From the IMG/VR virus record IMGVR_UViG_3300032040_000005, positions 1 through 64,000 of that record: a stretch of 64,000 bases of DNA; one strand, given 5' to 3'. Of this stretch, positions 1 to 64,000 are shown one piece after another. The translations under genes and the position numbers were made by a program. The notes under the pieces are model-generated. The model was not told the origin of the DNA, ran no database searches, and saw only the letters and a list, made by a program, of their open reading frames with translations. The DNA is from a virus (taxonomy: Duplodnaviria; Caudoviricetes). How positions within the stretch are numbered: position 1 is the first letter of the stretch; every line of letters starts with the position of its first letter.

Positions 1-56
1 AAAACGACAGCACTAAAGAAGAACCGGCATTGAGTAAGAAGTTGTTTGGTTAATAG

Positions 57-257
57 GTGGATTCTATGACACTTCTAAAAGCAATAGGTACAGGTGTAAT
101 CGCTGCATTGATTACGGCCCTCGCATTTTTCGGAGGGTTCGTATTCTCTGTCATATCAGTGGTAGTCTCCGTGGTCACCGCTGTAGGCGCAGTATTTTTT
201 ATCGCCTTCATGTGTGTTGCCGCAGCAAATAGCGGAGATGAAGACAAGCGTGAATGA
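57..257 (+). CDS. small membrane protein
   Basis: 66-aa ORF, long hydrophobic stretch then charged C-terminus; followed by a terminator hairpin. Confidence 0.7.
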   Translation: MDSMTLLKAIGTGVIAALITALAFFGGFVFSVISVVVSVVTAVGAVFFIAFMCVAAANSGDEDKRE

Positions 258-262
258 CCTGT

Positions 263-292
263 AAAACCCCAGGGAACTCCTTGGGGTTTTTT
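263..292 (+). terminator. rho-independent terminator
   Basis: AAAACCCCAGG-GAACT-CCTTGGGGTTTT followed by TT. Confidence 0.75.
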
Positions 293-313
293 ACTTCCCC
301 GAATAGGATCTGT

Positions 314-589
314 ATGAAATCTATCCTGGCACTAACCCTTATGTCACTTTTTCTCGTGGGCTGCTCAGCGGCCCCACAAATGCACAGCACAGGCAACAAC
401 CAGTACATGATCATGGGTGAATCTGAGTTTGGGTTCGCAGACATGGTAAATAGTATGTACGGGCAAGCAAACGTTAAGTGCTCAGAACAAGGTTTGATCA
501 CCCACATCATTAAAGGTTCGAGAGGCGGTGGTAGCGTAGGCGCTGTTGCCACTAAACGCGCATACGCACTGCATTTTTACTGCCGGTAA
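314..589 (+). CDS. small lipoprotein (91 aa)
   Basis: Start MKSILALTLMSLFLVGC gives a signal peptide II with lipobox LVGC; two further Cys; start placed downstream of the terminator at 263-292. Confidence 0.75.
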   Translation: MKSILALTLMSLFLVGCSAAPQMHSTGNNQYMIMGESEFGFADMVNSMYGQANVKCSEQGLITHIIKGSRGGGSVGAVATKRAYALHFYCR

Positions 590-593
590 ATAG

Positions 594-624
594 AAAAAAG
601 CCCCATGAATCATGAGGCTTTCTT
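594..624. terminator. bidirectional terminator between convergent genes
   Basis: AAAAAAGCCCCATG-AAT-CATGAGGCTTTCTT between the lipoprotein gene and the vRNAP stop. Confidence 0.75.
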
Positions 625-639
625 GTGTCTACTCTTATT

Positions 640-3600
640 TTAGTTGAACGGGCTTAGAGCACCTTGCATCACGAGTGTTTCATCCAAAGCCCCTGGCAAA
701 TCCAGAGCACCAGTTTCAAACGGATTGTTACCCACCCGTCCGAACATACTGGAATCCTGGATCGTCGTCAGACCGGTCATGAATCCACCCAGGATGGCCA
801 ACAGAATAGCCCGTGCAGGATGCTCCTGGTACAGTTCAAGCAGCACCCGCTGGATGCGTAGGTAATACTTCGAGAACAGCACCAGTCCCGTATCGTTCAG
901 GTACTGCAACGCTTTGCTTGTGGGTACATCGTAGTTGATGAACGCTGCTTTAATAATCCGCATAGCATCCACCTCGCTCTTTTTAGTGTTCGCATTCTTA
1001 GTCAAGTGCTCGTACAACGTGTACCGCCCTACAAAGTCACTCATCTGGGTACTGCGAAACAGTATTTTGTAGAGTGGCGTGTCGTGAGCCATGTACGCTG
1101 TTTTTGCAACAGTCTTCACAGCATTCGGGACTTTAGCCGTTTTGTTATCGGCCCAATTTACCAAGCGAGACTTGTACGAAAACATATTATCCTCTGTATC
1201 AATGTCTTCCATGATGGTCTGGAACTGTCCACCGTCAATCAAGGTTTTAACTGGGTTATTCTCCAGTGCGTATTCCAGTTCCAGAATTTGTTGATCCAGA
1301 TCGGTACGACCACTGGCTTCTTTCAAGCGCGTCAATTCCAGCAGTGAATCACTGTCCGTCTGGTAGGAAAGCAAGCCATCAATCGCAACTTTGTGGTTGC
1401 GGATAAGATCCTTCATTGGGACACCGTACCAAAGCAGTAACGTCACGTTACTCATGATGTTACCCACCAGGGTCCATAGGTTTTTGATTACGTAAATGTC
1501 CTTGAGTTCCTTAACCAGTGACTGCCACACATCTTCACCGGCATGGATTTTAGACACTGCTTTGTCACCCAGGATTTTTGTGCCCAGGTGGTACACCACA
1601 TGCTCAAGGATATTGCGTTCTTTTTCCGCTAGGTCAAATGTATCGGCCATTGAGAATTTTCTGTACCCAAAGGTCAGATCCAGCAAATCATTACGCACCA
1701 TCATCCCGTTGCGTCCCCATGTTTTCAGGATGGTTCTGCGGGTCGCTTCAGGCAGCAACGCGTACTTCTCACGGATACCCGCATCCATACTGTCTGCACT
1801 GAAGTCCACGTAGATCCCAGGCCGAATGCTGTACTCAACATCGAACTGGTCTTTTAGAGCCTTTACCACCAAGTTGTTCTGAGTCTCAGACGTTGGTTTG
1901 TCGTACACAGCGCCTTCCATGGCGCCCATGACATCCTCGACACGGGAATCACGTTTCAAGATGTCGTCCTTGTTTTGTTCAGTCATGAGGTAGCGATAGT
2001 TCACGATCTCACCGTTTGGATTAACCACGGCCACCAAAGCACCATCTTTCGCTGTGGTACCCAGGTCATCGTTAAACCCTGGCTTCTCCAAATCCTGCAT
2101 GTTTTTCATGTTTGCTGTGACTTTATCCGTCATACGTTTGCGGCTCTGTACCACGCCCTCATCCGTGACCACGGATACACCGTTGTGGATGGTTGTGCCC
2201 TTGGACCGTTTACCAGAGAACGACATCACACCGGTCACATACTTACCCAGACCGCCTTCTTTCAAGACGTACAGATGTCTCACTTCCTGGTTCGTGTCTG
2301 CTGGATCTCGTGTAAGTGCTTTACCTTTACTGTAACCCGCCTTCACCAACTGAGCGCCCTGCTTCTCATTAGCGGTAACCACCTCACGGTATGGGTCGTA
2401 AATTTCCTTGGTGTAGCCTTTCTGCATCAGAGCTGGGCTACCTTGGAACAGTACATCAAGTGCCTGTTCTTTCAGTACGCGATGGTTCTGGATAACAAAC
2501 CGCATACCCTCACCGTTGTTTCGCTGCATGATCTCTTTTGTGGATTCTTGCTGCGTCATCGGTGTGTGCTGCAACGCATACAAAGAAGTCAGCATCTCCA
2601 GGATGGGCGTAGCCTGCTCCATGGTCGCTTCAGGCACCGTCATAGCATCCGGCATACCGACCTTACGCACGATGTTGTGCACGTTCAGAAGGAGTCCCTT
2701 GGTCTGGTGACCTACGGCCATGTGGTAACCCAGAGCCTGAGCCATGTTTTTATAGTAAGCCGCCTCTTTACCCACCTGGTTCAGTTCTGCTTCCAGGTCT
2801 TTACGTAAGGTCGCTTGGGCGTCTTTGTTGGCCATGAGGTCTGTCATCCCTTCGTAACCCAGTCGCGTAGACAGCGAAACGAGGTCGGTTTTCAGAACCG
2901 ATTTCGTAATGCCCTCACTCTCTGCTTTTGTCATTTCACCCAGTAAACCCAAAAGCTGCTTCTTACTGTTATCAATGCGGTGCTTGCGTTCTTGCTCGTG
3001 CTTCCCTGTTTGACTCAGGAAGTCGTGCATCTCTTGAGTACCCTCTTTCGGGCCACGCACCTCATCCACCATTTTGGCCAGGAACCCTTGCTGCTTACCA
3101 AAAGCATCAGCACGGTAATCTTCCCAGGTATCCAGCAGCACGGTGAACTTATCATCCGCTATCAGGCGCGTTACACGGCTCGATGCCCGTATGATGGAAC
3201 TGTTTGAGTTCGCCAGTGCAGGACGACCGGCAAGATTGCCTAACTGTCTACGCACGACACCACCGTTGGCCGCCGAAGCTTCTTCAATCTGATCCAGTAA
3301 ACCAATGTTTTTACGCGCCAGTGTGCGGCGTTTGCGTGACTCAATATCCACCAAACTTGTCACAAGGCGGGTCATCCGTTGCTGTCCCGTCTGCCCTTGT
3401 GCTGTCCCGTTTACTGTATCCGCAAACTGTTGGACCGCTTTGCGGTACCAGCTTTGTAATTGGTCACCCATTTTTGAACTGGCTGCCCGATTGTCTGCTG
3501 ATACATTAAAGTCCATTTTGTCAGCGAGACCTGGGTACGCCATAGCCATTGCCGCAAATCGACTCAAGTGGTTGGAACGTGTCTCACCACTGCTCTGCTC

Positions 3601-6600
3601 CAGTTTAAATATGAAGTCGTACTTGGCTTTAGCCTGGCTAACCTGTGTGGGAGTTGCGTCAACCAGTTCACCGTCAATAAACGATTCCCAACTCATCTGC
3701 TCACGAGTGGACTTGAATACCCGAACCAGATCTTTATACGCTGACGTTGTTGGATCAAGGATTTCCCGTAGGCTTGCTTCTACCTGTTCGAGAACAAAGG
3801 CTTCTTTGTCCGACAGGTCTAAGTTTGTTGCCGCTGTTTTGGAACTGAACGGGTTGGTGTCCGTTACCAGGGCGTTCAGGTACGCGTCTTCTGCACTGAT
3901 TCCCGAGGTCCGATCCAGCTCCAACTTAGTGGCCCCGTAAGGTCCGTGAAGTTTATCCACGATCACATCCATCACGCGTTGAAGACGTGGGCTGGTGTCA
4001 CCATCCAAACCCTCGTAGATCTCACGTGTGGTGTAATTGCTCACCGTGTCCAGAATATCCGGTGTCTGTTGAGCCAGTACAGTTTCGTAAGCCGCCTTCT
4101 GCTTAGGCTTAGTCGCGGCAATCACACCCGATGCGTTGTTGATCAACACAGTGATACCGTTATTCTGTTGCTCAGTGGTTGGTACACCCTGGAACACGAT
4201 ATTGCGGATAGTGTTAATAAAGGCTTCCATGCCCACGATCAACGCATTCTTCTTGGTGCGTGAAGTCATCTGGATCTTACCCAGTACCTCACGTTGGAAG
4301 CCTTCGTTGGTCAGTCCCCAAGAAATCAGTTCATCCACGCTGGTAACCGCATCTCCGAATCGGGCTTGCAGTGCTGAATCCGTTTTCACCAGATCAGCCG
4401 CTTTGCTCCGCAGAGTTTCCAACTCGTTGACCATGCCTGTGATGTTGCTGCGGTGCTTTGGGTTTGCGGCTTGTGCTGCTCGCTCTGCTTGTAGCGTGTT
4501 CGCCAACAGTACGTGCAGCAGCTCGTGAGCAACCAGCTCAACTGTCAGGTTGGATTCCACAAAGTCTGGACCTTTCAGAAATACCCTGGTGGTATCACCG
4601 ATCTGCGTAACACCGCGTACACCGCCTGGGTTACCCATCTCTGGAGCCAGGGATACGCGTGTAGACTGCTCTACCAACTCTACGACCACGCTCTCATCAA
4701 GGCGCTTGGATAATTGTCCCAGTACCTGTGCAACAGCCCGATCATTATTACTCAAGGTACGTGACTTCAACGCTGTCCGTAGAACAGGCAGCAACTCTTT
4801 CACAGTCATCACAGGCTGCGCGCGTAAGGCTTTAACCAGTACCGCATCACTGTCACTTACCGGCGTACCCAACACACCCCAAGGGGTAACTTGGCGACCG
4901 TTATACAGCGTATTCAGTAACCCCATTATTGCGGCTTGCTGCTTCGTGTCCTGTGTTACCTGCTTAACAGCATCTTGCAAGACAGTGTTCATTCCTGTGC
5001 CAGATGTCTGTGCCACTTTCCAATGCATCTCAACGGATTCTGCGACATTGCCCAGGTCCGTCTTCATACCGTCATCCAGTTTTGTGGATTCAGTAATGGC
5101 AGCAATCATATCCAGCACACGACCTACGGGGGCTTTCTCCACATCCTTGATACGTTGGTCCTGGTTTGTTAACCGTGCGTGTATTTCTGCCCGTTTGGTA
5201 TTCCGTGCTGCTTTATAGGCCTCGCCTTTGTAAACCGTCCCCAGTGCACGTTCCAATGAGCCAGTCTCCATGAATATCTTGTTAACCTGGCGCATGTTCT
5301 CAAGCTCACGTTTCTGAGCTTTTGACAGTCCTTTGCCAGATTCAACCTGGTCACGGTATGCCTGTTCCAGATTCTCTTGCAGTACACGTGAGGCTTCCGC
5401 TACACGTGCCACATTGCTTTGGGCTATGTCTTTATTGAGCCGTGTATTAACACGCTCACGGATGGTTGTGGACTGTCTCTCAGTCATAAGGACACGATCA
5501 GCGTCAGTGACGGTGTAGTGACCACCCTCGTAACCGTACTGGTTTATGATAGAGATGGTCTGCATCCACTCCATGGTGTCACGCTCAGCCTGTTCAGCTA
5601 CGGCCAGATACTCTTCAGCCATCAACGTAGGTGACTTATCCAAACCTGCCAGGAGCTTTTCGTGCTCAACACGGAACTCAGGATCTTTCTGCATTTCCGG
5701 CAACTTCTGCTGGAACTCATCCAAGGTTCTGTACATGGTTTGCATGATTTCTTCTGGGAGCGACCAACTCAACATTGCATTCAATGTTTCCTGGTTCATG
5801 GATGCCATAGCTTCTTGTAATCCAGCAGGTGTACGGATCACAGCATCGTGCACGTTCAGCATATTGACTGCTTTATACACACGAGAAATGATCGCGCTGT
5901 CCATCGCGTGAATCAGCATGATCACCGGTGAAACACCTGGATCGACTTCTTTGCTCTCACTGCTCCGGTAATCAATGGTGGTTTTCTTATTGGGATCGTT
6001 GTTAACCCCTTTAAGAGTCATACCATCGTTGATTTTACCTGGTGCGAGCGTCACTGGGCGTTTCAGGTTCACGACACCGGTGTACCGCCATTTACTGCCA
6101 TCCGCCAGATCCTGCCGCTGCTTGGCCATCTTCAGACCGGCCTGCTTATCACCACCTTTCGACATGGCTGTGTGGACTACCGGTGACATCTCTGACATCC
6201 GCTTATCCAGTTCCTTTTCATGTGCTTTCAGCAGGTCTTGGAGAACTTCGCCTGTTGCCTTGTAAATAGCCACTTCGCCCTTGGCTACAGATTCTTTCAT
6301 GATTTTCCGACGCTCAAAATTACGCGCTATTTCGTACAGTTTGAAAGACATCTGTGCAGAACCATTAAACGAGTTTCGGCGTTCTATGGTGGTACCGTAC
6401 TGCTCATCTACTGTTTCATTGATGTGTGTCCCTACCAATTCTGTAAAGGTATTGATCAACTGTGTTCTCGCGTTATCGCTGAACTTAAACGCTTTTACTG
6501 TGGCGAAGTTAGACTTGGTGGGTAACTTGTTGGCAGCAGACAAGAACTTGTTTATTTCGTTGAACAGCTTACCCGCAGCCGCAGAAAGCTCCGGCGTATT

Positions 6601-9600
6601 ACCGTACAACTCCATCATCTGGTTCAGTTCTTCGTAAACCAGATCTACAGTATCGTGGCCCATGTTGGTAACGGACTTGGTACTGCCAGCACCAAACATC
6701 AACTTAGTCAGAAGTGGCTTAACAGCGTTCCGGCCATCGCCTGTTACAGAATCGTCTGTGTTCTTTATGTCACCGTGTAAGCGGTACACCAACGCATTAA
6801 AGGCTTTCACGTCAGGATCTGCGGCACCCACAATGTCCATCTTGGTGGCCAGTTTATGCGCCGTGTACATATACATATCGTGGTTGCCTGCCTGAAGGTA
6901 CGCAGCCGTTGACTTAAAACCTTGTTCAGCATTAAAGAACCCGCCACGGGCACCCATGGCATCATCGACTGTGCCTAACTGAATCTGGACAAACATAGGT
7001 CCGTTTGTTACACCGTCACCTTCACGGATGAGGTTGGACTCGAACGAGTCATTTCCCAGGGCTTGTGCATTCTTCCAGTGTGCCAAATGAACCAGGGTAT
7101 CTAACCCATGCATGTTCTTAGCAACGCTGAGTAGCTGGTTCTCTTGAGCCGCGTCTTTTATGGCACCACCGGACAACATCCCTTGCACCACTTTCACGGC
7201 GGCAACGGTCTCAGGATCGTTCACATGGTTTTCCCATTGATCCAATGAAGACGCGTTCAATTGCTTATCCGTCTTCACACCAAGGCCTTCCAACACAGAC
7301 AACTTAAAGTCTGCACCCGCTTTACCTGAAAGATCCGCAGGCACATCGTAGGCCCAGTCCTTCATCGTAAAGGTGAACCGGTGTAACTTACTCGATTGTG
7401 GGTTATACAGGCTTGATAGAAGACCGACACGCTGGTTACGCCAGACTGAACGATCAAAAAAGAACGGGGCTTCCATGTTATTCATTTTTTCATTTGAGAA
7501 GTTAAACAGGTTGTCCACATCACGGCTTGCCGCTTCGTCCTTACCACGCAGGCCTGGAACCAGTTGATCTTGTGTTGTTGCTGGATCGAAGGTCACGCCA
7601 CCGGCCATCTGCTTCATAAAGTTACGACTGAACTTATGCAAGATACCCTCTACTGGGTCCAGCATATCGGTACGCAGGAAGTGTTCCTGTTTCTGGGCTT
7701 CTTTAAGGATTGCCTCCTGCTCTTTAGGAACAGGTTGCTTTGTACGTCGTGTGGTTTTCATGACCTTAGTAGGCGCTTCGTCCACTGGGCCTGTCTGTGT
7801 TGGCTCGATCTCAAACAACTTACTCACGACATCTTTAGAGCCACGATTGGTCTCTACAAAAGACTCAACCATCGGGTTGGTCTGCCAGGGACCGTCCACA
7901 GTTTCCTGAACACGGTTAGAGCGTACAAACCATTGGATGGGTAGATCACCCTTCGCATCCGCCTTTAAGCCGAACAGAGTGCTGCGTTTAGCAACACGTT
8001 GTACCAGCTTCTGTTCTATCATGACGATCAGCGCCAGGGCACCAAAAGCACCATCAAGTTGGCCAGCGTAGTTACCTGGGGCTGTGTCGTTCAGGCGTTG
8101 TCCCAATGCAGCAGTAACACGTTTACCAATATCGTTGATGACGTACTTATCGCGTGTGCCTGCATCCCCAACCAGGGCTTGGTGCTCAACACCCACACGT
8201 TCATGACTCTCCATAGCGAAGATGGTACGTAGTGCGTCATCACCGTTGTTAAACCACAGGTCGTTACCGTTTTCAGAGATCCACGTATAGACAGCAGCAC
8301 TCACCGCTGTCCGAACGTTTTCCTCTAGGTTACCGTTCTCATCCATGTACGCGTTTAACAGATTGCGGTACTTGTAGTTCTTGGAACCAGGTTTCAGCAG
8401 ACCGTCCATGCTCTTATTCCACTTATTCGCATACTCTGCAAAGTGACGTAAAGCAGCCCGCTGTTTGGCTTCCACTGTTTCATCTGTACTCAGTTCCACA
8501 CCCAATGTCTGTGGGTTATCCACACCAGGCATCAGGACATTGGTCAGGTAATCTTCGTTAGCGGTGAGAACCAGTCCTTTCTCTGTAGTGAAATACGCTT
8601 GAGCCAGGTTCTTTGTGTTCAGTTCGTCATACGTCATGAAACCGTCTACTTTCTCAGTCGTAGGCGCTGTGTCACGACGAAGTACCGATGTCTTAGCGTC
8701 CTGCTCTTTACGTGCTTCAACCTCTACGGATTCAGGGGCATCGTTTCGAGTGTCGCTTGTGCGTCCTGCATCAGTCTCTTCGACAGGCTGGGCCAGTGCG
8801 TTATCTCCGTCCCGAACTTCAGGATCACCGGTGGGTTCAGGTGCAGTTTCTGTGTCAACTGGCTGGTTCGTTTCTGGCTCCGCTTCCGTAGGTTCTGCCT
8901 GCGTTGCATCTTCTTCTGTGCGTGAGTCGGTTTCCTGCGTGGGGTCGGTCTCATTTACAGTCTCCGCTACTGGTTCAGCTTCTACAGTGTCGGTGGGTGT
9001 ATCCGCTTCCTGGGTTGCTTCAGGAGCTGGATCATTTGCCACCGGTGCGTTGGTCTGGCTTATGCGTGACGCGGCTTGTAGCTCACCCAGAGCCTGCTCA
9101 ATGTAGGCAGCTTCTTTCGTTACAGCATTCACCAAACCAGTTGAGCCTGTGTTTATGTTCATGCCGCCGTTTTCTGCCATCTGAGCGTCAGACAGTTTCT
9201 TACCGGTGTTCAGTTCCCATACCGATCCAGCACCCTCACGGTCTGTTGATATGATCTGGGCCTGCTTTTTACCTGGTACAGCCTGGGCAAGCATCTCTTC
9301 AGCCAGCTTTGATTTAGCCGTGTGCGATTGTGCGAAATTCTTTAACTGAGCCAGTTGTTGATCGACGCGGGCCGTGTTGCCCTCTTGGATCGCACGACCA
9401 ATAGACGACTGGTACTGAGGAATGCTTTTGAAGCCTGCACTCGGATTGTTGGTGAAAATATCTTTGTTCACATCCGTCAACGTTTTTACTTCGTCAAACG
9501 CTTGTTTCCGTCCAGACAGTGCCCGCAGGTATTGACGCTCATCCGCAGACAACGACAGTTCAGTGTCATCGGCCATCTTTGCTGCGGATTCCTGATCCAA

Positions 9601-11736
9601 TAAATCAGGGTTGGCCATAGCGAGGTTGATGGTTTTCTTGGCGGCTTCTGTTCTGGCAACTGGATCAGCCTCAACGTCTTGTGTCTGCGACACCAACGTT
9701 TCGACCGATTCCAGTTTCCCGGTCTCGGCGGTGGCTTGTGTTTGGGTTTCACTGATCCGAGTGCGTAACCGTGTCAGCTCTGCAACGTGTGTTTTCTGCT
9801 TCTTGCGTGTGGCAGCCGGTACTTTCTCAATGAGATTAAGTTCGTCTACATATAGGGATACAGCGGCTTCTGCTTTTGTCTGTGCTGCGGTGTCACCGTC
9901 CCTTTTGGCTTTGGATACTTGACCACGGCTACGTGCCAACTGTGCTTTGAGTGCAGTAATGGACTCAGGAGATGTTTCTTTTATCCGTGTATTCAGTTCC
10001 GTGATCTCACTGTCCAGACGCTCATCCAGACGATCCAATGCTTTACGACTGTTCTCCTGGATCTCCGGTGTGTCTGTTTTACCAGCAGCAGACACAATCA
10101 GAGCCTCGCCCACTTTACCCAGGTCACCTTTGAACTCTGGGTCCAGTAACGTATCGATGTCGCCGCTGGTGACCAGTTCTTCTACAGCATCGCGGGCTTC
10201 TTTTGTGCTGGACGCTTCTACACGTGCATCCTGTGCACGTTTCGCTCGACGGGCAACAGGGTCACCCCGCAATTCACCGGCGATAGCCAACGACTTACCA
10301 ATGCCGCCACCAATCATGGAGGCTTCAAAGATATTGGCACCGTCTACATCGGTACGCAGATCCGAGTACGTTTCTTCTACGGCTGTTTGAAACCCTTCTG
10401 TTGCGCCTTCGCCAACCGTCTTACCGGCAACCTTGCCTGTTTTCTTAACCAAGCCACGTGCCAGCCTAGACGCGATGCCTTTCTTAACGACATCCACAGC
10501 CGTATCCGCTGCTGTGCTGCTACCAACGAACCCACGCAGGAACGAAGCGTCCATCATGTGTTCGGCAGCAGCCGCCGTCATGCTGATAGCAAAGACTTTC
10601 TGACCGTCTGCTTTACTGAACACAGCACCGTCATTCTCATCTCGATACCGTTGCAATGCTTCACGGTAAATGTCTACACCGTAACCAATGTTGCTTGCTG
10701 CCATTAACGGCCTAGCAACCGCACCCAGGGCCAGGTCTACAGAGGACTCACTCAGGTACTCAGCCAAAGCCGCAGGGTTATTCCATACATCGCCAGCACC
10801 TTCAAACGTGAGCTTAGCGATGCCTTCAGCACCTTTAAGAAGGGCCGTTGTCATATCCCCTGCTTCATAAGCTTTATCCGCTTCATCAAACACAGCCGAG
10901 TGCTTGGCAAAGGTTGCTTCAAAATCAGCACTCATGGCTTGCTTGTTTAACGGGTTAACCAAACCATCAATGAACTCGTTCTCATTAAAGAACTCATCAA
11001 AGTCACCGGCCTTGTCAAAATTACTCAAGGCATCCCGCATCAGTGCACGGTTAGAGTTGCCGGTACGGCTACGCGCTGCCGTGGACAATTGAGTACCGTC
11101 AGCATCCAGCTTGGCATTCTGTTCATCGTTCAGAGGAACCAGGGAAGACTCTGCTTTATCAAACGCGGCCATACGCTCAGTCAGGTCATCTTCATTAAGC
11201 TCACCACGCAGGTTATCCGCTAACGCACTGGTACGGGCTTTCTGGATCGACGCCTTTTGCATGTTGTAACGCATGTCATTGGCGTAGAGTTCCCGTGCCT
11301 CGTCATCGACACGGTTCATCTTGTTCTGGCCTGATAGCGTCAGGGGCATACCCACGAAGTTGCCAGCAGCTCGTGCACCACTAACAGCGACACCGCCTGT
11401 CAATTGCTTGGCTTGGCCACTAAACGATCCCAGCTCAGCATCTGTCGCCCACGACTTCTCTTCGCGTACTTCCTGCTCAGCGAGGTAATCATTAGCAGAC
11501 TCCTGGCGTTTACCCAGGGAACGGTTATTAGATTCAAGCAAGTCACGGGCGGTGATACGCTCACCCGCTGCTATTTTTTCACTAGGGGATTTATACAATT
11601 GCTCCGCTGTTTGTCGTACACCGTTACCACCCATTAAGGCACGTTTGGCTTCTGCTCTCTCAGCAACTTTACGTTGCTTCTGCTCTGCCAGGTCTGGTGC
11701 TTCAAACCCGTTCAACATGCTTGGTCGGTTAGGCAT
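640..11736 (-). CDS. virion-encapsidated RNA polymerase (N4 gp50-like vRNAP)
   Basis: 3698 aa; T7-like motifs A (DGVTNG), B (RNAVKPLLTKLMFG) and C (NVHDA); no cysteine found on reading, as in N4 vRNAP; heads the virion gene block. Confidence 0.97.
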   Translation of the reverse strand: MPNRPSMLNGFEAPDLAEQKQRKVAERAEAKRALMGGNGVRQTAEQLYKSPSEKIAAGERITARDLLESNNRSLGKRQESANDYLAEQEVREEKSWATDAELGSFSGQAKQLTGGVAVSGARAAGNFVGMPLTLSGQNKMNRVDDEARELYANDMRYNMQKASIQKARTSALADNLRGELNEDDLTERMAAFDKAESSLVPLNDEQNAKLDADGTQLSTAARSRTGNSNRALMRDALSNFDKAGDFDEFFNENEFIDGLVNPLNKQAMSADFEATFAKHSAVFDEADKAYEAGDMTTALLKGAEGIAKLTFEGAGDVWNNPAALAEYLSESSVDLALGAVARPLMAASNIGYGVDIYREALQRYRDENDGAVFSKADGQKVFAISMTAAAAEHMMDASFLRGFVGSSTAADTAVDVVKKGIASRLARGLVKKTGKVAGKTVGEGATEGFQTAVEETYSDLRTDVDGANIFEASMIGGGIGKSLAIAGELRGDPVARRAKRAQDARVEASSTKEARDAVEELVTSGDIDTLLDPEFKGDLGKVGEALIVSAAGKTDTPEIQENSRKALDRLDERLDSEITELNTRIKETSPESITALKAQLARSRGQVSKAKRDGDTAAQTKAEAAVSLYVDELNLIEKVPAATRKKQKTHVAELTRLRTRISETQTQATAETGKLESVETLVSQTQDVEADPVARTEAAKKTINLAMANPDLLDQESAAKMADDTELSLSADERQYLRALSGRKQAFDEVKTLTDVNKDIFTNNPSAGFKSIPQYQSSIGRAIQEGNTARVDQQLAQLKNFAQSHTAKSKLAEEMLAQAVPGKKQAQIISTDREGAGSVWELNTGKKLSDAQMAENGGMNINTGSTGLVNAVTKEAAYIEQALGELQAASRISQTNAPVANDPAPEATQEADTPTDTVEAEPVAETVNETDPTQETDSRTEEDATQAEPTEAEPETNQPVDTETAPEPTGDPEVRDGDNALAQPVEETDAGRTSDTRNDAPESVEVEARKEQDAKTSVLRRDTAPTTEKVDGFMTYDELNTKNLAQAYFTTEKGLVLTANEDYLTNVLMPGVDNPQTLGVELSTDETVEAKQRAALRHFAEYANKWNKSMDGLLKPGSKNYKYRNLLNAYMDENGNLEENVRTAVSAAVYTWISENGNDLWFNNGDDALRTIFAMESHERVGVEHQALVGDAGTRDKYVINDIGKRVTAALGQRLNDTAPGNYAGQLDGAFGALALIVMIEQKLVQRVAKRSTLFGLKADAKGDLPIQWFVRSNRVQETVDGPWQTNPMVESFVETNRGSKDVVSKLFEIEPTQTGPVDEAPTKVMKTTRRTKQPVPKEQEAILKEAQKQEHFLRTDMLDPVEGILHKFSRNFMKQMAGGVTFDPATTQDQLVPGLRGKDEAASRDVDNLFNFSNEKMNNMEAPFFFDRSVWRNQRVGLLSSLYNPQSSKLHRFTFTMKDWAYDVPADLSGKAGADFKLSVLEGLGVKTDKQLNASSLDQWENHVNDPETVAAVKVVQGMLSGGAIKDAAQENQLLSVAKNMHGLDTLVHLAHWKNAQALGNDSFESNLIREGDGVTNGPMFVQIQLGTVDDAMGARGGFFNAEQGFKSTAAYLQAGNHDMYMYTAHKLATKMDIVGAADPDVKAFNALVYRLHGDIKNTDDSVTGDGRNAVKPLLTKLMFGAGSTKSVTNMGHDTVDLVYEELNQMMELYGNTPELSAAAGKLFNEINKFLSAANKLPTKSNFATVKAFKFSDNARTQLINTFTELVGTHINETVDEQYGTTIERRNSFNGSAQMSFKLYEIARNFERRKIMKESVAKGEVAIYKATGEVLQDLLKAHEKELDKRMSEMSPVVHTAMSKGGDKQAGLKMAKQRQDLADGSKWRYTGVVNLKRPVTLAPGKINDGMTLKGVNNDPNKKTTIDYRSSESKEVDPGVSPVIMLIHAMDSAIISRVYKAVNMLNVHDAVIRTPAGLQEAMASMNQETLNAMLSWSLPEEIMQTMYRTLDEFQQKLPEMQKDPEFRVEHEKLLAGLDKSPTLMAEEYLAVAEQAERDTMEWMQTISIINQYGYEGGHYTVTDADRVLMTERQSTTIRERVNTRLNKDIAQSNVARVAEASRVLQENLEQAYRDQVESGKGLSKAQKRELENMRQVNKIFMETGSLERALGTVYKGEAYKAARNTKRAEIHARLTNQDQRIKDVEKAPVGRVLDMIAAITESTKLDDGMKTDLGNVAESVEMHWKVAQTSGTGMNTVLQDAVKQVTQDTKQQAAIMGLLNTLYNGRQVTPWGVLGTPVSDSDAVLVKALRAQPVMTVKELLPVLRTALKSRTLSNNDRAVAQVLGQLSKRLDESVVVELVEQSTRVSLAPEMGNPGGVRGVTQIGDTTRVFLKGPDFVESNLTVELVAHELLHVLLANTLQAERAAQAANPKHRSNITGMVNELETLRSKAADLVKTDSALQARFGDAVTSVDELISWGLTNEGFQREVLGKIQMTSRTKKNALIVGMEAFINTIRNIVFQGVPTTEQQNNGITVLINNASGVIAATKPKQKAAYETVLAQQTPDILDTVSNYTTREIYEGLDGDTSPRLQRVMDVIVDKLHGPYGATKLELDRTSGISAEDAYLNALVTDTNPFSSKTAATNLDLSDKEAFVLEQVEASLREILDPTTSAYKDLVRVFKSTREQMSWESFIDGELVDATPTQVSQAKAKYDFIFKLEQSSGETRSNHLSRFAAMAMAYPGLADKMDFNVSADNRAASSKMGDQLQSWYRKAVQQFADTVNGTAQGQTGQQRMTRLVTSLVDIESRKRRTLARKNIGLLDQIEEASAANGGVVRRQLGNLAGRPALANSNSSIIRASSRVTRLIADDKFTVLLDTWEDYRADAFGKQQGFLAKMVDEVRGPKEGTQEMHDFLSQTGKHEQERKHRIDNSKKQLLGLLGEMTKAESEGITKSVLKTDLVSLSTRLGYEGMTDLMANKDAQATLRKDLEAELNQVGKEAAYYKNMAQALGYHMAVGHQTKGLLLNVHNIVRKVGMPDAMTVPEATMEQATPILEMLTSLYALQHTPMTQQESTKEIMQRNNGEGMRFVIQNHRVLKEQALDVLFQGSPALMQKGYTKEIYDPYREVVTANEKQGAQLVKAGYSKGKALTRDPADTNQEVRHLYVLKEGGLGKYVTGVMSFSGKRSKGTTIHNGVSVVTDEGVVQSRKRMTDKVTANMKNMQDLEKPGFNDDLGTTAKDGALVAVVNPNGEIVNYRYLMTEQNKDDILKRDSRVEDVMGAMEGAVYDKPTSETQNNLVVKALKDQFDVEYSIRPGIYVDFSADSMDAGIREKYALLPEATRRTILKTWGRNGMMVRNDLLDLTFGYRKFSMADTFDLAEKERNILEHVVYHLGTKILGDKAVSKIHAGEDVWQSLVKELKDIYVIKNLWTLVGNIMSNVTLLLWYGVPMKDLIRNHKVAIDGLLSYQTDSDSLLELTRLKEASGRTDLDQQILELEYALENNPVKTLIDGGQFQTIMEDIDTEDNMFSYKSRLVNWADNKTAKVPNAVKTVAKTAYMAHDTPLYKILFRSTQMSDFVGRYTLYEHLTKNANTKKSEVDAMRIIKAAFINYDVPTSKALQYLNDTGLVLFSKYYLRIQRVLLELYQEHPARAILLAILGGFMTGLTTIQDSSMFGRVGNNPFETGALDLPGALDETLVMQGALSPFN

Positions 11737-11739
11737 AAC

Positions 11740-13260
11740 TTAGTTTTTCCCTTTACGTAATTGCTCATTTAATTTCTTTTGATTATCACGTGCATCAATA
11801 ACAGTTTGGCGGCGTAGCTTATTCAGTTCGTTCTTCCTAACTGTATTACCCTTCTGAGCAGTAAACAATTGCAGTTGTCTTGCTTCAGCATTCAACCAGT
11901 TTAAATACTCTCGCTGATAACCGCGCTTGAGGGCCGTAACATCTAAGTCTTTATCTTCATCACTGAACCATTCATTAGTAACACTTGAGTTAACGGCACG
12001 TTGTCCTATAAGTCCCCAAGGCACTTCTAAACCATTAACAGATGGATTATTTTCATTAAGCTTACTTAAATCGTCAGTAAATGCAACTGAACCGTTATCT
12101 GCTTCAAGCACATTAGAACGGCCCGTCCTACGAGGCGCACTCGCTTTAACAGAGCCATCTACCAATCCAGAAATAAACTCTTTAGCGTCACCCATCTTTT
12201 CAGCAATGTTTACATCGTCTGTCATATCAACAGCTTGTTTAATAGCATCGCTTTCTGTAGTACGATTTTCATCCGTCCAAGCCATGTACTCAGGTGTTTG
12301 TATGGCTCGTTCTACTTCTGCCATATCCGCATCTAACTTAGCTACTTCAACTTGGTATGTTTCATCTGCTTGTACCTGTACATTCTCTACTACTGCCTCT
12401 TGTCCTGGTAGTAAACCAAAGCGACTTGCATATCCAGGGGCAGCATTAGCCGTTAGGTCACGTCGTTGTGTTGGTGATAGCAATGCACCACGAGGATCAG
12501 TGCCTAAGAAATTTGTTGTTCCTGCGCGAGCTTCAGATGCTGAACCCCATTCTGATCCCATTTCATCTAAGTCTGCTGTTAGACTTTCATAAGCGTTTTC
12601 ACGCGTTATCTTTTTGTTCCGTTCTGTGAGCATGAACTTTCTGTCGGCACGTTCATTAGCCAACCTTTCTTGTTTATTTGCGTAGCTTTCATCAGCGCGT
12701 CTGTCACCCTTAGAGGCAGACAGTCTTGTTTCCAAATTGCTCAGCAATCTACTCTTCTCAGAGTCACTGGCAGCGGAGTCATTAATAGCCTTTTCTTCAG
12801 TCGTTCTTATACCGGCTAAGACTTTTTTAGACTGCCCCAGGTCTATGTCAGCGATCCTGCGACTGAGGGGATCAGAGATGCGTTTGTCTTCACGACCAGT
12901 CATCATCTGGTCGTAGTTATAATCATCCGTTTCACGTCCCTGTAGACCAGATACCCGATCACGTATGGCATCCACACCCACCTTGTCCTGGTCGATCATC
13001 GAACCATATTGGTCACGTTGTTGAGCCAGGTCACCCGATTGCTGTGCTGCGGCAAGTTCTTCAGAGGTGCCATACTTCTGTAGTTGTCCCAAGAAGTCCT
13101 GCGTATTACGGTCTGTGCGTCCTTTCTCCCAATCGTCCTTCGTGGCTTGTACAGTGTCCAATGCACCCGTAAAGGATTCCTGGGCCTGTCCCATCATGTC
13201 AGCAGCCCCGCTAAAGTCTGGGGCTGCTACGTTGCGCCATGTAATCGGAGATCTGGCCAT
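11740..13260 (-). CDS. virion/ejection protein (N4 gp51-like position)
   Basis: 506 aa, helical, starts MARSPITWRNVAAPDFSGA; directly upstream of vRNAP. Confidence 0.7.
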   Translation of the reverse strand: MARSPITWRNVAAPDFSGAADMMGQAQESFTGALDTVQATKDDWEKGRTDRNTQDFLGQLQKYGTSEELAAAQQSGDLAQQRDQYGSMIDQDKVGVDAIRDRVSGLQGRETDDYNYDQMMTGREDKRISDPLSRRIADIDLGQSKKVLAGIRTTEEKAINDSAASDSEKSRLLSNLETRLSASKGDRRADESYANKQERLANERADRKFMLTERNKKITRENAYESLTADLDEMGSEWGSASEARAGTTNFLGTDPRGALLSPTQRRDLTANAAPGYASRFGLLPGQEAVVENVQVQADETYQVEVAKLDADMAEVERAIQTPEYMAWTDENRTTESDAIKQAVDMTDDVNIAEKMGDAKEFISGLVDGSVKASAPRRTGRSNVLEADNGSVAFTDDLSKLNENNPSVNGLEVPWGLIGQRAVNSSVTNEWFSDEDKDLDVTALKRGYQREYLNWLNAEARQLQLFTAQKGNTVRKNELNKLRRQTVIDARDNQKKLNEQLRKGKN

Positions 13261-13261
13261 A

Positions 13262-13774
13262 TTACTTAATCCCGTTTTGCTTCATGTAGGCATTAGCCTT
13301 TTGATGCTGCCCTGGTTGTGAGGCGTTACGATTCAACTGACGGTCACGCATCTCAGCATTGGTGGTTCGCTTCTGTGCGTTATAGTTTTTATTGAACGAC
13401 TCTTTCTGGAAGTTCAATTGATCCTTCGCAGCACCCAGTTGTTTAAAACCAAAGTACGCACCCATGCCAGCTTGTACGCCGCCCAATGCAAGGTTGCCCC
13501 AACCATCTGCACCAAACATACTTGTATCTGCGGAGTCACTATTAAAATTACCTGCATCAAGTCCATCAGAGAATGAATTAATACCGTTTCCATTTGGAGA
13601 CTGAGGCGCATAACCGAAGTTGGGATCAAGCCCACCCATAGCATCGTTGGGTTGATTATCAAACCCGCCCATTGCCCACTGGTTATTCATTTTTGGTGCC
13701 GACATCCCAGACTTAAAGTTAAGCGGCGAGTTAAAACCAAACTTATTCGTACTATACATATAGCGTATCCCCAA
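13262..13774 (-). CDS. small virion/ejection protein (N4 gp52-like)
   Basis: 170 aa, Gly-rich segment LGGVQAGMGAYFGFKQ then coiled coil; synteny. Confidence 0.7.
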   Translation of the reverse strand: MGIRYMYSTNKFGFNSPLNFKSGMSAPKMNNQWAMGGFDNQPNDAMGGLDPNFGYAPQSPNGNGINSFSDGLDAGNFNSDSADTSMFGADGWGNLALGGVQAGMGAYFGFKQLGAAKDQLNFQKESFNKNYNAQKRTTNAEMRDRQLNRNASQPGQHQKANAYMKQNGIK

Positions 13775-16049
13775 CCGAGTCGTTAAACGTCGGTAGTTGT
13801 GTGTTTATATCAACATACGATTCTATATAATCATACTGCACTATGCCTATATTTCCTGAGTGTACCGTTCTGTTGTAAAGAGCATCGGGTGTTTCTCCTG
13901 CAATATTCATTGGCTCCTGTCTTATAAATGATCTTGGGTCCAGCAACGGGTATTGATTTAACAGGTCGTTTACTTCCTCCAACTCTTTGAACTTCTCTTC
14001 TGCCAGTAGATTGAACTCTTGAGACTCTGCTTTGTAATCCATTAAAACGTCATGAGCGGCGGATGCTTCTGCGGCTTGTAAGTTGGATGCTACAAACATC
14101 GCCTTACTCCAATCACCCCCTGTCGCCATTTGGTAAACAGCCACTACTACAGCCACTATAGACGCGATGAACGTGCCCTCTAATCCGAGTTCTTTGATAA
14201 CAACTTCAAATCCTTTCTGTAGCACCATTCCAATGAGGTAACTGGTAATTAGGTTTGTGGCTACGATGAGTGCAACAGTCCCTATGGCAGCAGCGGTTGC
14301 AGCAGCCCCTGTTGCAACCGCCACATCCGCCATGGCCAGTGACAATGGTGTACCCGCGCCTGCAGTAAAAACCATAATCGCTATGGCTACAATCGCGATA
14401 ACAACAGTCAGTACACCCGTCTGATACCACTTCGTCCGTGTAACTGTTTTGGCATTAAATACAAAGTGCAGCGAACGGTAGTACAACTCTTCTTTCATAT
14501 CGAAACGCATGGTCTGACAGATTTCGTAATCCAGTGGAATCAATATCTTGCCACTACTGATTTCACCAAGGACGACCTTACCTTCTGCCACGGCATGTAC
14601 CATCTTCAAGCCATCCACTACGTATTCGTAATACAATCCAGGTGTTACTTGGAACTGGTACGCCAGAACAGATGCTTCGTAATAAACAACAACAGTCTCG
14701 TAAGTGTCAGGGTCTTCAAAGGTTTCACCAGGTATCCTACGAGTGACTGTATTTGACTTCGTGATTGATCGGTCCACTTGTTTGTATGTACCAACTTCAC
14801 CGATGCTTCCTACGGTGTTGTTACGGTACATTCGTGAGTAACTTAACGTAGCACTGAAATCAGAATCCTGGATCACCAACGCACGGCCTTCACTCACAGC
14901 GTCCTGGCCAAAGTTGTTGCTTGCGTTACCAAAGACAGAGTGCGGGCTTTCTCTGTAGAGCCAGTCGAAGAACTTGTACAGGTATTCAGCTTCCGCAGGG
15001 TTGTCTGTTTGAGGCGGCACACCCATCATCATCACAGCCTGCTCTATCTTGTCGGCCTCTGGGTTTTCATTAATCGCATCACCCATAGTCTGATAATCCA
15101 TGTTGATGTCGTTCATCAACTGAACCGATGTTTTGTACGCTTCTGTGCCCCACTGACTTTCCGCCGTCATGTTCTTGCTTCCAGACCGGAAGAAGAAGAT
15201 GGGGAAAAACGAACCCGATCCCACAGGGGTTGCGGTGTAAACGAGATCCAGTAACGGGTACTCGCGTGAGCCGTCTTTATAGGTGAAGTACCCTCGCTTA
15301 TAGACACCGCCCTCAACGTACTGGTACTTCATTTGGAAGTAGTCGGTCCCGTCATCCAGGCCGTCAAAATCCATGAAGAGTTCTGTCTCCGTACCGTTCG
15401 CATCCACCAGGTACACCGTGGCACCGTCATTGATGTTTTCACCGATGAGCCAGTTGGGTTCAGGGCTACCCTGCCGATTCGGCATGTATCTGTCGTGTGG
15501 GTGCCTGCCCCATACAGCCAGCGTAGAGGCATCCGGTATCTGCTCTTCTTCCGGCGTGCCTTCCGCACTCAGACTCGTCGTATCCACATGCCCGACGATG
15601 TTCTTTACCCATGTGGTGGCTCCTGTGGACTCCGACAGCGCCGTTACCTGATTACTGAACTCAATGTACCCATAGTCTTCTGTCAGTATCTGCCAGGCTC
15701 TGTGGATGTTGTTCAGGGGACCGTAGTGGAAGTAATCCACAGTGATGGGCAAACCTAACTGACTTTCGACCGTGTTACGCACAGCCGTCAGACCGTCATA
15801 CTCAGATTTCATATTATGGTTCGGAGTGCCATAGTAATAATCACCCCGCTTCGCTTTTGCGTAGATGTTATTTACTTTGACAATGTGACTGCTCAGCATT
15901 TTGTTCACGATGGACTCAGGCACCGGAACATTCTCAAAGATGGAATCCACAAGGGCTTTCTGTTTTAGGCTGACGATGTTTTTGTCCTCAAACACCCTTA
16001 CGATTTCCGTACTCACATGCACTTTTCGTTTGCTGCTGAACCATCCCAT
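13752..16049 (-). CDS. virion structural protein (N4 gp53-like)
   Basis: 765 aa, MGWFSSKRK start, long hydrophobic segment in the C-terminal third; synteny. Confidence 0.75.
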   Translation of the reverse strand: MGWFSSKRKVHVSTEIVRVFEDKNIVSLKQKALVDSIFENVPVPESIVNKMLSSHIVKVNNIYAKAKRGDYYYGTPNHNMKSEYDGLTAVRNTVESQLGLPITVDYFHYGPLNNIHRAWQILTEDYGYIEFSNQVTALSESTGATTWVKNIVGHVDTTSLSAEGTPEEEQIPDASTLAVWGRHPHDRYMPNRQGSPEPNWLIGENINDGATVYLVDANGTETELFMDFDGLDDGTDYFQMKYQYVEGGVYKRGYFTYKDGSREYPLLDLVYTATPVGSGSFFPIFFFRSGSKNMTAESQWGTEAYKTSVQLMNDINMDYQTMGDAINENPEADKIEQAVMMMGVPPQTDNPAEAEYLYKFFDWLYRESPHSVFGNASNNFGQDAVSEGRALVIQDSDFSATLSYSRMYRNNTVGSIGEVGTYKQVDRSITKSNTVTRRIPGETFEDPDTYETVVVYYEASVLAYQFQVTPGLYYEYVVDGLKMVHAVAEGKVVLGEISSGKILIPLDYEICQTMRFDMKEELYYRSLHFVFNAKTVTRTKWYQTGVLTVVIAIVAIAIMVFTAGAGTPLSLAMADVAVATGAAATAAAIGTVALIVATNLITSYLIGMVLQKGFEVVIKELGLEGTFIASIVAVVVAVYQMATGGDWSKAMFVASNLQAAEASAAHDVLMDYKAESQEFNLLAEEKFKELEEVNDLLNQYPLLDPRSFIRQEPMNIAGETPDALYNRTVHSGNIGIVQYDYIESYVDINTQLPTFNDSVGDTLYV

Positions 16050-16066
16050 ACCCGTTCCTTCTTATG

Positions 16067-16089
16067 AAAAAAGGGGCCGAAGCCCCTTT
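16067..16089 (-). terminator. rho-independent terminator
   Basis: minus strand AGGGGC-TTCG-GCCCCT followed by T run. Confidence 0.8.
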
Positions 16090-16130
16090 AATGTTATACC
16101 TACTTATTTACATGCCTTGTCATCAAGTTC

Positions 16131-16877
16131 TTATTGAATCGGTATGGTGGCCCCGATACCTGTGAGCATCGCGTTAATCGCTGAACCAATGTGAGCATCT
16201 GTTAGTCCGGTTTCAAACGTATTCACAGTGCCTGAACTGTCCATTGTTTTCCGCACGTTCCAGGAATCAGACATCAGCTTACCAACTTTGAGTTCTGAGT
16301 CTCGCAAGTAGCCCGCAGTCTGTGCGGTGTACAGGAGCTTCTGCTTACCGATGACACTGTTATCGGCAACACCGTCGCCGGTTACCTGGGCCGACTCTGT
16401 AACCTTCTTCTGGGCCAGCAGTGCAGTCTCAGCTACGGTCTTCAGTTTCTGTTGCACGATCAGATCAAACTCAGCTTCCAGTTTGCACTTCTGTGCTGTC
16501 AGTACCGTTCCTTCGATAATGGCATTCGCAGTTTGCTCGTTGATCAAGGCTGTTTGCGCCTCAATCTGCTTACCTTGTTTAGTGGCGTTCCCCGTCTGCT
16601 CAGTAATAAGATTCTGGTTCAGGGTTTCCGTTGCAACCTGCTTGGTCAGTAGCTGTGCTTCAAGATCCGTCCGTTGCTCTGCCAACAGGAATTGCAACGA
16701 GCGATCCATGACCGCTTGTAAGGCACCGAGGTAGACCGTGGCATACTCACTACCTTTGATACGGCTCTTCTCATACTCTTTAACCAGATGGGTCTCCGTG
16801 GACCGCATGAGTTGATCGAAGACACCGTTACCACTTATTTCACCGGTGGTTAGGTCTGATACTGTAATTTCTGCCAT
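16131..16877 (-). CDS. virion structural protein (N4 gp54-like)
   Basis: 248 aa; LTTGEISGNGVFDQLM N-terminus typical of this family; synteny. Confidence 0.8.
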   Translation of the reverse strand: MAEITVSDLTTGEISGNGVFDQLMRSTETHLVKEYEKSRIKGSEYATVYLGALQAVMDRSLQFLLAEQRTDLEAQLLTKQVATETLNQNLITEQTGNATKQGKQIEAQTALINEQTANAIIEGTVLTAQKCKLEAEFDLIVQQKLKTVAETALLAQKKVTESAQVTGDGVADNSVIGKQKLLYTAQTAGYLRDSELKVGKLMSDSWNVRKTMDSSGTVNTFETGLTDAHIGSAINAMLTGIGATIPIQ

Positions 16878-16901
16878 GGTCTATCCCCATCCTTCCGTCA
16901 A

Positions 16902-17450
16902 TTAAGCTGTAGCAGTGCCTTTGGCCATGGCTTGTCGTTGAGCCAGATCAGCCAATTCTTGCTTGGTCAATGGCTCCAAGACTTCCACGCTGTACGCACG
17001 GATCAGTTTGCTCTCACGGATCTGACGGCCACGTTCGTCCTTCTTGCTGACAAACACCTGGGTCATCTTCCGTTTAATCATCTTCAAGACGATTTTGGGC
17101 ACGTGCCATTCCACATCAAACGGCACACACTCTTTAAAGGTGCCAACCACACGGTTACCGGTGCAGAAGATTTCGCTTGTGTACTCTTTCTTACTGGGGT
17201 CCATGCAGGCAATGCGTACACGCACCAGCTCGGAACACTCACGCTTCAGTTCCACGCGACTTGCTGTTACCGGCTTTTTTGCCGGTTCTTTGGAAACATC
17301 TGTCATTGCTTCGTCCACTTTGGATTGCAGATTTGCCAGGGTAATATCCTTGCGGTACTTCACTCCCATGACATCAGCCTTGTCCTTCAGTACATCCAGT
17401 TCACTCGGTAGTTCTTGCTCAAAATCTTCCATTACATTGACTCCAATCAT
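16902..17450 (-). CDS. conserved N4 gp55-like protein
   Basis: 182 aa; LVRVRIACMDPSKKE motif; lies between the gp54-like gene and MCP. Confidence 0.75.
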   Translation of the reverse strand: MIGVNVMEDFEQELPSELDVLKDKADVMGVKYRKDITLANLQSKVDEAMTDVSKEPAKKPVTASRVELKRECSELVRVRIACMDPSKKEYTSEIFCTGNRVVGTFKECVPFDVEWHVPKIVLKMIKRKMTQVFVSKKDERGRQIRESKLIRAYSVEVLEPLTKQELADLAQRQAMAKGTATA

Positions 17451-17463
17451 TCAAGAGTTAGTT

Positions 17464-17489
17464 GGGTGAAGGGCGTTAACCCCTCACCC
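17464..17489 (-). terminator. hairpin downstream of major capsid gene
   Basis: GGGTGAAGGG-CGTTAA-CCCCTCACCC. Confidence 0.55.
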
Positions 17490-17495
17490 GTTACA

Positions 17496-18680
17496 TCACA
17501 TCGGTGCAGAGGTCTTAGCTACTGCAATGCGTTCACCGCGTTCCAGCAGGAAGCCGTAGTACCACTTGATGGACATGAAGCCAGTCTCGCCGTAAGGGTC
17601 GATGGCATAGGACTCAGAGGAACCAGGAGCAGCGTGCTTGATCTTGAACTTCACGGTCTTACCATCGGTCTGGAAACCAATAGTGGAGAAGGAAGCATCA
17701 CCGACAACCAGCATGGGAAACACGTCGAAGTTGCCGCCTGTGGCAAAGTGAGTGGTGTTACCAGTATCAACAGCACCGGCACCTTCCCACTTCATCATCT
17801 CGGGTACGACAACGATGCGGAACTTACCAACCGTACCTATCTCACCGTTCAACACAGTGCCACCAGCGGCGTACTTCTCAACGGAAGTGAACGCGGCGAC
17901 ACCGTGCAAATCGACCATGCCTTCAATCATGAGCTGAAGTTCTGAGCCAATGTACATAACGCGGCCACCAGGCAGAGTCTTGGTATCCACAAGACGGGTG
18001 CCTGTGATTACTTTGGTCTGCTTAGGGGTACGGTTGTTGTCCAGATCAATGGACAGACGCAACAGATCGGTGTAGTCAATTTCTGACGTACCATCAATCT
18101 CAATATCATCAGTGGCGGTACCACCGAACTTGATAACACCAGGGGAGTTCAGCAGGTCGATTTGCAAAGCATCCTCTGTGACCTCGTTTGCACCACTCAA
18201 CATTTCACGGTTGATGTGCATCTGAAGATCAGCGTCAGAATCAAAATCAACGGATTCCTGGCTGTACTCATCGAAGAAACCAAATTTCGCAATGGTGCCT
18301 TCGATCTCGACACGTTTGAAACCAACACGGTTAACACGGCCACCGGTTTCAGACAGCACAGGCATCTTGCCCGCAATGGTGCCTACGTCTTTGCTGGAAC
18401 CATAAAGGTTACCATTAGCAATGACGGCACCAGAGGCATCAATACCCTGGTCGTTGATGTTGGCATCGTCCAGCATCGGCAAGTAGTGATACTTACGCAT
18501 GGTTTTACCCATGTTCTTAGGCATGGACACGGTGTTTGCCAACTGGCCGAAGTATTGTTCTTTCCGCATCTCAATAAGAGCTTTCTTATTGTATGAATCA
18601 ATACGGATCTGGGAACCAACGCCGGATTCTACTGCACCATCACCTTTTACATTACCTGGATCGTTATAAGTACGTGACAT
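17496..18680 (-). CDS. major capsid protein (N4 gp56-like)
   Basis: 394 aa; KKALIE...EQYFGQLA...MPKNMGK and DPYGETGFMSIKWYYG motifs. Confidence 0.93.
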   Translation of the reverse strand: MSRTYNDPGNVKGDGAVESGVGSQIRIDSYNKKALIEMRKEQYFGQLANTVSMPKNMGKTMRKYHYLPMLDDANINDQGIDASGAVIANGNLYGSSKDVGTIAGKMPVLSETGGRVNRVGFKRVEIEGTIAKFGFFDEYSQESVDFDSDADLQMHINREMLSGANEVTEDALQIDLLNSPGVIKFGGTATDDIEIDGTSEIDYTDLLRLSIDLDNNRTPKQTKVITGTRLVDTKTLPGGRVMYIGSELQLMIEGMVDLHGVAAFTSVEKYAAGGTVLNGEIGTVGKFRIVVVPEMMKWEGAGAVDTGNTTHFATGGNFDVFPMLVVGDASFSTIGFQTDGKTVKFKIKHAAPGSSESYAIDPYGETGFMSIKWYYGFLLERGERIAVAKTSAPM

Positions 18681-18695
18681 AAGTTAAACCTTTTC

Positions 18696-19880
18696 TTACA
18701 GGAATTTATCATTAAACTCCGCCTCAAACTGTTCATCTGACATACCCAAAGGGTCATAATCTTCTGAAGAATTTTTAGCAGGTTTGTTGCGTGTGGAGCT
18801 TGCAGCTCGCTTTTTATCTTTGAGTTTTGGATCAACTTTGGCCTTACTCTTGGTAACCACTTTCGGGGCGGGTGCCTTTGAATCCTGTTTTACCAGGTCA
18901 TTCAATTGGCCGCCCTCACTCATGGAATAACCAACTTGGTGATAGGCTTCGATGTCCGACAACTCTCCTAAGCGACCAAACGTGCGTTGTTTCTCAACCT
19001 CGGCAATGACACGCGCATACACACCACTGGCCATGTGTGTGTTAATCGTTTCAAGCGCCGTTGGGTTATTAGCAACATGTTGTTTGCTGGCTTCGTCCCA
19101 CTTATTGCTGACAACATCAATGGTTTCTGTATATGTAGGCGTGTCCTGGATTCTCTCCAGCACCTCATCCAGAACCATCTCACGATCATCCACAGTGTAA
19201 GTTTCGGGTTTGTATTCACTTTCACTTTCAGCATCAAAATCAAACGTATCAATGCCGGAGTCTTTAACCAGTTTCTGAATCGCGCCTTTATCACCTTTGT
19301 GTAGGTCGATCAAGAAACTGAGTTTGTCATCCCCAAGAAGTCCGTTGTTCTCAAGGAGTTTCAAAGTCTTCATAGACGGTTTAAGTGCAGACATCTTCTT
19401 GTTGTAGTTGGCACCCATCTGCATAAGCTGACGGGCTTCGTCTACTGTCTGTACTTTCATCTCTTTACCATTAGCTTTGAACGGTGCTAACAGCTTTCCA
19501 TATTCACTTTCAAAATCGACAGTCTCTGATTCTTTATCCGCATCAGATTCCCCGGCCTCTTCTTCTGAGCCAGGATCTGAATCATCACCGGCATCGTCGT
19601 CTTCATCCTGGTCAGTGTCAGCCGCATCATCTTCTTCAGTTTCATCGGCATCATCAGAGTCTGTATTTGTTTCTTCTTCTACATCAACAGACTCGTCTGC
19701 CTCTGCCTCCGGCTCGGCAGTCTCATCTGTTGCATAATCTTCTTGGGTGTCGGTATCAGAGTCTTCACCCACAAAGGCTTGTTCGTACTCGGCTGGATCG
19801 TATTCCGCAAAGGCTTCATCGGACATGGCCAGAGGGTCGCGTACTTCCGTCCGGTCATTGGTCGTGGTGGTTACACTCAT
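18696..19880 (-). CDS. acidic scaffold-like protein (N4 gp57-like)
   Basis: 394 aa, very Asp/Glu-rich N-terminus, PFKANGKEMKV...QMGANY motif; upstream of MCP. Confidence 0.8.
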   Translation of the reverse strand: MSVTTTTNDRTEVRDPLAMSDEAFAEYDPAEYEQAFVGEDSDTDTQEDYATDETAEPEAEADESVDVEEETNTDSDDADETEEDDAADTDQDEDDDAGDDSDPGSEEEAGESDADKESETVDFESEYGKLLAPFKANGKEMKVQTVDEARQLMQMGANYNKKMSALKPSMKTLKLLENNGLLGDDKLSFLIDLHKGDKGAIQKLVKDSGIDTFDFDAESESEYKPETYTVDDREMVLDEVLERIQDTPTYTETIDVVSNKWDEASKQHVANNPTALETINTHMASGVYARVIAEVEKQRTFGRLGELSDIEAYHQVGYSMSEGGQLNDLVKQDSKAPAPKVVTKSKAKVDPKLKDKKRAASSTRNKPAKNSSEDYDPLGMSDEQFEAEFNDKFL

Positions 19881-20221
19881 GCGTCATCTCCATCACGGCG
19901 AATGGCATCAATGTCTGCTTCCGATTCAGCAATAGCTTCTTTAGCCATTTCCGCTTTACGACCAATCTCATTAAGAAACTGGGTAAACGAGCCAATAGCG
20001 TCAATGTCCCGCAAGATACGTTCTTGCACTTGTGGCGATTGTGTATTCCCATCTGCCTTTGCATGAACAAGACGAACGGCTTCAGCACTTAGATACTGAT
20101 CAACGACCAGCTTTTTAAAGTCACGGTTCTTTTCAAGACGCCCGAGAGCTTTAGCCAAATCTACCATGTCGTTAAGTTCTTTAATGTTCAGCTCAAGTTC
20201 AACAATGTCGTTATGGCTCAT
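19877..20221 (-). CDS. N4 gp58-like protein
   Basis: 114 aa coiled coil with LEKNRDFKKLV motif; synteny. Confidence 0.75.
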   Translation of the reverse strand: MSHNDIVELELNIKELNDMVDLAKALGRLEKNRDFKKLVVDQYLSAEAVRLVHAKADGNTQSPQVQERILRDIDAIGSFTQFLNEIGRKAEMAKEAIAESEADIDAIRRDGDDA

Positions 20222-20306
20222 AATAAATCCAGTTCCTTTAAATTAAGTACAGTAGTTATCAAGACACGAAGATAATGAATTAAAAAACAAAATATCCATT
20301 TATTTA

Positions 20307-22451
20307 TTAACTAACCTTATCAAAGAACGATTTAATGTCTTTAGAACGTTCAGCATCACGTTTCAAGTTGTATTCGAGAACCTTAGTTCTACCTTGTGCT
20401 TCAGCTTGTTCACCTTGCTTTTCTAAATCACGTTCTTGCTTAACACCGGACTCTTGCTCTACGTAATCCAGGTTCTTCTGGTCTGTATCACTTTGCTTAT
20501 TAGCCGCACTAGCTTGACTTGTTTCGGCATCAGCATAGTTTTCAACAGTGCGTGATTTGATCTCTTCGATCTCAGCCATTAACTTTTGTACTTCAAGTTC
20601 CTGAAGCTTTTGTGCCATCGGATCTGGTTTAGGTTCAAAGGTTTCAATCTTATGAGCTAGTGTCGGCATCTTACGAAGTGTGCTGATCTCAGCAAGTATG
20701 ATCTTACGCAACTCGGGATCTTCACTGGGGCCTAACGTCTGCAACATGAATGCAAGTTCGCTGGCTTTCTTTTCATCTTCTTCTGCGGTGGATATAGTGA
20801 TCTTCAGGTCATACTCACCTTTCAGCTCACCTTGCCTAATAGAAACAAACTCGTCGTTGGTAACACGGACTACTTGTTCTTCTTCCATGAACTCACTGTT
20901 CATTGAGATGAACTTCTTACCGATTTCAACAAGTCCCGCAGACAAACGACGAAGTATCCCCATCTCACGTTTAGAAGACGCTTCGAGTGCACCACGTACA
21001 CCCGCCGCTACATCACCAAAGGACGCACCCGATACACCCTGGTCATAGGACTTCACACCGGTAAGGGATTCAGCTTCCTGGTTCTGTTGTTGCAGCATGT
21101 ACATGGCGCTGTTGGGAATCTCAGGGAACGTATGCATATACATACCCTGGCGGGGATCTACGTTTTGGTTGAACTCGTAATCCTGACCCTTTTTCCACCG
21201 GCGTTTGTTTACAACATCCAAAGCGTCTTTACGCATACCCTGCTGACCATTAGCAGAGCGACCCATAATGTCGATCATGCCTCGGGTAACTGCGCCCAAT
21301 ACTTTCTGGTTCTCTTCCAGCAAGGCACCGTCAGGTTCGCCATGAATAGACTTGCGTTTAGGAAGGTAGGAAACAGTAATGAAAGGAATCTGTTGATCTG
21401 GGAAAGGGTTTTCTTCCATGCGGATAAGCGTGTCACCTACCCAGGCTGCTACTATAGGCTTAACAACACCACTACCATCAATATCCCAAAATCCCCAATA
21501 CTCATAAACGACAATCCTCTTACGGGCCTCATCGTTAAAACGAAAGCTACTGTCATCGTTTGATCCGTGATCTGGTTCTGCCAATGGTGAATGCGACGAA
21601 ACATTGATCTTATCGAGGTTTGAATATTTTCCATCTTTCTCAAGCTCCGACATAGAAGATTCAAAGTTGTAAATCACAAACGCTGCTTTCTTAATGTCAC
21701 CATTACAGGTCGGGTCGATAATTACATTGCGGTAGTCACACACTTCAACAAACGGTTGGTTCTTAACAGTACGAGTACGGGTTTCTTCTGCGTACCCTGT
21801 AATGTCAGGACGAACAGGCTGTCCATTTTCTAACGTAAGGTCATGAGCATCTCGGAGTTCTTCGGGGACATCGTTGTAATACTCGCTGGGGTTCTCTGCC
21901 TTCATCTGAGCCAGTTCTTTGTGCAATGCAGCAGCTTCTGGATCAACGACAAACGTTACCTGTGGAAATACATCGGTATACTCTTCTTCTTCAAAGTCCC
22001 AACCAGTACGGCAAATGATAGTGCCTTCGTCCACACCGGTACGCACGTACTCATCAATGAATTTTACTTTATCAATGACAGTACGGAACTGGCTGTTCAA
22101 CAGTACCTGGTTCTGCCTTGCCCCTTCCTTGTCTTCCCACGTAACAGGGGCGACATCAAATAGATCATCGGTACTGAGATACGGTTCTGACAACGCAGCG
22201 TATCGCCACTCTGCTTGTTTGCGAATCAACTTAGGAACAAGTTGTGAACGTCCCTCCGGTGATTTAACCTTCGCTGAACCTTCGATATTCAGATTGTCCA
22301 AATAGGTCTTTACCTTGGACACTTGAGTATCATGATCATTACGTGCTTCTGTTAGGTCTGCTTTCAGATCACGTACTGTGGGTTCCTTCTTCCACTTAGT
22401 AAGAGGCTTGTGTTCAATACCATCATCAACCCGCTGATCATCTTCAGTCAT
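20307..22451 (-). CDS. portal protein (N4 gp59-like)
   Basis: 714 aa; LIRKQAEWRYAALSEP and VYEYWG motifs; synteny. Confidence 0.92.
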   Translation of the reverse strand: MTEDDQRVDDGIEHKPLTKWKKEPTVRDLKADLTEARNDHDTQVSKVKTYLDNLNIEGSAKVKSPEGRSQLVPKLIRKQAEWRYAALSEPYLSTDDLFDVAPVTWEDKEGARQNQVLLNSQFRTVIDKVKFIDEYVRTGVDEGTIICRTGWDFEEEEYTDVFPQVTFVVDPEAAALHKELAQMKAENPSEYYNDVPEELRDAHDLTLENGQPVRPDITGYAEETRTRTVKNQPFVEVCDYRNVIIDPTCNGDIKKAAFVIYNFESSMSELEKDGKYSNLDKINVSSHSPLAEPDHGSNDDSSFRFNDEARKRIVVYEYWGFWDIDGSGVVKPIVAAWVGDTLIRMEENPFPDQQIPFITVSYLPKRKSIHGEPDGALLEENQKVLGAVTRGMIDIMGRSANGQQGMRKDALDVVNKRRWKKGQDYEFNQNVDPRQGMYMHTFPEIPNSAMYMLQQQNQEAESLTGVKSYDQGVSGASFGDVAAGVRGALEASSKREMGILRRLSAGLVEIGKKFISMNSEFMEEEQVVRVTNDEFVSIRQGELKGEYDLKITISTAEEDEKKASELAFMLQTLGPSEDPELRKIILAEISTLRKMPTLAHKIETFEPKPDPMAQKLQELEVQKLMAEIEEIKSRTVENYADAETSQASAANKQSDTDQKNLDYVEQESGVKQERDLEKQGEQAEAQGRTKVLEYNLKRDAERSKDIKSFFDKVS

Positions 22452-22517
22452 TAAGAATAGTCCCTATGTCATGTACAATTGTGTATATGGTAAGTAAATA
22501 AAATAAGGAGTGTTGAA

Positions 22518-22946
22518 ATGAATATCGTACCCATGCACAAAGATTTTAAGTTACCCACTAAGTCGTCCACCAAAGCAGGGGCGTATGATTTGTATATGCC
22601 TGATGGCGGTAAACTCTATAACCAGGCACCCAATGGTATGATGTGTGGGCTAGGCTTTGCAGCGGCGGTTCCTGATGGACATGTAGCACTGTTGTTACCG
22701 CGATCAGGTAAAGGTGCTAAAGATGGTTTATCTTTGAATAATACGGCGGGTGTTATTGACCCTGATTACACGGGCGAATGGGTTGTGTACCTTCGTAACC
22801 GTAATATGCGACCCTTTACATGGGAAGCAGGTGAACGATTGATCCAGATGCTCATTGTTAAAACAGAAGAAGTGGACTTCAACATCGTTGATAGTCTTAA
22901 CCCAACCGAACGCGGCCAAGGCGGCTTTGGTTCAACAGGAGAGTAA
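22518..22946 (+). CDS. dut: dUTPase (trimeric)
   Basis: AGAYDL, PRSG, GVIDPDYTGE and RGQGGFGSTG motifs. Confidence 0.95.
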   Translation: MNIVPMHKDFKLPTKSSTKAGAYDLYMPDGGKLYNQAPNGMMCGLGFAAAVPDGHVALLLPRSGKGAKDGLSLNNTAGVIDPDYTGEWVVYLRNRNMRPFTWEAGERLIQMLIVKTEEVDFNIVDSLNPTERGQGGFGSTGE

Positions 22947-22948
22947 GT

Positions 22949-23185
22949 ATGGAAGGTTTTACAGAGTACGAAAGCAAACCCGTTACACGTACGGCTTATC
23001 GGGTTAAGCCTAATGACACTATATTCTTTAATAGGGATTCTACTTTCACAATTGATGTGGGAGGTGGGCTGGTCACCTTCAAGGCACATGAAAACGTATT
23101 CCCAGGGGATTTCATCATCTATCTATCAGATGATGACATTTACCATTGCCGTGAAGCCGTTTTCCTAGACAGGAACTTTGTGTAA
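22949..23185 (+). CDS. hypothetical protein
   Basis: 78 aa coupled to dut; GDFIIYLSDDDIYHC motif. Confidence 0.7.
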   Translation: MEGFTEYESKPVTRTAYRVKPNDTIFFNRDSTFTIDVGGGLVTFKAHENVFPGDFIIYLSDDDIYHCREAVFLDRNFV

Positions 23186-23220
23186 TACGGGGTGGCCCCG
23201 CTAGGGGCCGTCCCGTATTA
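23183..23220. terminator. bidirectional terminator-like hairpin
   Basis: TAATACGGG..GGCCCC-GCTA-GGGGCC..CCCGTATTA between convergent genes. Confidence 0.7.
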
Positions 23221-23871
23221 CACCCAACCACGTTCACTGAAACGATCCACAGTCTCAGTCTGATCTATCCCATACCCTGCCTGCTCCAACTTCTGACACG
23301 CCAGCTCGTACTTGGAGGCGTAGTTGTTGCCTGTGTGGAACGCACTCTCCATACCTACTGGGTTCAACACACGACTGGCCATGTACATAATCAATGGCTC
23401 CAGGTGCGTGTACGGCAGATCCACCTCAACCTGTTGTGGCAACTTGTACTTATTCATGGAACCAAGAAGTGCATGGTTCGCACGGTAGAACACCTGTAGC
23501 ACCGGTGATTCGAGATCCCCATACAACGTGACGGGCACATCGAGCGTCCTGTAATCAGGCGTGTGCAGCGACTCAGGCTCATTGAGGACGTTTATCACAT
23601 ACTCGTTATCCGTCAGGTCACGTACTGACTCGATACGCAGCAGGTCTTCTGCCTCGATACGGTAGCTCCGCTGACCCTCTACCAAGTTCAGGACTGTCAT
23701 ACGCTCTTTCAGGTGAAACCGTGTGTGCAGTGCTGTGAGGCCCATATTCGCGTGGGTTATCAGCATGCCCTTGCGGCTCTCATCCAAAGGCTCACCATTA
23801 CTGGTATCACCCATGTAGACGGTACGCAGTTCACCATGACTCAGTTGGTCAATAACATTCTGTAGATTCAT
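23218..23871 (-). CDS. virion adaptor protein (N4 gp67-like)
   Basis: 217 aa; LSHGEL...LHTRFHLKE and FSERGWV motifs; follows terL. Confidence 0.8.
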   Translation of the reverse strand: MNLQNVIDQLSHGELRTVYMGDTSNGEPLDESRKGMLITHANMGLTALHTRFHLKERMTVLNLVEGQRSYRIEAEDLLRIESVRDLTDNEYVINVLNEPESLHTPDYRTLDVPVTLYGDLESPVLQVFYRANHALLGSMNKYKLPQQVEVDLPYTHLEPLIMYMASRVLNPVGMESAFHTGNNYASKYELACQKLEQAGYGIDQTETVDRFSERGWV

Positions 23872-23885
23872 AACGGTTTCCTTTA

Positions 23886-26800
23886 TTAAACAATGTAAGA
23901 GGACATGCGGGAATCTTCTTCCTCGTCATCATCCACTTCCCATAAACCACTTCCATCGCGGTCTGACAGGTCGCCTGTCTCAGTAGGCTTCCACGCTGTT
24001 AGTAGAGGCAACATACTGATTGTGTCTATAAAGTCATCGTGTTTGGATCGGAAACCCCCTTTGGACGCCAGCGATATTTCGTTCATGCATTCAATCAGTT
24101 CAGGAGAAGCTTTTTTCTCGATAGGGAAAAAGATCTTGTTCATCTTGAATTGCGGAACAATCACGTTGAAGCGTTCCAGCTTATTGGTGGTGGGACGTAA
24201 CCCAGGCTTACCGTTGTTGTTCTCGGACACCAGCGGGAAGTACACGTTGCGACGCATCATTTCATTCATGATCCAGGGTATGAAACCGCCCTGCTGACCA
24301 CTGACCTCAATACCCACACCCTGGGGCCGGTACTCCTGAGCCAGTCTGAACAGATCGTTCACGTTCTTGTCCATAAGCTGGCGCTTACAGATCCCATCTA
24401 CCCACAACCAGTCACCGTTGTTGTTGTAGGCCCACACACTGATCACAGAGTAATCCGACTTCTCGGACTCACTGGTTGCAAAGTCGGTGGTGATGTAGAA
24501 GTTGAAGACATTCTTGTTGTTCAGGATGTTGCGGAGTGAGTACCACATGATCTCGCTGTCTTGAACCAGTCGATCCTCTTCCGACATGATCCGCAGCATA
24601 AGCTCCTGGTTAAAGGTCTCAACGCTGCCCTCAAGCACCGCCATGTCATACGCGGCCTTCACATACTCGTAAGGGAAACGGTCTGGCCAGCTACCCCGGA
24701 ACTCTTCCTTGGTGCAGGGGAACTGCTCACACACGGGAAACACGTTGACCTGCCAGGCACCGGACTCAACCGCTTTGTACAACGGATCTTTCGCGTTGAA
24801 CGCCGTACCGGACCAGATGATCATGTTCAGCGTGGGATGCAGTGCGTAGGTCACCGCTTTCTTAACCGTGTCCTCTACGGCACCTATGACCGTTGCAGAG
24901 CGTGCATCTTCATCCGATATTAAGTCATCCAGCACCGCTAACCCTGGCCGTATGCCCATCTCTTTGGCACCACGTACACCGGTATTGTGGGTACGGAAGT
25001 ATTCCCCGGTAAGGAACTGACGCTCTTCATTATCTACCGCAATACACTGACTGGGTTCATCAGCAATGCGTGTGATTGACGCAACCGCTACTTTGTCACC
25101 TTTACGATCAAAGCGTTGTCTATCACGCTTACGGGGTAGACGGAACATGTCTTCATTAAGCCATATCTCCGTACAGAAAGGCTTTTTACACCGTTGTGCG
25201 GTGGCACCGAGAGAACGTACTAGACGTTCCGTATCTGCAAGGAGTCGTGGTGACACACTACAGAAATTGGTGCGACCTGATTTGCATACGGTCCCATCCG
25301 TATCCATAAGCCCTTGAAGCAACGCCTGGCGTTGCTCAATGGAACCACGAAAGTAGACTTCGGGAATGAACTTATCGTTACCGTGTACACCCAGATCCAT
25401 TGCCTTGAGTGCTGGGCCTAGTCTTCGGATGGATTGTGTCCACGTATTCGGATTACGCGTGTCAAACCGGCCCTTACCAAACTCGTAAGGGATGTGTTGC
25501 TGGTAGGTCGGCAGGTCGTCGATGTGGGTTGTTAATTCAACCGAGCATGAAGGCTTCTGAATACGACCGTCGCCAAGAACCACGCCCAATGTATAAGGAT
25601 CAACTGGTAGCACTTTTTCCGTGTAGTCCAGTGGCTGAGCATTCTTGACAAAGACCAGACTCTTGCTGGATGTACCACGGTGGCCCAAGTTACCTTTTTT
25701 AGTGTGGATCAGTGGTTGCTGTAACAACTCCTTGGTGGTGAGATTCTTATCTTCCCACCGTACAGTGTTATTGGGATTGGTATTGATCACTACCGAATTG
25801 ATATGATCTTCGCTGACTTTGATCGAGCGACCATCTACCAACCGCAGTTCGTACATTGGTTTAAGGAATACACCACTCTTTTGCGTGATTGAGGTTAGTT
25901 CACCATCCGCACCAAATATCCGATCACCCACCTGACACTCGCCTATCGTGGTAGTACCCATATCGGTGTACAGGACACTATCCAACGATAGAGCTTTTGC
26001 TCCGTACCCTTTTACAATGAAGACTTGCCCATCACGGTTACGGAACTCCCAACGGGTGTCCGTGAACTTGATCACAGGCAGGTACCTCATCAAGAACTCA
26101 GAGTTGTCCCTACGGAACTCCAGGTTCTTACGCATGTTCTTCACGCCGTTCTCAATGGAGTCTGACACGTAGATAGCCAGCCGTACTTTACCGAAGCCAG
26201 GTATCAAGCTGTACACCGCTATAAACAGGAACAGGTACTCACCCATGACCGTTGTGTTGTGTGTCACTACGTACTCACCCGCTAAGAACGTATACCCAGG
26301 CGAGTTAACGGACAGGCACTGACTCGGTACTTGAGCGATTGGCTCAATAGCCACCAAGGGCACCCGTAACCCACAACTGAAGTGTTGGCGCTCAGCCTTT
26401 CTGGGCAAGCGGAACAACGGTAAGTTCAGGCGTACGTTACACCGGTAGGCGTCATTCATAGGGACAACCTGAGCTGTACCACCCAAGGAAAGAACTAGCT
26501 CACGCACATCCATCGCTAGGCGATACGAGTTAGATGTAAACGCACAACACCCATTCTTATATACCGTACCATCCGTATCCATGAGACCTTGCAAGACTGC
26601 AAGACGCTGCTCGACAGAACCTAGCTTATATATCTCTGGTACGAATTTTTGGTTACCATGGCAAGCCAAGCCTAATGTCTTGAAGTGCTTACCTAGTCCC
26701 AGCAGCCCAACCCGCCCAACAGAAGGAAAGCGCTTGTCCAACAAGATCTTTCCACATTCGGTTGGAATGTGTTTGATCAAATGAGGTAGGTCATCAACAT

Positions 26801-27530
26801 GCCCATGTAGACGGCAAGACCCCACCTTTCGATCCATAGAACCATCGCCAACAGCGAGGCCCAAGGTATAGGGGTCAATTGGAAGCACCTTTTCTGGGTA
26901 GTCGACCGGCCCAGCCAAAGGAATCCAGACACGATTCTCTTTACCCTTTGGATTCTTAGCGGTTTTGTTCCGACTTGTCGTCAGCTTGAGCTTCAGTAAC
27001 TCGGACGTTGTCAGATCTCGGCGATCCAGGTAATTGACTCTTTTTCCTGCCACGCGCTTCTGGCGCTGATGGATCACGGTATTGATATGATCTTCGCTGA
27101 CCTTCAGCATACGCCCGTCTTCAAGAACCAATTGGTACATAGGCTTGTTGAAAACAACACTCTTGGCTGTCACATCGGCGGGCGCACCATCCTCACCAAA
27201 GACTTGTTCGCCCACTTGAATATTTGCAACCGATTTCCAACCAGCAGGCGTCGGCAGCATTGTGTCCCGGGCTAGTGCCTTCGCCATGCCACGGTGGCAC
27301 AGGTTCGCAATCCGTGTACCGCCCTGGTACAGCGTATCGAGCATGTAGTAATGAACCACCGGTGTAAGGTGTTCCTCACCTTCGGAACCGTTCACCAACT
27401 TAATGAACGTCACAAACTCCAATGCGAAGTCACTGGGTACATACCCTGGATTGACTTCATAACTCACAGCATTCAGGTAATCCTCTACCCCCATAATACT
27501 CTTGAACGCATCCGCTACCGGATCAGTCAT
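23886..27530 (-). CDS. terL: terminase large subunit (N4 gp68-like) interrupted by two inteins
   Basis: Walker A CHRGMAK|TT, Walker B LAVLDD, nuclease TTDFA and HDDFIDT; removing 341+337 aa of intein leaves 536 aa. Confidence 0.95.
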   Translation of the reverse strand: MTDPVADAFKSIMGVEDYLNAVSYEVNPGYVPSDFALEFVTFIKLVNGSEGEEHLTPVVHYYMLDTLYQGGTRIANLCHRGMAKALARDTMLPTPAGWKSVANIQVGEQVFGEDGAPADVTAKSVVFNKPMYQLVLEDGRMLKVSEDHINTVIHQRQKRVAGKRVNYLDRRDLTTSELLKLKLTTSRNKTAKNPKGKENRVWIPLAGPVDYPEKVLPIDPYTLGLAVGDGSMDRKVGSCRLHGHVDDLPHLIKHIPTECGKILLDKRFPSVGRVGLLGLGKHFKTLGLACHGNQKFVPEIYKLGSVEQRLAVLQGLMDTDGTVYKNGCCAFTSNSYRLAMDVRELVLSLGGTAQVVPMNDAYRCNVRLNLPLFRLPRKAERQHFSCGLRVPLVAIEPIAQVPSQCLSVNSPGYTFLAGEYVVTHNTTVMGEYLFLFIAVYSLIPGFGKVRLAIYVSDSIENGVKNMRKNLEFRRDNSEFLMRYLPVIKFTDTRWEFRNRDGQVFIVKGYGAKALSLDSVLYTDMGTTTIGECQVGDRIFGADGELTSITQKSGVFLKPMYELRLVDGRSIKVSEDHINSVVINTNPNNTVRWEDKNLTTKELLQQPLIHTKKGNLGHRGTSSKSLVFVKNAQPLDYTEKVLPVDPYTLGVVLGDGRIQKPSCSVELTTHIDDLPTYQQHIPYEFGKGRFDTRNPNTWTQSIRRLGPALKAMDLGVHGNDKFIPEVYFRGSIEQRQALLQGLMDTDGTVCKSGRTNFCSVSPRLLADTERLVRSLGATAQRCKKPFCTEIWLNEDMFRLPRKRDRQRFDRKGDKVAVASITRIADEPSQCIAVDNEERQFLTGEYFRTHNTGVRGAKEMGIRPGLAVLDDLISDEDARSATVIGAVEDTVKKAVTYALHPTLNMIIWSGTAFNAKDPLYKAVESGAWQVNVFPVCEQFPCTKEEFRGSWPDRFPYEYVKAAYDMAVLEGSVETFNQELMLRIMSEEDRLVQDSEIMWYSLRNILNNKNVFNFYITTDFATSESEKSDYSVISVWAYNNNGDWLWVDGICKRQLMDKNVNDLFRLAQEYRPQGVGIEVSGQQGGFIPWIMNEMMRRNVYFPLVSENNNGKPGLRPTTNKLERFNVIVPQFKMNKIFFPIEKKASPELIECMNEISLASKGGFRSKHDDFIDTISMLPLLTAWKPTETGDLSDRDGSGLWEVDDDEEEDSRMSSYIV
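24984..25994 (-). mobile_element. intein 2 with LAGLIDADG endonuclease (337 aa)
   Basis: Inserted at GYGAK|TGVRG; starts ALSLD, ends RTHN, +1 Thr; LGVVLGDG and LQGLMDTDG motifs. Confidence 0.92.
26256..27278 (-). mobile_element. intein 1 with LAGLIDADG endonuclease (341 aa)
   Basis: Inserted in Walker A at RGMAK|TT; starts ALARD, ends VTHN, +1 Thr; LGLAVGDG and LQGLMDTDG motifs. Confidence 0.92.
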
Positions 27531-27790
27531 ACGATCACACCGCGTAAATGGAATGAAGAACCGTTTTGGACGCCATAACCTTTAAGAGGGTGCAACTGCA
27601 TCATTAGACGTTTTAGCATTACTGCGTCTACAGCAGGTTGCACGTTCACATGAATAGGTCTTTTGCCTTCCCACTTAGGTTGAGGGAATACGTTGTAATG
27701 TAAGTTACCCCTAGTGACATTACTGCGTGACCGAACTTTCCCGCTTTCGTATGTCAGAGTGTACGTGTAGGTCTGTTCTTCAGCACTCAT
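27527..27790 (-). CDS. hypothetical protein between terS and terL
   Basis: 87 aa; 4-bp overlaps with both neighbours. Confidence 0.65.
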   Translation of the reverse strand: MSAEEQTYTYTLTYESGKVRSRSNVTRGNLHYNVFPQPKWEGKRPIHVNVQPAVDAVMLKRLMMQLHPLKGYGVQNGSSFHLRGVIV

Positions 27791-28491
27791 ACAGACTCTC
27801 CGGTTTCATTATCGTAAGTGATCTTTGCATGGGCTGCTTCTTGAGCCGTTAACTGCCCTGCCTGGATTTGTGTGCGTAGTTGTTCCGTTAATGCGGATGT
27901 AGCATCACGCAATGCAGAGATAGAACTGTCTTCATTCGTGGCTACTGATAACTCGACCTTCTGGCTCTCAGGCATCTTCAGGTGAGTCATTATGGAGTTG
28001 GCCGCATCACTCCGGACCTTTTCACTGTTCGCATGTTGCATTAGATCAACTTGAGTATTAATCGCCTTCTGGAAGTTATCCTGGTTCAGTATCCAACTGG
28101 GCACCAGCGACTGCTCCATGATGAGCGTGACCATCTTCGACTTGTTATACGCCGTTACATAGCTCGCCATATCCTTTGGCAATACCTTACGCACAGTCCA
28201 ATCAGCAATCTTATCGGGGAAGGTGACCGTAAACGCCGCCATGTTCGTCCTACCCATTAACTTCTGGCTAACGTACTTAACGGCATCAATGTAGTTGGTA
28301 AGCCTGAACTTACCGTCCTGCATCACGTGCGTATACGACATCAGGTTCTCTCGGTACACCTCATGCATATCTGGGTCATGCAACAACACGTTCATTTTAT
28401 CAATCAGTTCTTTGTTAACTGACTTCTTCAATCGTGCGGGAAGTGCTTCTTTAAATTGCTCAACCGATAACGCGCTCATACGCTTCCTCAA
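27787..28491 (-). CDS. terS: terminase small subunit (N4 gp69-like)
   Basis: 234 aa; YIDAVKYVS and SEKVRSDAANSIMTHLK motifs; upstream of terL. Confidence 0.85.
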   Translation of the reverse strand: MRKRMSALSVEQFKEALPARLKKSVNKELIDKMNVLLHDPDMHEVYRENLMSYTHVMQDGKFRLTNYIDAVKYVSQKLMGRTNMAAFTVTFPDKIADWTVRKVLPKDMASYVTAYNKSKMVTLIMEQSLVPSWILNQDNFQKAINTQVDLMQHANSEKVRSDAANSIMTHLKMPESQKVELSVATNEDSSISALRDATSALTEQLRTQIQAGQLTAQEAAHAKITYDNETGESV

Positions 28492-28543
28492 GTAGTAATA
28501 GAGTATCGGCTGACTATAGAGAAGTTATTTATTAAATGCTGAC

Positions 28544-28574
28544 AAAAAAGAACCCCGCATATAGCGAGGTCTTT
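28544..28574 (-). terminator. rho-independent terminator
   Basis: minus strand AAAGACCTCGC-TATAT-GCGGGGTTCTTTTTT after the DUF5675-like gene. Confidence 0.7.
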
Positions 28575-28592
28575 CAATACCGAACCAGTTAA

Positions 28593-29090
28593 TTAATAAG
28601 GTGCCATGTTGTACGGGCGAATATCCAACGTCCAACTGTTGTGTCGATCCATGAGTTCCATTACACGCTTGAACGCTTTACGTGAGTTCATCACCGATGG
28701 AACATACTCACCGGACCTATTCTGTGTAATCTTATAATCAAGACCCACACCGATACATCCTGCAAGATCACCCATCCAATTAGCGGGATGAACCATAATG
28801 AATGTTCGACCAGGCACGTCTGTTACTTCCCAACCTTCTGGGAACTCACCACCACTGGTTCGCTGTACTACAGGTGAATGTCGTTTAGTAAGTTCATACA
28901 CACCGTCTGGAATACACGAAACATAGGTTTCATTGTCTAACCAGGGTCTTTCAATGGTGTAGAACTTCTCGTAGGTAGGAAACTCCAATACACCAAAGGT
29001 TCCCCAGGGTGTAAATGCATTGCGGTCTAAACGTAGGTTGTTACTCATGACTCCCTCAATATTAAGAACAAAGAGAGTTATATATACCAA
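28593..29090 (-). CDS. DUF5675-like protein
   Basis: TFG...YTIERPW...SCIPDGVY...SP...VPGRTFIMVHPAN...GCIGVG motif pattern. Confidence 0.75.
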   Translation of the reverse strand: MVYITLFVLNIEGVMSNNLRLDRNAFTPWGTFGVLEFPTYEKFYTIERPWLDNETYVSCIPDGVYELTKRHSPVVQRTSGGEFPEGWEVTDVPGRTFIMVHPANWMGDLAGCIGVGLDYKITQNRSGEYVPSVMNSRKAFKRVMELMDRHNSWTLDIRPYNMAPY

Positions 29091-29099
29091 CCTAATAAC

Positions 29100-29260
29100 A
29101 GAAGTTCTTATTATTATTTTTCATAAGGTCAAAAATATAAAAATAATATTTTGAAACTTTTTACAGAAAAACATAATTGGGTATAGGTGTAGGACTGTCA
29201 GGTACGGAACTACTAAACCAAACCACCCCCCGTACCTACTACTCCTACACACTATGGACA
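29100..29260. other. probable genome terminus / terminal repeat region
   Basis: Strand switch between late (-) and early (+) genes; AT-rich IR 29112-29121/29139-29148; nested IRs GTGTAGGA/TCCTACAC (29187/29243) and GGTACGG/CCGTACC (29201/29230). Confidence 0.55.
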
Positions 29261-29268
29261 CCACCCAC

Positions 29269-29292
29269 CGCTGTCGCGAGACCAGTGGATAT
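29269..29292 (+). promoter_or_regulatory. conserved hairpin motif copy 1 (candidate early promoter)
   Basis: CGC-TGTC-GCG-AGAC-CAGT-GGATAT upstream of the first early gene. Confidence 0.6.
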
Positions 29293-29320
29293 ATCCCTAT
29301 TACTACCGGAGTACATCACC

Positions 29321-29509
29321 ATGTTCAAAGCAATGGCCCAGCTATGGTCAGCACTCGCAGTCCTCTTCGGTGCAGTGGAGCGCTTAGCCTCCGCAACAGA
29401 TCACCTCGCAGCATACGCAGAGGAATCAGCAGAAGGTTGGACCACAACCGCCAGAGTCGAACGACGCAAAGCCTTAGCTATCCTCGAAGCAGAGGATGCA
29501 CCAGCCTAA
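29321..29509 (+). CDS. first early protein (62 aa)
   Basis: MFKAMAQLWSAL...; GGAG RBS; followed by a terminator hairpin. Confidence 0.75.
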   Translation: MFKAMAQLWSALAVLFGAVERLASATDHLAAYAEESAEGWTTTARVERRKALAILEAEDAPA

Positions 29510-29514
29510 CTACC

Positions 29515-29548
29515 AGCCTACTCCTAACGGAGTGGGCTTAGTTCTTCT
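29515..29548 (+). terminator. terminator-like hairpin
   Basis: AGCCTACTCC-TAAC-GGAGTGGGCT followed by T-rich tail. Confidence 0.6.
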
Positions 29549-29562
29549 ACACAAGTAAACCT

Positions 29563-29711
29563 CTACACACTACACACACTACCTAGAGTCAGTGAGGGTG
29601 TGGGAGAGATAGATAACCTAGTAAAGAGTCAGTGTACTTAGTTCAACTAAGACACAGTAAATGCAGATACGCTCCGCGTATGATTGTGAACTCTGAATAG
29701 TACACACACTA
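29563..29711. repeat. TACACAC(AC)TA short direct repeats
   Basis: Copies at 29563, 29571 and 29701 (another at 29245); GAGTCAGTG also occurs twice in this gap. Confidence 0.6.
29667..29690 (+). promoter_or_regulatory. N4-type vRNAP triloop hairpin promoter
   Basis: ATACGC-TCC-GCGTAT, i.e. template strand C-GGA-G triloop with 6-bp stem as in N4 promoter P2; then GATTGTGA. Confidence 0.7.
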
Positions 29712-29721
29712 GGAGCTACCT

Positions 29722-29943
29722 ATGTCAGCACCACTGAAACTATGGATACCTACACGTATCAACATGTATGAAGAGTTCCCTGCACTGCATACTTACTTAA
29801 CAACAGCTAAGAACGATAGTTATATAGGTGAGGATAGTGAGGGAGATCTTAGTAGATGTAGTTCTAAATCTAATTTAGTTGGTTTAGTTTCTAAATCCGA
29901 TACACCATCAACATCAAATGTCATTCCGATATTCAACCGATAG
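29722..29943 (+). CDS. early hypothetical protein
   Basis: 73 aa, AGGAG RBS. Confidence 0.6.
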   Translation: MSAPLKLWIPTRINMYEEFPALHTYLTTAKNDSYIGEDSEGDLSRCSSKSNLVGLVSKSDTPSTSNVIPIFNR

Positions 29944-30019
29944 GCTAACCACATGATCAACCAACTTAAACTAACCAGTTGATGGTGAACTCGACAAAGA
30001 TAAAGAGTTACAAGTATCA

Positions 30020-30286
30020 ATGGAGAAGTTAAGCAGTGAATATGTTGTTTACCTAACAGTAGCTCAGACCACTCAACTGCGTAATCACCTAACAACTATA
30101 TTGGAGTTACCTAAACCAATGTACCGTTACACGATTAAGTCTTTCTCTGGTGATGCTTTCACTGTAATCAGTTCAGGTACTGTTGATAAAGCCGGACTGG
30201 AATTGTTGCGTGTATCTACACCTGCTGGCTGTTCATTCTCTTATGGGTTAATACCTGTATGCAACGATGATCATTGCAAATACTAA
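30020..30286 (+). CDS. early hypothetical protein
   Basis: 88-aa ORF in the early cluster. Confidence 0.55.
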   Translation: MEKLSSEYVVYLTVAQTTQLRNHLTTILELPKPMYRYTIKSFSGDAFTVISSGTVDKAGLELLRVSTPAGCSFSYGLIPVCNDDHCKY

Positions 30287-30287
30287 T

Positions 30288-30313
30288 GGCTGTCGCCAAA
30301 GCAATAGAAGATA
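30288..30313 (+). promoter_or_regulatory. conserved hairpin motif copy 2
   Basis: GGC-TGTC-GCC-AAAG-CAAT-AGAAGATA, intergenic. Confidence 0.6.
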
Positions 30314-30346
30314 GGCACTACTGCCTGTTGTCACGGAGTATTCGTT

Positions 30347-30511
30347 ATGTGTAAATTCCATGTTTGGCCTTGTGACACTACGTGTGCAGATGAAGATCTT
30401 GAAGATATGTTGAGTTTCATGTCTGATGACTACTTAACTTACACAGACTGTGGTGATGGCTCTGACCATGAACACACCTACAACGAGGTTGCTACTCTTC
30501 TGAGTCTGTAA
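30347..30511 (+). CDS. small acidic early protein (54 aa, not in ORF track)
   Basis: MCKFHVWPCDTTCADEDL...; GGAG RBS. Confidence 0.6.
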   Translation: MCKFHVWPCDTTCADEDLEDMLSFMSDDYLTYTDCGDGSDHEHTYNEVATLLSL

Positions 30512-30568
30512 CACCTGCCATTCGTAAGTAACGCAATCCTGTGGTACTGCTACTCTGGAGTAGTTGTT

Positions 30569-30691
30569 ATGTTCCACATCACTGAATCTGAAGCTCGTGG
30601 TTTGTTATCACGCCACGGCTATCACGTCGCACATAAGCAGCCTATTCGTGCTGCTGTGTGTAAGTACATACTCAAACATTCTTACTCTTAG
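30569..30691 (+). CDS. small early protein (40 aa, not in ORF track)
   Basis: MFHITESEARGLL...; GGAG RBS. Confidence 0.45.
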   Translation: MFHITESEARGLLSRHGYHVAHKQPIRAAVCKYILKHSYS

Positions 30692-30701
30692 GAAGATAGT
30701 T

Positions 30702-31049
30702 ATGACCATTACATTAGCAACACTCGCACAGGCCACACCTCAACAAGTATTTAACCAAGTGCGTGATCACTTGTTGAAGCAGGCAAAGAAATCCAAGTAT
30801 GGGGATGTGTGTTTGTACCACATTGAGACAGGTGCGAAGTGTGCTGCTGGTTGCCTTATATCAAATGAAGAGTATATGCCATGGTATGAGCGTAACTCAT
30901 GGTCTTCGATGGTACATGACTTTGATGAGGTTCCAAACGCTCATTACGAGCTAATCGTTAGCCTTCAGAATGTGCACGATGACGGTTTACCAGAACATTG
31001 GGAAGGCCAACTTAAACACATTGCTACCTCGTTCCTGCTAACTTTCTAA
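30702..31049 (+). CDS. conserved phage early protein
   Basis: 115 aa from MTITLA; QVFNQVRDHLLKQ...CLY...KCAAGCLI...LQNVHD. Confidence 0.7.
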   Translation: MTITLATLAQATPQQVFNQVRDHLLKQAKKSKYGDVCLYHIETGAKCAAGCLISNEEYMPWYERNSWSSMVHDFDEVPNAHYELIVSLQNVHDDGLPEHWEGQLKHIATSFLLTF

Positions 31050-31072
31050 TACCCTTCTTAGTTAGTCAACTC

Positions 31073-31096
31073 GGCTGTCGCCACACCAATGAAATA
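31073..31096 (+). promoter_or_regulatory. conserved hairpin motif copy 3
   Basis: GGC-TGTC-GCC-ACAC-CAAT-GAAATA, intergenic. Confidence 0.6.
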
Positions 31097-31128
31097 CACA
31101 CCAGCATTCTTATGATTGGGAGTTTGTC

Positions 31129-31317
31129 ATGCCTGTAACAAATGCAATACCCGTAGAGTTATTCGCATATGCAGTTACAAAAGAACTGCCTGATGGCACC
31201 ACAGAGTTACTTGAGTGTGGCCAAGCTGGGCAAGAACACATGAACAAATTATTCCTAAAGCCTCACGTCACTATAACCGTAAGCTACTCAGGATGGGATA
31301 CACCATGCGTACTTTAA
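31129..31317 (+). CDS. early hypothetical protein
   Basis: 62 aa, GGAG RBS. Confidence 0.55.
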   Translation: MPVTNAIPVELFAYAVTKELPDGTTELLECGQAGQEHMNKLFLKPHVTITVSYSGWDTPCVL

Positions 31318-31472
31318 AACCTTTAGAAGACCGCTTTCATGTCACTGTCTACGATGACAGTGGTGCAGTTATTAACTTTGAGAATTTGACTTGGGATGAG
31401 TACAACGAGTTCCAGCTCAATCACATGGATGATGATCTCGATTTCGCCATCAATGTAGGGGCCTACCGATGA
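31305..31472 (+). CDS. early hypothetical protein
   Basis: 55 aa from MRTLKP, overlaps its neighbours. Confidence 0.5.
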   Translation: MRTLKPLEDRFHVTVYDDSGAVINFENLTWDEYNEFQLNHMDDDLDFAINVGAYR

Positions 31473-31606
31473 ACCTAGCAAATATTATCTTCACGTTTTG
31501 TTTGTTAACCGTGTTCACGGTGATTGCTATTCACGTTGACAAAAGCGTCAAGAAGAAACGCAAAGTGTCATATCGAGGCAACCGCTCAAGAATTACGTGG
31601 CTTTAA
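31469..31606 (+). CDS. small membrane-anchored protein (45 aa)
   Basis: Hydrophobic N-terminus, basic tail; ATGA coupling. Confidence 0.5.
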   Translation: MNLANIIFTFCLLTVFTVIAIHVDKSVKKKRKVSYRGNRSRITWL

Positions 31607-31677
31607 CAAGACTTTACAAACATTAACTTCCTGTTATGCTGTGCCCTCTTTATAGGGCATGTATAAGGAGAATATAC

Positions 31678-31815
31678 ATGCAACTCACTGTTCTTAATTA
31701 TATATGTCCTGCGTGTGGTTACACGTGGGAAGACAGTTTTACCGATTGTTCCGTCATGCCTTTGTGTGCTTGTCCATCCTGTGAGCAACCCGTGCATGGT
31801 TGTATCCATAATTAA
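31678..31815 (+). CDS. small zinc-ribbon protein (45 aa, not in ORF track)
   Basis: CPACG...CPSCE; AAGGAG RBS. Confidence 0.6.
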   Translation: MQLTVLNYICPACGYTWEDSFTDCSVMPLCACPSCEQPVHGCIHN

Positions 31816-31855
31816 GCATCCGCTGTTAACCAAATAGACAGATAAGGATGACAGC

Positions 31856-31879
31856 GGCTGTCGCCAGAACAATGAAATA
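31856..31879 (+). promoter_or_regulatory. conserved hairpin motif copy 4
   Basis: GGC-TGTC-GCC-AGAA-CAAT-GAAATA upstream of the gp2-like gene. Confidence 0.6.
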
Positions 31880-31935
31880 AGGGCATGGCGCTGTTGTCGT
31901 GTCCTCACAGAATATCTACTTATTGGAGAATTACC

Positions 31936-32238
31936 ATGGCTTTTCAAACCACAGCAGTTAACCAAAATACCTCTGCAAAGGTCGTTGGTCAGAACGAGAA
32001 CTGGAAGTCCGATGCCTTCCTGAATGTGTACATCCCAACCCGTCAAGGTGGGCGTCGTAAGTTGGGAACAATCGGTCTTAAAGTCTCCAAGCCCATGGAG
32101 AAACAGCTTCTGGATTTCATCAACGAGCACGGTGACGTAGCCCTTGCACAACTGAAAGATCGCATCGAGCTGGACTTCCAGCGTGCCGATGGCGACAACG
32201 GTGATGAGCTGGCATTGGGTATCGACGCTACCGCTTAA
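31936..32238 (+). CDS. ssDNA-binding RNAP II activator (N4 gp2-like)
   Basis: 100 aa; NWKSDAFLNVYIPTRQGGRRKLG pattern resembles N4 gp2. Confidence 0.75.
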   Translation: MAFQTTAVNQNTSAKVVGQNENWKSDAFLNVYIPTRQGGRRKLGTIGLKVSKPMEKQLLDFINEHGDVALAQLKDRIELDFQRADGDNGDELALGIDATA

Positions 32239-32259
32239 ACTGGTAAAACACTCGTTAAC

Positions 32260-32288
32260 AAAAGGCTGCCCGAAGGCAGCCTTTTTTT
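32260..32288 (+). terminator. rho-independent terminator
   Basis: AAAAGGCTGCC-CGAA-GGCAGCCTTTTTTT. Confidence 0.9.
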
Positions 32289-32310
32289 GTTTCTATTCTC
32301 GGAGATTGCC

Positions 32311-32496
32311 ATGAATAAGTACCCTTTGATTAAGCTGCTGTCTGATTCCTTTGGCGGGTTCCAGTCCGCTAACAAGTCGAAGAAGAAACGCCTGACCAAT
32401 TATGAGAAGCAGGTGGCGGAGCAGTCCATTCTGCGAGCGAAGGACAAGCGTGCAGCACGTAATGCCAAGCGTGCACGCACTCAAGGGGAGTCCTGA
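32311..32496 (+). CDS. small basic protein
   Basis: 61 aa from MNKYP, GGAG RBS. Confidence 0.6.
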   Translation: MNKYPLIKLLSDSFGGFQSANKSKKKRLTNYEKQVAEQSILRAKDKRAARNAKRARTQGES

Positions 32497-32861
32497 TGAA
32501 AGAACTTAAAGTAATCGTAGCCGGTGGTCGTGAGTTCAACGACTACGACAGACTCAGTGCTGACCTGTTCAATTACGCAGAGTCCCTTGGTGATGAAGTA
32601 GGCATGTCCATTGTAACGGGTATGGCTCGTGGAGCTGATGCATTGGCGTACAGGTTTACACTGAATGAAAGCGTCAAAGTCTACGAGTTTAAGCCTGACT
32701 GGGATGGTCTGGGTAAGCGTGCAGGCTTTGTGCGTAACGCTGAAATGGCTGAGTTCGCAGATAGGCTGATCGCGTATTGGGACGGTGAATCACGTGGCAC
32801 AGCCCACATGATCCAGACCATGCAGAAAATGGGTAAACCCGTCACAGTCATCAGTTACTAA
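32496..32861 (+). CDS. SLOG/YspA-like (DUF2493) protein
   Basis: VIVAGGREF...TGMARGAD...AGFVRNAEM...WDGESRGT motifs. Confidence 0.85.
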   Translation: MKELKVIVAGGREFNDYDRLSADLFNYAESLGDEVGMSIVTGMARGADALAYRFTLNESVKVYEFKPDWDGLGKRAGFVRNAEMAEFADRLIAYWDGESRGTAHMIQTMQKMGKPVTVISY

Positions 32862-32870
32862 GGATTAGAT

Positions 32871-33110
32871 ATGAACGCTATGCAGATTGCAAATGCTCAA
32901 AAGCCTCGCACAATTGGTGAGCTGCAAGCTTACCTAACTAAACTGGAAAAAGCATGGTCCGAACAAGACAGTAAATTTCTCGGCAAGTTCACTGACCAAT
33001 CCCTTTACATGTCTATATTAGGTAAGGGTATAGCCCACGCGGAGTTCAGTTACCACCCAGAGTTTGGACTGATTGTCTTCCCTAATGTAACTATCCATCC
33101 TGATTTGTAG
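32871..33110 (+). CDS. hypothetical protein
   Basis: 79-aa ORF in operon. Confidence 0.6.
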   Translation: MNAMQIANAQKPRTIGELQAYLTKLEKAWSEQDSKFLGKFTDQSLYMSILGKGIAHAEFSYHPEFGLIVFPNVTIHPDL

Positions 33111-33130
33111 AGTTAACAAGGAGTTGATCT

Positions 33131-33331
33131 ATGGGTTTTAGAGAATGTATACGCGCTGATATTGATGCGTTCTACGAGAACGGTATAGGTTCGCTGGACG
33201 GTTTCCGCATATACATTTCAGACCCTTGTGCATGGCCTTATGTGAAGCATCCACGAAAGCCTACGCGGAAATACTTGCTACGCAAGAAAGCCAAAGCCCA
33301 GCGGGTTGCCAAACGCATCAACAGGGACTGA
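33131..33331 (+). CDS. hypothetical protein
   Basis: 66 aa, AGGAG RBS. Confidence 0.55.
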   Translation: MGFRECIRADIDAFYENGIGSLDGFRIYISDPCAWPYVKHPRKPTRKYLLRKKAKAQRVAKRINRD

Positions 33332-33334
33332 ATA

Positions 33335-34252
33335 ATGACAAAGCTCATGCTTCCACGGGACATCCAGCTTACGAATGAGTACATGTATTCGCGTAAGTTC
33401 ATCGACGGTTACATTGACCAAGAGATCCGTGAGAATCCCGAGGTGGAAGCCAAGGTCATGCAGGGCGTAGTCCTGCTGACCGACTGGCTGGCCAAGGATC
33501 ACGGTTACCCATCCAAAAACAACCGCCTTACACAGCTCGCAGACATAGAGATTGAGCCATTGGTTAGGTCTCTGTTCGTGGGTGTGGCTTACTGCCAGAC
33601 TTCTGAGCTGTTCACCAGTGTCTCAGCTCAACTGGCCAGCCGACTGAAGTTCGATGATAAGGCAGACAGCATCCTGACCGCCGCTGAGATGCTGGCTGTG
33701 CTGTGCGAGACCGATGCCTTCGACATTGTGAAAGCCAACCCCAGCGCTTCTCTTGTAATCCTCTCGCGCATCCCTATCAGTCAGCAACTTGTGCGGTATG
33801 TGGAGCAATCAGGCTACCTGCCACCCATGATGTGCGAGCCAGAAGAACTGGTGAACAACTATGACAGTGGTTACCTCACCCACAACGATTCACTGGTGCT
33901 TGGACGTGGTAATGGTCATGCAGGTGATCTCTGTCTGGATGTACTGAACAAGCGTAACAAGGTGCCTATGAGGCTCTGTACGGAGTTCTTATCTAAGGTC
34001 GAGGAAACGCCCACCTTTGAGCTGGATACTGCGGAGAAAGTACAGCAGTGGGCACAGCACAAGACTGAGAGCTACCAGAGGTATTTATTGGTAGCGAACC
34101 AGGGTAATAGGTTCTGGTTGACCAACAAGGTAGATATGCGTGGACGCCTGTACACACAGGGGTATCACATCAATGTGCAGTCAACAGCTTTTAAAAAGGC
34201 AATGATTGAATTTGCTGATGAAGAGCTGGTTGAAGGAGTTCCGCAGCAATGA
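33335..34252 (+). CDS. RNA polymerase II subunit 1 (N4 gp15-like)
   Basis: 305 aa; LPPMMCEP and KVDMRGRLYTQGYHIN (T7-like DxRGRxY). Confidence 0.93.
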   Translation: MTKLMLPRDIQLTNEYMYSRKFIDGYIDQEIRENPEVEAKVMQGVVLLTDWLAKDHGYPSKNNRLTQLADIEIEPLVRSLFVGVAYCQTSELFTSVSAQLASRLKFDDKADSILTAAEMLAVLCETDAFDIVKANPSASLVILSRIPISQQLVRYVEQSGYLPPMMCEPEELVNNYDSGYLTHNDSLVLGRGNGHAGDLCLDVLNKRNKVPMRLCTEFLSKVEETPTFELDTAEKVQQWAQHKTESYQRYLLVANQGNRFWLTNKVDMRGRLYTQGYHINVQSTAFKKAMIEFADEELVEGVPQQ

Positions 34253-34782
34253 GTAAAAAGAACGCTGACAAAGTGAAAGAGAACGCACGTAAATATGGGC
34301 TTACCTATGGCAAGCCTGTCCATGATGTTGCTATTAACCAAGCATTACGGCCTGACCTGTACATATGCGATGACATACTATACGACCGCGAGATAGCCTT
34401 TAAGCGTTTGGCTGATGCAATGGAACCTTACTTTTTACGTGAACTGGAGCGTTCTGTGGACCCTGTAAGGAATACGGCTGAAGCCCCAGAAACCATGAAT
34501 CTCTATCACTGGTCTTCTACCGTGCTGGAAAACTGGAGCAAAGGCGGCATCATCGTAATGGCTGAGAACGTGGAACAGGCACGCGATAAAGTCTACGCAC
34601 AGTTCAAGCCGCTTGAAGACGGTAACCCATTTGAAGATTTCACCTTGCAAATCATGCACGTTCAGGACGATGGGGACTACCAGACCGAGTACACGGACAA
34701 ACTCAACGAGCTTCGTAAAGACCTCAACCAAGAACCCGCCGTCATAGAAAGCGGTGTGGTTCTGATACGCGGATCTGATTAA
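34249..34782 (+). CDS. hypothetical protein between RNAP II subunits
   Basis: 177 aa, overlaps the RNAP1 stop. Confidence 0.65.
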   Translation: MSKKNADKVKENARKYGLTYGKPVHDVAINQALRPDLYICDDILYDREIAFKRLADAMEPYFLRELERSVDPVRNTAEAPETMNLYHWSSTVLENWSKGGIIVMAENVEQARDKVYAQFKPLEDGNPFEDFTLQIMHVQDDGDYQTEYTDKLNELRKDLNQEPAVIESGVVLIRGSD

Positions 34783-34847
34783 CACTAAACACAACCAGCG
34801 TTCTGTTGGTTGTGTACCTAACACCTTCCCAAATTGGAGCAATACTT

Positions 34848-36101
34848 ATGCAGTTGTTCACTGGATGGCAGTACCTGTTAATTGATGCAGCGAATAATTA
34901 CGGCCTGGATAAGAAAGAGTTCGACACCCGTATTGCGTGGGCTGAAGAGAATCTGGATCAACTGGAGGTGTTAGGTGAAGACGCAGGCAAATGGAAAGAA
35001 TACCCATTGTTCGTCAAAGCCGTCATGGCCATACGCAAAGCACAAGCTGGTCTGCCTACTGGTCATCGGGCCGGTGCTGACGCGACTGCTTCAGGTATGC
35101 AGATTATGTCTGCACTCACTGGTTGTCATCCCGGCGCATGGGCTACAAATCTGGTCGATCCTAATAAGCGAGTGGATGCGTACACGGAATGCACAAAGCT
35201 GATGCAGAAATGCATACCAACACTGCCTGATACGGCCCGAGCTGACATCAAGGATGCCGCGATGACTGTGTTATATGGTTCAAAGAAGCGACCTAAAGAG
35301 ATATTCGGTGAAGACTCGGAAGAGCTGAACGTCTTCCATAAGTCCATGGGTATCCTCTGCCCAGGTGCTGTGAAGTTACTGGGTGAACTGCGTAACGCGT
35401 GGATACCCTTCGCAAAGTTCCATACCTCTACATTGCCTGATGGCTTTGTAGCCCGCATGAAAGTCATGGAAGAGGTGAAATCCAGACTGGAAGTGGATGA
35501 ACTGGATCATGCCACTTTTACCTACATCTACTACGTAAACGAAGGCAAAGAGAAGGGATTATCGCTCATTGCGAACACCGTCCACGGCGTCGATGCGTAC
35601 ATCCTTCGGTGTGTGGATCGCCGATGCAACTATGATCCAGAGCTTATCAACTGGGCATACAGTTACATCGAGATGCTACTTGAAGAACGTGCCGTGGGTA
35701 TGCACGAGCCAGTGGATAACACCTTCCTGAATCCAGATTTCAATCGGTTGATGGAGCGTTACGAAGCATCGCAAATGCCTGACATACGTATCCTCAACTA
35801 CGCGCAAGAGTATGAGATGCGTGCAATGTCTACGACTCACCTGAAGCAACTCGCTTCCATGTGTTCAATGATGCTTGAACATAAACCTTTCCCTGTCCTG
35901 ACAATCCACGATGATTTCAGTGCCTCAGCAAACAACATGAACTGGGTGCGACTGCACTACAGAGAGATACTGGCTCAGATTGCAGAGTCTACGATGCTGG
36001 ATGATATATTCACGCAACTGTTAGGTGTCAAAGGTAAGTACCAGAAAGAGTCCTACAACCTCGCAGACAAGATTAGAAAGTCCAACTACGCACTTTCTTA
36101 A
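34848..36101 (+). CDS. RNA polymerase II subunit 2 (N4 gp16-like)
   Basis: From MQLFTGWQYLLID; motifs A DATASGMQI, B RADIKDAAMTVLYG, C IHDDF. Confidence 0.94.
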   Translation: MQLFTGWQYLLIDAANNYGLDKKEFDTRIAWAEENLDQLEVLGEDAGKWKEYPLFVKAVMAIRKAQAGLPTGHRAGADATASGMQIMSALTGCHPGAWATNLVDPNKRVDAYTECTKLMQKCIPTLPDTARADIKDAAMTVLYGSKKRPKEIFGEDSEELNVFHKSMGILCPGAVKLLGELRNAWIPFAKFHTSTLPDGFVARMKVMEEVKSRLEVDELDHATFTYIYYVNEGKEKGLSLIANTVHGVDAYILRCVDRRCNYDPELINWAYSYIEMLLEERAVGMHEPVDNTFLNPDFNRLMERYEASQMPDIRILNYAQEYEMRAMSTTHLKQLASMCSMMLEHKPFPVLTIHDDFSASANNMNWVRLHYREILAQIAESTMLDDIFTQLLGVKGKYQKESYNLADKIRKSNYALS

Positions 36102-36104
36102 CAG

Positions 36105-36128
36105 CCGAACTCCGTTCGGTTTTGTGAC
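36105..36128 (+). promoter_or_regulatory. second N4-type triloop hairpin (promoter and/or terminator)
   Basis: CCGAAC-TCC-GTTCGG then TTTTGTGA; same loop and same spacing to TGTGA as 29667. Confidence 0.6.
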
Positions 36129-36139
36129 TGTGAAACTTT

Positions 36140-36177
36140 GAGATCATTCCTTCGGGAGTGGTCTCTTATTTTTATTT
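36140..36177 (+). terminator. rho-independent terminator
   Basis: GAGATCATTCC-TTCG-GGAGTGGTCTC-TTATTTTT. Confidence 0.85.
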
Positions 36178-36266
36178 ACTGCAAAAGATAGTCAGTTAGT
36201 CAGTCAACTCAAAGTTACCCCTACCGATATACCAAAGTTACCAAAACACCCTTTTTTCACTATACG

Positions 36267-36280
36267 TACCCTATAGGGTA
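36267..36280. promoter_or_regulatory. perfect 14-bp palindrome (candidate operator)
   Basis: TACCCTATAGGGTA just upstream of the RBS of an HTH gene. Confidence 0.4.
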
Positions 36281-36293
36281 TCTGGAGATTATC

Positions 36294-36758
36294 ATGACCG
36301 TAAAATGTCTAAATAGAATAACCCAACGAATAATTGTCCGTAACTTCACTACCAAAGCAGCGAACCAAACTGAATTAGCTGAAGCGTTTCAAGTACACCG
36401 CAGAACCATCCAACGTGTGTTGATTGATCATGGAATCATTCACTACAACACACGTGGCCCGAAGTCAGTCACCCCGCGAGTACAAGTAGAACGTAAGCAA
36501 CAGATACTGGATCTCGTACCCGCAACCCATAACACCACACTGGACGGCATCAACATCATCCACGTTGCACGTGCTCATGGTCATACCGCTGAGTCACTGG
36601 ACTCCGCCTTGAGCTTGCCTGCCTTTGATCGAGCCAGTGTTGAATTGCACCTGTCTATGCTGGAGCACGAGGAATACAGTAAGATTATTCAGGTTGTAAC
36701 CCGAGTCCGTAATCTACAACACGCTCGGGCTATTGAACAGCGAGCAGCCAATGCGTAA
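36294..36758 (+). CDS. HTH DNA-binding protein
   Basis: NQTELAEAFQVHRRTIQRVL helix-turn-helix pattern. Confidence 0.65.
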   Translation: MTVKCLNRITQRIIVRNFTTKAANQTELAEAFQVHRRTIQRVLIDHGIIHYNTRGPKSVTPRVQVERKQQILDLVPATHNTTLDGINIIHVARAHGHTAESLDSALSLPAFDRASVELHLSMLEHEEYSKIIQVVTRVRNLQHARAIEQRAANA

Positions 36759-37071
36759 TACACCCAACACACTTTTCCCTACTCTATCCAGTACAGAAGA
36801 TGCTCGGGAGTATGCAATGTCCATGCTACCCATCATCTCTGCTAACGATGCCAACGTGGCACTCAACGTCTACCGCAACACTATATTGGATGAAGTCAGT
36901 CAACAGGTGCGAGGTACTTACTCAGTAACCGAAGAAACTCTTAAACGTTTTGAGGATTTCAAAATGGTGCCCGCACCAGGGAGTGAAAGCGAATTTGCAT
37001 TACAAAGATTGGCTTACAACCAAGCCATTTGTCACATCATCGCATTCTTCAAAGCCCGTCTAGGAGCTTAA
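36751..37071 (+). CDS. hypothetical protein
   Basis: From MRNTPNTLFP; coupled to upstream gene. Confidence 0.6.
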   Translation: MRNTPNTLFPTLSSTEDAREYAMSMLPIISANDANVALNVYRNTILDEVSQQVRGTYSVTEETLKRFEDFKMVPAPGSESEFALQRLAYNQAICHIIAFFKARLGA

Positions 37072-37072
37072 T

Positions 37073-37288
37073 ATGCCCACCGTTTATGAACTCGCAGAAC
37101 AGACTTACCCTGGTGTCACGTTTGATTCAGCACTACCACAAGACTGGGTAAACGCCATGCAAGCCCGTGGCTTTGATGTACGCGGTCATTTTGTGACTCT
37201 GTACCCCAAAGACGCGCTCGCATACATGGCACCCATTACGCCTGAAGGTATCCGCATGGCAGCTATTGTTGCCAGCTATCCAGCATAA
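37073..37288 (+). CDS. hypothetical protein
   Basis: 71 aa, AGGAG RBS. Confidence 0.6.
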   Translation: MPTVYELAEQTYPGVTFDSALPQDWVNAMQARGFDVRGHFVTLYPKDALAYMAPITPEGIRMAAIVASYPA

Positions 37289-37296
37289 AGGAACAG

Positions 37297-37467
37297 ATGA
37301 TGCTTACTATCATTAACGTAGAAGAAATACTAGAAAAAGTCCGGGCTTTACGTGTTCCAACGGAAAACGAGAATGGATACGACGAAGCTATTGAAGGCTA
37401 CAACGAAGCAATAGACATGGCCGTTATTGTGATCGCATATTACATAGCTAAGGAACACTCACAATGA
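37297..37467 (+). CDS. small hypothetical protein (56 aa)
   Basis: AAGGA RBS; ATGA overlap with the ligase gene. Confidence 0.5.
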   Translation: MMLTIINVEEILEKVRALRVPTENENGYDEAIEGYNEAIDMAVIVIAYYIAKEHSQ

Positions 37468-38603
37468 TTAAGCAAGCCGGTATTGTACAAGGGTCCAGCT
37501 ACGTCAGGCTGTACCAGAATCACGGTAAATCCATTGGTTACTGGGAAGCCTGGGTCGAAGACAGTGGCAATGTCATTATCCAGTACGCCAAGCAGCTCCA
37601 GGGCAAGGTTGTTCATAAAGAGTATCAAGCCTTTGCCAAGAACGAAGGTAAGGCCAACGCAACCACTCCCTATGAGCAAGGCGTATTGGAAGTGGCCAGC
37701 AAAGCCAACAAGAAAATCGACAAGGGGTATGTGTACACCGTCGAAGAAGCAACCGAAGCACCCAGCACCAACAGCCTGGGCCTGAAGAAACCGATGCTGG
37801 CCACGCCACTGGAGAAGGTCAAGCCAGAGAAGATCGACTGGAGCAGTGCCTATGTACAACCAAAGCTGGACGGTCACAGAGCCTTGTACTCGGACGGTGT
37901 GTTGTACTCACGCCAGGGTAAGGTACTGGATCTTCCTCACATTGTGGAAGCCATTGAAGCAGCCGGCATCGAAGACATGCACCTGGATGGTGAACTGTAC
38001 ATCCACGGTAAGTCACTTCAGGAAATGTCGAAGCTGATCAAGAAGCACCGGCCTGAGTCGCTGTACATTGAATACCACATCTACGACCAGATCGGAGATG
38101 CACCGTTCATCGACCGTATCGCATCATTGGGAACCAGCGTTCCACAGTGGCCTGCCATAACCCGGCTCAAAGCTGTCCCCACGCACCAGGTCAGTTCACT
38201 GGATCACCTTATGGAGTTCCACGCCTATTATCGTGACAGAGGTTACGAAGGCACCATGCTGCGATTTGGTGATGACCATTACCAGGACGGTAAACGCTCA
38301 CGCACCCTGCTGAAAATGAAAGAGTTCCAAGACGAAGAGTTTGAGATTGTCGGTGTGAACGAAGGTAAGCCCTACGTTACTGAACAGGGTACGTTCAGAG
38401 TGCCGGTCTATGTCTGTCAAGTAGGTAACGACCCAGAAAAGACTTTCACAGTTACAGCCCCTGGAACCATGTACGAGAAGGATGAACATTGGACTCATCG
38501 CCAAGAAGCTATCGGCCATTTCCTGACCGTTAAATTCCACTACTACAGCGAAGCCGGTATTCCCCAGTTGCCCGTAGCCCTCCGGTTTTACGAAACCATC
38601 TAG
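37464..38603 (+). CDS. ATP-dependent DNA ligase
   Basis: QPKLDGHR (KxDG), LDGELY, EGTMLR, LLKMKEFQDEE, TVKFH. Confidence 0.93.
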   Translation: MIKQAGIVQGSSYVRLYQNHGKSIGYWEAWVEDSGNVIIQYAKQLQGKVVHKEYQAFAKNEGKANATTPYEQGVLEVASKANKKIDKGYVYTVEEATEAPSTNSLGLKKPMLATPLEKVKPEKIDWSSAYVQPKLDGHRALYSDGVLYSRQGKVLDLPHIVEAIEAAGIEDMHLDGELYIHGKSLQEMSKLIKKHRPESLYIEYHIYDQIGDAPFIDRIASLGTSVPQWPAITRLKAVPTHQVSSLDHLMEFHAYYRDRGYEGTMLRFGDDHYQDGKRSRTLLKMKEFQDEEFEIVGVNEGKPYVTEQGTFRVPVYVCQVGNDPEKTFTVTAPGTMYEKDEHWTHRQEAIGHFLTVKFHYYSEAGIPQLPVALRFYETI

Positions 38604-38666
38604 AATCCAGGCGTCATCCTGACGCTCTGTGAGTTAACAACCCCCACACATTAAAAGGTAAATACC

Positions 38667-39713
38667 ATGGGTATCCCTGTAAAACTCCCAGATGCTCGGG
38701 AGATGATAGAGCAGTGCCTGTTCGCTAAGATCGTACCGTATGTGACCGGACCACCTGCTTGTGGCAAGTCAGCCGTTGTCCATCAAATGGCGGAAGATTT
38801 TAACCTCAAACTGATCGACTTACGATTAGCGGGTGCTACCCCAGAAGATATGACGGGTTACGCACGAATCCACCCAGACCAGGATAAAGCCGGTCACGTA
38901 CCCATGGATACTTTCCCCGTTGAAGGTGATCCTCTTCCCATTAACCCAGTTACTGGTGAGGCCTACAGCGGTTGGTTGCTGTTTCTGGATGAGCTACCAC
39001 TCGCCAGCGATGACGTACTCAAAGCCTGCTACAAACCCATACTCGATCACATGGTAGGTATCTACCCACTACATGAGCGCCTTGCCATTGTTGCCGCAGG
39101 TAACCGTGCAGAAGATAACGCCATGGCTGGTGATATTGATAACACGGCTCTGCTTTCTCGCATGGCTCACATTGAAACCTGTGTTGATGTCCAAGCCTGG
39201 CTAGTGTGGGCACGTGCTAATGGCGTGGATTACCGCATCACCAGCTTTATCGAGCACAAACCTGATCTACTGTTTAAGTTTGATCCAGACAACGTGGACG
39301 TTACTTTTGCGTCCCCACGTACTTGGGAATTTACCAGCCGCCTTATCAAAACCAAAGATAAGTTGGTTCCGTTAGACAAAATACTCTTGTCAGGCGTGAT
39401 CTCAGAAGGTGTAGCACGAGAGTTCTACGGATACACCCAACTGGAACAAGACCTGCCCAAAATCGCTGACATCGTTGCCGACCCCCTAAACACAGAAGTC
39501 CCCAGGGACCCATCCTGTTTGTGGATGATCACAGGCATCTTAGGACACTACGCAGACGAGAATAACATTAAGAAACTCATGCAATACATTAACCGTATCG
39601 CACGTGAGTTCCAGTTTGTCACTATGCGGGAAGTGCTTGCACGCTCACCCACACTTCAACAACACCCTGCCTTGGATAGCTGGTTATTGGCCAATGGGCA
39701 CGACCTGTTTTAA
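38667..39713 (+). CDS. AAA+ ATPase (N4 gp24-like)
   Basis: Walker A GPPACGKS, Walker B LLFLDE, AAGNR, SPRTWE. Confidence 0.9.
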   Translation: MGIPVKLPDAREMIEQCLFAKIVPYVTGPPACGKSAVVHQMAEDFNLKLIDLRLAGATPEDMTGYARIHPDQDKAGHVPMDTFPVEGDPLPINPVTGEAYSGWLLFLDELPLASDDVLKACYKPILDHMVGIYPLHERLAIVAAGNRAEDNAMAGDIDNTALLSRMAHIETCVDVQAWLVWARANGVDYRITSFIEHKPDLLFKFDPDNVDVTFASPRTWEFTSRLIKTKDKLVPLDKILLSGVISEGVAREFYGYTQLEQDLPKIADIVADPLNTEVPRDPSCLWMITGILGHYADENNIKKLMQYINRIAREFQFVTMREVLARSPTLQQHPALDSWLLANGHDLF

Positions 39714-39726
39714 GGAGAACAGTTTT

Positions 39727-40236
39727 ATGTTCGTCCACGAGAAAGCACAGTTCTACGCCAAAGCTGCCCATACGGCCATCGGTCAAGTACGTAAGTACAC
39801 CGGTGAGCCATACCACACACACCCAGAGGCCGTTGCTGAATTGGTACGGTATATAGGTGGGTCGCTTAACATGGTCGCAGCGGCACACTTGCACGACGTT
39901 ATCGAGGATACGGAAATCACTGAGGAAGACTTGCTCCAAGACTTCAGCAAAGAAGTTGTTGATCTTGTTGTCTGGCTTAGTGATTTGCAGACACCCGATG
40001 TAGGTAATCGAAAAATCCGTAAGTACAACGAACGGTGCAAACTTGCCGAGGCTCCTGCCGAAGCACAGACCATCAAACTCGCTGACTTAATTCACAACTC
40101 ATATTCCATCACCGCTCACGACCCTGAGTTTTCTATTATCTATCTAAAAGAGATGCGTGCAACGCTGTCTGTCATGGCAAAAGGTGATAGCAGGTTGCAT
40201 GACTTAGCCATGGAGATTGTTAACCGACCGGAGTAA
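39727..40236 (+). CDS. HD-domain hydrolase, RelA/SpoT small alarmone hydrolase (Mesh1)-like
   Basis: H..GQVRKYTGEPYHTHP, AAAHLHDVIEDT, IKLADLIHN. Confidence 0.85.
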   Translation: MFVHEKAQFYAKAAHTAIGQVRKYTGEPYHTHPEAVAELVRYIGGSLNMVAAAHLHDVIEDTEITEEDLLQDFSKEVVDLVVWLSDLQTPDVGNRKIRKYNERCKLAEAPAEAQTIKLADLIHNSYSITAHDPEFSIIYLKEMRATLSVMAKGDSRLHDLAMEIVNRPE

Positions 40237-40238
40237 TC

Positions 40239-41345
40239 ATGATTGAACAACAGAAACAACTGGATCATGCAAAGATTCAGTTGATGACGCACAAGAGTAT
40301 GATTTTCATTACTTACGTGTGTTACTCACTTAAACACATCTGGGACGAGAGATTACCCTACTTTGCTGCCACTAACGGGGTGTACATAAAGTACAACCCA
40401 ACGATGTGGTTGACGCTTGATGCGGATGAACAGTTATTCGTTCTCCTACACGAAACCTGGCACGTGGCCTTCTCACACATGGCAAGACTGCACACACGGG
40501 ACATGCTCAGATTCAATTACGCTGCGGATTACGTCATCAATTACATGCTGGTTCAGTCAGGTTTCAAAATGCCGAAGGGTATGCTCTACGATGAACAATA
40601 CGCGGGTATGTCTACCGAAGAAGTCTACGACCTACTGACTCCAGAGGATTGTACTGACGACTCAGTGGGTGACCTGGAACCTTCCGGCGAAACAACGGAT
40701 GAAATACGGGAAGCCAAAGAGAAGTTGGATGAGATCCTGGTACGCGCCTCTATACACGCAAACTCGAAAAACATTGGTTCGGATGAAATACCCAGTGAAA
40801 TCACCCTCTACATTGATTCACTCATCAACCCCACTGTGCCGTGGACACGCCTACTACGTCGGTTCGCATCAAAGCTGATTAAATCAGGACGGTCTTTCAA
40901 ACGTCCCAACCGCAGATCGCCTAAAAACATCATACTCCCTGTCCGTTTCACATCCGCACTCACAGACATAGCGATTGCGGGGGATATATCTGGGTCAGTC
41001 ACTGACAAGACCTTCACACAGTATCTCTCAGAAGCGTACTACGTGCTGTCCAAGCTCAAGCCTACCAGCATGACGTTTATACAATTCGACACCGTGTTGC
41101 AGCAGGTGGACGTAGTTACGGACGTTAAAGAACTGATGGACGTAAAGCTCCACGGCAGAGGTGGTACGAAGATTGATCCAGTTATTGACTGGGCTGCGGA
41201 GAACAAGCCTAACGTCATCGTTATCTTAACCGACGGAATGTTCTACTTACACCGTCCTGATCCTGGAGTACCCGTTATCTGGGCCATCAGTGACAACCCT
41301 CATTTCACAGCGCCTTTCGGGACTGTGATTCATTTAAAAACATAA
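40239..41345 (+). CDS. metallopeptidase-VWA protein (N4 gp25-like)
   Basis: LHETWH (HExxH), DISGSV (MIDAS), GRGGT, TDG. Confidence 0.9.
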   Translation: MIEQQKQLDHAKIQLMTHKSMIFITYVCYSLKHIWDERLPYFAATNGVYIKYNPTMWLTLDADEQLFVLLHETWHVAFSHMARLHTRDMLRFNYAADYVINYMLVQSGFKMPKGMLYDEQYAGMSTEEVYDLLTPEDCTDDSVGDLEPSGETTDEIREAKEKLDEILVRASIHANSKNIGSDEIPSEITLYIDSLINPTVPWTRLLRRFASKLIKSGRSFKRPNRRSPKNIILPVRFTSALTDIAIAGDISGSVTDKTFTQYLSEAYYVLSKLKPTSMTFIQFDTVLQQVDVVTDVKELMDVKLHGRGGTKIDPVIDWAAENKPNVIVILTDGMFYLHRPDPGVPVIWAISDNPHFTAPFGTVIHLKT

Positions 41346-41356
41346 AGGTAAGCCTC

Positions 41357-42601
41357 ATGGGTATCACACTAACCGAAGGACAACAGACCGCTTATGAGGA
41401 TTTTGCGAAATTCATCCTGAGCGACGATCAAACAGTATTTGTTTTAGAAGGGTACAGCGGAACCGGTAAAACCACACTGGTTGAACGCATCCTGGAGTTT
41501 GTTCCTAAACTTCTAGAAGACTACAAGACGGCTCACCCTACCAACCCCATTACCTGGGAGATTGCTCTTACCGCGACCACCAACAAAGCGGCTGAGGCTT
41601 TCTCGCACATCACAGGCGAGGAAGTCAGGACCATCCACAGCACCCTGGGCCTGCGTGTCCATAAGGACTTCAAAACAGGCATCACATCCCTGAAATTCCG
41701 TGGGAATGCGGAGTCTGTTTTTAACACCATCCTGTTTATTGACGAAGCCAGTTACATCGACAAGGCGCTACTAAGTCTGATCTTTGAGGGGACAGAAGAC
41801 TGCAAAATTGTCTTCATAGGGGACCCTGCACAACTGCTCACAGTGGGCTGTACCAAGTCTCCTGTATTCGGCCAGGGCTTCCCTACTGCCAAACTCACAG
41901 AGGTGGTCAGACAAGCCAAGGGCAACCCTATCATTGAACTGGCGACAGAGTTTCGTAACACCGTTAACACCGGTGATTTCTTCAGTTTCGTACCTGACGG
42001 TGTACACATTCAGGTATTGGATCGAGACACGTTTGAAGCGGAAATCATCAAAGAGTTTGATGACCCTACCTGGGTGCATAACCGATCCAAGGTGCTGGCA
42101 TGGACGAACAAAACCGTCATCCAGTACAACCACGCTATACGCGATGTCGTGAAAGGTGCCCCGGATTTCATAGACGGTGATTACGCAATCTGCAACTCCT
42201 ACGTAGCCCATAAGAAAGGCGGTATCAAGACCGACCAACTGGTGTGCATCACAGACATTGAAGATGGCGTCAGTAAAGAAGGCGTGCCTGGCAGACTGTA
42301 CACACTGGATCACGAATACAGTTTCTTCATGCCCATCAACATTGAAGACAAAAAGGCGTTACAGAAACAGGCAAAGGCAGCTTCCAATTACAAACTTCTC
42401 TCCATGATAGATGGATGGATTGACTTACGTGCGGCTTACGCATGTACCATTAATAAAGCACAGGGTTCTACTTACGATAAAGTATTCATAGACCTTGACG
42501 ACATTAAAAAATGCAACAGTGGTAATCAAATTGCACGGATGCTGTACGTAGGCGTTAGTCGGGCAAGGCTCATTGTTTACTTATGTGGTGACCTTATTTA
42601 A
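41357..42601 (+). CDS. SF1 DNA helicase (Dda/RecD-like)
   Basis: GYSGTGKT, FIDEAS, GDPAQL, VVRQ, YACTINKAQGST, YVGVSRA. Confidence 0.93.
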   Translation: MGITLTEGQQTAYEDFAKFILSDDQTVFVLEGYSGTGKTTLVERILEFVPKLLEDYKTAHPTNPITWEIALTATTNKAAEAFSHITGEEVRTIHSTLGLRVHKDFKTGITSLKFRGNAESVFNTILFIDEASYIDKALLSLIFEGTEDCKIVFIGDPAQLLTVGCTKSPVFGQGFPTAKLTEVVRQAKGNPIIELATEFRNTVNTGDFFSFVPDGVHIQVLDRDTFEAEIIKEFDDPTWVHNRSKVLAWTNKTVIQYNHAIRDVVKGAPDFIDGDYAICNSYVAHKKGGIKTDQLVCITDIEDGVSKEGVPGRLYTLDHEYSFFMPINIEDKKALQKQAKAASNYKLLSMIDGWIDLRAAYACTINKAQGSTYDKVFIDLDDIKKCNSGNQIARMLYVGVSRARLIVYLCGDLI

Positions 42602-42616
42602 TTCGAGGCGTTTATC

Positions 42617-43135
42617 ATGGCAGAGGAACTGTTATACGATCCTAAAACAAAACAAGCAATCAAAGATCTACTGTTTGCTTTTCTATACGATCCCGCTAAG
42701 GACGCTCTAAGAAAGCGCCTTAAAGTGATCATCATCAACAATTCGCACTTACACGGTAATGCACAAAACTGGCTCTCTTACAAAGGTGAAAGCTACTCGT
42801 ATGGGTCACAACACAGAACCAGACCTATGAACAGGTTGAAAGAGTCTCTTAAACCCATCATGGATGATTACGTCAGCGACCTGGCTTACATCAATGAAAA
42901 CGAGTTACCCTACGTACTTGGTTTCATAAACCAGACACTGAATGCTTCCAGCAGTCTTCAGGACTATTTAACAATATTCCCTCAGTCTATTCATAAACCC
43001 TTAAAAGGGTTGATTGATAATTGTGGGTGCAGAGTAAATAAACTCACACCCGAGACTGTTGAAGACATCAAGACACGTAATGAAACACCCATCGCAATGA
43101 TGAAAAAACGAATGGTACTCAACCTGCTTCTATAG
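42617..43135 (+). CDS. conserved protein between helicase and DNA polymerase (N4 gp38 position)
   Basis: 172 aa; synteny. Confidence 0.7.
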   Translation: MAEELLYDPKTKQAIKDLLFAFLYDPAKDALRKRLKVIIINNSHLHGNAQNWLSYKGESYSYGSQHRTRPMNRLKESLKPIMDDYVSDLAYINENELPYVLGFINQTLNASSSLQDYLTIFPQSIHKPLKGLIDNCGCRVNKLTPETVEDIKTRNETPIAMMKKRMVLNLLL

Positions 43136-43164
43136 GGGTTCTTGCCCTACCCCATGAGGCACTT

Positions 43165-45825
43165 ATGCGGCACATTGTCTTCGAAGAATCAGACGCACAT
43201 CCCATAGCCCTTCTAATCAAAGCATCTGCTTTTGATCGCACTGAAATAGAAGCTACGTACATGCCTACGTTAATCAATAACGGTATACCTAAGCGTGACG
43301 TAGTGGTTATGAGTCTTGCTTATAACCAAGCAGGTAAGGCACCCACCAAGTACATTGCAAATTACCTGGAAGATCTCTTACCGGCTTTGGACAGTATTGG
43401 TACAAAGGTTATCTATTGTGCCGATGCTGCCTACTTTAATGCCCTCACCAAAGGCAAGAAAGCATCATCAAACCTGGGTTACGTTAACCCTTGTAAAATG
43501 CTTGGGTACGAGCACATGGAAGTCATCCTGGGCGTGAACCACAAGTCCCTGATGTACAACCCAGCCAACGAACCCAAACTCACTATGTCCCTTCAGACTC
43601 TGGTGGATCATGTGGGTGGCCAGCACGTTGACCCGGGTAAAGACGTTATCAAGTATGCGTATTACCCAGACACTCTTGCAGACATTCAGACTGCACTCAA
43701 TGGATTGCACATCTATGACGAACTCACCTGTGACATTGAAACCTTCAGCTTGCGATTTAACGAAGCAGGAGTGGGGACTGCTTCGTTTTGTTGGAATGAG
43801 CATGAAGGGATCTCCTTCGCCGTGGACTATGTACCCCTTCCAGAGAGAAATGATCAGGGCCATTATGGCGAGCAAGTCCACAACCCAGAAATCAAGCGGA
43901 TGCTCCGTGAGTTCTTCGAGTCCTACAAAGGTACGTTTACGTGGCACAACAGTCCTTTCGATACCAAGATACTGATCTACGAACTGTGGATGCAGAATCT
44001 GCTGGACATCAAAGGCATGTTGGATGGTTTGCACGTGCTGCACAGCCGAATCCATGACACCAAGATCATCGCGTACCTGGCCACCAATACGACCGCCGGT
44101 AACAAGCTCAGCCTGAAGGATCTGGCTCATGAGTTTGCAGGCAACTACGGTATGGGCGACGAGATCAAGGATATTCGTTTAATCCCACTGCCCAAGCTGT
44201 TGGAATACAATCTGACGGATGGTTTGTGTACCTGGTTCGTCAGGAACAAGTACCAGCCCATGATGATCGCTGACCTACAGGATGAGATCTATCAGGACAT
44301 CATGATGCCTTCCCAGAAGGTCATCACACAGATGGAACTGACGGGTATGCCTCTGAATCCTGACAAGGTTCAGTACGCACGTAGAAAGTTGGAAGGTATC
44401 AAGGCTGAGCAAGAGAAGGCCTTTGTCGATCACCCTGTCATACGCGCTCTGGAGAAAAAGCTTACGTACCAGGCCTGGGATAAAGACTTCACAGACCGCA
44501 GGGACAAGGCTAAGAATCCTGACAAGATTCTGCCGAAAGATCGAGCCAACTTCCCAAACACAGCCTTCAATCCCAACTCCAATCAGCAGTTGCAGAAACT
44601 GTTGTATGAAGAGATGGGCCTACCTGTCATCGACAAAACGAAGACTAAGCAGCCTGCAACCGGTGCCAAGACCGTCGTTAAGTTGTTGAACCATACCGAT
44701 AACCAGGAGTACATCCGTACCCTTGAAGCCGTCATGGCCTGGTCACAGGCTGAGAAAGTTCTGTCCACCTTCATTACGGCTTTCGAGCGAGCCATTGATA
44801 AAGGGGATGGTGTTGTCTATCTACACGGTAGCTTCAATTTGGGCGGGACGGTCTCTGGTAGATTAAGCAGTTCGCAACCTAACCTCCAGAATCTGCCTTC
44901 GGGCTCAGTACATGGAAAATTAATAAAAGAGTGTTTCGAGGCACCACATGGCAGTCTCTTTGTTGGTGCAGATTTCAACTCACTTGAGGATTATATCTCA
45001 GCACTCACAACCGGAGACCCCAATAAACTAGCTGTATATTTATCTGGGTACGACGGACATTGCTTACGCGCCTTTTCCTATTTTCCTGAAAAGTTACCGG
45101 GGATTATTGACACAGTTGATTCAATTAACTCAATCAAAAAGAAATTTCCTGAAATACGTCAACTATCAAAGACGCCAACGTTTGCTTTAACTTATTCGGG
45201 TACTTACATCACATTGATGAAAAACCTCGGATTTGATAAAGAGACTGCTAAAAAGATCGAGGCTGCATACCATGAGTTGTATCAGGTCAGTGATGCGTGG
45301 GTACAGGCTAAGTTGGATCAGGCTTCTATTGATGGCTACGTAACGGTGGCCTTCGGCTTGCGCCTACGCACACCGTTACTGGGTCAGATTATTCGTGGGA
45401 GAGGAAGAGTTCCCTACGAAGCAGAAGCCGAAGGACGTACTGCGGGCAACGCGCTTGGACAATCTTATGGAATACTTAATAACAGGGCAATGAATGAATT
45501 TATGTCCCGCGTTTGGAACAGTAGATTCTGTTACGACATTAAGCCTGTTGCTATGATTCATGACTCGATATATCTTCTAATAAGCGACAATATTGATGTT
45601 GTAGAGTGGGTTAATAAAGAACTTATAAAAGCCATGAAGTGGCAAGACCTTCCTGAATTGAAACACGATAGTGTTAAATTAGGTGCTGAGTTGGACATTC
45701 ACTACACGAATTGGAGTCAACCAGTAACCATCCCAAATAACGCAACAACATCTGAAATCCGTAAATTATGTAATGAGGGGAAACATGCCTATGAAAAAAA
45801 GATGCAGGAGGTGCGAGCAGCATAA
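43165..45825 (+). CDS. DNA polymerase family A (N4 gp39-like)
   Basis: Exo CDIETF, HNSPFD, YNLTD; pol SGRLSSSQPNLQN, DFNSLE, RQLSKTPTFALTY, IHDS. Confidence 0.96.
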   Translation: MRHIVFEESDAHPIALLIKASAFDRTEIEATYMPTLINNGIPKRDVVVMSLAYNQAGKAPTKYIANYLEDLLPALDSIGTKVIYCADAAYFNALTKGKKASSNLGYVNPCKMLGYEHMEVILGVNHKSLMYNPANEPKLTMSLQTLVDHVGGQHVDPGKDVIKYAYYPDTLADIQTALNGLHIYDELTCDIETFSLRFNEAGVGTASFCWNEHEGISFAVDYVPLPERNDQGHYGEQVHNPEIKRMLREFFESYKGTFTWHNSPFDTKILIYELWMQNLLDIKGMLDGLHVLHSRIHDTKIIAYLATNTTAGNKLSLKDLAHEFAGNYGMGDEIKDIRLIPLPKLLEYNLTDGLCTWFVRNKYQPMMIADLQDEIYQDIMMPSQKVITQMELTGMPLNPDKVQYARRKLEGIKAEQEKAFVDHPVIRALEKKLTYQAWDKDFTDRRDKAKNPDKILPKDRANFPNTAFNPNSNQQLQKLLYEEMGLPVIDKTKTKQPATGAKTVVKLLNHTDNQEYIRTLEAVMAWSQAEKVLSTFITAFERAIDKGDGVVYLHGSFNLGGTVSGRLSSSQPNLQNLPSGSVHGKLIKECFEAPHGSLFVGADFNSLEDYISALTTGDPNKLAVYLSGYDGHCLRAFSYFPEKLPGIIDTVDSINSIKKKFPEIRQLSKTPTFALTYSGTYITLMKNLGFDKETAKKIEAAYHELYQVSDAWVQAKLDQASIDGYVTVAFGLRLRTPLLGQIIRGRGRVPYEAEAEGRTAGNALGQSYGILNNRAMNEFMSRVWNSRFCYDIKPVAMIHDSIYLLISDNIDVVEWVNKELIKAMKWQDLPELKHDSVKLGAELDIHYTNWSQPVTIPNNATTSEIRKLCNEGKHAYEKKMQEVRAA

Positions 45826-46408
45826 ATCATTCGATGCTTTTTCTGTAGCTTCCTCCAACGCTGATGGGTACACAAACACATGTAAACCGTGTGTTTGTGT
45901 ACGTAACCGTGAATACTGGCGAACTCCAAAGGGGCGTATCAGTTACATACATAATAGCCAACGGTCTTCATCATTAGTCCGTAACCATCCTGCGCCTACA
46001 TACTCAATTACTGAGTTATACCATTGGGCTGATGATAACGGGTTATTAGCACTTGTTCGGTCTTGGGCCAAAGCTGGTTATCCAAAGCGGTTAGCTCCTT
46101 CTGTAGACCGACTTGACGATGAGTTTGGTTATTCATTAACAAACATACGTTTGGTTACTTGGGAACAGAATAATGAAAAAGCCTATGCAGACCGTAAAAG
46201 CTGTAAACGGATAACCAAACAAAACCGAAAGATCCAACAGTTAACGATGTGTGGGATGTCGATAGCCACATTCGATTCAATAGCACAAGCTAGTAGGATC
46301 ACAGGCGTCACACGTACAAACATATCTCCCGCTGCTAACCCAAATCACCCATGTACCCAGGCAGGTAACTATGTTTGGCGTTATCACGTCGAACCTATAG
46401 AGGAATAG
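45785..46408 (+). CDS. free-standing HNH-like homing endonuclease with NUMOD1-type C-terminal domain
   Basis: CRRC/CKPC zinc finger, PSVDRL....GY...NIRLVTWEQN, C-terminal FDSIAQASRITG..TNIS...AGNYVWRY; overlaps the DNAP 3-prime end. Confidence 0.75.
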   Translation: MPMKKRCRRCEQHKSFDAFSVASSNADGYTNTCKPCVCVRNREYWRTPKGRISYIHNSQRSSSLVRNHPAPTYSITELYHWADDNGLLALVRSWAKAGYPKRLAPSVDRLDDEFGYSLTNIRLVTWEQNNEKAYADRKSCKRITKQNRKIQQLTMCGMSIATFDSIAQASRITGVTRTNISPAANPNHPCTQAGNYVWRYHVEPIEE

Positions 46409-46411
46409 TTT

Positions 46412-46747
46412 ATGAGAGCACTACTTGTAACATCGGAAAGCATTTCAGAAGTCCTCCTTGATCCAGAAGACATACTGGAGTCCATGTACGGACATTTAAA
46501 CTGCGACCTAGTAGAGGGTGCAGGCTATCCAGACCACACACACGCAGCCTGGGCAGATGAAGAAGGCATGTTCAAACTCTGTGACGGGTTTCAGGTCAAC
46601 AACGTCAAGTGGGTACCTGGCGGGCAGTTCGTAGGTAAGTTACTGGTTACAGGCTTTGATGCTGATACCGGCGATACCACTGCTGCCACCATGAGTGTTG
46701 ATGATCTTCAATCCATGATTCATACAGGAGAGCTTCGATTTGGTTAA
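46412..46747 (+). CDS. hypothetical protein (DUF3846-like)
   Basis: 111 aa; WADEEGM...FVGKLLVTG. Confidence 0.55.
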   Translation: MRALLVTSESISEVLLDPEDILESMYGHLNCDLVEGAGYPDHTHAAWADEEGMFKLCDGFQVNNVKWVPGGQFVGKLLVTGFDADTGDTTAATMSVDDLQSMIHTGELRFG

Positions 46748-46982
46748 ATTCTATATCTATTCCACACCCAACTGTTCCTTCTGTACCCGAGCCAAAAAGC
46801 TGGCTGAACAGAGAGGGCTTCAGTACAAAGTCATCGACCTGACCCAAGATGAGTCTGCTAAAGCGTGGTTCAAATCCCAAGGCTTCAAAACTGTCCCTCA
46901 GATATACGCCGGTGCTGAATACATTGGCGGGTATTCTGAGCTAGTGTCTTACGTTAAAACAGAAGAGATTCATCACACATGA
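46740..46982 (+). CDS. glutaredoxin
   Basis: CSFC, TVPQI, IGGY. Confidence 0.92.
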   Translation: MVKFYIYSTPNCSFCTRAKKLAEQRGLQYKVIDLTQDESAKAWFKSQGFKTVPQIYAGAEYIGGYSELVSYVKTEEIHHT

Positions 46983-47209
46983 TCACTCAAGCTGCTATTG
47001 CACTATTCGGTTTAACCGCCATTTGGTTCTCACAATCTGGTAAACCCAAGCAACGAAAGTGGGCACCTGTACTCGGATTGTGTAGTCAACCTTTCTGGTT
47101 CTACGCAACCTATTCAGCTGAGCAATGGGGCATCTTTGTATTGGCCGCATTCTATACCCTGGCTTGGTGCCGTGGTATCAAAACACATTGGTTTACGGAA
47201 CCGACATGA
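46979..47209 (+). CDS. small membrane protein
   Basis: 76 aa, three hydrophobic segments, QPFW motif. Confidence 0.65.
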   Translation: MITQAAIALFGLTAIWFSQSGKPKQRKWAPVLGLCSQPFWFYATYSAEQWGIFVLAAFYTLAWCRGIKTHWFTEPT

Positions 47210-47700
47210 TAAAGCCACATAAAGTTAAGTTCCATCCCTTCTACTGGGCCATTGTAGAGGCCGCAGCAGCACAGTCTGTTGCAACCCGACATAAGGTAGG
47301 GGCTGTGCTTGTAATGCCTACAGGCATGATCTCAACCGGCTGGAATGGTTCTCCATCAGGACTCCCTGATGAATGCGAGACTTGGGATGATACGCTTCAG
47401 CGATACAAAACAAAGCCAGAGACTGTTCACGCTGAGAGGAATGCAATAGACAAGATGACGCGTGAAGGTGTGTCCACCAAAGGCTCTGTATTGTTTGTCA
47501 CGCGTGCACCTTGCTTTGAATGTGCTAAGGCACTCATGGGCCTGGGCCTGGAAGCGGTGTATTACCGTGAGGAACACGATGATATGCGTGGACTGGAACT
47601 ACTTCACCATGCCGGTATTCGCACAGATCATGAAGCACCGCCTGTAGTGCGACCACCACCACCACCCACTAAACCTGAGCGATACAACTTAGCGGCTTAG
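47206..47700 (+). CDS. dCMP deaminase
   Basis: From MIKPH; KVGAVL, GWNG, HAERNA, PCFECAK. Confidence 0.92.
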   Translation: MIKPHKVKFHPFYWAIVEAAAAQSVATRHKVGAVLVMPTGMISTGWNGSPSGLPDECETWDDTLQRYKTKPETVHAERNAIDKMTREGVSTKGSVLFVTRAPCFECAKALMGLGLEAVYYREEHDDMRGLELLHHAGIRTDHEAPPVVRPPPPPTKPERYNLAA

Positions 47701-47745
47701 AAGTCCTCCGGCCTTTCTATGCTTTTTTGGATTAAGGAACCTACC

Positions 47746-47985
47746 ATGCTATTCCACACCACAGTGGATGGCATCCCCTGCCAGTGCCTTGTTACCGCGT
47801 ACTACCCTTCTATACCGATGCGTATTACCGGCTCGGGTATGGGCGATGCTGACCCACCTGAAGATGAAGTCTTTGAATACACTCTCTATGACCGTAAAGG
47901 TTATCCAGCACCCTGGCTTGAGAGTAAATTAACCCGTGACGATGATGATCGTCTTCTTACCGAATACAAACAATTGGATCACTAA
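47746..47985 (+). CDS. conserved phage hypothetical protein
   Basis: GIPCQ...DRKGYPAPWLESK pattern. Confidence 0.65.
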   Translation: MLFHTTVDGIPCQCLVTAYYPSIPMRITGSGMGDADPPEDEVFEYTLYDRKGYPAPWLESKLTRDDDDRLLTEYKQLDH

Positions 47986-47988
47986 ATT

Positions 47989-48198
47989 ATGTTGCTCAAA
48001 GATATGCTGAAAATTATTCACCGCCGTGTACGTCAAGACTGTTTTATGGATGTCGTAGAAGAGTCTGGTAATTCCGTTACCACCGTATGGAAATGGCGTA
48101 ATGATCCACCTGATAAACCAAGTCTATTGGTTTTCTCACGATTTGCTCGTTACTGCGGGCTGAACCCTACAATTGATCAACTGGGAGAATTGCAGTGA
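47989..48198 (+). CDS. small putative HTH (XRE-like) protein
   Basis: VVEESGNSVTTVWKWRN...PSL...ARYCG. Confidence 0.5.
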   Translation: MLLKDMLKIIHRRVRQDCFMDVVEESGNSVTTVWKWRNDPPDKPSLLVFSRFARYCGLNPTIDQLGELQ

Positions 48199-48590
48199 AC
48201 AATAAGGATACGATTCTACATACCGAAAAGATCCGCAATCGTTTGATTGATATGTCTAACGCTGTCTTGGTTTCACTAGATGTAGCCGGTTTGTTTGTCT
48301 TACGGGCGGAAGATTATGAACTACGTAAAAATATTGAAAAAGGTTATGAGGCTTTATGTGACGCACAACAGTTCTTCAATAAAGCAGATGCCCTCAATGC
48401 CGAGCGAGCCAATGCTGCTCAAGCTGCCCTTACTTACCAGACTCAACAACAAGCAGACAAGGGTCCTAGCTTTCATCGCAGTGAGCTTATTGCAAAAATC
48501 GCGGAAGCCATGGCCTCTGCTGATACTGGATCTGTTACTACTATTAAGATCCGCTCAGGGGGATACACAGTTAACACCAAGACTGGTTAA
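48195..48590 (+). CDS. hypothetical protein
   Basis: 131 aa coupled ORF. Confidence 0.6.
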   Translation: MNNKDTILHTEKIRNRLIDMSNAVLVSLDVAGLFVLRAEDYELRKNIEKGYEALCDAQQFFNKADALNAERANAAQAALTYQTQQQADKGPSFHRSELIAKIAEAMASADTGSVTTIKIRSGGYTVNTKTG

Positions 48591-48699
48591 ACTTACTAAG
48601 TAGAACCAGTATTACTTATAAGTTTACTTCACCCCTTTCATCTGTGATTGTTATTGATTAGTATACTAATACTCAAATAAACCTATTAGGAACTTATCA

Positions 48700-48915
48700 A
48701 TGGCAATTGCTATCCCCTCAAAGTTTGACTTGCATACAGACAGCGTCATTATCGGACACGCTGAAATCGTTTCTGTTTACAGGAAGGGCAGACTTCATTG
48801 GGCTTTACCTGGTAGTGGTTACACCACATCTAAAGTATTTGCGACTACTTATGCAGGGCGACTTAATCGTATGATCCTGCGTAATATGGAACGTCTTAAC
48901 ACCAACCTGCTCTAA
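48700..48915 (+). CDS. small conserved protein preceding the holin
   Basis: 71 aa; WALPG motif; AGGA RBS. Confidence 0.65.
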   Translation: MAIAIPSKFDLHTDSVIIGHAEIVSVYRKGRLHWALPGSGYTTSKVFATTYAGRLNRMILRNMERLNTNLL

Positions 48916-48942
48916 CCAGATTTACCTACATTCGTATAACAC

Positions 48943-48970
48943 AGAACTTACAATACGTAAGTTCTTTTTT
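48943..48970 (+). terminator. terminator-like hairpin immediately before holin
   Basis: AGAACTTAC-AATAC-GTAAGTTCT-TTTTT. Confidence 0.65.
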
Positions 48971-48989
48971 ACGCGTCTAGGAATTTATT

Positions 48990-49325
48990 ATGGATATTAA
49001 ACACAGCACAGAGTTACTGGATTTCGTAGGCGCAATCATTGTCAGCGTTATCTCAGGTATCATATCTATTGCTCGCAGAGTTACTGCGGGACACAAAGCA
49101 TCTATACTTTGGGTCATTAGTGAATTTATGATGGCCATTATGTCCGGTTACCTGATGTACACCGCTTACCCGCATATACGTGAATCCATGCCCGCATGGT
49201 TTACGTTGCCTATTGCAGTGGCTTTCTCAGCTCACGTAGGTGGTAAAGTATTCCAGGAAGTTGAGAGTGCCCTCATTAGGAAATACACATCTGTTATCGG
49301 TATACGCCCATGCGACCATAGATAA
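48990..49325 (+). CDS. holin (N4 gp63-like)
   Basis: 111 aa with three hydrophobic segments and basic C-terminus. Confidence 0.65.
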   Translation: MDIKHSTELLDFVGAIIVSVISGIISIARRVTAGHKASILWVISEFMMAIMSGYLMYTAYPHIRESMPAWFTLPIAVAFSAHVGGKVFQEVESALIRKYTSVIGIRPCDHR

Positions 49326-49334
49326 ACTCTTCAC

Positions 49335-49705
49335 ACCCCCAGGAGTAGGTGGGGCTAATAATCTGCTTCAGCATAGGCTTTTTTATCCTCGCCATTCGTA
49401 TGTGGTGGGTGGATTGATACGTTAAGCGTGGTTACCCCTTCGGGACAACTGCTGTGCTTATCGAGGATTGAAACCAGAGTGACTGTGTATTGTAGCCCCT
49501 GAGTACCGTTAACCCGCGATTCGTCACACGGTTATCAAACGTCATACAGGGTCTACCCTTACCCCTTCCCGATCTATTTTATTTATCAGAGAGTATCGAA
49601 ACAGCCTCTTGCGTTCAGACCCGTTGCAAGCGATGTGTTACAAAACTGTAGAGAGTCGGAACGGGGTGACTCCCTATAAGTTGTACGTGTTTCGGTACTC
49701 CCCCA
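49335..49705 (+). ncRNA. candidate large structured RNA (~360 nt)
   Basis: No gene-length ORF with RBS in a 400-bp gap; several nested helices (49385/49462, 49492/49547, 49561/49649, 49342/49696), two UUCG loops and a GUGA loop on the + strand. Confidence 0.45.
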
Positions 49706-49729
49706 TAAATAAACCAAAGGAATTACATT

Positions 49730-50224
49730 ATGTCAGTTAGTAGAGAAAAGTTTGAACGTCGTTTCCCAAAACCTATAGGAGTCGGCTTTAACCAAGAGCT
49801 TCAGAGGTACGAAGCCAGCGTTTATAGCGAGCCATCTGTTAGTAAATACAACGCTATTTGGAATGGATGGCAAGCATCCCGCGCACAGGATGGCGGGGAG
49901 CCGGTGGCTGATTTTGAAATCGAGTGTGATTGTGGCGACTTTTACCGGGCTGACAGTTTCGGTGCAGGGTTTATCGCCGGCGTAGGTATGTGTGAAAACT
50001 GTCTGACAACGCACACCTCAGTCCACCCGCCCAGCGCCGTGGTGCCGGAGTGGATTAAGTGCAGCGAGCGAATTACAGAGAATAGATGCCTCGCGTACAC
50101 ACCGAATGACGACCCCGGAATAATGTTCAGAATTGTACCGGCTAGATTGTTAAAACAGTCTTCTGATGTAACCCACTGGATGCCACTGCCACAACCACCA
50201 AAAAAGCAGGAGCAAGAATCGTGA
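49730..50224 (+). CDS. temperate-phage accessory protein with C-terminal DUF551
   Basis: WIKCSERI...VTHWMPLPQPP; CDCG/CENC zinc motif. Confidence 0.75.
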   Translation: MSVSREKFERRFPKPIGVGFNQELQRYEASVYSEPSVSKYNAIWNGWQASRAQDGGEPVADFEIECDCGDFYRADSFGAGFIAGVGMCENCLTTHTSVHPPSAVVPEWIKCSERITENRCLAYTPNDDPGIMFRIVPARLLKQSSDVTHWMPLPQPPKKQEQES

Positions 50225-50706
50225 CCAAAACACCTGAAACAATCTACCTGATCCATGGCGGGTATGATGGCGAGCAAGGGCTTGTGTGGTGCGACGATCC
50301 AGCGCCAGATTCGTATTGTGATCCAGCCGCGGCGGTTAAGTATGTGCGTGCTGATGTTGCAATGGAGTTGAGGCGGCTTGCCTCAATGCGGAGTCGGGCA
50401 CAAGTGACCGAACTGGTGACGGCTTTGCGAGATGCCGCAGACATAATCCTGGCCGATGCTAACACAGAGCAGAACTACGGCTCGCTTTGTCGCATAGGCA
50501 ACGTACTGGACAAGGACTCATCCGCTGCATGGCTACTGCGGCAAAAGGCTGAGAAGTTAGACGAGGTGGCGAAGCTTGTATTAGATGCGGGTGATTTGGC
50601 AACTGTGGCAAGCATCTACGAAGGGCTAATGAGCAATGCTGCCAGCTTACGCCAAGCCGCCGCTGAGGCCGACAAGGCCGACAAGGCGGGAAGTGGTAAT
50701 GAGTGA
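50221..50706 (+). CDS. temperate-phage accessory protein
   Basis: PETIYL...WCDDPAP...AVKYVRAD. Confidence 0.65.
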   Translation: MTKTPETIYLIHGGYDGEQGLVWCDDPAPDSYCDPAAAVKYVRADVAMELRRLASMRSRAQVTELVTALRDAADIILADANTEQNYGSLCRIGNVLDKDSSAAWLLRQKAEKLDEVAKLVLDAGDLATVASIYEGLMSNAASLRQAAAEADKADKAGSGNE

Positions 50707-50977
50707 TGTGACCTGCCCATACTGTGAAGCTGAACAAGAGATAAACCACGACGATGGTTACGGCTATGAAGAAGGCGAGAAGCATGAACAAGAGTGCTTT
50801 ACTTGCGAGCGAGAGGTCAATTTCACAACTTCAATCAGCTTCAACTATGACGTTTTCTGCAAAGACGGCGACCACGTAATGGAACCCTTCGGTGACAAGT
50901 GGCCACTTATGTATGAGTGCGAAAACTGTAACTTCTTTGAACGCAGAAAGGATGAAACCAATGAAAGAGCTACATGA
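50699..50977 (+). CDS. zinc-ribbon protein
   Basis: MSDVTCPYC...HEQECFTC...CENC. Confidence 0.7.
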   Translation: MSDVTCPYCEAEQEINHDDGYGYEEGEKHEQECFTCEREVNFTTSISFNYDVFCKDGDHVMEPFGDKWPLMYECENCNFFERRKDETNERAT

Positions 50978-51176
50978 AAGCAAAGGTAAAAAGGGCGGGC
51001 GTTGTAATGTAACTGCCTGTCAGCAACCAGGTGCCTGGTATTTCAACAAATCTACCAGGGCTTACTACTGCCAAGAATGTGCCAACGAGGTAAACTATTT
51101 TGGTGGCCGATCACTCACTTTGGAGTTGTACGGTACGCCTCTATTGTGTGAACTGGATGAAACCAATGACGGATAG
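50961..51176 (+). CDS. small Cys-rich protein
   Basis: GRCNVTACQ...YYCQECA. Confidence 0.65.
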   Translation: MKELHESKGKKGGRCNVTACQQPGAWYFNKSTRAYYCQECANEVNYFGGRSLTLELYGTPLLCELDETNDG

Positions 51177-51375
51177 AAGCATGAAAAATCTGTATGAAAA
51201 ATTCTGTAATGGTGATCCTATTACTGATGAGCAGCTTGACGAAGGCATCAGATTTTTCCATATGTTGACAATCAAACTCTCCAGCTTGGGACCAGTTTTC
51301 CGTTTAGCACAAAATGAATCAAATAGAGTGCTTAGTAGGTTGCAAGATTATTATGATGCCAGGAATGAAACATGA
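51166..51375 (+). CDS. hypothetical protein
   Basis: 69 aa from MTDRSMK; coupled. Confidence 0.6.
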   Translation: MTDRSMKNLYEKFCNGDPITDEQLDEGIRFFHMLTIKLSSLGPVFRLAQNESNRVLSRLQDYYDARNET

Positions 51376-51518
51376 TCTTCATTTCCTTTGTACTATTCAT
51401 GACCTTGGGAATGTTGATGGAATCGCAAGGTCTAACAGACCTCGTAGCCTATGCCTTCATGGGTTACGCGTGTGGAGCCATTGGTTTTAACAAACAAAAC
51501 TTTCTAACAGCGAGCTAG
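51372..51518 (+). CDS. small membrane protein (48 aa)
   Basis: Two hydrophobic segments; ATGA overlap. Confidence 0.5.
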   Translation: MIFISFVLFMTLGMLMESQGLTDLVAYAFMGYACGAIGFNKQNFLTAS

Positions 51519-51521
51519 TTT

Positions 51522-51677
51522 ATGGAGAATGAAACCAGGTACAACATCGTAACGGATGATGATGAGATTTTAGAGTATGATCTCGATCTGTTCTTAGCTG
51601 AAACCCTGCTCTGCTCTCACATCAACGGTGGAGCTGATGCTTACATTGAAATTATCGAACCAGAGGACACACAATGA
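51522..51677 (+). CDS. small acidic protein (51 aa)
   Basis: MENETRY...; ATGA overlap with the xis-like gene. Confidence 0.5.
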   Translation: MENETRYNIVTDDDEILEYDLDLFLAETLLCSHINGGADAYIEIIEPEDTQ

Positions 51678-51922
51678 ATCCAATACTTAATCCCGCCTAC
51701 GTTCAAATCCCAAAGAAAGAAGCTGCCACCATTTTAGGCATCAGTGTCTCTGAATTGGATCGTCGTAGAATCAGTGACGACCGCTGCCCGAATGGTTTCA
51801 AAGAGCGTGATGATAAAATGGCTCCGGTGAAGTTCCGACTCTCGGACATCTACACGTACTCCGAAGCCATTATGAACAGTGCTATTCCGGCTACTCAGTT
51901 AAAAGGTGCATCGGTCTCTTAG
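51674..51922 (+). CDS. excisionase-like winged-HTH protein (AlpA/Xis)
   Basis: IPKKEAATILGISVSELDRRR...FRLSDI; convergent with and overlapping int. Confidence 0.7.
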   Translation: MNPILNPAYVQIPKKEAATILGISVSELDRRRISDDRCPNGFKERDDKMAPVKFRLSDIYTYSEAIMNSAIPATQLKGASVS

Positions 51923-53120
51923 GCTTACCCTTACCCGTTTCTAAATAATCCAGATAATCCGCGTACCAACACATCATTTCCCGGCGCTTATCCAAATACT
52001 GTGCCTGGTTATATACCCCAGCGTCACCGCCTTCAACGTGTGCTAACTGCATCTCTACGTAGTCTTTATCCCAACGGTGTTCACGTAACAACGTGCTGGC
52101 TGTGTGCCTTGCACCGTGACCTACAAGCTTGCCTTTGTACCCGACTAACCGCAGACACTTATTAATCGTGTTCTCGCTCATCGTGGGGTTCTTAGTACCA
52201 AAGCCTGGGAACACATACTTACCCCGTCCTGACGTTTCATGCATGGTTCGCAGTTCAGCCACTGTTTGAGGTGCCAACGGGATAAGGTGATCTCGACGCA
52301 TCTTCATTTTTGCAGCGGGTATCGTCCATAAGGCGTTATCCAAATCCATATCAACCCATTCACTAAATCGTGCCATGCCTGGGCGACACGCTGTACGCAG
52401 CACCAGGCGTGTCATGGTTAAGGTGATCTGTTTACTCGTAGACTTTCTAAGGGCCATAAGGAAAGCCGGCAACTCGTCTTCTAATAGATGAGGGTGCGGC
52501 GTTTCCTGATGACCTTGTTGAGCCAGATGACGTAACTCACTTGCGGGGTTTACAGTGCAATGGCCTTGAGCCATCGCCAGTGAGAATATTTGATTGATCC
52601 AGAGTCTTACTTTACCGGCAATGGCACCGGCACCCCGGGCTTCCATCTTTGATTGGATCGCCGCACAGTCTAATCGTGTGACTGCATCCAACGCTTTGTG
52701 GCCAATGGCCGGATAGATGTCTTTGTTCAAATACAACTCATATTGATAAAGGCTACCCGCTACGCGGCCTGCCTTTATCTTACGGTCATACCAGTCTTCA
52801 GCGGCTTCTTTAAAAGTCATCTTTTCTTGTATACCCGAACCCAAGTGTACAAGATCTTCACCGTCTGAGGATTGGCTCAGCAGCTCTTTAGCATTCTCGC
52901 GGGCCAACTTACCGGAGACTCGCGGGTATCCGCCCAGACCTTTCCAGGCCCATTTACCGTTGGGACGCTTATACCGTAAGACCCAGGACTTGCCACCGTT
53001 AGTCTTCACACGGAAGTACAAACCTTCGCTGTCACGCTCCTGGTAATCCGTGGTGTCTGGCTCTAAGGCGTTGAGAACACTGTCTGCCAGGGGACGCCGC
53101 TTAATCGCTGATCGCTTCAT
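51891..53120 (-). CDS. int: P4-family tyrosine integrase
   Basis: Arm-binding N-domain GLYFRV..GGKSW.LRY; catalytic R (ACRPG), K (KMKMRR), HGAR, LAH, YN. Confidence 0.95.
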   Translation of the reverse strand: MKRSAIKRRPLADSVLNALEPDTTDYQERDSEGLYFRVKTNGGKSWVLRYKRPNGKWAWKGLGGYPRVSGKLARENAKELLSQSSDGEDLVHLGSGIQEKMTFKEAAEDWYDRKIKAGRVAGSLYQYELYLNKDIYPAIGHKALDAVTRLDCAAIQSKMEARGAGAIAGKVRLWINQIFSLAMAQGHCTVNPASELRHLAQQGHQETPHPHLLEDELPAFLMALRKSTSKQITLTMTRLVLRTACRPGMARFSEWVDMDLDNALWTIPAAKMKMRRDHLIPLAPQTVAELRTMHETSGRGKYVFPGFGTKNPTMSENTINKCLRLVGYKGKLVGHGARHTASTLLREHRWDKDYVEMQLAHVEGGDAGVYNQAQYLDKRREMMCWYADYLDYLETGKGKPKRPMHLLTE

Positions 53121-53145
53121 GTACCTCTCCTTGTATACCCGAACC
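52826..53145. repeat. 16-bp exact direct repeat CTTGTATACCCGAACC
   Basis: Copies at 52826-52841 (inside int) and 53130-53145 (upstream of the int start). Confidence 0.8.
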
Positions 53146-53370
53146 GGAAGTATACACAGAGGTATACACGAAAGGTACTACTGCTGTGGGTAAGCAGGAA
53201 GAGGCTTGAGGGCTTGATTAGGGCTTAACGATATGATTTAGAAGGGTATTTGTGAGGTCTGAGGAGGTGTGAAAATCTTCCGGTGGTAGCGGCGGGCTAA
53301 CCCAAACCGCGCTTGTAAAACAGGTGCTTACAACTCAATAACAGTTCTGTGTACAAGCGTGTGTACACGC
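53125..53370. other. candidate attP
   Basis: Non-coding, upstream of int; GTATAC(A/C)C at 53133/53150/53162 and GTGTACA at 53349/53361 flank a central 53282-53296 that reads CCCGC-CGCTACC-A-CC on the minus strand (tRNA/tmRNA 3-prime-end layout). Confidence 0.55.
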
Positions 53371-53409
53371 TTTTCTCTACTAAGATTCTGATATTACGGG
53401 TGACCTATA

Positions 53410-53434
53410 GAAAAAGCCCCCAGTAAAGGGGGCT
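53410..53434 (-). terminator. rho-independent terminator ending the tail/DGR operon
   Basis: minus strand AGCCCCC-TTTACT-GGGGGCT-TTTT; a second hairpin CGTGGGG-ATAG-CCCCACG at ~53453-53470. Confidence 0.8.
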
Positions 53435-53471
53435 GTCTGTGCGAGAAGACTACGTGGGGATAGCCCCACGG

Positions 53472-53873
53472 TCAACCTGGCTTGGCTTTCATCCTGTTCA
53501 CCACGCCTTCCAGGGCACCGCCACCAAAGTAGAAAGCAGCCACAAGGGCCACCGGTGTACCGAGTGTCGCGTTGTTTAGTTGGCCTACCTCTTTAGCCGC
53601 TTGCGTTAGCTGGGCACCATAGACCGGATCAACCATACCTGCTGCCAGCATGAATCCAGCACACAGTACCCAGATGAGTACGAAGGGAATCGCAAGCACC
53701 AGCATCAACAGACGCTGTGCAATCTTAAAAGGTTCGTACCCTTTGAGCAGGCTCAGGAATCCTTTAGACTTTTCCTCATCTGTGTAGAACGCAGCATCGA
53801 CGCCATTGTAAATACCATCGGCTGCTTTCTTGATGACGTTCTCATTACCGAACAGTGTTGCAAATATCCCCAT
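53472..53873 (-). CDS. holin-like membrane protein
   Basis: YTDEEK...RLLMLV hydrophobic helices...FYFGG, a pattern of phage 3TM holin-like proteins. Confidence 0.6.
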   Translation of the reverse strand: MGIFATLFGNENVIKKAADGIYNGVDAAFYTDEEKSKGFLSLLKGYEPFKIAQRLLMLVLAIPFVLIWVLCAGFMLAAGMVDPVYGAQLTQAAKEVGQLNNATLGTPVALVAAFYFGGGALEGVVNRMKAKPG

Positions 53874-53890
53874 ACCGTTCTCCTGTTGGT

Positions 53891-54127
53891 TTACTGCAAT
53901 GCCAGCATTTGCTTGGCATACCGTACATCAGCTTCAAAGCTCACCAGACAATGATCCATTTGCCAAAAGAATGTTGCGTTAATAATATTCCGTGCTTTAT
54001 TCCACCCTGGCTTGTGCCGGTTAACGTAACACCGAGCTGAGACGGTCTGATCGTGATGACCCAACAGGATAAAGAGGTTCACGGTCTGGCTACACCAGGC
54101 CGCTACTCGTGAGAGAAAGCCGATCAT
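53891..54127 (-). CDS. hypothetical protein
   Basis: SQTVNLFILLGHHDQTVSARC...INATFFWQ.DHC. Confidence 0.65.
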   Translation of the reverse strand: MIGFLSRVAAWCSQTVNLFILLGHHDQTVSARCYVNRHKPGWNKARNIINATFFWQMDHCLVSFEADVRYAKQMLALQ

Positions 54128-54222
54128 ATCGACCAAACCATGGTAGGCAATACAGCGTACATAGTGCCACCAGTTTCGCTAGTTACAGTGTTACAGTTGG
54201 ATCGGTAAAAGTGGATTTTCAT
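54124..54222 (-). CDS. 32-aa micro-ORF, translationally coupled on both sides
   Basis: MKIHFYRSNC...VWSI; ATGA overlaps at both ends. Confidence 0.4.
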   Translation of the reverse strand: MKIHFYRSNCNTVTSETGGTMYAVLPTMVWSI

Positions 54223-54812
54223 AATGCTGACGCCTGTATGAACAGGTCATCTAGTTGTGTATCTGTCAACCCCAACGCTGCACCTAATAGTGACACTAAT
54301 TGTTTACCTCTATCCACATACTGAGAGTATTCCCATTCAATAGTCGCATTGGTTTTGTCCGGCTCCGTCATAGCTGCTAACGCACCTTCCACATCTTGCA
54401 GCAAAGCGTTAACCGCCAAAGCCAGTCTGGCCTGCCTCATGGTCACCCTGTCAGGTGTTATATTGGTCGGGTAATATGTGAGGTCGGGTACATCGGTATT
54501 GACCCAGTAGTCGGCCAGTACTTTTGCCAGTTTCTTCAGCATTGAATGCTGGGCTTCATTTTCTGGGTCACCCTGTAATGAGGCAATCTCACTACCAAAT
54601 GTCGGGTAGTGTGTTTTCATAATCTCTTCAATAATGGTGTTACGATCCGACAACTTATCAACACGAGCCGTTTGGTACGTATATGCAGTCTCAGCGGTAC
54701 CCTCTACATTCGTTCGTGACAGCACCTTTTTATTAAAGTTAATCAAGAGTCTGCGACCCATGACTTGATACGTGTTCAGCTCTACTGGGGATTCTGTCGT
54801 TGAGTTAGACAT
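54219..54812 (-). CDS. DGR-adjacent / tail-fibre-associated protein
   Basis: 197 aa overlapping the RT stop; C-terminal VTMRQARLAL...IEWEY...LGLTDTQLDDLFIQA is typical of tail-associated small proteins. Confidence 0.6.
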   Translation of the reverse strand: MSNSTTESPVELNTYQVMGRRLLINFNKKVLSRTNVEGTAETAYTYQTARVDKLSDRNTIIEEIMKTHYPTFGSEIASLQGDPENEAQHSMLKKLAKVLADYWVNTDVPDLTYYPTNITPDRVTMRQARLALAVNALLQDVEGALAAMTEPDKTNATIEWEYSQYVDRGKQLVSLLGAALGLTDTQLDDLFIQASAL

Positions 54813-55764
54813 TCATTAGTACCTCTCTTCCTGGTTGCCAAAGTCCTTTATTGTTTAATGGTTTTATCCACCCCCAATAAGCGGTAATACTCATTATCCA
54901 TTTAATACGCACAGACTCCAGATATCTATATTTTATAGTAGCGCGTAGACGAGTACAGTCGCTGAAAAAGACGTACCCACAAAAATCTAAACCATTGCTG
55001 GCCAGGGATTGAATAATCCAAGTGGGTTTAATTATAAGTCCTAGTTTATTCACCTGTTGCTCAATTCTTTTTTGTGCTGACCTTAACCATTTTTTACAAG
55101 AACCCAATACAATAAGATCATCGCAGTAACGGAAGTAATACTTCACTTTTAAGTTTTGTTTTGCGTACCAATCCACAGTAGATAAAACCATATTACCCAG
55201 CATCTGGGATATGTAATTGCCTATGGGGAGCCCTTCAACACTTTCAATAATATTATCCAGCAATACGAGAGTACGTGGGCATTTTATATGACGCCGAACG
55301 CATAGCTTGCTGATCTGCTGTTTCACCGATGGGTAGAACTTCTTAATGTCCATTTGCAGATAGTAGGTAGGCCTGCCTTTCCGTATGGCTTTCTGCACAC
55401 GTCGTCGTGCGTCTGAGGTGCCACGGCCCTTCAGTGATTGAAAAGTGTCCCTTATCAGTGAACGTTTCCAGATATCACCAACAACTTGCATAATGGCGTG
55501 GTGAACAATTCGATCTGGGAAATAAGGCAGTACGTGTATCACACGAAGCTTACTGCCTTCTACCCGTTCCATAACGCGATACTCGTTGGTTTGATACGTA
55601 CCATTCATAAGTTGATCGTGTAGCTGCTGGAGGTAAAACTCCTCGTGCTTATTAACCTCCACCACTTCTTTATAATGGCCCTTACCTTTTGAGGCTTTTT
55701 TATGAGCCTCATGTAAATTGTCCATAGATGCGATTTCATCAAAAAGATTACCGTACCGTTTCAT
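54805..55764 (-). CDS. DGR reverse transcriptase
   Basis: 319 aa; FPDRIVHHA, MDIKKFYPSV, GLPIGNYISQ (DGR [IVL]GxxxSQ signature), YFRYCDD, GLDFCGY. Confidence 0.96.
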   Translation of the reverse strand: MKRYGNLFDEIASMDNLHEAHKKASKGKGHYKEVVEVNKHEEFYLQQLHDQLMNGTYQTNEYRVMERVEGSKLRVIHVLPYFPDRIVHHAIMQVVGDIWKRSLIRDTFQSLKGRGTSDARRRVQKAIRKGRPTYYLQMDIKKFYPSVKQQISKLCVRRHIKCPRTLVLLDNIIESVEGLPIGNYISQMLGNMVLSTVDWYAKQNLKVKYYFRYCDDLIVLGSCKKWLRSAQKRIEQQVNKLGLIIKPTWIIQSLASNGLDFCGYVFFSDCTRLRATIKYRYLESVRIKWIMSITAYWGWIKPLNNKGLWQPGREVLMNV

Positions 55765-55879
55765 AGCTATCCTTTAATGCTATACAGCGCCCAAGCGTTT
55801 CAGACCAACACGGTTTACTAAGCTTTTGTGGGATGCGTTTACGCCTTTCGGCGGGATTCTTTGTTTTCCAATATTCTAT

Positions 55880-55995
55880 AGCAAGCTGCCTGGCGATACT
55901 CCGATTCCGATTGCCTGAGCCATTATTCACATTGACGTAAGAAGGACTGACATTCGTACCATTCGAGGTGTTACCACCTACATGAGCTATCTTCC
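55880..55995 (-). repeat. DGR template repeat (TR)
   Basis: In the VR frame it is AAT/AAC-rich (GGNTSNGTNVSPSYVNVNNGSGNRNRSIARQLA); followed by a spacer with a CGCC-GAAA-GGCG hairpin before RT. Confidence 0.96.
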
Positions 55996-56052
55996 GTGCC
56001 TAACAAAGAACCCCTCATTTTAAGTCATTATTCTCCTTAATTATTTAATAGA

Positions 56053-59000
56053 TTATTGAATTTTGGAAAAAGCAAGCCGCCCGGCGATACCCCGATACCG
56101 AAGGCCCGAGCCATCAGTCACACCGACGCAAGAAGGACCGACATCCGCACCATGCGAGGCGCTACCACCCACAAGAGCCATCCTCCAGCCTGAAGACTGG
56201 TAGTAATAATCAGCAAACGCGGTAGATGAATTACCGCTTGAATCGGTTACAACATCACCGAGGGTATTATGCTGCACATTGCGGATATAACCATTAGCAC
56301 CTGGTGCAGCTACACCCAGTTGTGTGTACCCGACAGTGGTATCATCAACGAAGCTGGCGATGTCATTACTGACATACCATACCCGTGCATTGACGTTAAA
56401 CCCGTCGCAGAATTGCCAAGCGTTACCCCAGAAGTTTTCGATACCCCGGTAATTCATCCATGCAGTATCTCGTACAGAACTAACCACGCCACCTGAACCA
56501 TTACCAATAATATTGGATTTACCAGCGACCGAGTGAGGTGAATCTGTTTGACTGGATGACGAAGCCGGATACCCTGTGCTAACACTGTTGTTACCGGCTG
56601 CTAAGAGTGCTTGACCGTCGAACCCACCGTACTCCACAAAGAACAGCAGTTTTATCAAGGACCACTGCCAGAACGTCATCTGCGACCAATTGGAGCCCCG
56701 GTTACTGGCCAATTGTCGCATCTGTGCGCGGGTCACACCAACCATCGGATACTTACCAGATACAGAACCTAAAACATCAGCCGTGTAGTCTACTCTTGAA
56801 TCATTGTTGTCGAGGTTCAGACCATCAATGTATGTTAGACCACTGGTGTCATACACGGATGCATGATACGCACCTACATAGATCGCCTGCTTTTCGCTTG
56901 ATGGGTTGGTGTAATACCACATGTCTACAGCAGGGTCGCGTTGTAACGTACCACCGATTGCGAATGCAGGGTGCAACACAAAACCTGATCTAGGGTAATC
57001 ACTGATTTCCCGCTTAACATCACCATTAAATAGTGTGGATACCCGTACATAACACTTGGGGATTTCAACCATGACCTGACCATCGGTACCATCCAGAACG
57101 GCAGCAGTCCCGTCGGCTTTCAGCGTTGAGTCGTTCAGGCTAAGGTAATAGTTCACCGTGCCATCATCATTCAACAGGCAACGACGCATCCGTTCGTGGA
57201 TCTGTGTGACACCTGTGGAACCGGCATATCTGCTGTATACGTCTGAAGTTGGGTCCCAAACCATATTGGCAGAGATTCTTGGTTCATAACGATTATCCCC
57301 TACCAGCTGTATAACAGACGCATCCGGATACTTGTCTGCTGTACCTGATTCAGCTTCAGCAAAGGTGGCTTTCTCAACAGAACCTGCCGCCTCAGTGGTG
57401 GCTAAGCCGGCCACTTTAAGCCATGCAGTGCCTGAGTAGACCCGCACCTCGTTGGCAACCGTATTGAAGTAGAGATCCCCGGGCGTAACATTTACCGTAG
57501 GCGCTGACGCCAGTGGCCCATGATATTGGTTCTGAAACGTGGTCAGTGAGCTTGCGGCATTGGTTGCACTGGTACTTGCGGCAGAGGCCGAGCCAGAAGA
57601 GTTACTCGCAGACGTGGCGGCATTACTGGCAGAGGTACTGGCATTGGATGCAGACCCTCCGGCATTGGTTTCAGACGTTGCCGCGTTGGTTTCGCTGGTA
57701 GACGCTGCCGTAGCACTGGCACCACCCTTGGAAGCATAGTGCCGGCCCGAGAACTTACCCGTCTCAACGGCAACATCAACAGCCGCATTGGCCCAGTTAT
57801 CGGCTTTGGTTTCACTGGTGGTTGCGTTGGTTGCAGAGGTGCTGGCATTAGAGGCTGAAGTAGCTGCGTTAGTTTTGCTTGTCGCAGCGGCTGAGGCTGA
57901 ACCCGTTGCGTTGGTTTCACTCGTTTTAGAGGCCGTCTCTGACGCACTGGCCTTGGCTGCGTGATGCAGAGCAGAGAACTTGCCTGTCTCTACAGCGGTG
58001 TTTTCCAACGCTTCAGCCCACTGGTTCGCTTTGTTCTGAGACCCCAGAGCAGCGGTCTCAGAGTTGCCCGCGTTGGTTTCCGAGGTGCCTGCATTACCTT
58101 CGGAGATATAAGCTGCACTGGCAGAACCAGAAGCGTTGGTTTCACTGGTGCTGCTGGCGGTCTGTGATGCCGCTGCTGCGGTCTCACTGGCTTTAGCGGC
58201 AGTTGCTGCCGTGGTGGCAACATCTTCCGGTGCCACCCAGAAAGAGCCGGAGTAGAACTTCAGGAAATTATCCGTGGTATTGAAATACACCGCACCGGTT
58301 ACCAAAGCATTACCGTCGTTGTCCACGGTTGGGTCCGAGGCTTTATCCCCCAGGTACTGATCACCGAACTGATCGAACAGACTCTCAGCACTGTTCTTAG
58401 CCGCGACGGCACCGGTCTCTGCCGTCTGTGCAGCGGTCGCTGAACTGCTGGCCGCACTGGCGCTGCCACTGGCATTGGTTTCGCTGGTCGCAGCATTACC
58501 GGCAGATAGGGAAGCTGCTGACTCAGAACCAGACGCATTGGTCTCCGATAGAGCAGCGGCAGTCTCAGAGCCACTGGCGTTGGTTGCACTGACACCCGCA
58601 TTGGTCTCGCTCAGCGCCGAAGCAATGGCCGAGTCCTCTGACTTGATGGCGTGGTGCAAAGAAGAATACTGACCCGTCTCAACGGCCACATCTTCCAGTT
58701 CCTCTGCCCACTTCTCTGATTTGTTCTCAGATGCCAGGGCGCTAGATGCGGAACTATCGGCTGCGGTGCGATCTTGTCCAGTGGCCACCCGATCTGTAGC
58801 CGTAGCGTCGGAGTCCTGCTGCGTCACTACTCGGTCGGCGGCAGTGGCGGTTGCATCATCACCTGTGGCACTCCTGTCTATACCTGTTTGAGCTGCATCA
58901 GCAGCCGTATCCAAGGTGTCTTGGTTGGTAGCAACTCGATCCAACCCCGTCTGTACTGCATCAGCAGATGTATCAACTCGATCCAAGTTAGTTTGGAAGC

Positions 59001-59691
59001 GGTCTGCTGCTGTATCCAAGGTATCTTGGTGGGTGGCTGCTAAGTCAGCAGCCGTATCTATCGTGTCCTGATTCGTTGCAACGAGGTCAGCTCCTGTCGC
59101 CACAACAGCGTTATCAGCATTAGTTTCACTGACCGCTGACGCATCTTCGGAGGCCTGGGCAGCGACCACATTGGCGTCTGTTGCTGCTTTGTTGGTGGCC
59201 ACTTCCGCCCGATCCGCTTCAACGGCATCACGAGTAGCATACAAGGCGTCCAGAGCCTCAGCCGGAACGGTATTACCATCCAATACAAACGACCCTTCTG
59301 GTTGATCCAGTTGCACACGAACGGTCTGATCCAGTATGTCTACCAAGCTTTGCGCCTCGGTTAAAACACTGATTCGTCCGTTCAGGAGAGTGATTTCTTT
59401 CCCGTTAAGCTGACGTCTTAGGTTCAGGTAGTAGTGGCCTTGGGACAAACCCGCTGTCAGAGTTTTATCCAGAACTATGTAGAAAGTACCCAGGACCGCA
59501 TCGGCTGGGTAAATCGTAAGTGACGGGATATACAGTTCAGCGTCTGTATCAACCGTAAGCGGATTACGCTTCAGGGTGACTTCCAGACCCCAGTTGGTAA
59601 TGTCCGATGGGTTGTTAGCCTCATCGGTTACCGTAAATCGGGCTGCAAAGTCATCGCCCTGATATACTTTAAAAAGTGTCTGGTCTTTCAT
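56053..59691 (-). CDS. tail fibre with C-terminal CLec-type DGR-variable domain
   Basis: N-terminal attachment-like domain, long Ala/Thr/Ser-rich repeats, C-terminal GIENFWGNAWQFCDG...LVGG....G...G...GRL motif of DGR targets. Confidence 0.9.
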   Translation of the reverse strand: MKDQTLFKVYQGDDFAARFTVTDEANNPSDITNWGLEVTLKRNPLTVDTDAELYIPSLTIYPADAVLGTFYIVLDKTLTAGLSQGHYYLNLRRQLNGKEITLLNGRISVLTEAQSLVDILDQTVRVQLDQPEGSFVLDGNTVPAEALDALYATRDAVEADRAEVATNKAATDANVVAAQASEDASAVSETNADNAVVATGADLVATNQDTIDTAADLAATHQDTLDTAADRFQTNLDRVDTSADAVQTGLDRVATNQDTLDTAADAAQTGIDRSATGDDATATAADRVVTQQDSDATATDRVATGQDRTAADSSASSALASENKSEKWAEELEDVAVETGQYSSLHHAIKSEDSAIASALSETNAGVSATNASGSETAAALSETNASGSESAASLSAGNAATSETNASGSASAASSSATAAQTAETGAVAAKNSAESLFDQFGDQYLGDKASDPTVDNDGNALVTGAVYFNTTDNFLKFYSGSFWVAPEDVATTAATAAKASETAAAASQTASSTSETNASGSASAAYISEGNAGTSETNAGNSETAALGSQNKANQWAEALENTAVETGKFSALHHAAKASASETASKTSETNATGSASAAATSKTNAATSASNASTSATNATTSETKADNWANAAVDVAVETGKFSGRHYASKGGASATAASTSETNAATSETNAGGSASNASTSASNAATSASNSSGSASAASTSATNAASSLTTFQNQYHGPLASAPTVNVTPGDLYFNTVANEVRVYSGTAWLKVAGLATTEAAGSVEKATFAEAESGTADKYPDASVIQLVGDNRYEPRISANMVWDPTSDVYSRYAGSTGVTQIHERMRRCLLNDDGTVNYYLSLNDSTLKADGTAAVLDGTDGQVMVEIPKCYVRVSTLFNGDVKREISDYPRSGFVLHPAFAIGGTLQRDPAVDMWYYTNPSSEKQAIYVGAYHASVYDTSGLTYIDGLNLDNNDSRVDYTADVLGSVSGKYPMVGVTRAQMRQLASNRGSNWSQMTFWQWSLIKLLFFVEYGGFDGQALLAAGNNSVSTGYPASSSSQTDSPHSVAGKSNIIGNGSGGVVSSVRDTAWMNYRGIENFWGNAWQFCDGFNVNARVWYVSNDIASFVDDTTVGYTQLGVAAPGANGYIRNVQHNTLGDVVTDSSGNSSTAFADYYYQSSGWRMALVGGSASHGADVGPSCVGVTDGSGLRYRGIAGRLAFSKIQ
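56071..56186 (-). repeat. DGR variable repeat (VR)
   Basis: Encodes RMALVGGSASHGADVGPSCVGVTDGSGLRYRGIAGRLA at the target C-terminus. Confidence 0.96.
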
Positions 59692-59788
59692 AAAAATACC
59701 CCTAACCGTTAATCAACAATCAGGGGTTATGGTAAAGGAATGGTTTTGGGGTTGCCTATTTAATTTACGGCAACTCGAATACTGCTTT

Positions 59789-60889
59789 CTACAGTATTCG
59801 AGTTGCCGTTAGCATTAGGGTGACTGTGCCAGTATACCAAGTGCTACTACTGTTGGTATTGCTAGCAGTTATTTTCATTGTGCCCTGCGTTACTCTCATA
59901 TTAATTGTCATTATTGGCACAATAACATCTACCGGTTCTGATGCTCTTATGACTCCTAGTGTACTAGCAGCGGAAAGAATACCGTTAGAATTGGTAATTG
60001 TAGCTGTAAAAAGGTAAACACCTTCAGAGGGAATATACCCTAACGTCACCGATGAACCACCTCTAAACTCCCATACATTTTTACTGAAATTTTGTGTGTT
60101 CTGTATTCCGCTTATAGCCAAGTCCTTGTATGTATCTGCAATAGTCTTAGTACCTTTTTTTATTAAACCTCTTCCATTCATTAGACTTAATTGGTAATTA
60201 CCTGGCGTAGCCACACTATTAATAAACTGTACTCTCATTCCACCACTTAGCTTTCCTTGGTAATCAATCGAATTCATTAACTCCCCAAAACACAGAAAAG
60301 GTACACTACTCAATTCAACACCACCAACATTAAAAGTATTTTTTGTTATCTCAATACTTGTTCTTGAAAACCTAAAACTATCTAGAGTATCTACACCTTT
60401 AATATCTACATCAAAGGCCACAAAGTATAAGGAATTCATTGGGTTTTGACTCCGTATCCCCAACTGCCTTGTACTAGGTAACCAGTTATTTTGTCTGCTT
60501 CTACCATCAGAGTATACAAAAGTACCTGTAGTCAGTAGACCTCCGTAGCTCTGGTCTACTTCTACAGCCCTATTCATTTGGATAGTGTCATTTACAAAAG
60601 CAATAAAAGTACGTCGGTTCCCTGTCGCACTCCCAAATAGGTAATTTTTAAGTAGAGTCATTGTTGGGGAATTGCTAAGTGTAATTGCGATTTCATACAT
60701 TCCGTCACTGCCATGGGTGTATGCGTATTCGCTTGGGTCAGGGTCAAATACCTGAAATCCTGTATAGTTTATATCGCTGTGAAGGACTGTATTAGTTGTA
60801 GGCTGACCTTTAATTATTGATAGGTCAGTGTATCCCCGAGTTAAATGCAAAAGTGGTTTACCATTTTCTTTACCAATAAAAATACTCAT
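59789..60889 (-). CDS. receptor-binding protein, T5 pb5-like
   Basis: N-terminus MSIFIGKENGKPLLHLTRG...PTTNTVLHSD matches the pb5 pattern MSFFAGKLNNKSILSLRRG...PDSQTIFHSD (recalled); AT-richer than flanks. Confidence 0.65.
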   Translation of the reverse strand: MSIFIGKENGKPLLHLTRGYTDLSIIKGQPTTNTVLHSDINYTGFQVFDPDPSEYAYTHGSDGMYEIAITLSNSPTMTLLKNYLFGSATGNRRTFIAFVNDTIQMNRAVEVDQSYGGLLTTGTFVYSDGRSRQNNWLPSTRQLGIRSQNPMNSLYFVAFDVDIKGVDTLDSFRFSRTSIEITKNTFNVGGVELSSVPFLCFGELMNSIDYQGKLSGGMRVQFINSVATPGNYQLSLMNGRGLIKKGTKTIADTYKDLAISGIQNTQNFSKNVWEFRGGSSVTLGYIPSEGVYLFTATITNSNGILSAASTLGVIRASEPVDVIVPIMTINMRVTQGTMKITASNTNSSSTWYTGTVTLMLTATRIL

Positions 60890-60899
60890 AAATTAGCTC

Positions 60900-62507
60900 C
60901 TAGCCTATATAGATGAACTTATTATCTAGGTCCACCACAAAGTCCCCAGAAGCAGATGACATTTTTCCCGCAGTAACCTCACCTAAATCGGCTGTAATTG
61001 CAGCCAATGCCGTGACGTTTACCTCATCTGCTATTATTTTTTTACCTCTGAAATTCTCAGCGGTAAGGTCAAACACAACTGCTTTGTTCATGAAGACTTC
61101 GCCATTCGCAACAATAAAGGGGTATGTTTTACTGCCTAGCTTACCAATCCAGAATCTATCAACATCAAAGCCAGCTTCAACGGTGCCTGTGCCACTGTCC
61201 GTGGCCAACCCAAAACCACCTACAAGCGTATTGCCATTAATGTCCACCTGTACCTTCACGGTGTACTCAGCGCTCAGGACATCTAACGCATCCTTGTAGC
61301 TCACCATCCGTTGCTCAACGTTGGCTGTACCACCCTCACCATCGACAATCTGTACACCCTTCACCACTTCAGCGACAGAAGACATACCGAGCCAAGTGCC
61401 GCCACCTGCGGTACACAGTGCCCGTGTGTTCTTTGCAGCGTCAGGGTGTCCGTCGATCATGCAGAAACCGACCTGGGTGTTGCTGAAGTCCTGTACTGTG
61501 CCTGCCACCGTGTTACCGATGTACATATCCATAAGGGACCATAAATCACCGTCCCATACGTAACCCTGGTCTCCATCAGCAGAGTCAAACCAGACATCAT
61601 CAAGGTTCTGGGCAATAGGGGCACCCACCTGACGAAACACGTTCAACCCTTGTTGAGCCTTCTCCACGTCCCAGGCATTACCACTCCAGCGGTACAACGT
61701 ATTACCGTCATCAATGTCTACCCACAGATCATTCCGGTAAGTTGTAGAATCCGGTGGCGGTGTCGTCTGGAAAAACACCTGAGCCTTACGACCTACAGAC
61801 GCTTCCAATGTGTCTATGCTTTGAGCCATAGCCGTATCAGCATTAGCACGTGCAATCACTTCTTGCGTGATCAGCGCCATGCTCTGGTCAGCGACAGCAC
61901 CTACCACATTGATTTGCTGGATCTGTGCTGAATCACTTGTTTCTAAACGTGCAACCTCATTAACAAGAACCGTACCTACACCGTCTACCTGTGTCTGGAA
62001 ATCTGCCAGGGCAATCAACAACTCTTCATATTGAACTTGAGAATTAGAGATATTGGTTAACAGGTCTGCACGTATGGACTCAATTCTATTTATTTCTGAA
62101 CTCAGTGATGTTGCCAGTTGGCCTTGTGAGATCTGACCACTTAACATCGCTATAGTTTGTTCAATAGTAGGACGTGCCATAGCAGAAGCAGGCCCAGTCA
62201 AATCACCTACCGTACCGTTCACAGATACAATCTCGATCCAGTAGTAATAACGGATGGCCGCACTTGGGTCTATTCTGTCGTAATGGATTTCACCCGTAAC
62301 CGTCTTTAGTTTTACTTTAGTTAATGGATCAGCATTACTACTACGATATAGCAGTACATGCGAGACTGCCTCCGGCAGTAATTGTGGATATGTCCAAAAT
62401 ACATCTATACCTCCAAACGCAGGTACAGCTTGTAATATTGAGTTATTTAAATCAGGATCACCAGGCTTCGGGAAGTTACCGAAACCTGTTCCGCACGAAT
62501 CAGCCAT
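60900..62507 (-). CDS. tail spike/fibre with gpJ-like (DUF1983-type) C-terminus
   Basis: N-terminal fibronectin-like YYYWIEIVSVNG, coiled coil, C-terminal YTVKVQV...GGFGL...FDVDRF...PFIV.NGEVFM...LAAITADLG. Confidence 0.8.
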   Translation of the reverse strand: MADSCGTGFGNFPKPGDPDLNNSILQAVPAFGGIDVFWTYPQLLPEAVSHVLLYRSSNADPLTKVKLKTVTGEIHYDRIDPSAAIRYYYWIEIVSVNGTVGDLTGPASAMARPTIEQTIAMLSGQISQGQLATSLSSEINRIESIRADLLTNISNSQVQYEELLIALADFQTQVDGVGTVLVNEVARLETSDSAQIQQINVVGAVADQSMALITQEVIARANADTAMAQSIDTLEASVGRKAQVFFQTTPPPDSTTYRNDLWVDIDDGNTLYRWSGNAWDVEKAQQGLNVFRQVGAPIAQNLDDVWFDSADGDQGYVWDGDLWSLMDMYIGNTVAGTVQDFSNTQVGFCMIDGHPDAAKNTRALCTAGGGTWLGMSSVAEVVKGVQIVDGEGGTANVEQRMVSYKDALDVLSAEYTVKVQVDINGNTLVGGFGLATDSGTGTVEAGFDVDRFWIGKLGSKTYPFIVANGEVFMNKAVVFDLTAENFRGKKIIADEVNVTALAAITADLGEVTAGKMSSASGDFVVDLDNKFIYIG

Positions 62508-62616
62508 GTTACTACCTCATACCGAATACATAATGTGACTTCATTGTACGAGGTTGTCATATAACTATTTTGAAATATCACTCACGCACTAACCTTGAAA
62601 CCAATGGAAACCGATT

Positions 62617-63357
62617 ATGAACGTTGATTACCTAGACCACATGGGAACAGACTTGACCGTAGTTAATGCTGCACGAGTTTCATTCGATACCGTATCCACA
62701 GAACTGAGTAAGAAAGACATCGGACTTATTAACTTCCTGGCACGTGGCTGTATGTCCAAAGACTGGGATGCTGCTGTCAAAGATATGCTAGGACGGACTA
62801 ACAATCCTGATGACATTAATGAAGTTGAAGGGATGCTCAAGTGGGCCAAGAACATGCCCACCCACTGGTCACCCTTCGCACACGCCATGATCTCTATGCG
62901 TGAAACCGTACCCATCTTCGTAGCCCGTCAACGCTTCAAGCACATGGTTGGCTTCACGTACAATGAAACGAGTCGTCGCTATGTTGATGATACGCCTGAG
63001 TTTCATGTACCTGACGTATGGCGTGCTCGCCCTGTAGGCGGTATCAAACAGGGTAGTGGTGGTGTTCATGCAGCTAACGATTATCAACAAGGACAGTACG
63101 CAAGTTTTTGTGAGCACGCGCTGGACCTCTACCATTCCATGATTGAACAGAACGTGGCACCTGAACAAGCACGTATGGTTCTGCCGCAATCCATGCTCAC
63201 CACTTACTGGGTAACCGGTTCGTTGTATGCCTGGGCCAACGCCTATATCCAGCGAAGCGATGCACACGCACAAGTTGAAATACAAGACTTGGCCAAACAG
63301 TGGAATACTATTATAGAACCTCTGTTCCCACATTCCTGGGCTGCACTCACACAATAA
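62617..63357 (+). CDS. thyX: FAD-dependent thymidylate synthase
   Basis: VVNAARVSF, HWSPFAH, ARQRFKH...NETSRRY, EQARMVLP, HAQVEI. Confidence 0.95.
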   Translation: MNVDYLDHMGTDLTVVNAARVSFDTVSTELSKKDIGLINFLARGCMSKDWDAAVKDMLGRTNNPDDINEVEGMLKWAKNMPTHWSPFAHAMISMRETVPIFVARQRFKHMVGFTYNETSRRYVDDTPEFHVPDVWRARPVGGIKQGSGGVHAANDYQQGQYASFCEHALDLYHSMIEQNVAPEQARMVLPQSMLTTYWVTGSLYAWANAYIQRSDAHAQVEIQDLAKQWNTIIEPLFPHSWAALTQ

Positions 63358-63407
63358 AATAAGAAATACCCATACCCACTTAGATACCCTAGTAGGTTCA
63401 CCCACAG

Positions 63408-63438
63408 AAGGTCAGTAGATTACTGACCTTTTTATTTT
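63408..63438 (+). terminator. rho-independent terminator
   Basis: AAGGTCAGTA-GAT-TACTGACCTT-TTT. Confidence 0.8.
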
Positions 63439-63452
63439 GTTTTGGAGACATT

Positions 63453-64000
63453 ATGACAACAGTAACATCACCCAATAACCTATCAACCGGTAAAGATATG
63501 CTGGCTGATTCCAAGTTCTATATGGGTTATTCACGGTTTATTACTGACGAAGACCGTTACGAAACATGGACAGAATCCGTTACCCGTGTCATGGACATGC
63601 ACCGTGATAAATACAAGCATCTTATGACGCCTGAACTGGAAGTGATGATCCAGTTTGCCCAGGATGCTTACACAGACAGCAGTGTGTTGGGTGCCCAGCG
63701 TGCTCTGCAATTTGGTGGACCTCAGATCTTCCAACACGAAGCCAGGCTTTATAATTGTTCAGCGGCACACTTGGATCGTCCCGAGTTCTTCCAAGAAGCC
63801 ATGTACCTACTGCTCTGTGGTTGTGGCGTAGGCTTCTCAGTGCAGAAGCACCACGTTGCCAAGCTGCCAGACTTCGCCCCACGCAAAGAGGATGCTGCAC
63901 GTCTGCACGTCATCGACGACAGCATTGAGGGATGGTCAAACGCCTTTGGTGTCATGATCTCCAGCTTCATCCCCGAGGGTGAGCACGCCCCTTTCCCAGA
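63453..64000 (+). CDS. ribonucleotide reductase large subunit (partial, runs off the window)
   Basis: Read manually: ADSKFYMGYSR...RYETWTESVTRVMDMH...GAQRALQFGG...LYNC...LLCGCGVGFSV...DSIEGW. Confidence 0.85.
   Translation, partial: MTTVTSPNNLSTGKDMLADSKFYMGYSRFITDEDRYETWTESVTRVMDMHRDKYKHLMTPELEVMIQFAQDAYTDSSVLGAQRALQFGGPQIFQHEARLYNCSAAHLDRPEFFQEAMYLLLCGCGVGFSVQKHHVAKLPDFAPRKEDAARLHVIDDSIEGWSNAFGVMISSFIPEGEHAPFP

Follow-up and report, generated by a model that had tools for sequence, protein, structure and literature searches.

N4-like phages are textbook strictly lytic phages that carry a virion RNA polymerase (vRNAP), and they are popular candidates for therapy. Escherichia phage N4 and the cultured Schitoviridae encode vRNAP, RNAP II and the capsid, portal and gp53 modules in the N4 gene order, and the phage described here, G000, does the same. 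Its integrase resembles the P4-type enzymes that target tRNA gene 3′ ends, those of satellite phage P4 (into tRNA-Leu) and of many genomic islands, all having an arm-binding N-terminal domain, a SAM-like domain and a catalytic domain. As in these systems, attP of G000 carries the 3′ part of a tRNA-Leu gene, the tRNA would be restored on integration, and int adjoins attP and reads away from it. The DGR of Bordetella phage BPP-1 (Mtd/Avd/TR/Brt) is the described counterpart of the second module. Both elements have the signature of adenine-specific TR-to-VR mutagenesis, an RT gene downstream of TR, and VR at the C-terminus of a receptor-binding tail-fibre protein with a C-type-lectin fold (predicted in G000). 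BPP-1 is a temperate phage, as G000 very probably is.

Mining IMG/VR, Zheng et al. (2023, mSystems 8:e00197-23; PMC10654107) collected 54 N4-like genomes and proviruses with lysogeny genes and reported integrated N4-like proviruses in bacterial contigs. In four of their high-quality UViGs, integrase and DGR were adjacent in one island, and a subfamily, SF8, was proposed. The main text of that paper makes no mention of attP, attachment sites, tRNA-Leu, excisionase or tail fibre. G000, also from IMG/VR, shares with SF8 the N4-like hallmark genes plus integrase and DGR in one island. The first-pass annotation of G000 had taken this combination as uncharacterised in the family. Its biological reading stands; its novelty does not, because Zheng et al. 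had reported the combination. The annotation had staked its proposal on the pairing not being common already among described N4-like genomes, and the four adjacent UViGs come close to that. Thus, integrase plus DGR in N4-like phages is already known, and what G000 adds in detail is the map of the att sites, the targeted tRNA and the exchange of the cassette.

Results

Gene content of G000 is that of a complete N4-like podovirus

The window, that is, the whole stretch of DNA analysed, is the first 64 kb of the complete 73,935-bp record IMGVR_UViG_3300032040_000005 (G000), which has a terminal overlap of 127 bp and a CheckV completeness of 100%. The polymerase genes of its backbone are as follows.

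640-11736, minus strand: vRNAP (phrog_2206, E=0)
33335-34252 and 34806-36101: RNAP II subunits, two genes

The vRNAP ORF encodes 3698 aa, and its PHROG match spans residues 121-3692. RNAP II and the capsid/portal structural genes were matched by phrog_2166/2051, phrog_1357 and phrog_1216, and N4-type capsid, portal, terminase and gp53-like genes are all present. The gp53-like protein has matches in 244 records, those listed being N4-like phages. By best-match identity, the portal is 57% identical to the Schitoviridae isolates phage Pollock and Salmonella phage FSL SP-058. The GenBank phage collection held no near DNA match to G000. Judged from these genes, G000 is an uncultivated, complete N4-like (Schitoviridae-type) podovirus, and, as annotated at first, its vRNAP, RNAP II and N4 structural genes lie on one sequence with int and a DGR.

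The integrase gene adjoins an attP site with a tRNA-Leu core

The lysogeny module and its neighbours are arranged as follows.

51674-51922, plus strand: winged-HTH protein, 82 aa, candidate excisionase/recombination directionality factor (from fold and synteny)
51891-53120, minus strand: P4-type tyrosine integrase, 409 aa (Pfam and phrog_1)
53132-53168, unstranded: int-proximal arm-type repeats (TGTAYAC at 53132, 53150 and 53162)
53284-53297, minus strand: attP common core, 14 bp, equal to the tRNA-Leu(CAA) 3′ acceptor end plus CCA
53349-53368, unstranded: distal arm-type repeats (TGTAYAC heptamers)
53415-53434, minus strand: intrinsic terminator of the fibre/DGR operon (7-bp stem with 6 GC pairs, then a T-run)
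53472-53873, minus strand: 133-aa protein, attP neighbour (phrog_9646)

The integrase is full length with the Pfam domains Arm-DNA-bind_3 (PF13356), Phage_int_M (PF22022) and Phage_integrase (PF00589), and it matches phrog_1 at E=2.2e-58. The catalytic motifs Arg, His-x-x-Arg and His...Tyr were recognised by eye in the translation. The integrase module is common to all close relatives examined; the orthologues are 60-75% identical in N4-like relatives and 89% in a relic shared by bacterial contigs L152 and L153. Among isolates in the GenBank phage collection, the nearest integrases (about 50% identical) come from 42-kb Pseudomonas podoviruses, and none of the closest matches there belongs to an N4-like phage.

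The 82-aa ORF is convergent with int and overlaps its 3′ end. The protein has no Pfam, PHROG or PDB sequence match, but its AF2 model (pLDDT 86) shows a beta-alpha-alpha-beta-beta-alpha order, a winged HTH of the MerR/excisionase type. Searching this model with Foldseek, we obtained weak matches (probability at most 0.99, E about 0.04) to a MerR N-domain, the RdfS excisionase 8dgl and the P2 DNA-binding protein 4lhf. The protein has 33 homologue clusters, and in the contigs examined (G002, L150, L151 and L152/L153) the homologues stand beside the same integrase type. The G003 prophage has a 55%-identical homologue at the same position, which matches HTH_17 at E=0.009 only. On fold and synteny, the 82-aa protein is probably the directionality factor (excisionase) of the integrase, and it would represent a candidate excisionase family confined to the lineage of G000. 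The P4-type integrase annotated from 51.7 kb on is borne out by its intact domains, and the xis-like gene is a candidate with an excisionase-type fold.

The 351-bp gap between int and the 133-aa gene (53121-53471) had been called att-like, and it does hold attP, with the 14-bp tRNA-Leu(CAA) core between flanking arm repeats. Six TGTAYAC heptamers fall in this gap where about 0.14 were expected from the genome-wide density, roughly a 40-fold enrichment. The int-proximal repeats are kept in G001, G002, the attL of G003, and L056. The core is identical across G000, G001 and G002, and directly after it G000 has a degenerate T-arm copy (53298-53312). The tRNA-Leu 3′ end in attP of these three genomes aligns with the tRNA-Leu in the attL of G003 and with real tRNA-Leu(CAA) genes. 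Homologues of the 133-aa protein adjoin attP in G002 and L150 and are encoded by the first gene in the provirus G003. By Campbell-type recombination at the core, the phage genome would come to lie downstream of tRNA-Leu(CAA), whose 3′ end would be restored with phage sequence, while the flanking repeats would serve the arm-binding N-terminal domain of the integrase.

Relatives of G000 are integrated in bacterial DNA

The first-pass annotation had proposed a search of bacterial DNA for copies split at the att core. Such copies were found for relatives. In two bacterial contigs, L152 and L153, a complete tRNA-Leu(CAA) is directly followed by a block of 1,637 bp that comprises the xis-like gene, int, arm and core and matches 51674-53310 at 87.7% identity. 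At position 288 of L153 lies the opposite junction, with the distal arm and core joined to host DNA. The two junctions (attL/attR) in L153 share exactly the 14-bp core, and L152 has the core at the end of tRNA-Leu(CAA). G003 is a 73-kb N4-like provirus, 99% complete and with a full-length vRNAP. Although collinear with G000, this provirus is opened precisely at the gap that separates int from the 133-aa gene, and it sits in a 323-kb bacterial contig beside tRNA-Leu(TAG), GlnRS, CysRS and malate synthase.

An integrated copy of the exact G000 phage was not found in this search. The closest is the L152/L153 relic, which is decayed, its int having an in-frame stop at codon 59. All records found for the exact phage are free, circularly assembling genomes. 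We also checked for a repressor. The six frames of the whole genome contain neither a CI/Xre-type HTH (HTH_3) nor an S24 peptidase (Peptidase_S24), and a scan of 14 ORFs of G000 (a 197-aa protein and 13 small ORFs near int) gave no repressor-type domain. These searches thus yielded no component for the maintenance of lysogeny, though G000 may encode a novel repressor. These three observations would fit a phage that is in effect as lytic as the characterised N4-like phages, with its integrase module a functionless or repurposed remnant and the integrated relatives reflecting a past or sister-lineage lifestyle. However, the integrase retains its full length and all three domains, the xis-like gene is conserved in synteny, and a 99%-complete relative is integrated. 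Moreover, the attP core and both sets of arm repeats are kept in relatives where int is just 60-75% identical, pointing to purifying selection on this site. We therefore consider a remnant module quite improbable and favour a working one.

An Avd-less DGR is directed at the tail fibre

The features of the DGR and its target are as follows.

54219-54812, minus strand: 197-aa protein (phrog_6034 match only)
54757-57219, minus strand: exchanged cassette of fibre tip, VR, TR and RT (82% nucleotide identity to L145/L146)
54805-55764, minus strand: DGR reverse transcriptase, 319 aa (Pfam RVT_1; phrog_1423, E=1.7e-93)
55877-55995, minus strand: template repeat (TR), 119 nt
56068-56186, minus strand: variable repeat (VR), 119 nt, fibre residues 1169-1208
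56053-59691, minus strand: tail fibre, DGR target, 1212 aa (PHROG tail-fibre families)

The RT/TR/VR cassette of the first-pass annotation was recovered in full. The RT translation carries IGNYISQ (IGxxxSQ) and YCDD (YxDD) motifs. TR and VR differ at 24 of 119 nt, and all 24 mismatches fall on TR adenines (24 of 33; chance P about 4e-14), with 16 A>G, 5 A>T and 3 A>C changes. TR contains eight AAY codons, and the TR/VR homology ends in a GC-rich stretch. Avd-less DGRs are known, and a missing Avd does not bar membership. In G000, six-frame searches gave no PF05635 or TIGR02436 match at E<=1, and the neighbouring ORFs are without a Pfam match. The 197-aa gene, the first 8 nt of which overlap the end of the RT gene, has no Pfam match and is not Avd-like. 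Taken by its sequence features, the element is a genuine, Avd-less DGR.

The fibre consists of an N-terminal anchor (about 1-110), an Ala/Ser/Thr-rich repeat shaft and a tip (about 800-1212). The AF2 model of the tip (pLDDT 85.6, pTM 0.90) matched TaqVP 5vf4 best by Foldseek (E=4.9e-10), then Mtd 1yu4 (E=3.8e-4), with FGE and TvpA further down the list. In this model, the fibre tip has a C-type-lectin fold with VR at its C-terminus. The RT would make errors specifically at adenines when copying the TR RNA, and VR would be replaced by the cDNA. In this way, about 24 positions within the final 40 residues of the tip would be rewritten, and receptor specificity changed with them.

The TR and VR might, on the other hand, be a fossil record of past mutagenesis by an element that no longer homes in this phage. 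VR is the same in three assemblies of G000, Avd was not found, and a search for a stable hairpin downstream of VR returned none (z = +1.2). However, the three identical assemblies may share one sample series, and contigs give the consensus only. A sibling cassette is polymorphic, two of its assemblies differing in VR at only 2 positions, both of them TR-adenine sites, with identical TRs. The RT ORF of G000 is intact in its catalytic and DGR-specific motifs, TR is intact, and the non-adenine positions of TR and VR are 100% identical over the 119 nt, implying recent homing. A fossil is thus a minority possibility, though one of some weight, and we prefer an element that would still home.

The DGR came as a fibre-tip cassette

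Two siphovirus-like contigs, L145 and L146, share the cassette with G000; their RT is 88% and their tip (residues 760-1212) 75% identical at the amino acid level. These phages have neither the N4 portal nor this integrase. The cassette is absent in the closest N4-like relatives, and among the relatives examined only G000 has a DGR. Such identity to a siphovirus and absence from the nearest kin indicate horizontal acquisition, and on this sequence comparison the DGR is a recent cassette acquisition. Tip, VR, TR and RT would have been fused in frame onto the fibre anchor and shaft of the lineage itself, of which the anchor is conserved at 31-32% in G001, G002, G003 and L151. The 197-aa gene lies outside the block shared with L145, so it does not belong to the transferred cassette; it is absent from relatives. 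The earlier proposal that the lineage gained lysogeny and hypervariable receptor binding together does not agree with these results, as relatives share the int module and the DGR was acquired recently.

A cassette so similar to part of an unrelated siphovirus and missing from the closest N4-like relatives could also be expected if the assembly had fused an N4-like phage with parts of a temperate phage that carries a DGR. We give such a chimera practically no credence. Over the 4.8-5.9 kb that were compared, running from VR/TR through RT into int, the sequences of three assemblies from different metagenomes are identical, and their gene order from fibre to int is unchanged. Since the int-DGR linkage recurs base for base, the join that had been flagged for checking is not chimeric. 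The identical RT is present on 12 contigs, 11 of which are 50-200 kb long. The cassette junction is in frame and inside a fibre with the lineage's own N-terminal anchor, int and attP are at the same place in five relatives (G001, G002, G003, L150 and L151), and there is no break in GC content.

Discussion

G000, an N4-like phage with a lysogeny module and a tail-fibre DGR, is very probably temperate; we infer its own lysogeny and the present activity of its DGR from sequence. A temperate branch able to rewrite its receptor-binding tip would revise the view of N4-like lifestyle and host range, a message already published in 2023. Our analysis adds a testable skeleton of the mechanism, in which the attP core and its tRNA-Leu target are defined exactly and attL and attR of relatives are located in bacterial DNA. 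A further addition is the evidence for a portable fibre-tip cassette, present in a siphovirus too, as the source of the DGR.

The apparent absence of a classical repressor raises the question of how lysogeny is entered and left when early genes depend on an injected polymerase. If early promoters are read only by the virion-delivered RNA polymerase, silence would be the default state of an integrated genome that has no vRNAP protein. The tail/DGR operon had been annotated as terminating at the att-like gap, and the minus-strand terminator at 53415-53434 agrees with this. As this host-recognition operon ends at attP, it would form one end of the element in the prophage state. One could speculate that lysogeny in this N4-like lineage is maintained without a classical repressor and, at the same time, that the host-range operon beside attP is a landing pad where podoviruses and siphoviruses exchange fibre-tip/DGR cassettes; the two together appear rather unlikely.

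Compared with phage N4 and the cultured Schitoviridae, G000 adds an integrase, attP, a xis-like gene and a DGR. Unlike other P4-type systems, its common core is just the last 14 nt of the tRNA (acceptor 3′ strand plus CCA), and its attP has a degenerate copy of the T-arm. The DGR differs from that of BPP-1 in that neither Avd nor a recognisable hairpin behind VR was found. Its target fibre, 1212 aa long, has a swapped-in tip that matches the structure of TaqVP better than that of Mtd, and its carrier is an N4-like podovirus. In comparison with the study of Zheng et al. (2023), the att sites, the tRNA-Leu target, the candidate excisionase, the tail fibre and the siphovirus link of the cassette are mapped here.

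The integrase and the DGR lie in an N4-like genome

The window covers bases 1-64000 of the source record, an IMG/VR virus record that spans 73,935 bp with a CheckV completeness of 100%. A stretch of 127 bp recurs without mismatch at both ends of the record. A circularly assembling genome yields such an end overlap, so this "direct terminal repeat" could be an overlap left by the assembler. We find the N4-like backbone on both strands. The virion RNA polymerase (vRNAP) matched the N4 family phrog_2206 end to end (E=0):

640-11736, minus strand, vRNAP ORF, 3698 aa

The minus strand structural block carries a gp53-like protein, capsid, portal and terminase, and the plus strand block codes for the two RNAP II subunits together with ligase, helicase and DNA polymerase A. 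The portal shares 57% identity with cultured Schitoviridae portals, e.g. those of phage Pollock and FSL SP-058. At the DNA level, no close match to the genome was present in the GenBank phage collection, and Rfam at gathering thresholds gave no match in the window.

The large terminase (23886-27530, minus strand) is 1214 aa long, about twice the normal length. Inserts with LAGLIDADG, Hint and homing-endonuclease domains separate the N-terminal from the C-terminal terminase match, so the gene probably holds one or two inteins. Nucleotide-metabolism genes (ThyX, dCMP deaminase, dUTPase and an HD-domain protein) are dispersed over the genome at 62617-63357, 47125-47700, 22518-22946 and 39604-40236.

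The gap upstream of the integrase is a tRNA-Leu-type attP

The first-pass annotation had placed a P4-type integrase (int), a xis-like gene and an att-like gap side by side, with the tail/DGR operon terminating at the gap. The features of this region are as follows:

51674-51922, 82-aa ORF, convergent with int and overlapping its 3′ end
51891-53120, minus strand, tyrosine integrase, 409 aa, of P4-type architecture (Arm-DNA-bind_3, Phage_int_M, Phage_integrase)
53415-53434, minus strand, intrinsic terminator, ending the fibre/DGR operon just before the att site

The 82-aa ORF had no sequence-based family match in Pfam (E<=5), PHROGs or PDB (phmmer and profile searches). It has 33 homologue clusters, and its homologues adjoin the same integrase type on every contig examined (the N4-like relatives G002, L150 and L151, and the bacterial contigs L152/L153). 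The model built on the homologue alignment is a confident winged helix-turn-helix (pLDDT 86). Structurally, it comes closest to MerR N-terminal domains, to the RdfS excisionase and to a phage P2 DNA-binding protein. By modelled fold and position beside int, the xis-like label is reasonable and the protein is a candidate excisionase.

Aligning the gap (53121-53471) with the int-upstream regions of three relatives, we find a conserved tRNA 3′ end; its G002 version has a single-base difference from the same end of an actual tRNA-Leu(CAA). The gap holds six TGTAYAC heptamers, against about 0.14 expected from the genome-wide density, and these lie on either side of the core, as expected of arm sites. 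Set side by side, attP and the two junctions of a decayed prophage on contig L153 give the classical Campbell pattern, and this three-way comparison fixes the core at 53284-53297. On these sequence comparisons the gap is an attP, as had been proposed, and the terminator bears out the operon end at this site. Searching 301 genomes, from the class of a Neptuniibacter MAG, for the attP tRNA-end pattern, we obtained only two near matches, both tRNA-Leu(CAA); thus, the pattern search did not pin down the exact host species.

Related phages are integrated at tRNA-Leu genes

We searched for an integrated copy split at the att core and found two independent cases among relatives, one intact (G003) and one a relic of a G000-like phage, i.e. 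a relative of the studied phage (L152/L153). G003 is classed as a provirus in IMG/VR (73,086 bp, 99% complete, the record being trimmed at gene boundaries). Its capsid is 82% identical to that of the studied phage and its vRNAP is full length. The two genomes are collinear, but G003 is opened, with the break falling exactly in the interval that separates int from the 133-aa gene homologue. On the 322,916-bp parent contig, a tRNA cluster, Pro-Arg-His-Leu(TAG), stands directly upstream of int, followed by genes for glutaminyl-tRNA synthetase, cysteinyl-tRNA synthetase and malate synthase G. The attP of a free-form relative (L056) holds 22 of the 23 nt of this G003-adjacent tRNA-Leu(TAG) end.

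The second case emerged from L152 and L153, where the best-matching homologue of the 82-aa protein (88% identity) adjoins flagellar genes. A 1,637-bp block comprising the xis-like gene, int, the proximal arm and the core is common to both contigs and to window 51674-53310 (87.7% identical), and a complete tRNA-Leu(CAA) closes it. At the opposite junction in L153, the phage distal arm, with the degenerate T-arm copy that it includes, is joined to host DNA through the identical 14-bp core. Only about 6.7 kb separates the junctions, an IS transposase lies inside, and codon 59 of the relic int is an in-frame stop. The L153 relic therefore reads, from its sequence, as the record of an old integration and no live prophage. 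Its host FlgI shares 63-64% identity with the Marinobacterium and Neptuniibacter proteins. About 70 kb of phage genes are replaced between the junctions by the rve-family IS transposase and a BigA-like autotransporter gene (L153 566-4097).

Capsid genes with 63-70% identity to the one in the studied phage also occur in bacterial assemblies of Larsenimonas suaedae DSM 22428, Marinobacterium litorale DSM 23545, a Neptuniibacter MAG and Xenophilus sp. Marseille-Q4582. One lies within a 914-kb isolate contig and another on a contig of 74.9 kb, possibly an entire phage genome. In four of the five capsid-bearing genomes searched (Larsenimonas, a Burkholderiaceae MAG, Marinobacterium and Xenophilus), no G000-type integrase stood beside the N4-like region. 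Only the Neptuniibacter MAG had an integrase of this type (32% identity) on the contig of the capsid gene, at a distance of about 40 kb. The lack of a nearby G000-type integrase in most of these genomes suggests that most use other integration systems.

We detected neither an Xre/CI-type HTH nor an S24 peptidase in six frames or among the small ORFs scanned. N4 early promoters require injected vRNAP; on that basis we speculate that a prophage might be silent by default.

A DGR targets the fibre tip

The DGR elements lie upstream of the terminator in the fibre operon:

54805-55764, minus strand, DGR-type reverse transcriptase (RT; phrog_1423, 1.7e-93; motifs IGNYISQ and YCDD)
55877-55995, template repeat (TR), 119 nt, aligning gap-free with the variable repeat
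56068-56186, variable repeat (VR), 119 nt, coding for residues 1169-1208 of the 1212-aa fibre

TR and VR show 24 differences over 119 nt, every one at a TR adenine (24 of 33 adenines), and TR holds eight AAY codons. The model of the last 413 fibre residues (pLDDT 85.6) found the DGR variable protein TaqVP as its top match (E=4.9e-10), followed by Mtd of Bordetella phage BPP-1, formylglycine-generating enzymes and TvpA. The fibre tip is thus modelled as a C-type-lectin fold, as expected of a DGR target. The accessory protein Avd was found neither among neighbouring ORFs nor when the entire genome was searched with profiles in six frames; no hairpin was found downstream of VR, and the TR transcript showed no unusual fold.

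The DGR cassette is shared with a siphovirus-like phage

The three closest N4-like relatives, and likewise two further ones, have the integrase and no RT. The closest RTs, at 88% aa identity, belong to a 56.9-kb phage (L145, IMG/VR 3300031953_000013) and to a fragment of that phage (L146, 3300032392_000020). Neither has an N4 portal or a G000-type integrase; their gene content includes siphovirus tail proteins (Dit, central fibre) and genes for deazaguanine modification. The DNA in common is a single block, window 54757-57219 (82% identity), spanning RT, TR, VR and the last ~390 fibre codons. Fibre residues 1 to ~110 are conserved among the N4-like relatives. Because the tip/DGR block matches the siphovirus-like phage and the first ~110 residues match N4-like relatives, the sequences identify a tip-plus-DGR cassette that was fused in frame to the fibre native to this lineage. 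In the siphovirus-like phage, which has DpdA/queuine-type and GTP cyclohydrolase genes, the cassette sits on a 585-aa fibre.

We also compared window 53.4-61 kb, from attP to a conserved 535-aa fibre, with five relatives (G001-G003, L150, L151); this stretch is a hypervariable host-recognition module. Behind the same ~110-residue anchor, the relatives carry polysaccharide lyase, Laminin_G_3 or beta-propeller proteins.

A chimeric join would also place int beside a DGR of foreign origin. Checking this by assembly comparison, we find that three assemblies of the phage do not differ anywhere in the 4.8-5.9 kb compared, including VR, which rules out a chimera. The source metagenome is 3300031836 (contig Ga0307486_1000155), and sibling assemblies come from 3300033741 and 3300034171. 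The identical RT is present on 12 contigs in JGI metagenomes, 11 of them sized 50-200 kb. The three assemblies, whose contigs represent consensus only, gave no sign of ongoing VR diversification. Between the L145 and L146 assemblies of the sibling cassette, TR is identical and VR differs at two positions only, both TR-adenine sites, a pattern that fits activity of this cassette type.

Relation to described N4-like phages

The integrase, xis-like, att and DGR elements noted in the first-pass annotation are all confirmed in this N4-like phage, and comparative evidence from sequence supports the temperate-plus-DGR reading well. The claim that the combination was uncharacterised did not hold. Mining IMG/VR v3, Zheng et al. 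2023 (PMC10654107) already described 54 N4-like genomes/proviruses with lysogeny genes and 40 bacterial contigs bearing N4-like proviruses. Four of their UViGs, in the proposed subfamily SF8, have integrase and DGR adjacent, and the studied phage may well be among these four. Beyond that study, whose main text is silent on attP, attachment sites, tRNA-Leu, excisionase and tail fibre (PMC10654107), our literature search yielded no other account of DGRs in Schitoviridae. What the present analysis adds is the att-site mapping, the tRNA-Leu target, a family of candidate excisionases and the exchange of a cassette across morphotypes. These details are useful, yet the system they describe is not of a new kind.

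Follow-up and report, generated by a model that had tools for sequence, protein, structure and literature searches.

Tail-fibre DGRs of phages are well established. The accessory protein Avd occurs in about 74% of DGRs and is not a defining component, although the DGR of phage BPP-1 requires it. A hairpin or cruciform 3' of the variable repeat (VR) is a BPP-1 feature and is not universal in DGRs. Simpler elements are on record: in the part of Wu et al. [quoted passage not shown] The sections of Roux et al. [2021; PMC8144416] cited here describe viral DGR targets as mostly tail proteins, with 50-75% recently active, and report low diversity within samples, the dominant allele differing between samples; those sections name no N4-like host phage.

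The window analysed here is a 64,000-nt stretch of viral DNA (positions 1 to 64,000 of IMG/VR record IMGVR_UViG_3300032040_000005). Judged by its sequence, it very probably carries a functional DGR of the accessory-less target-VR/TR/RT architecture, in a 73.9-kb N4-like phage. The features of the locus are collected in Table 1.

Table 1. Features of the DGR locus; positions are those of the window unless residues are given
Feature	Position	Strand	Basis or remark
Open reading frame (ORF) of 197 aa behind RT	54219..54812	(-)	Overlaps RT stop by 8 nt
N-terminal ~105 aa of that ORF ('family A' domain)			Conserved behind RT in close relatives
C-terminal ~85 aa of that ORF			Widespread small-phage-protein domain; tail-fibre-assembly/DUF4376 likeness; phrog_6034 match
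DGR reverse transcriptase, 319 aa	54805..55764	(-)	RVT_1 E 7e-13; phrog_1423 E 1.7e-93
'Cassette' (CLec module + VR + TR + RT)	54818..57219	(-)	83% nucleotide identity to unrelated co-occurring 56.9-kb phage (blastn borders)
Structured spacer RNA, TR to RT, 115 nt	55765..55879	(-)	RNAalifold on 8 relatives
Spacer strand UAUAGCA	55778-55784	(-)	Partner is the TR 3' end UGCUAUA (55877-55883)
Helix P2	55822-55836 with 55787-55796	(-)	Encloses invariant UUAGUA (55816-55821)
Hairpin CGCC-GAAA-GGCG, then AAAC	55842-55853	(-)	In spacer
3' strand of Stop-like duplex	55853-55865	(-)	Pairs with 56002..56014
5' strand (GGGGUUCUUUGUU) of 13-bp RNA duplex just upstream of TR	56002..56014	(-)	MFE fold
Template repeat (TR)	55880..55995	(-)	3' end 55880-55895 is IMH*-like CGCCAGGCAGCTTGCT
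Variable repeat (VR)	56071..56186	(-)	Codons 1169-1207 of target gene; ungapped TR match
IMH-like GC-rich VR 3' end (CGCCGGGCGGCTTGCT)	56071..56086	(-)	Two A>G relative to TR end
DGR target gene, 1212-aa mosaic tail fibre	56053..59691	(-)	ORF; PHROG tail and tail-fibre matches
N-terminal anchor of fibre	Residues 4-109
Fibre repeats	Residues 240-770
CLec-fold module of fibre	Residues ~800-1212

The repeat pair and the reverse transcriptase

On the minus (coding) strand, TR and VR align over 116 nt with 0 gaps and 22 mismatches (16 A>G, 3 A>T and 3 A>C), every one of them at a TR adenine; 22 of the 31 TR adenines are altered in VR and none of the other TR bases. The chance that all 22 would land on A is (31/116)^22, or ~1e-13, for random placement on the TR composition. 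Codon positions 1 and 2 hold 28 of the 31 adenines. Eight codons are of the AAY type (seven AAT, one AAC), which can vary at its adenines without yielding stops, and the one stop-prone codon in VR is AAG at 1170.

The likeness of the repeats breaks off just past CGCC(A/G)GGC(A/G)GCTTGCT. The two G/A differences between these GC-rich ends are constant in all three known alleles of the fibre and in the sister cassette of loci L003 and L004, unlike the adenine sites upstream, which vary among alleles. This contrast is of the kind seen between IMH and IMH*, and the VR and TR ends would act as IMH and IMH*, respectively, to give a directionality signal. VR and TR are separated by a gap of 75 nt. 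No hairpin or cruciform was found just 3' of VR, where the DNA fold of 55996-56110(-) reaches -6.1 kcal/mol, weaker than shuffled controls.

The RT frame is open and contains PIGNYISQ and YCDD, keeping the [LIV]GxxxSQ and catalytic YxDD motifs of DGR RTs. Its top PDB sequence match is 8ub7, the RT of a Bordetella phage DGR (E 3.8e-34), in which IGSLTSQ stands opposite IGNYISQ and YMDD opposite YCDD, making the enzyme DGR-type by this match. The preliminary description had reported a 116-position alignment with 22 A-only mismatches, an IMH/IMH*-like end to the homology and an intact RT with these two motifs; the alignment was reproduced exactly when repeated, with the same end point, and the RT is as described.

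The target fibre

VR occupies 39 codons (1169-1207) near the 3' end of the 1212-codon fibre gene. The fibre has stretches in common with N4-like relatives at residues 4-109 and 360-546 only. The family of its C-terminal 415 aa comprises 908 matches at E<1e-5, and the profile of the C-terminal module matches TaqVP, a DGR variable protein of Thermus aquaticus (PDB 5vf4), at E 2.6e-5 with the VR segment included. An AlphaFold model of the module (pLDDT 84, pTM 0.89), covering the C-terminal ~400 aa that the preliminary description had proposed for modelling, shows a CLec-type fold; Foldseek places TaqVP 5vf4 at the top (E 6.5e-11, TM 0.44-0.49), followed by PvdO, FGE, EgtB, Mtd and TvpA. The module is thus predicted to have a CLec/FGE-like fold with VR in its C-terminal part, and the earlier placing of VR in the CLec tip of a tail fibre agrees with the TaqVP match by both profile and fold.

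RNA structure around TR

The RNA spanning TR and the spacer has a conserved, covarying structure. The spacer contains 20 pairs, with 92% of cells paired as against 28-48% when the partners are slid, and 10 of the 20 show compensatory changes. No Rfam family matches the spacer RNA. A duplex that brackets TR recurs at the same relative place, with differing sequence, in 17 of the 17 loci examined (the window's own locus among them); in 15 of the 17, cognate strands give -17.8 kcal/mol versus -12.8 kcal/mol for non-cognate strands. The 13-bp duplex of the window is a candidate counterpart of the 'cPRT Stop' duplex of BPP-1, the source for this comparison being Handa et al. [bioRxiv 10.1101/2023.10.23.563531].

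The host phage and probable transfer of the cassette

The host genome is a 73,935-bp record with direct terminal repeats. Its 3698-aa ORF matches phrog_2206 'virion RNA polymerase' (E = 0), and further N4-type markers were matched for RNAP (phrog_2051), portal and capsid. N4-like phages are marked by a giant virion RNA polymerase together with N4-type RNAP II, portal and major capsid protein, in genomes of about 70-75 kb with direct terminal repeats. Judging by marker genes and genome layout, the host phage is N4-like, with Schitoviridae features. An integrase adjoins the DGR in this phage.

RT is absent from 16 of the nearest N4-like relatives, and an unrelated co-occurring phage carries a cassette that is 83% identical, which makes horizontal acquisition probable. 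The unrelated phage has no vRNAP in a search that included a positive control. In four metagenome runs, contigs of the cassette-bearing relative stop at exactly both cassette borders.

The ORF behind the RT

The Avd profile PF05635 has no match anywhere in the 73.9-kb genome, although a very diverged Avd could escape it. The 197-aa ORF that follows the RT gives a model of pLDDT 94.5 with matches in BFVD and none, Avd-like or other, among solved structures. It is 44% identical to a 105-aa ORF behind the RT of L003, the family A HMM finds matches directly behind the RT in L009-L014, and g30 of Yersinia phage fEV-1 falls in family A with an hhalign probability of 95.7.

Somewhat probably, this ORF is a tail-fibre assembly or chaperone gene only, travelling with the C-terminal fibre module and playing no part in reverse transcription, and the RT acts alone or with a host factor. 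The C-terminal domain of the ORF is common to many small phage proteins, some of them named tail-fibre-assembly-like or DUF4376, and the 83% nucleotide homology with L003 ends at the RT stop codon; genes conserved beside DGRs may simply be phage genes, according to the part of Wu et al. [PMC5758913] used here. This account has to contend with the position of family A, which lies against the RT stop or overlaps it not only in the window but also in L003, L009-L014 and fEV-1, at RT identities as low as 45% and in differing phage types, and with its occurrence in L003 and L009-L014 without the C-terminal domain. The family A domain directly behind the RT is, at fairly low odds, a candidate helper of the Avd-less RT; the ORF may equally be a fibre-assembly protein. 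The fibre-assembly reading competes with this accessory sub-hypothesis only, and not with the identity of the locus as a DGR.

Natural alleles and recent activity

Public assemblies contain three alleles of the 1212-aa fibre, which differ at codons 1173-1199 only. The window differs from assembly L006 at 9 positions (13,670 nt compared) and from assembly L007 at 16 (19,586 nt compared), all within VR. Of these 25 differences over ~33 kb, 23 are at TR adenines and 0 are outside VR; the other two are an identical, synonymous T>G at window position 56089, off the TR adenines, in both assemblies. The TR of L007 equals that of the window letter for letter, despite the 16 differences in VR. The sister cassette behaves alike: L003 and L004 differ at 2 of 11,344 bases, both in VR and both at TR adenines. 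More widely, of 80 related viral loci, 58 have a TR/VR pair upstream of their RT, with mismatches mostly or solely at TR adenines in nearly all, and all close relatives keep a VR-TR gap of 46-112 nt and a TR-RT spacer of 105-117 nt.

Since the differences are confined to VR and lie nearly all at TR adenines, the element has very probably been active recently in nature, and since there are 0 differences outside VR in 13.7 and 19.6 kb, the VR alleles are younger than any ordinary substitution there. In four brine/aquatic metagenome runs (four studies, 2019-2024) the dominant VR-spanning contig is identical to the window sequence, a comparison of assembled contigs that captures the dominant haplotype of each run and not minor variants. 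VR turnover is thus observed among some populations only. Recent mutagenic retrohoming in natural populations is nevertheless supported by the sequences, and the past and probably ongoing retrohoming claimed at the outset gains weight from VR-restricted alleles among otherwise identical assemblies and from turnover between some populations.

It is very unlikely that the element is a relic, which diversified VR in the past and is now inactive (e.g. through loss of Avd), so that the alleles are old standing variation. A relic would suit the absence of Avd from the whole genome and the single dominant VR haplotype across the four runs, but three genomes with 0 differences outside VR point to young alleles, and the RT, TR and structured spacer are intact and conserved. 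Moreover, the whole lineage is without Avd in the usual position, yet in dozens of its loci VR has diverged at A only, and the VR-only polymorphism of the sister cassette speaks against a relic too. Least credible of all is that the VR alleles are assembly chimeras with a ~6-fold more abundant co-occurring phage bearing a homologous cassette: common k-mers of this relative do break contigs at 55035-55053, 55798, 55955-55984 and 57121-57130, and the L006 allele contig stops 31 nt past the stop codon of the target gene, but the VR and TR of the relative differ at many non-adenine positions whereas the alleles do so only at TR adenines and the one T>G, no allele-specific base simply copies the relative's VR, and the VR of L007 lies inside an uninterrupted 73.9-kb contig.

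Proposed mechanism and significance

Counted against a functional DGR are the lack of Avd, the lack of a post-VR hairpin, the uniform VR in four runs and the T>G at 56089. That a DGR diversifies the tip of this tail fibre, as first proposed, is supported by the RT family, the A-only TR/VR pair, the CLec target and the VR-restricted natural differences, which, with the anatomy of the locus and the RNA structure, are computational results of this study. In such a functional DGR, transcription of the tail-gene operon would run along the minus strand, the RNA of TR and the 115-nt spacer would fold into its conserved structure, and the RT would copy TR to cDNA, misincorporating opposite template adenines. 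By analogy with BPP-1, priming may take place in cis from the spacer and the TR-bracketing duplex may halt the RT. The cDNA would then replace VR in a homing step that IMH would direct as in BPP-1, the GC-rich IMH setting the 3' limit. As many as 19 codons at the end of the fibre's CLec-fold module would be re-randomised, from which ~3e15 protein variants are possible. The fibre would then probably bind a different host surface ligand, and from the BPP-1 example we infer an effect on host range.

A broader reading, doubtful when taken as a whole, joins Avd-free retrohoming to a rewired DGR RNA (the partner of the TR 3' end, which ends in an invariant A, being at the far spacer end by the RT start codon), to a new ~105-aa helper (family A, in the ORF overlapping the RT stop), and to the element being the first DGR on record from an N4-like phage, its cassette coming from an unrelated phage of the same brine community.

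The element itself adds little beyond known tail-fibre DGRs. It does provide a clean natural demonstration, in which tens of kb are identical and the differences are nearly all at the TR-adenine positions of a single 116-nt repeat. It places a DGR in an N4-like phage, beside an integrase, in a group studied as strictly lytic. The presence of the cassette in an unrelated co-occurring phage suggests that the fibre tip and its diversifier move together as a module.

Comparison with known systems

The DGR of BPP-1 (mtd-avd-TR-brt) shares with the window the RT family (33% identity), A-specific TR-to-VR differences, a VR at the 3' end of a CLec-fold tail-fibre gene and a GC-rich IMH/IMH* pair, and the RNA structure of the window agrees with elements described for BPP-1. 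The differences are considerable. BPP-1 has avd and an 11-bp Avd-binding stem-loop after TR, whereas the window DGR is without avd and its spacer has no room for such a stem-loop. The partner strand of the TR 3' end is at the far spacer end beside the RT start in the window, but ~50 nt past TR in BPP-1. BPP-1 has a hairpin after VR and the window DGR does not, and the host phage here is N4-like, unlike BPP-1.

The layout is that of the architecture A1 DGRs of Wu et al. [2018], with target/VR, TR and RT on one strand and without avd, HRDC, MSL or CH1; the assignment to A1 rests on this layout, and the RT may belong to their avd-less 'Lineage 3'. The part of that paper [PMC5758913] used here does not list the conserved family A domain behind the RT as an accessory gene. 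TaqVP shares the fold and the C-terminal VR with the fibre module at ~15-17% sequence identity, but TaqVP is bacterial, whereas the module here sits at the end of a phage fibre of 1212 aa. The distribution of alleles fits the pattern given in the cited sections of Roux et al. [2021; PMC8144416].

The closest GenBank phage is Yersinia phage fEV-1 [LT992259], whose g27-TR-g29-g30 has the same architecture. The RT is 45% and the C-terminal fibre module 43% identical to those of the window, and the fEV-1 TR/VR pair has 25 mismatches, every one at adenines. The g30 gene resembles the window ORF in overlapping the RT stop and in having an N-terminal part of family A. The main text of the fEV-1 description [PMC8309999] mentions neither an RT nor a DGR. 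fEV-1 is a 38.6-kb dwarf myovirus whereas the window phage is N4-like. The window DGR offers a compact model without Avd, in which the RNA structure covaries and a conserved domain follows the RT; with fEV-1 as a cultured relative, the priming and control of reverse transcription in Avd-independent DGRs could become testable.

The DGR and its adenine signature

The element, a typical DGR that targets a tail fibre and has been active recently, has a known accessory-less architecture; its parts are listed in the table. The preliminary description had reported 116 ungapped positions between the template repeat (TR) and the variable repeat (VR), with 22 mismatches, all at TR adenines. Re-alignment on the coding (minus) strand reproduced this exactly: the mismatches comprise 16 A>G, 3 A>T and 3 A>C, and the VR differs at 22 of the 31 TR adenines but at none of the 85 other TR bases. 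By simple arithmetic, the probability that randomly placed mismatches would all fall on adenines is ~1e-13. The homology stops directly after CGCC(A/G)GGC(A/G)GCTTGCT, again as first described, and on the 5' side it fades within a few bases of 55995. A blastn search of the genome with the TR found no second VR; the known VR was missed as well, being too diverged for the word size.

The VR forms codons 1169-1207 of the 1212-codon target ORF. Codon positions 1 or 2 hold 28 of the 31 TR adenines, and eight AAY codons stand in the TR frame. The 19 adenine-bearing codons allow ~2.7e15 possible protein variants, and just one of them is able to turn into a stop.

Features of the DGR region and of the genome around it
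Feature	Position	Strand	Remarks
Large terminase subunit	23886-27530	-	1214 aa
Tyrosine integrase	51891-53120
Terminator-like hairpin	53415-53434	-	strong; 7 pairs (6 G-C), then T run
133-aa ORF	53472-53873	-
197-aa ORF	54219-54812	-	8-nt overlap with RT stop
RT	54805-55764	-	matches RVT_1 and phrog_1423
TR-RT spacer	55765-55879	-
TR 3' end UGCUAUA, paired with UAUAGCA just upstream of RT start			closing A invariant
Short spacer hairpin CGCC-GAAA-GGCG			adenosines after hairpin
Three-part spacer helix			encloses invariant UUAGUA...GAAA
TR	55880-55995	-
13-nt segment just upstream of TR	56002-56014		pairs with spacer 55853-55865
Shine-Dalgarno-like AAGGAG, then short ORFs	56015-56040	-	two-codon ORF (ATG ACT TAA), then 15-codon ORF into TR
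VR	56071-56186	-
Target ORF, tail fibre	56053-59691	-	1212 aa

Natural alleles

The DGR reading as a whole is supported, and the retrohoming originally proposed is backed by genomes that are otherwise identical and differ only in the VR. The 90%-identity cluster of the target protein holds three sequences, and these alleles differ only at residues 1173, 1177, 1180, 1183, 1190, 1192, 1193, 1197 and 1199. Two other assemblies of the window phage, L006 (JGI sample) and L007 (ENA assembly), show 9 differing bases over 13,670 nt and 16 over 19,586 nt, respectively. None of the 25 differences falls outside the 116-nt VR, and 23 are at TR-adenine positions; the TR of L007 is identical to that of the window. 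The remaining two are the same change, one per assembly. The sister cassette, carried by a phage recovered from two metagenomes (L003 and L004; IMGVR_UViG_3300031953_000013 and 3300032392_000020), shows the same behavior: 2 of 11,344 bases differ, both in the VR and both at TR adenines.

The change common to L006 and L007 is a synonymous T>G at window position 56089, the third position of codon 1201, where the TR has T. Of all the VR differences from the window, only this one lies away from a TR adenine; it may reflect an infrequent misincorporation not at an adenine, or an older polymorphism close to where cDNA transfer reaches its 3' limit.

The window phage was detected in brine or aquatic metagenome runs of many studies, at least 14 runs in all, and in the four compared at contig level the VR-spanning contig is identical to the window. 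This distribution follows the allele pattern set out by Roux et al. 2021 (PMC8144416), where a dominant allele in many samples, with others elsewhere, reflects alternating diversification and selection.

Reverse transcriptase and target fibre

The reverse transcriptase (RT) had been described as intact, with the motifs IGNYISQ and YCDD. Among solved structures it is closest to that of the Bordetella phage DGR RT (8ub7, E 3.8e-34), and both motifs align to their counterparts there, IGSLTSQ and YMDD. PHROG matches identify the target ORF as a mosaic tail fibre; Pfam gave no match for the target, the 197-aa ORF or the 133-aa ORF. The last ~415 residues of the target are of a large family, with 908 hits at E<1e-5, that is found joined to many different N-termini. 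The profile of this family matches TaqVP (5vf4, E 2.6e-5), the variable protein of a Thermus aquaticus DGR with a CLec fold, and the VR segment lies inside the alignment. Modelling of the C-terminal part, which the preliminary description had proposed, gave an AlphaFold model with pLDDT 84 and pTM 0.89, and TaqVP is its best fold match (E 6.5e-11), followed by PvdO, FGE, EgtB, Mtd and TvpA. The profile match and the ranking of the model's fold matches together support, at fold level, the CLec module that had been placed at the fibre tip.

A promoter scan gave matches no more frequent than chance. The hairpin that stands after the 133-aa ORF is probably where the tail/DGR transcription unit ends, immediately ahead of the integrase region. 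The Shine-Dalgarno-like element upstream of the TR has parallels in related loci, an AGGAG standing ~45 nt upstream of the TR also in L008, L009, L011, L012 and L015.

Host phage and origin of the cassette

The genome (73,935 bp with direct terminal repeats) is N4-like, with a 3698-aa virion RNA polymerase (vRNAP; phrog_2206, E = 0), RNAP II, portal and capsid, and it encodes a tyrosine integrase. Its 16 nearest N4-like contigs, six of them at least 90% complete, have portals 50-70% identical to its own. A DGR RT was found in none of the 16 (positive control run), and with the target fibre the N4-like relatives share only residues 4-109 or 360-546. The segment 54818-57219, comprising the CLec module, VR, TR and RT, is 83% identical to L003, a complete 56.9-kb phage. 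That phage is not N4-like; vRNAP was not found in it (positive control run), and it occurs in the same brine metagenomes as the window phage at ~6-fold higher depth. Its contigs leave the alignment exactly at the borders 54818 and 57219. Such identity with a co-occurring, vRNAP-less phage, together with the exact borders, suggests that a 'fibre tip + TR + RT' cassette has moved horizontally. The sequence common to both phages fragments the Logan contigs of both.

No match to the 5.5-kb region was found among GenBank phages by megablast. Reference bacterial genomes held no RT above 47% identity and did not reveal a host or a prophage copy. A non-exhaustive check of the literature turned up no N4-like phage reported to carry a DGR. 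Of the 87 GenBank phage records with a related RT, none of the 60 listed looked N4-like, also in a non-exhaustive survey.

Two of the nearest N4-like relatives, L178 and L209 (IMG/VR G007 and G021), are classed as 'provirus' by IMG/VR. This fits the integrase of the window genome and suggests that it is not unique in being a temperate N4-like phage. The large terminase subunit matches PHROG terminases in separate stretches. It also matches LAGLIDADG_3 (E 1e-13), with weaker matches to Hint and homing-endonuclease families, and one or two inteins are probably present in it.

Accessory proteins

Avd, the accessory protein needed by Bordetella phage BPP-1, was not found in the complete 73.9-kb genome by profile search (PF05635), and the distance between VR and TR is only 75 nt. 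The architecture was compared across 80 related viral loci. All close relatives (RT identity at least 50%) have a VR-TR gap of 46-112 nt and a TR-RT spacer of 105-117 nt; more distant relatives have either a window-like layout or a VR-TR gap of ~350-500 nt. Most of these longer gaps hold a ~113-aa phrog_19665 protein (family B), which is absent from the window genome, has no Pfam match and gains no Avd identity by Pfam. In these distant relatives it may serve as a DGR accessory other than Avd.

Family B proteins (~100-115 aa) occupy the usual avd place, between VR and TR, in L028-L035, L039, L051, L055-L057, L061-L063, L066, L068, L070, L077 and L083, and stand behind the RT in L005, L018, L021, L025, L040 and L067. 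A likeness to Phi29-type SSB comes from a single Atlas lead, present in 44% of a neighbouring cluster.

The first ~105 residues of the 197-aa ORF (family A) recur directly behind the RT in L003, with 44% identity, in loci L009-L014, and in g30 of Yersinia phage fEV-1 (hhalign probability 95.7). The last ~85 residues are a widespread domain of small phage proteins, and the BFVD structural neighbours of this domain include proteins named tail-fibre-assembly-like and DUF4376. The ORF has no significant match in the PDB by sequence, and its model (pLDDT 94.5) has none by Foldseek or VIA wide (best Z 4.6). This confident model matches no solved structure and is not Avd-like. The crAss phage cr50_1 protein gp043 is a structural match without profile support and a lead only. 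Family A may be a helper of either the RT or the fibre.

Phage fEV-1 (LT992259, L168) is an isolated phage with a complete DGR of the same architecture at 2419-6056. Its TR (4283-4391) and VR (4094-4202) have 25 mismatches, all 25 at TR adenines. The cassette consists of fibre g27, RT g29 and the family A protein g30, with a short annotated g28 on the TR. The main text of its description (PMC8309999) contains neither 'reverse transcriptase' nor 'DGR'. The extra interest of the window element is moderate and lies in its N4-like host phage, a cassette common to an unrelated phage, and a compact Avd-less set of RNA and protein, which the cultured fEV-1 could make testable.

Spacer RNA and comparison with known DGRs

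The TR-RT spacer has a conserved nested structure of 20 pairs (RNAalifold, eight relatives), in which 92% of cells are paired, against 28-48% with partners slid, and 10 pairs show compensatory changes. RNAalifold gave no structure on 17 diverse spacers, which MAFFT aligned poorly, as against the eight closer sequences. An alignment including the region upstream of the TR was again poor and did not recover the duplex that brackets the TR, and duplexfold was therefore used for it. An equivalent duplex, of unrelated sequence but in the same relative place, was found in 17 of 17 loci, window included; for 15 of the 17, cognate duplexes pair at -17.8 and non-cognate at -12.8 kcal/mol. Rfam gave no family match in 55600-56300, and in single-sequence folding, shuffled controls did at least as well as the TR-spacer RNA and the DNA that follows the VR.

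In BPP-1, Handa et al. (bioRxiv 10.1101/2023.10.23.563531) describe a TR:spacer template-primer duplex that ends in the priming A, and a ~13-bp duplex that stops the RT, is formed by sequences on either side of the TR, and is adjoined by a stem-loop and then adenosines. By analogy, both duplexes plausibly have counterparts in the window RNA. The 11-bp Avd-binding stem-loop directly after the BPP-1 TR, in contrast, has no counterpart there and no room for one, which fits the lack of Avd. This absence is a known variant, since Wu et al. 2018 (PMC5758913) already describe TR-RT cassettes that lack an accessory gene (75 of 372, Architecture A) and also an avd-less lineage.
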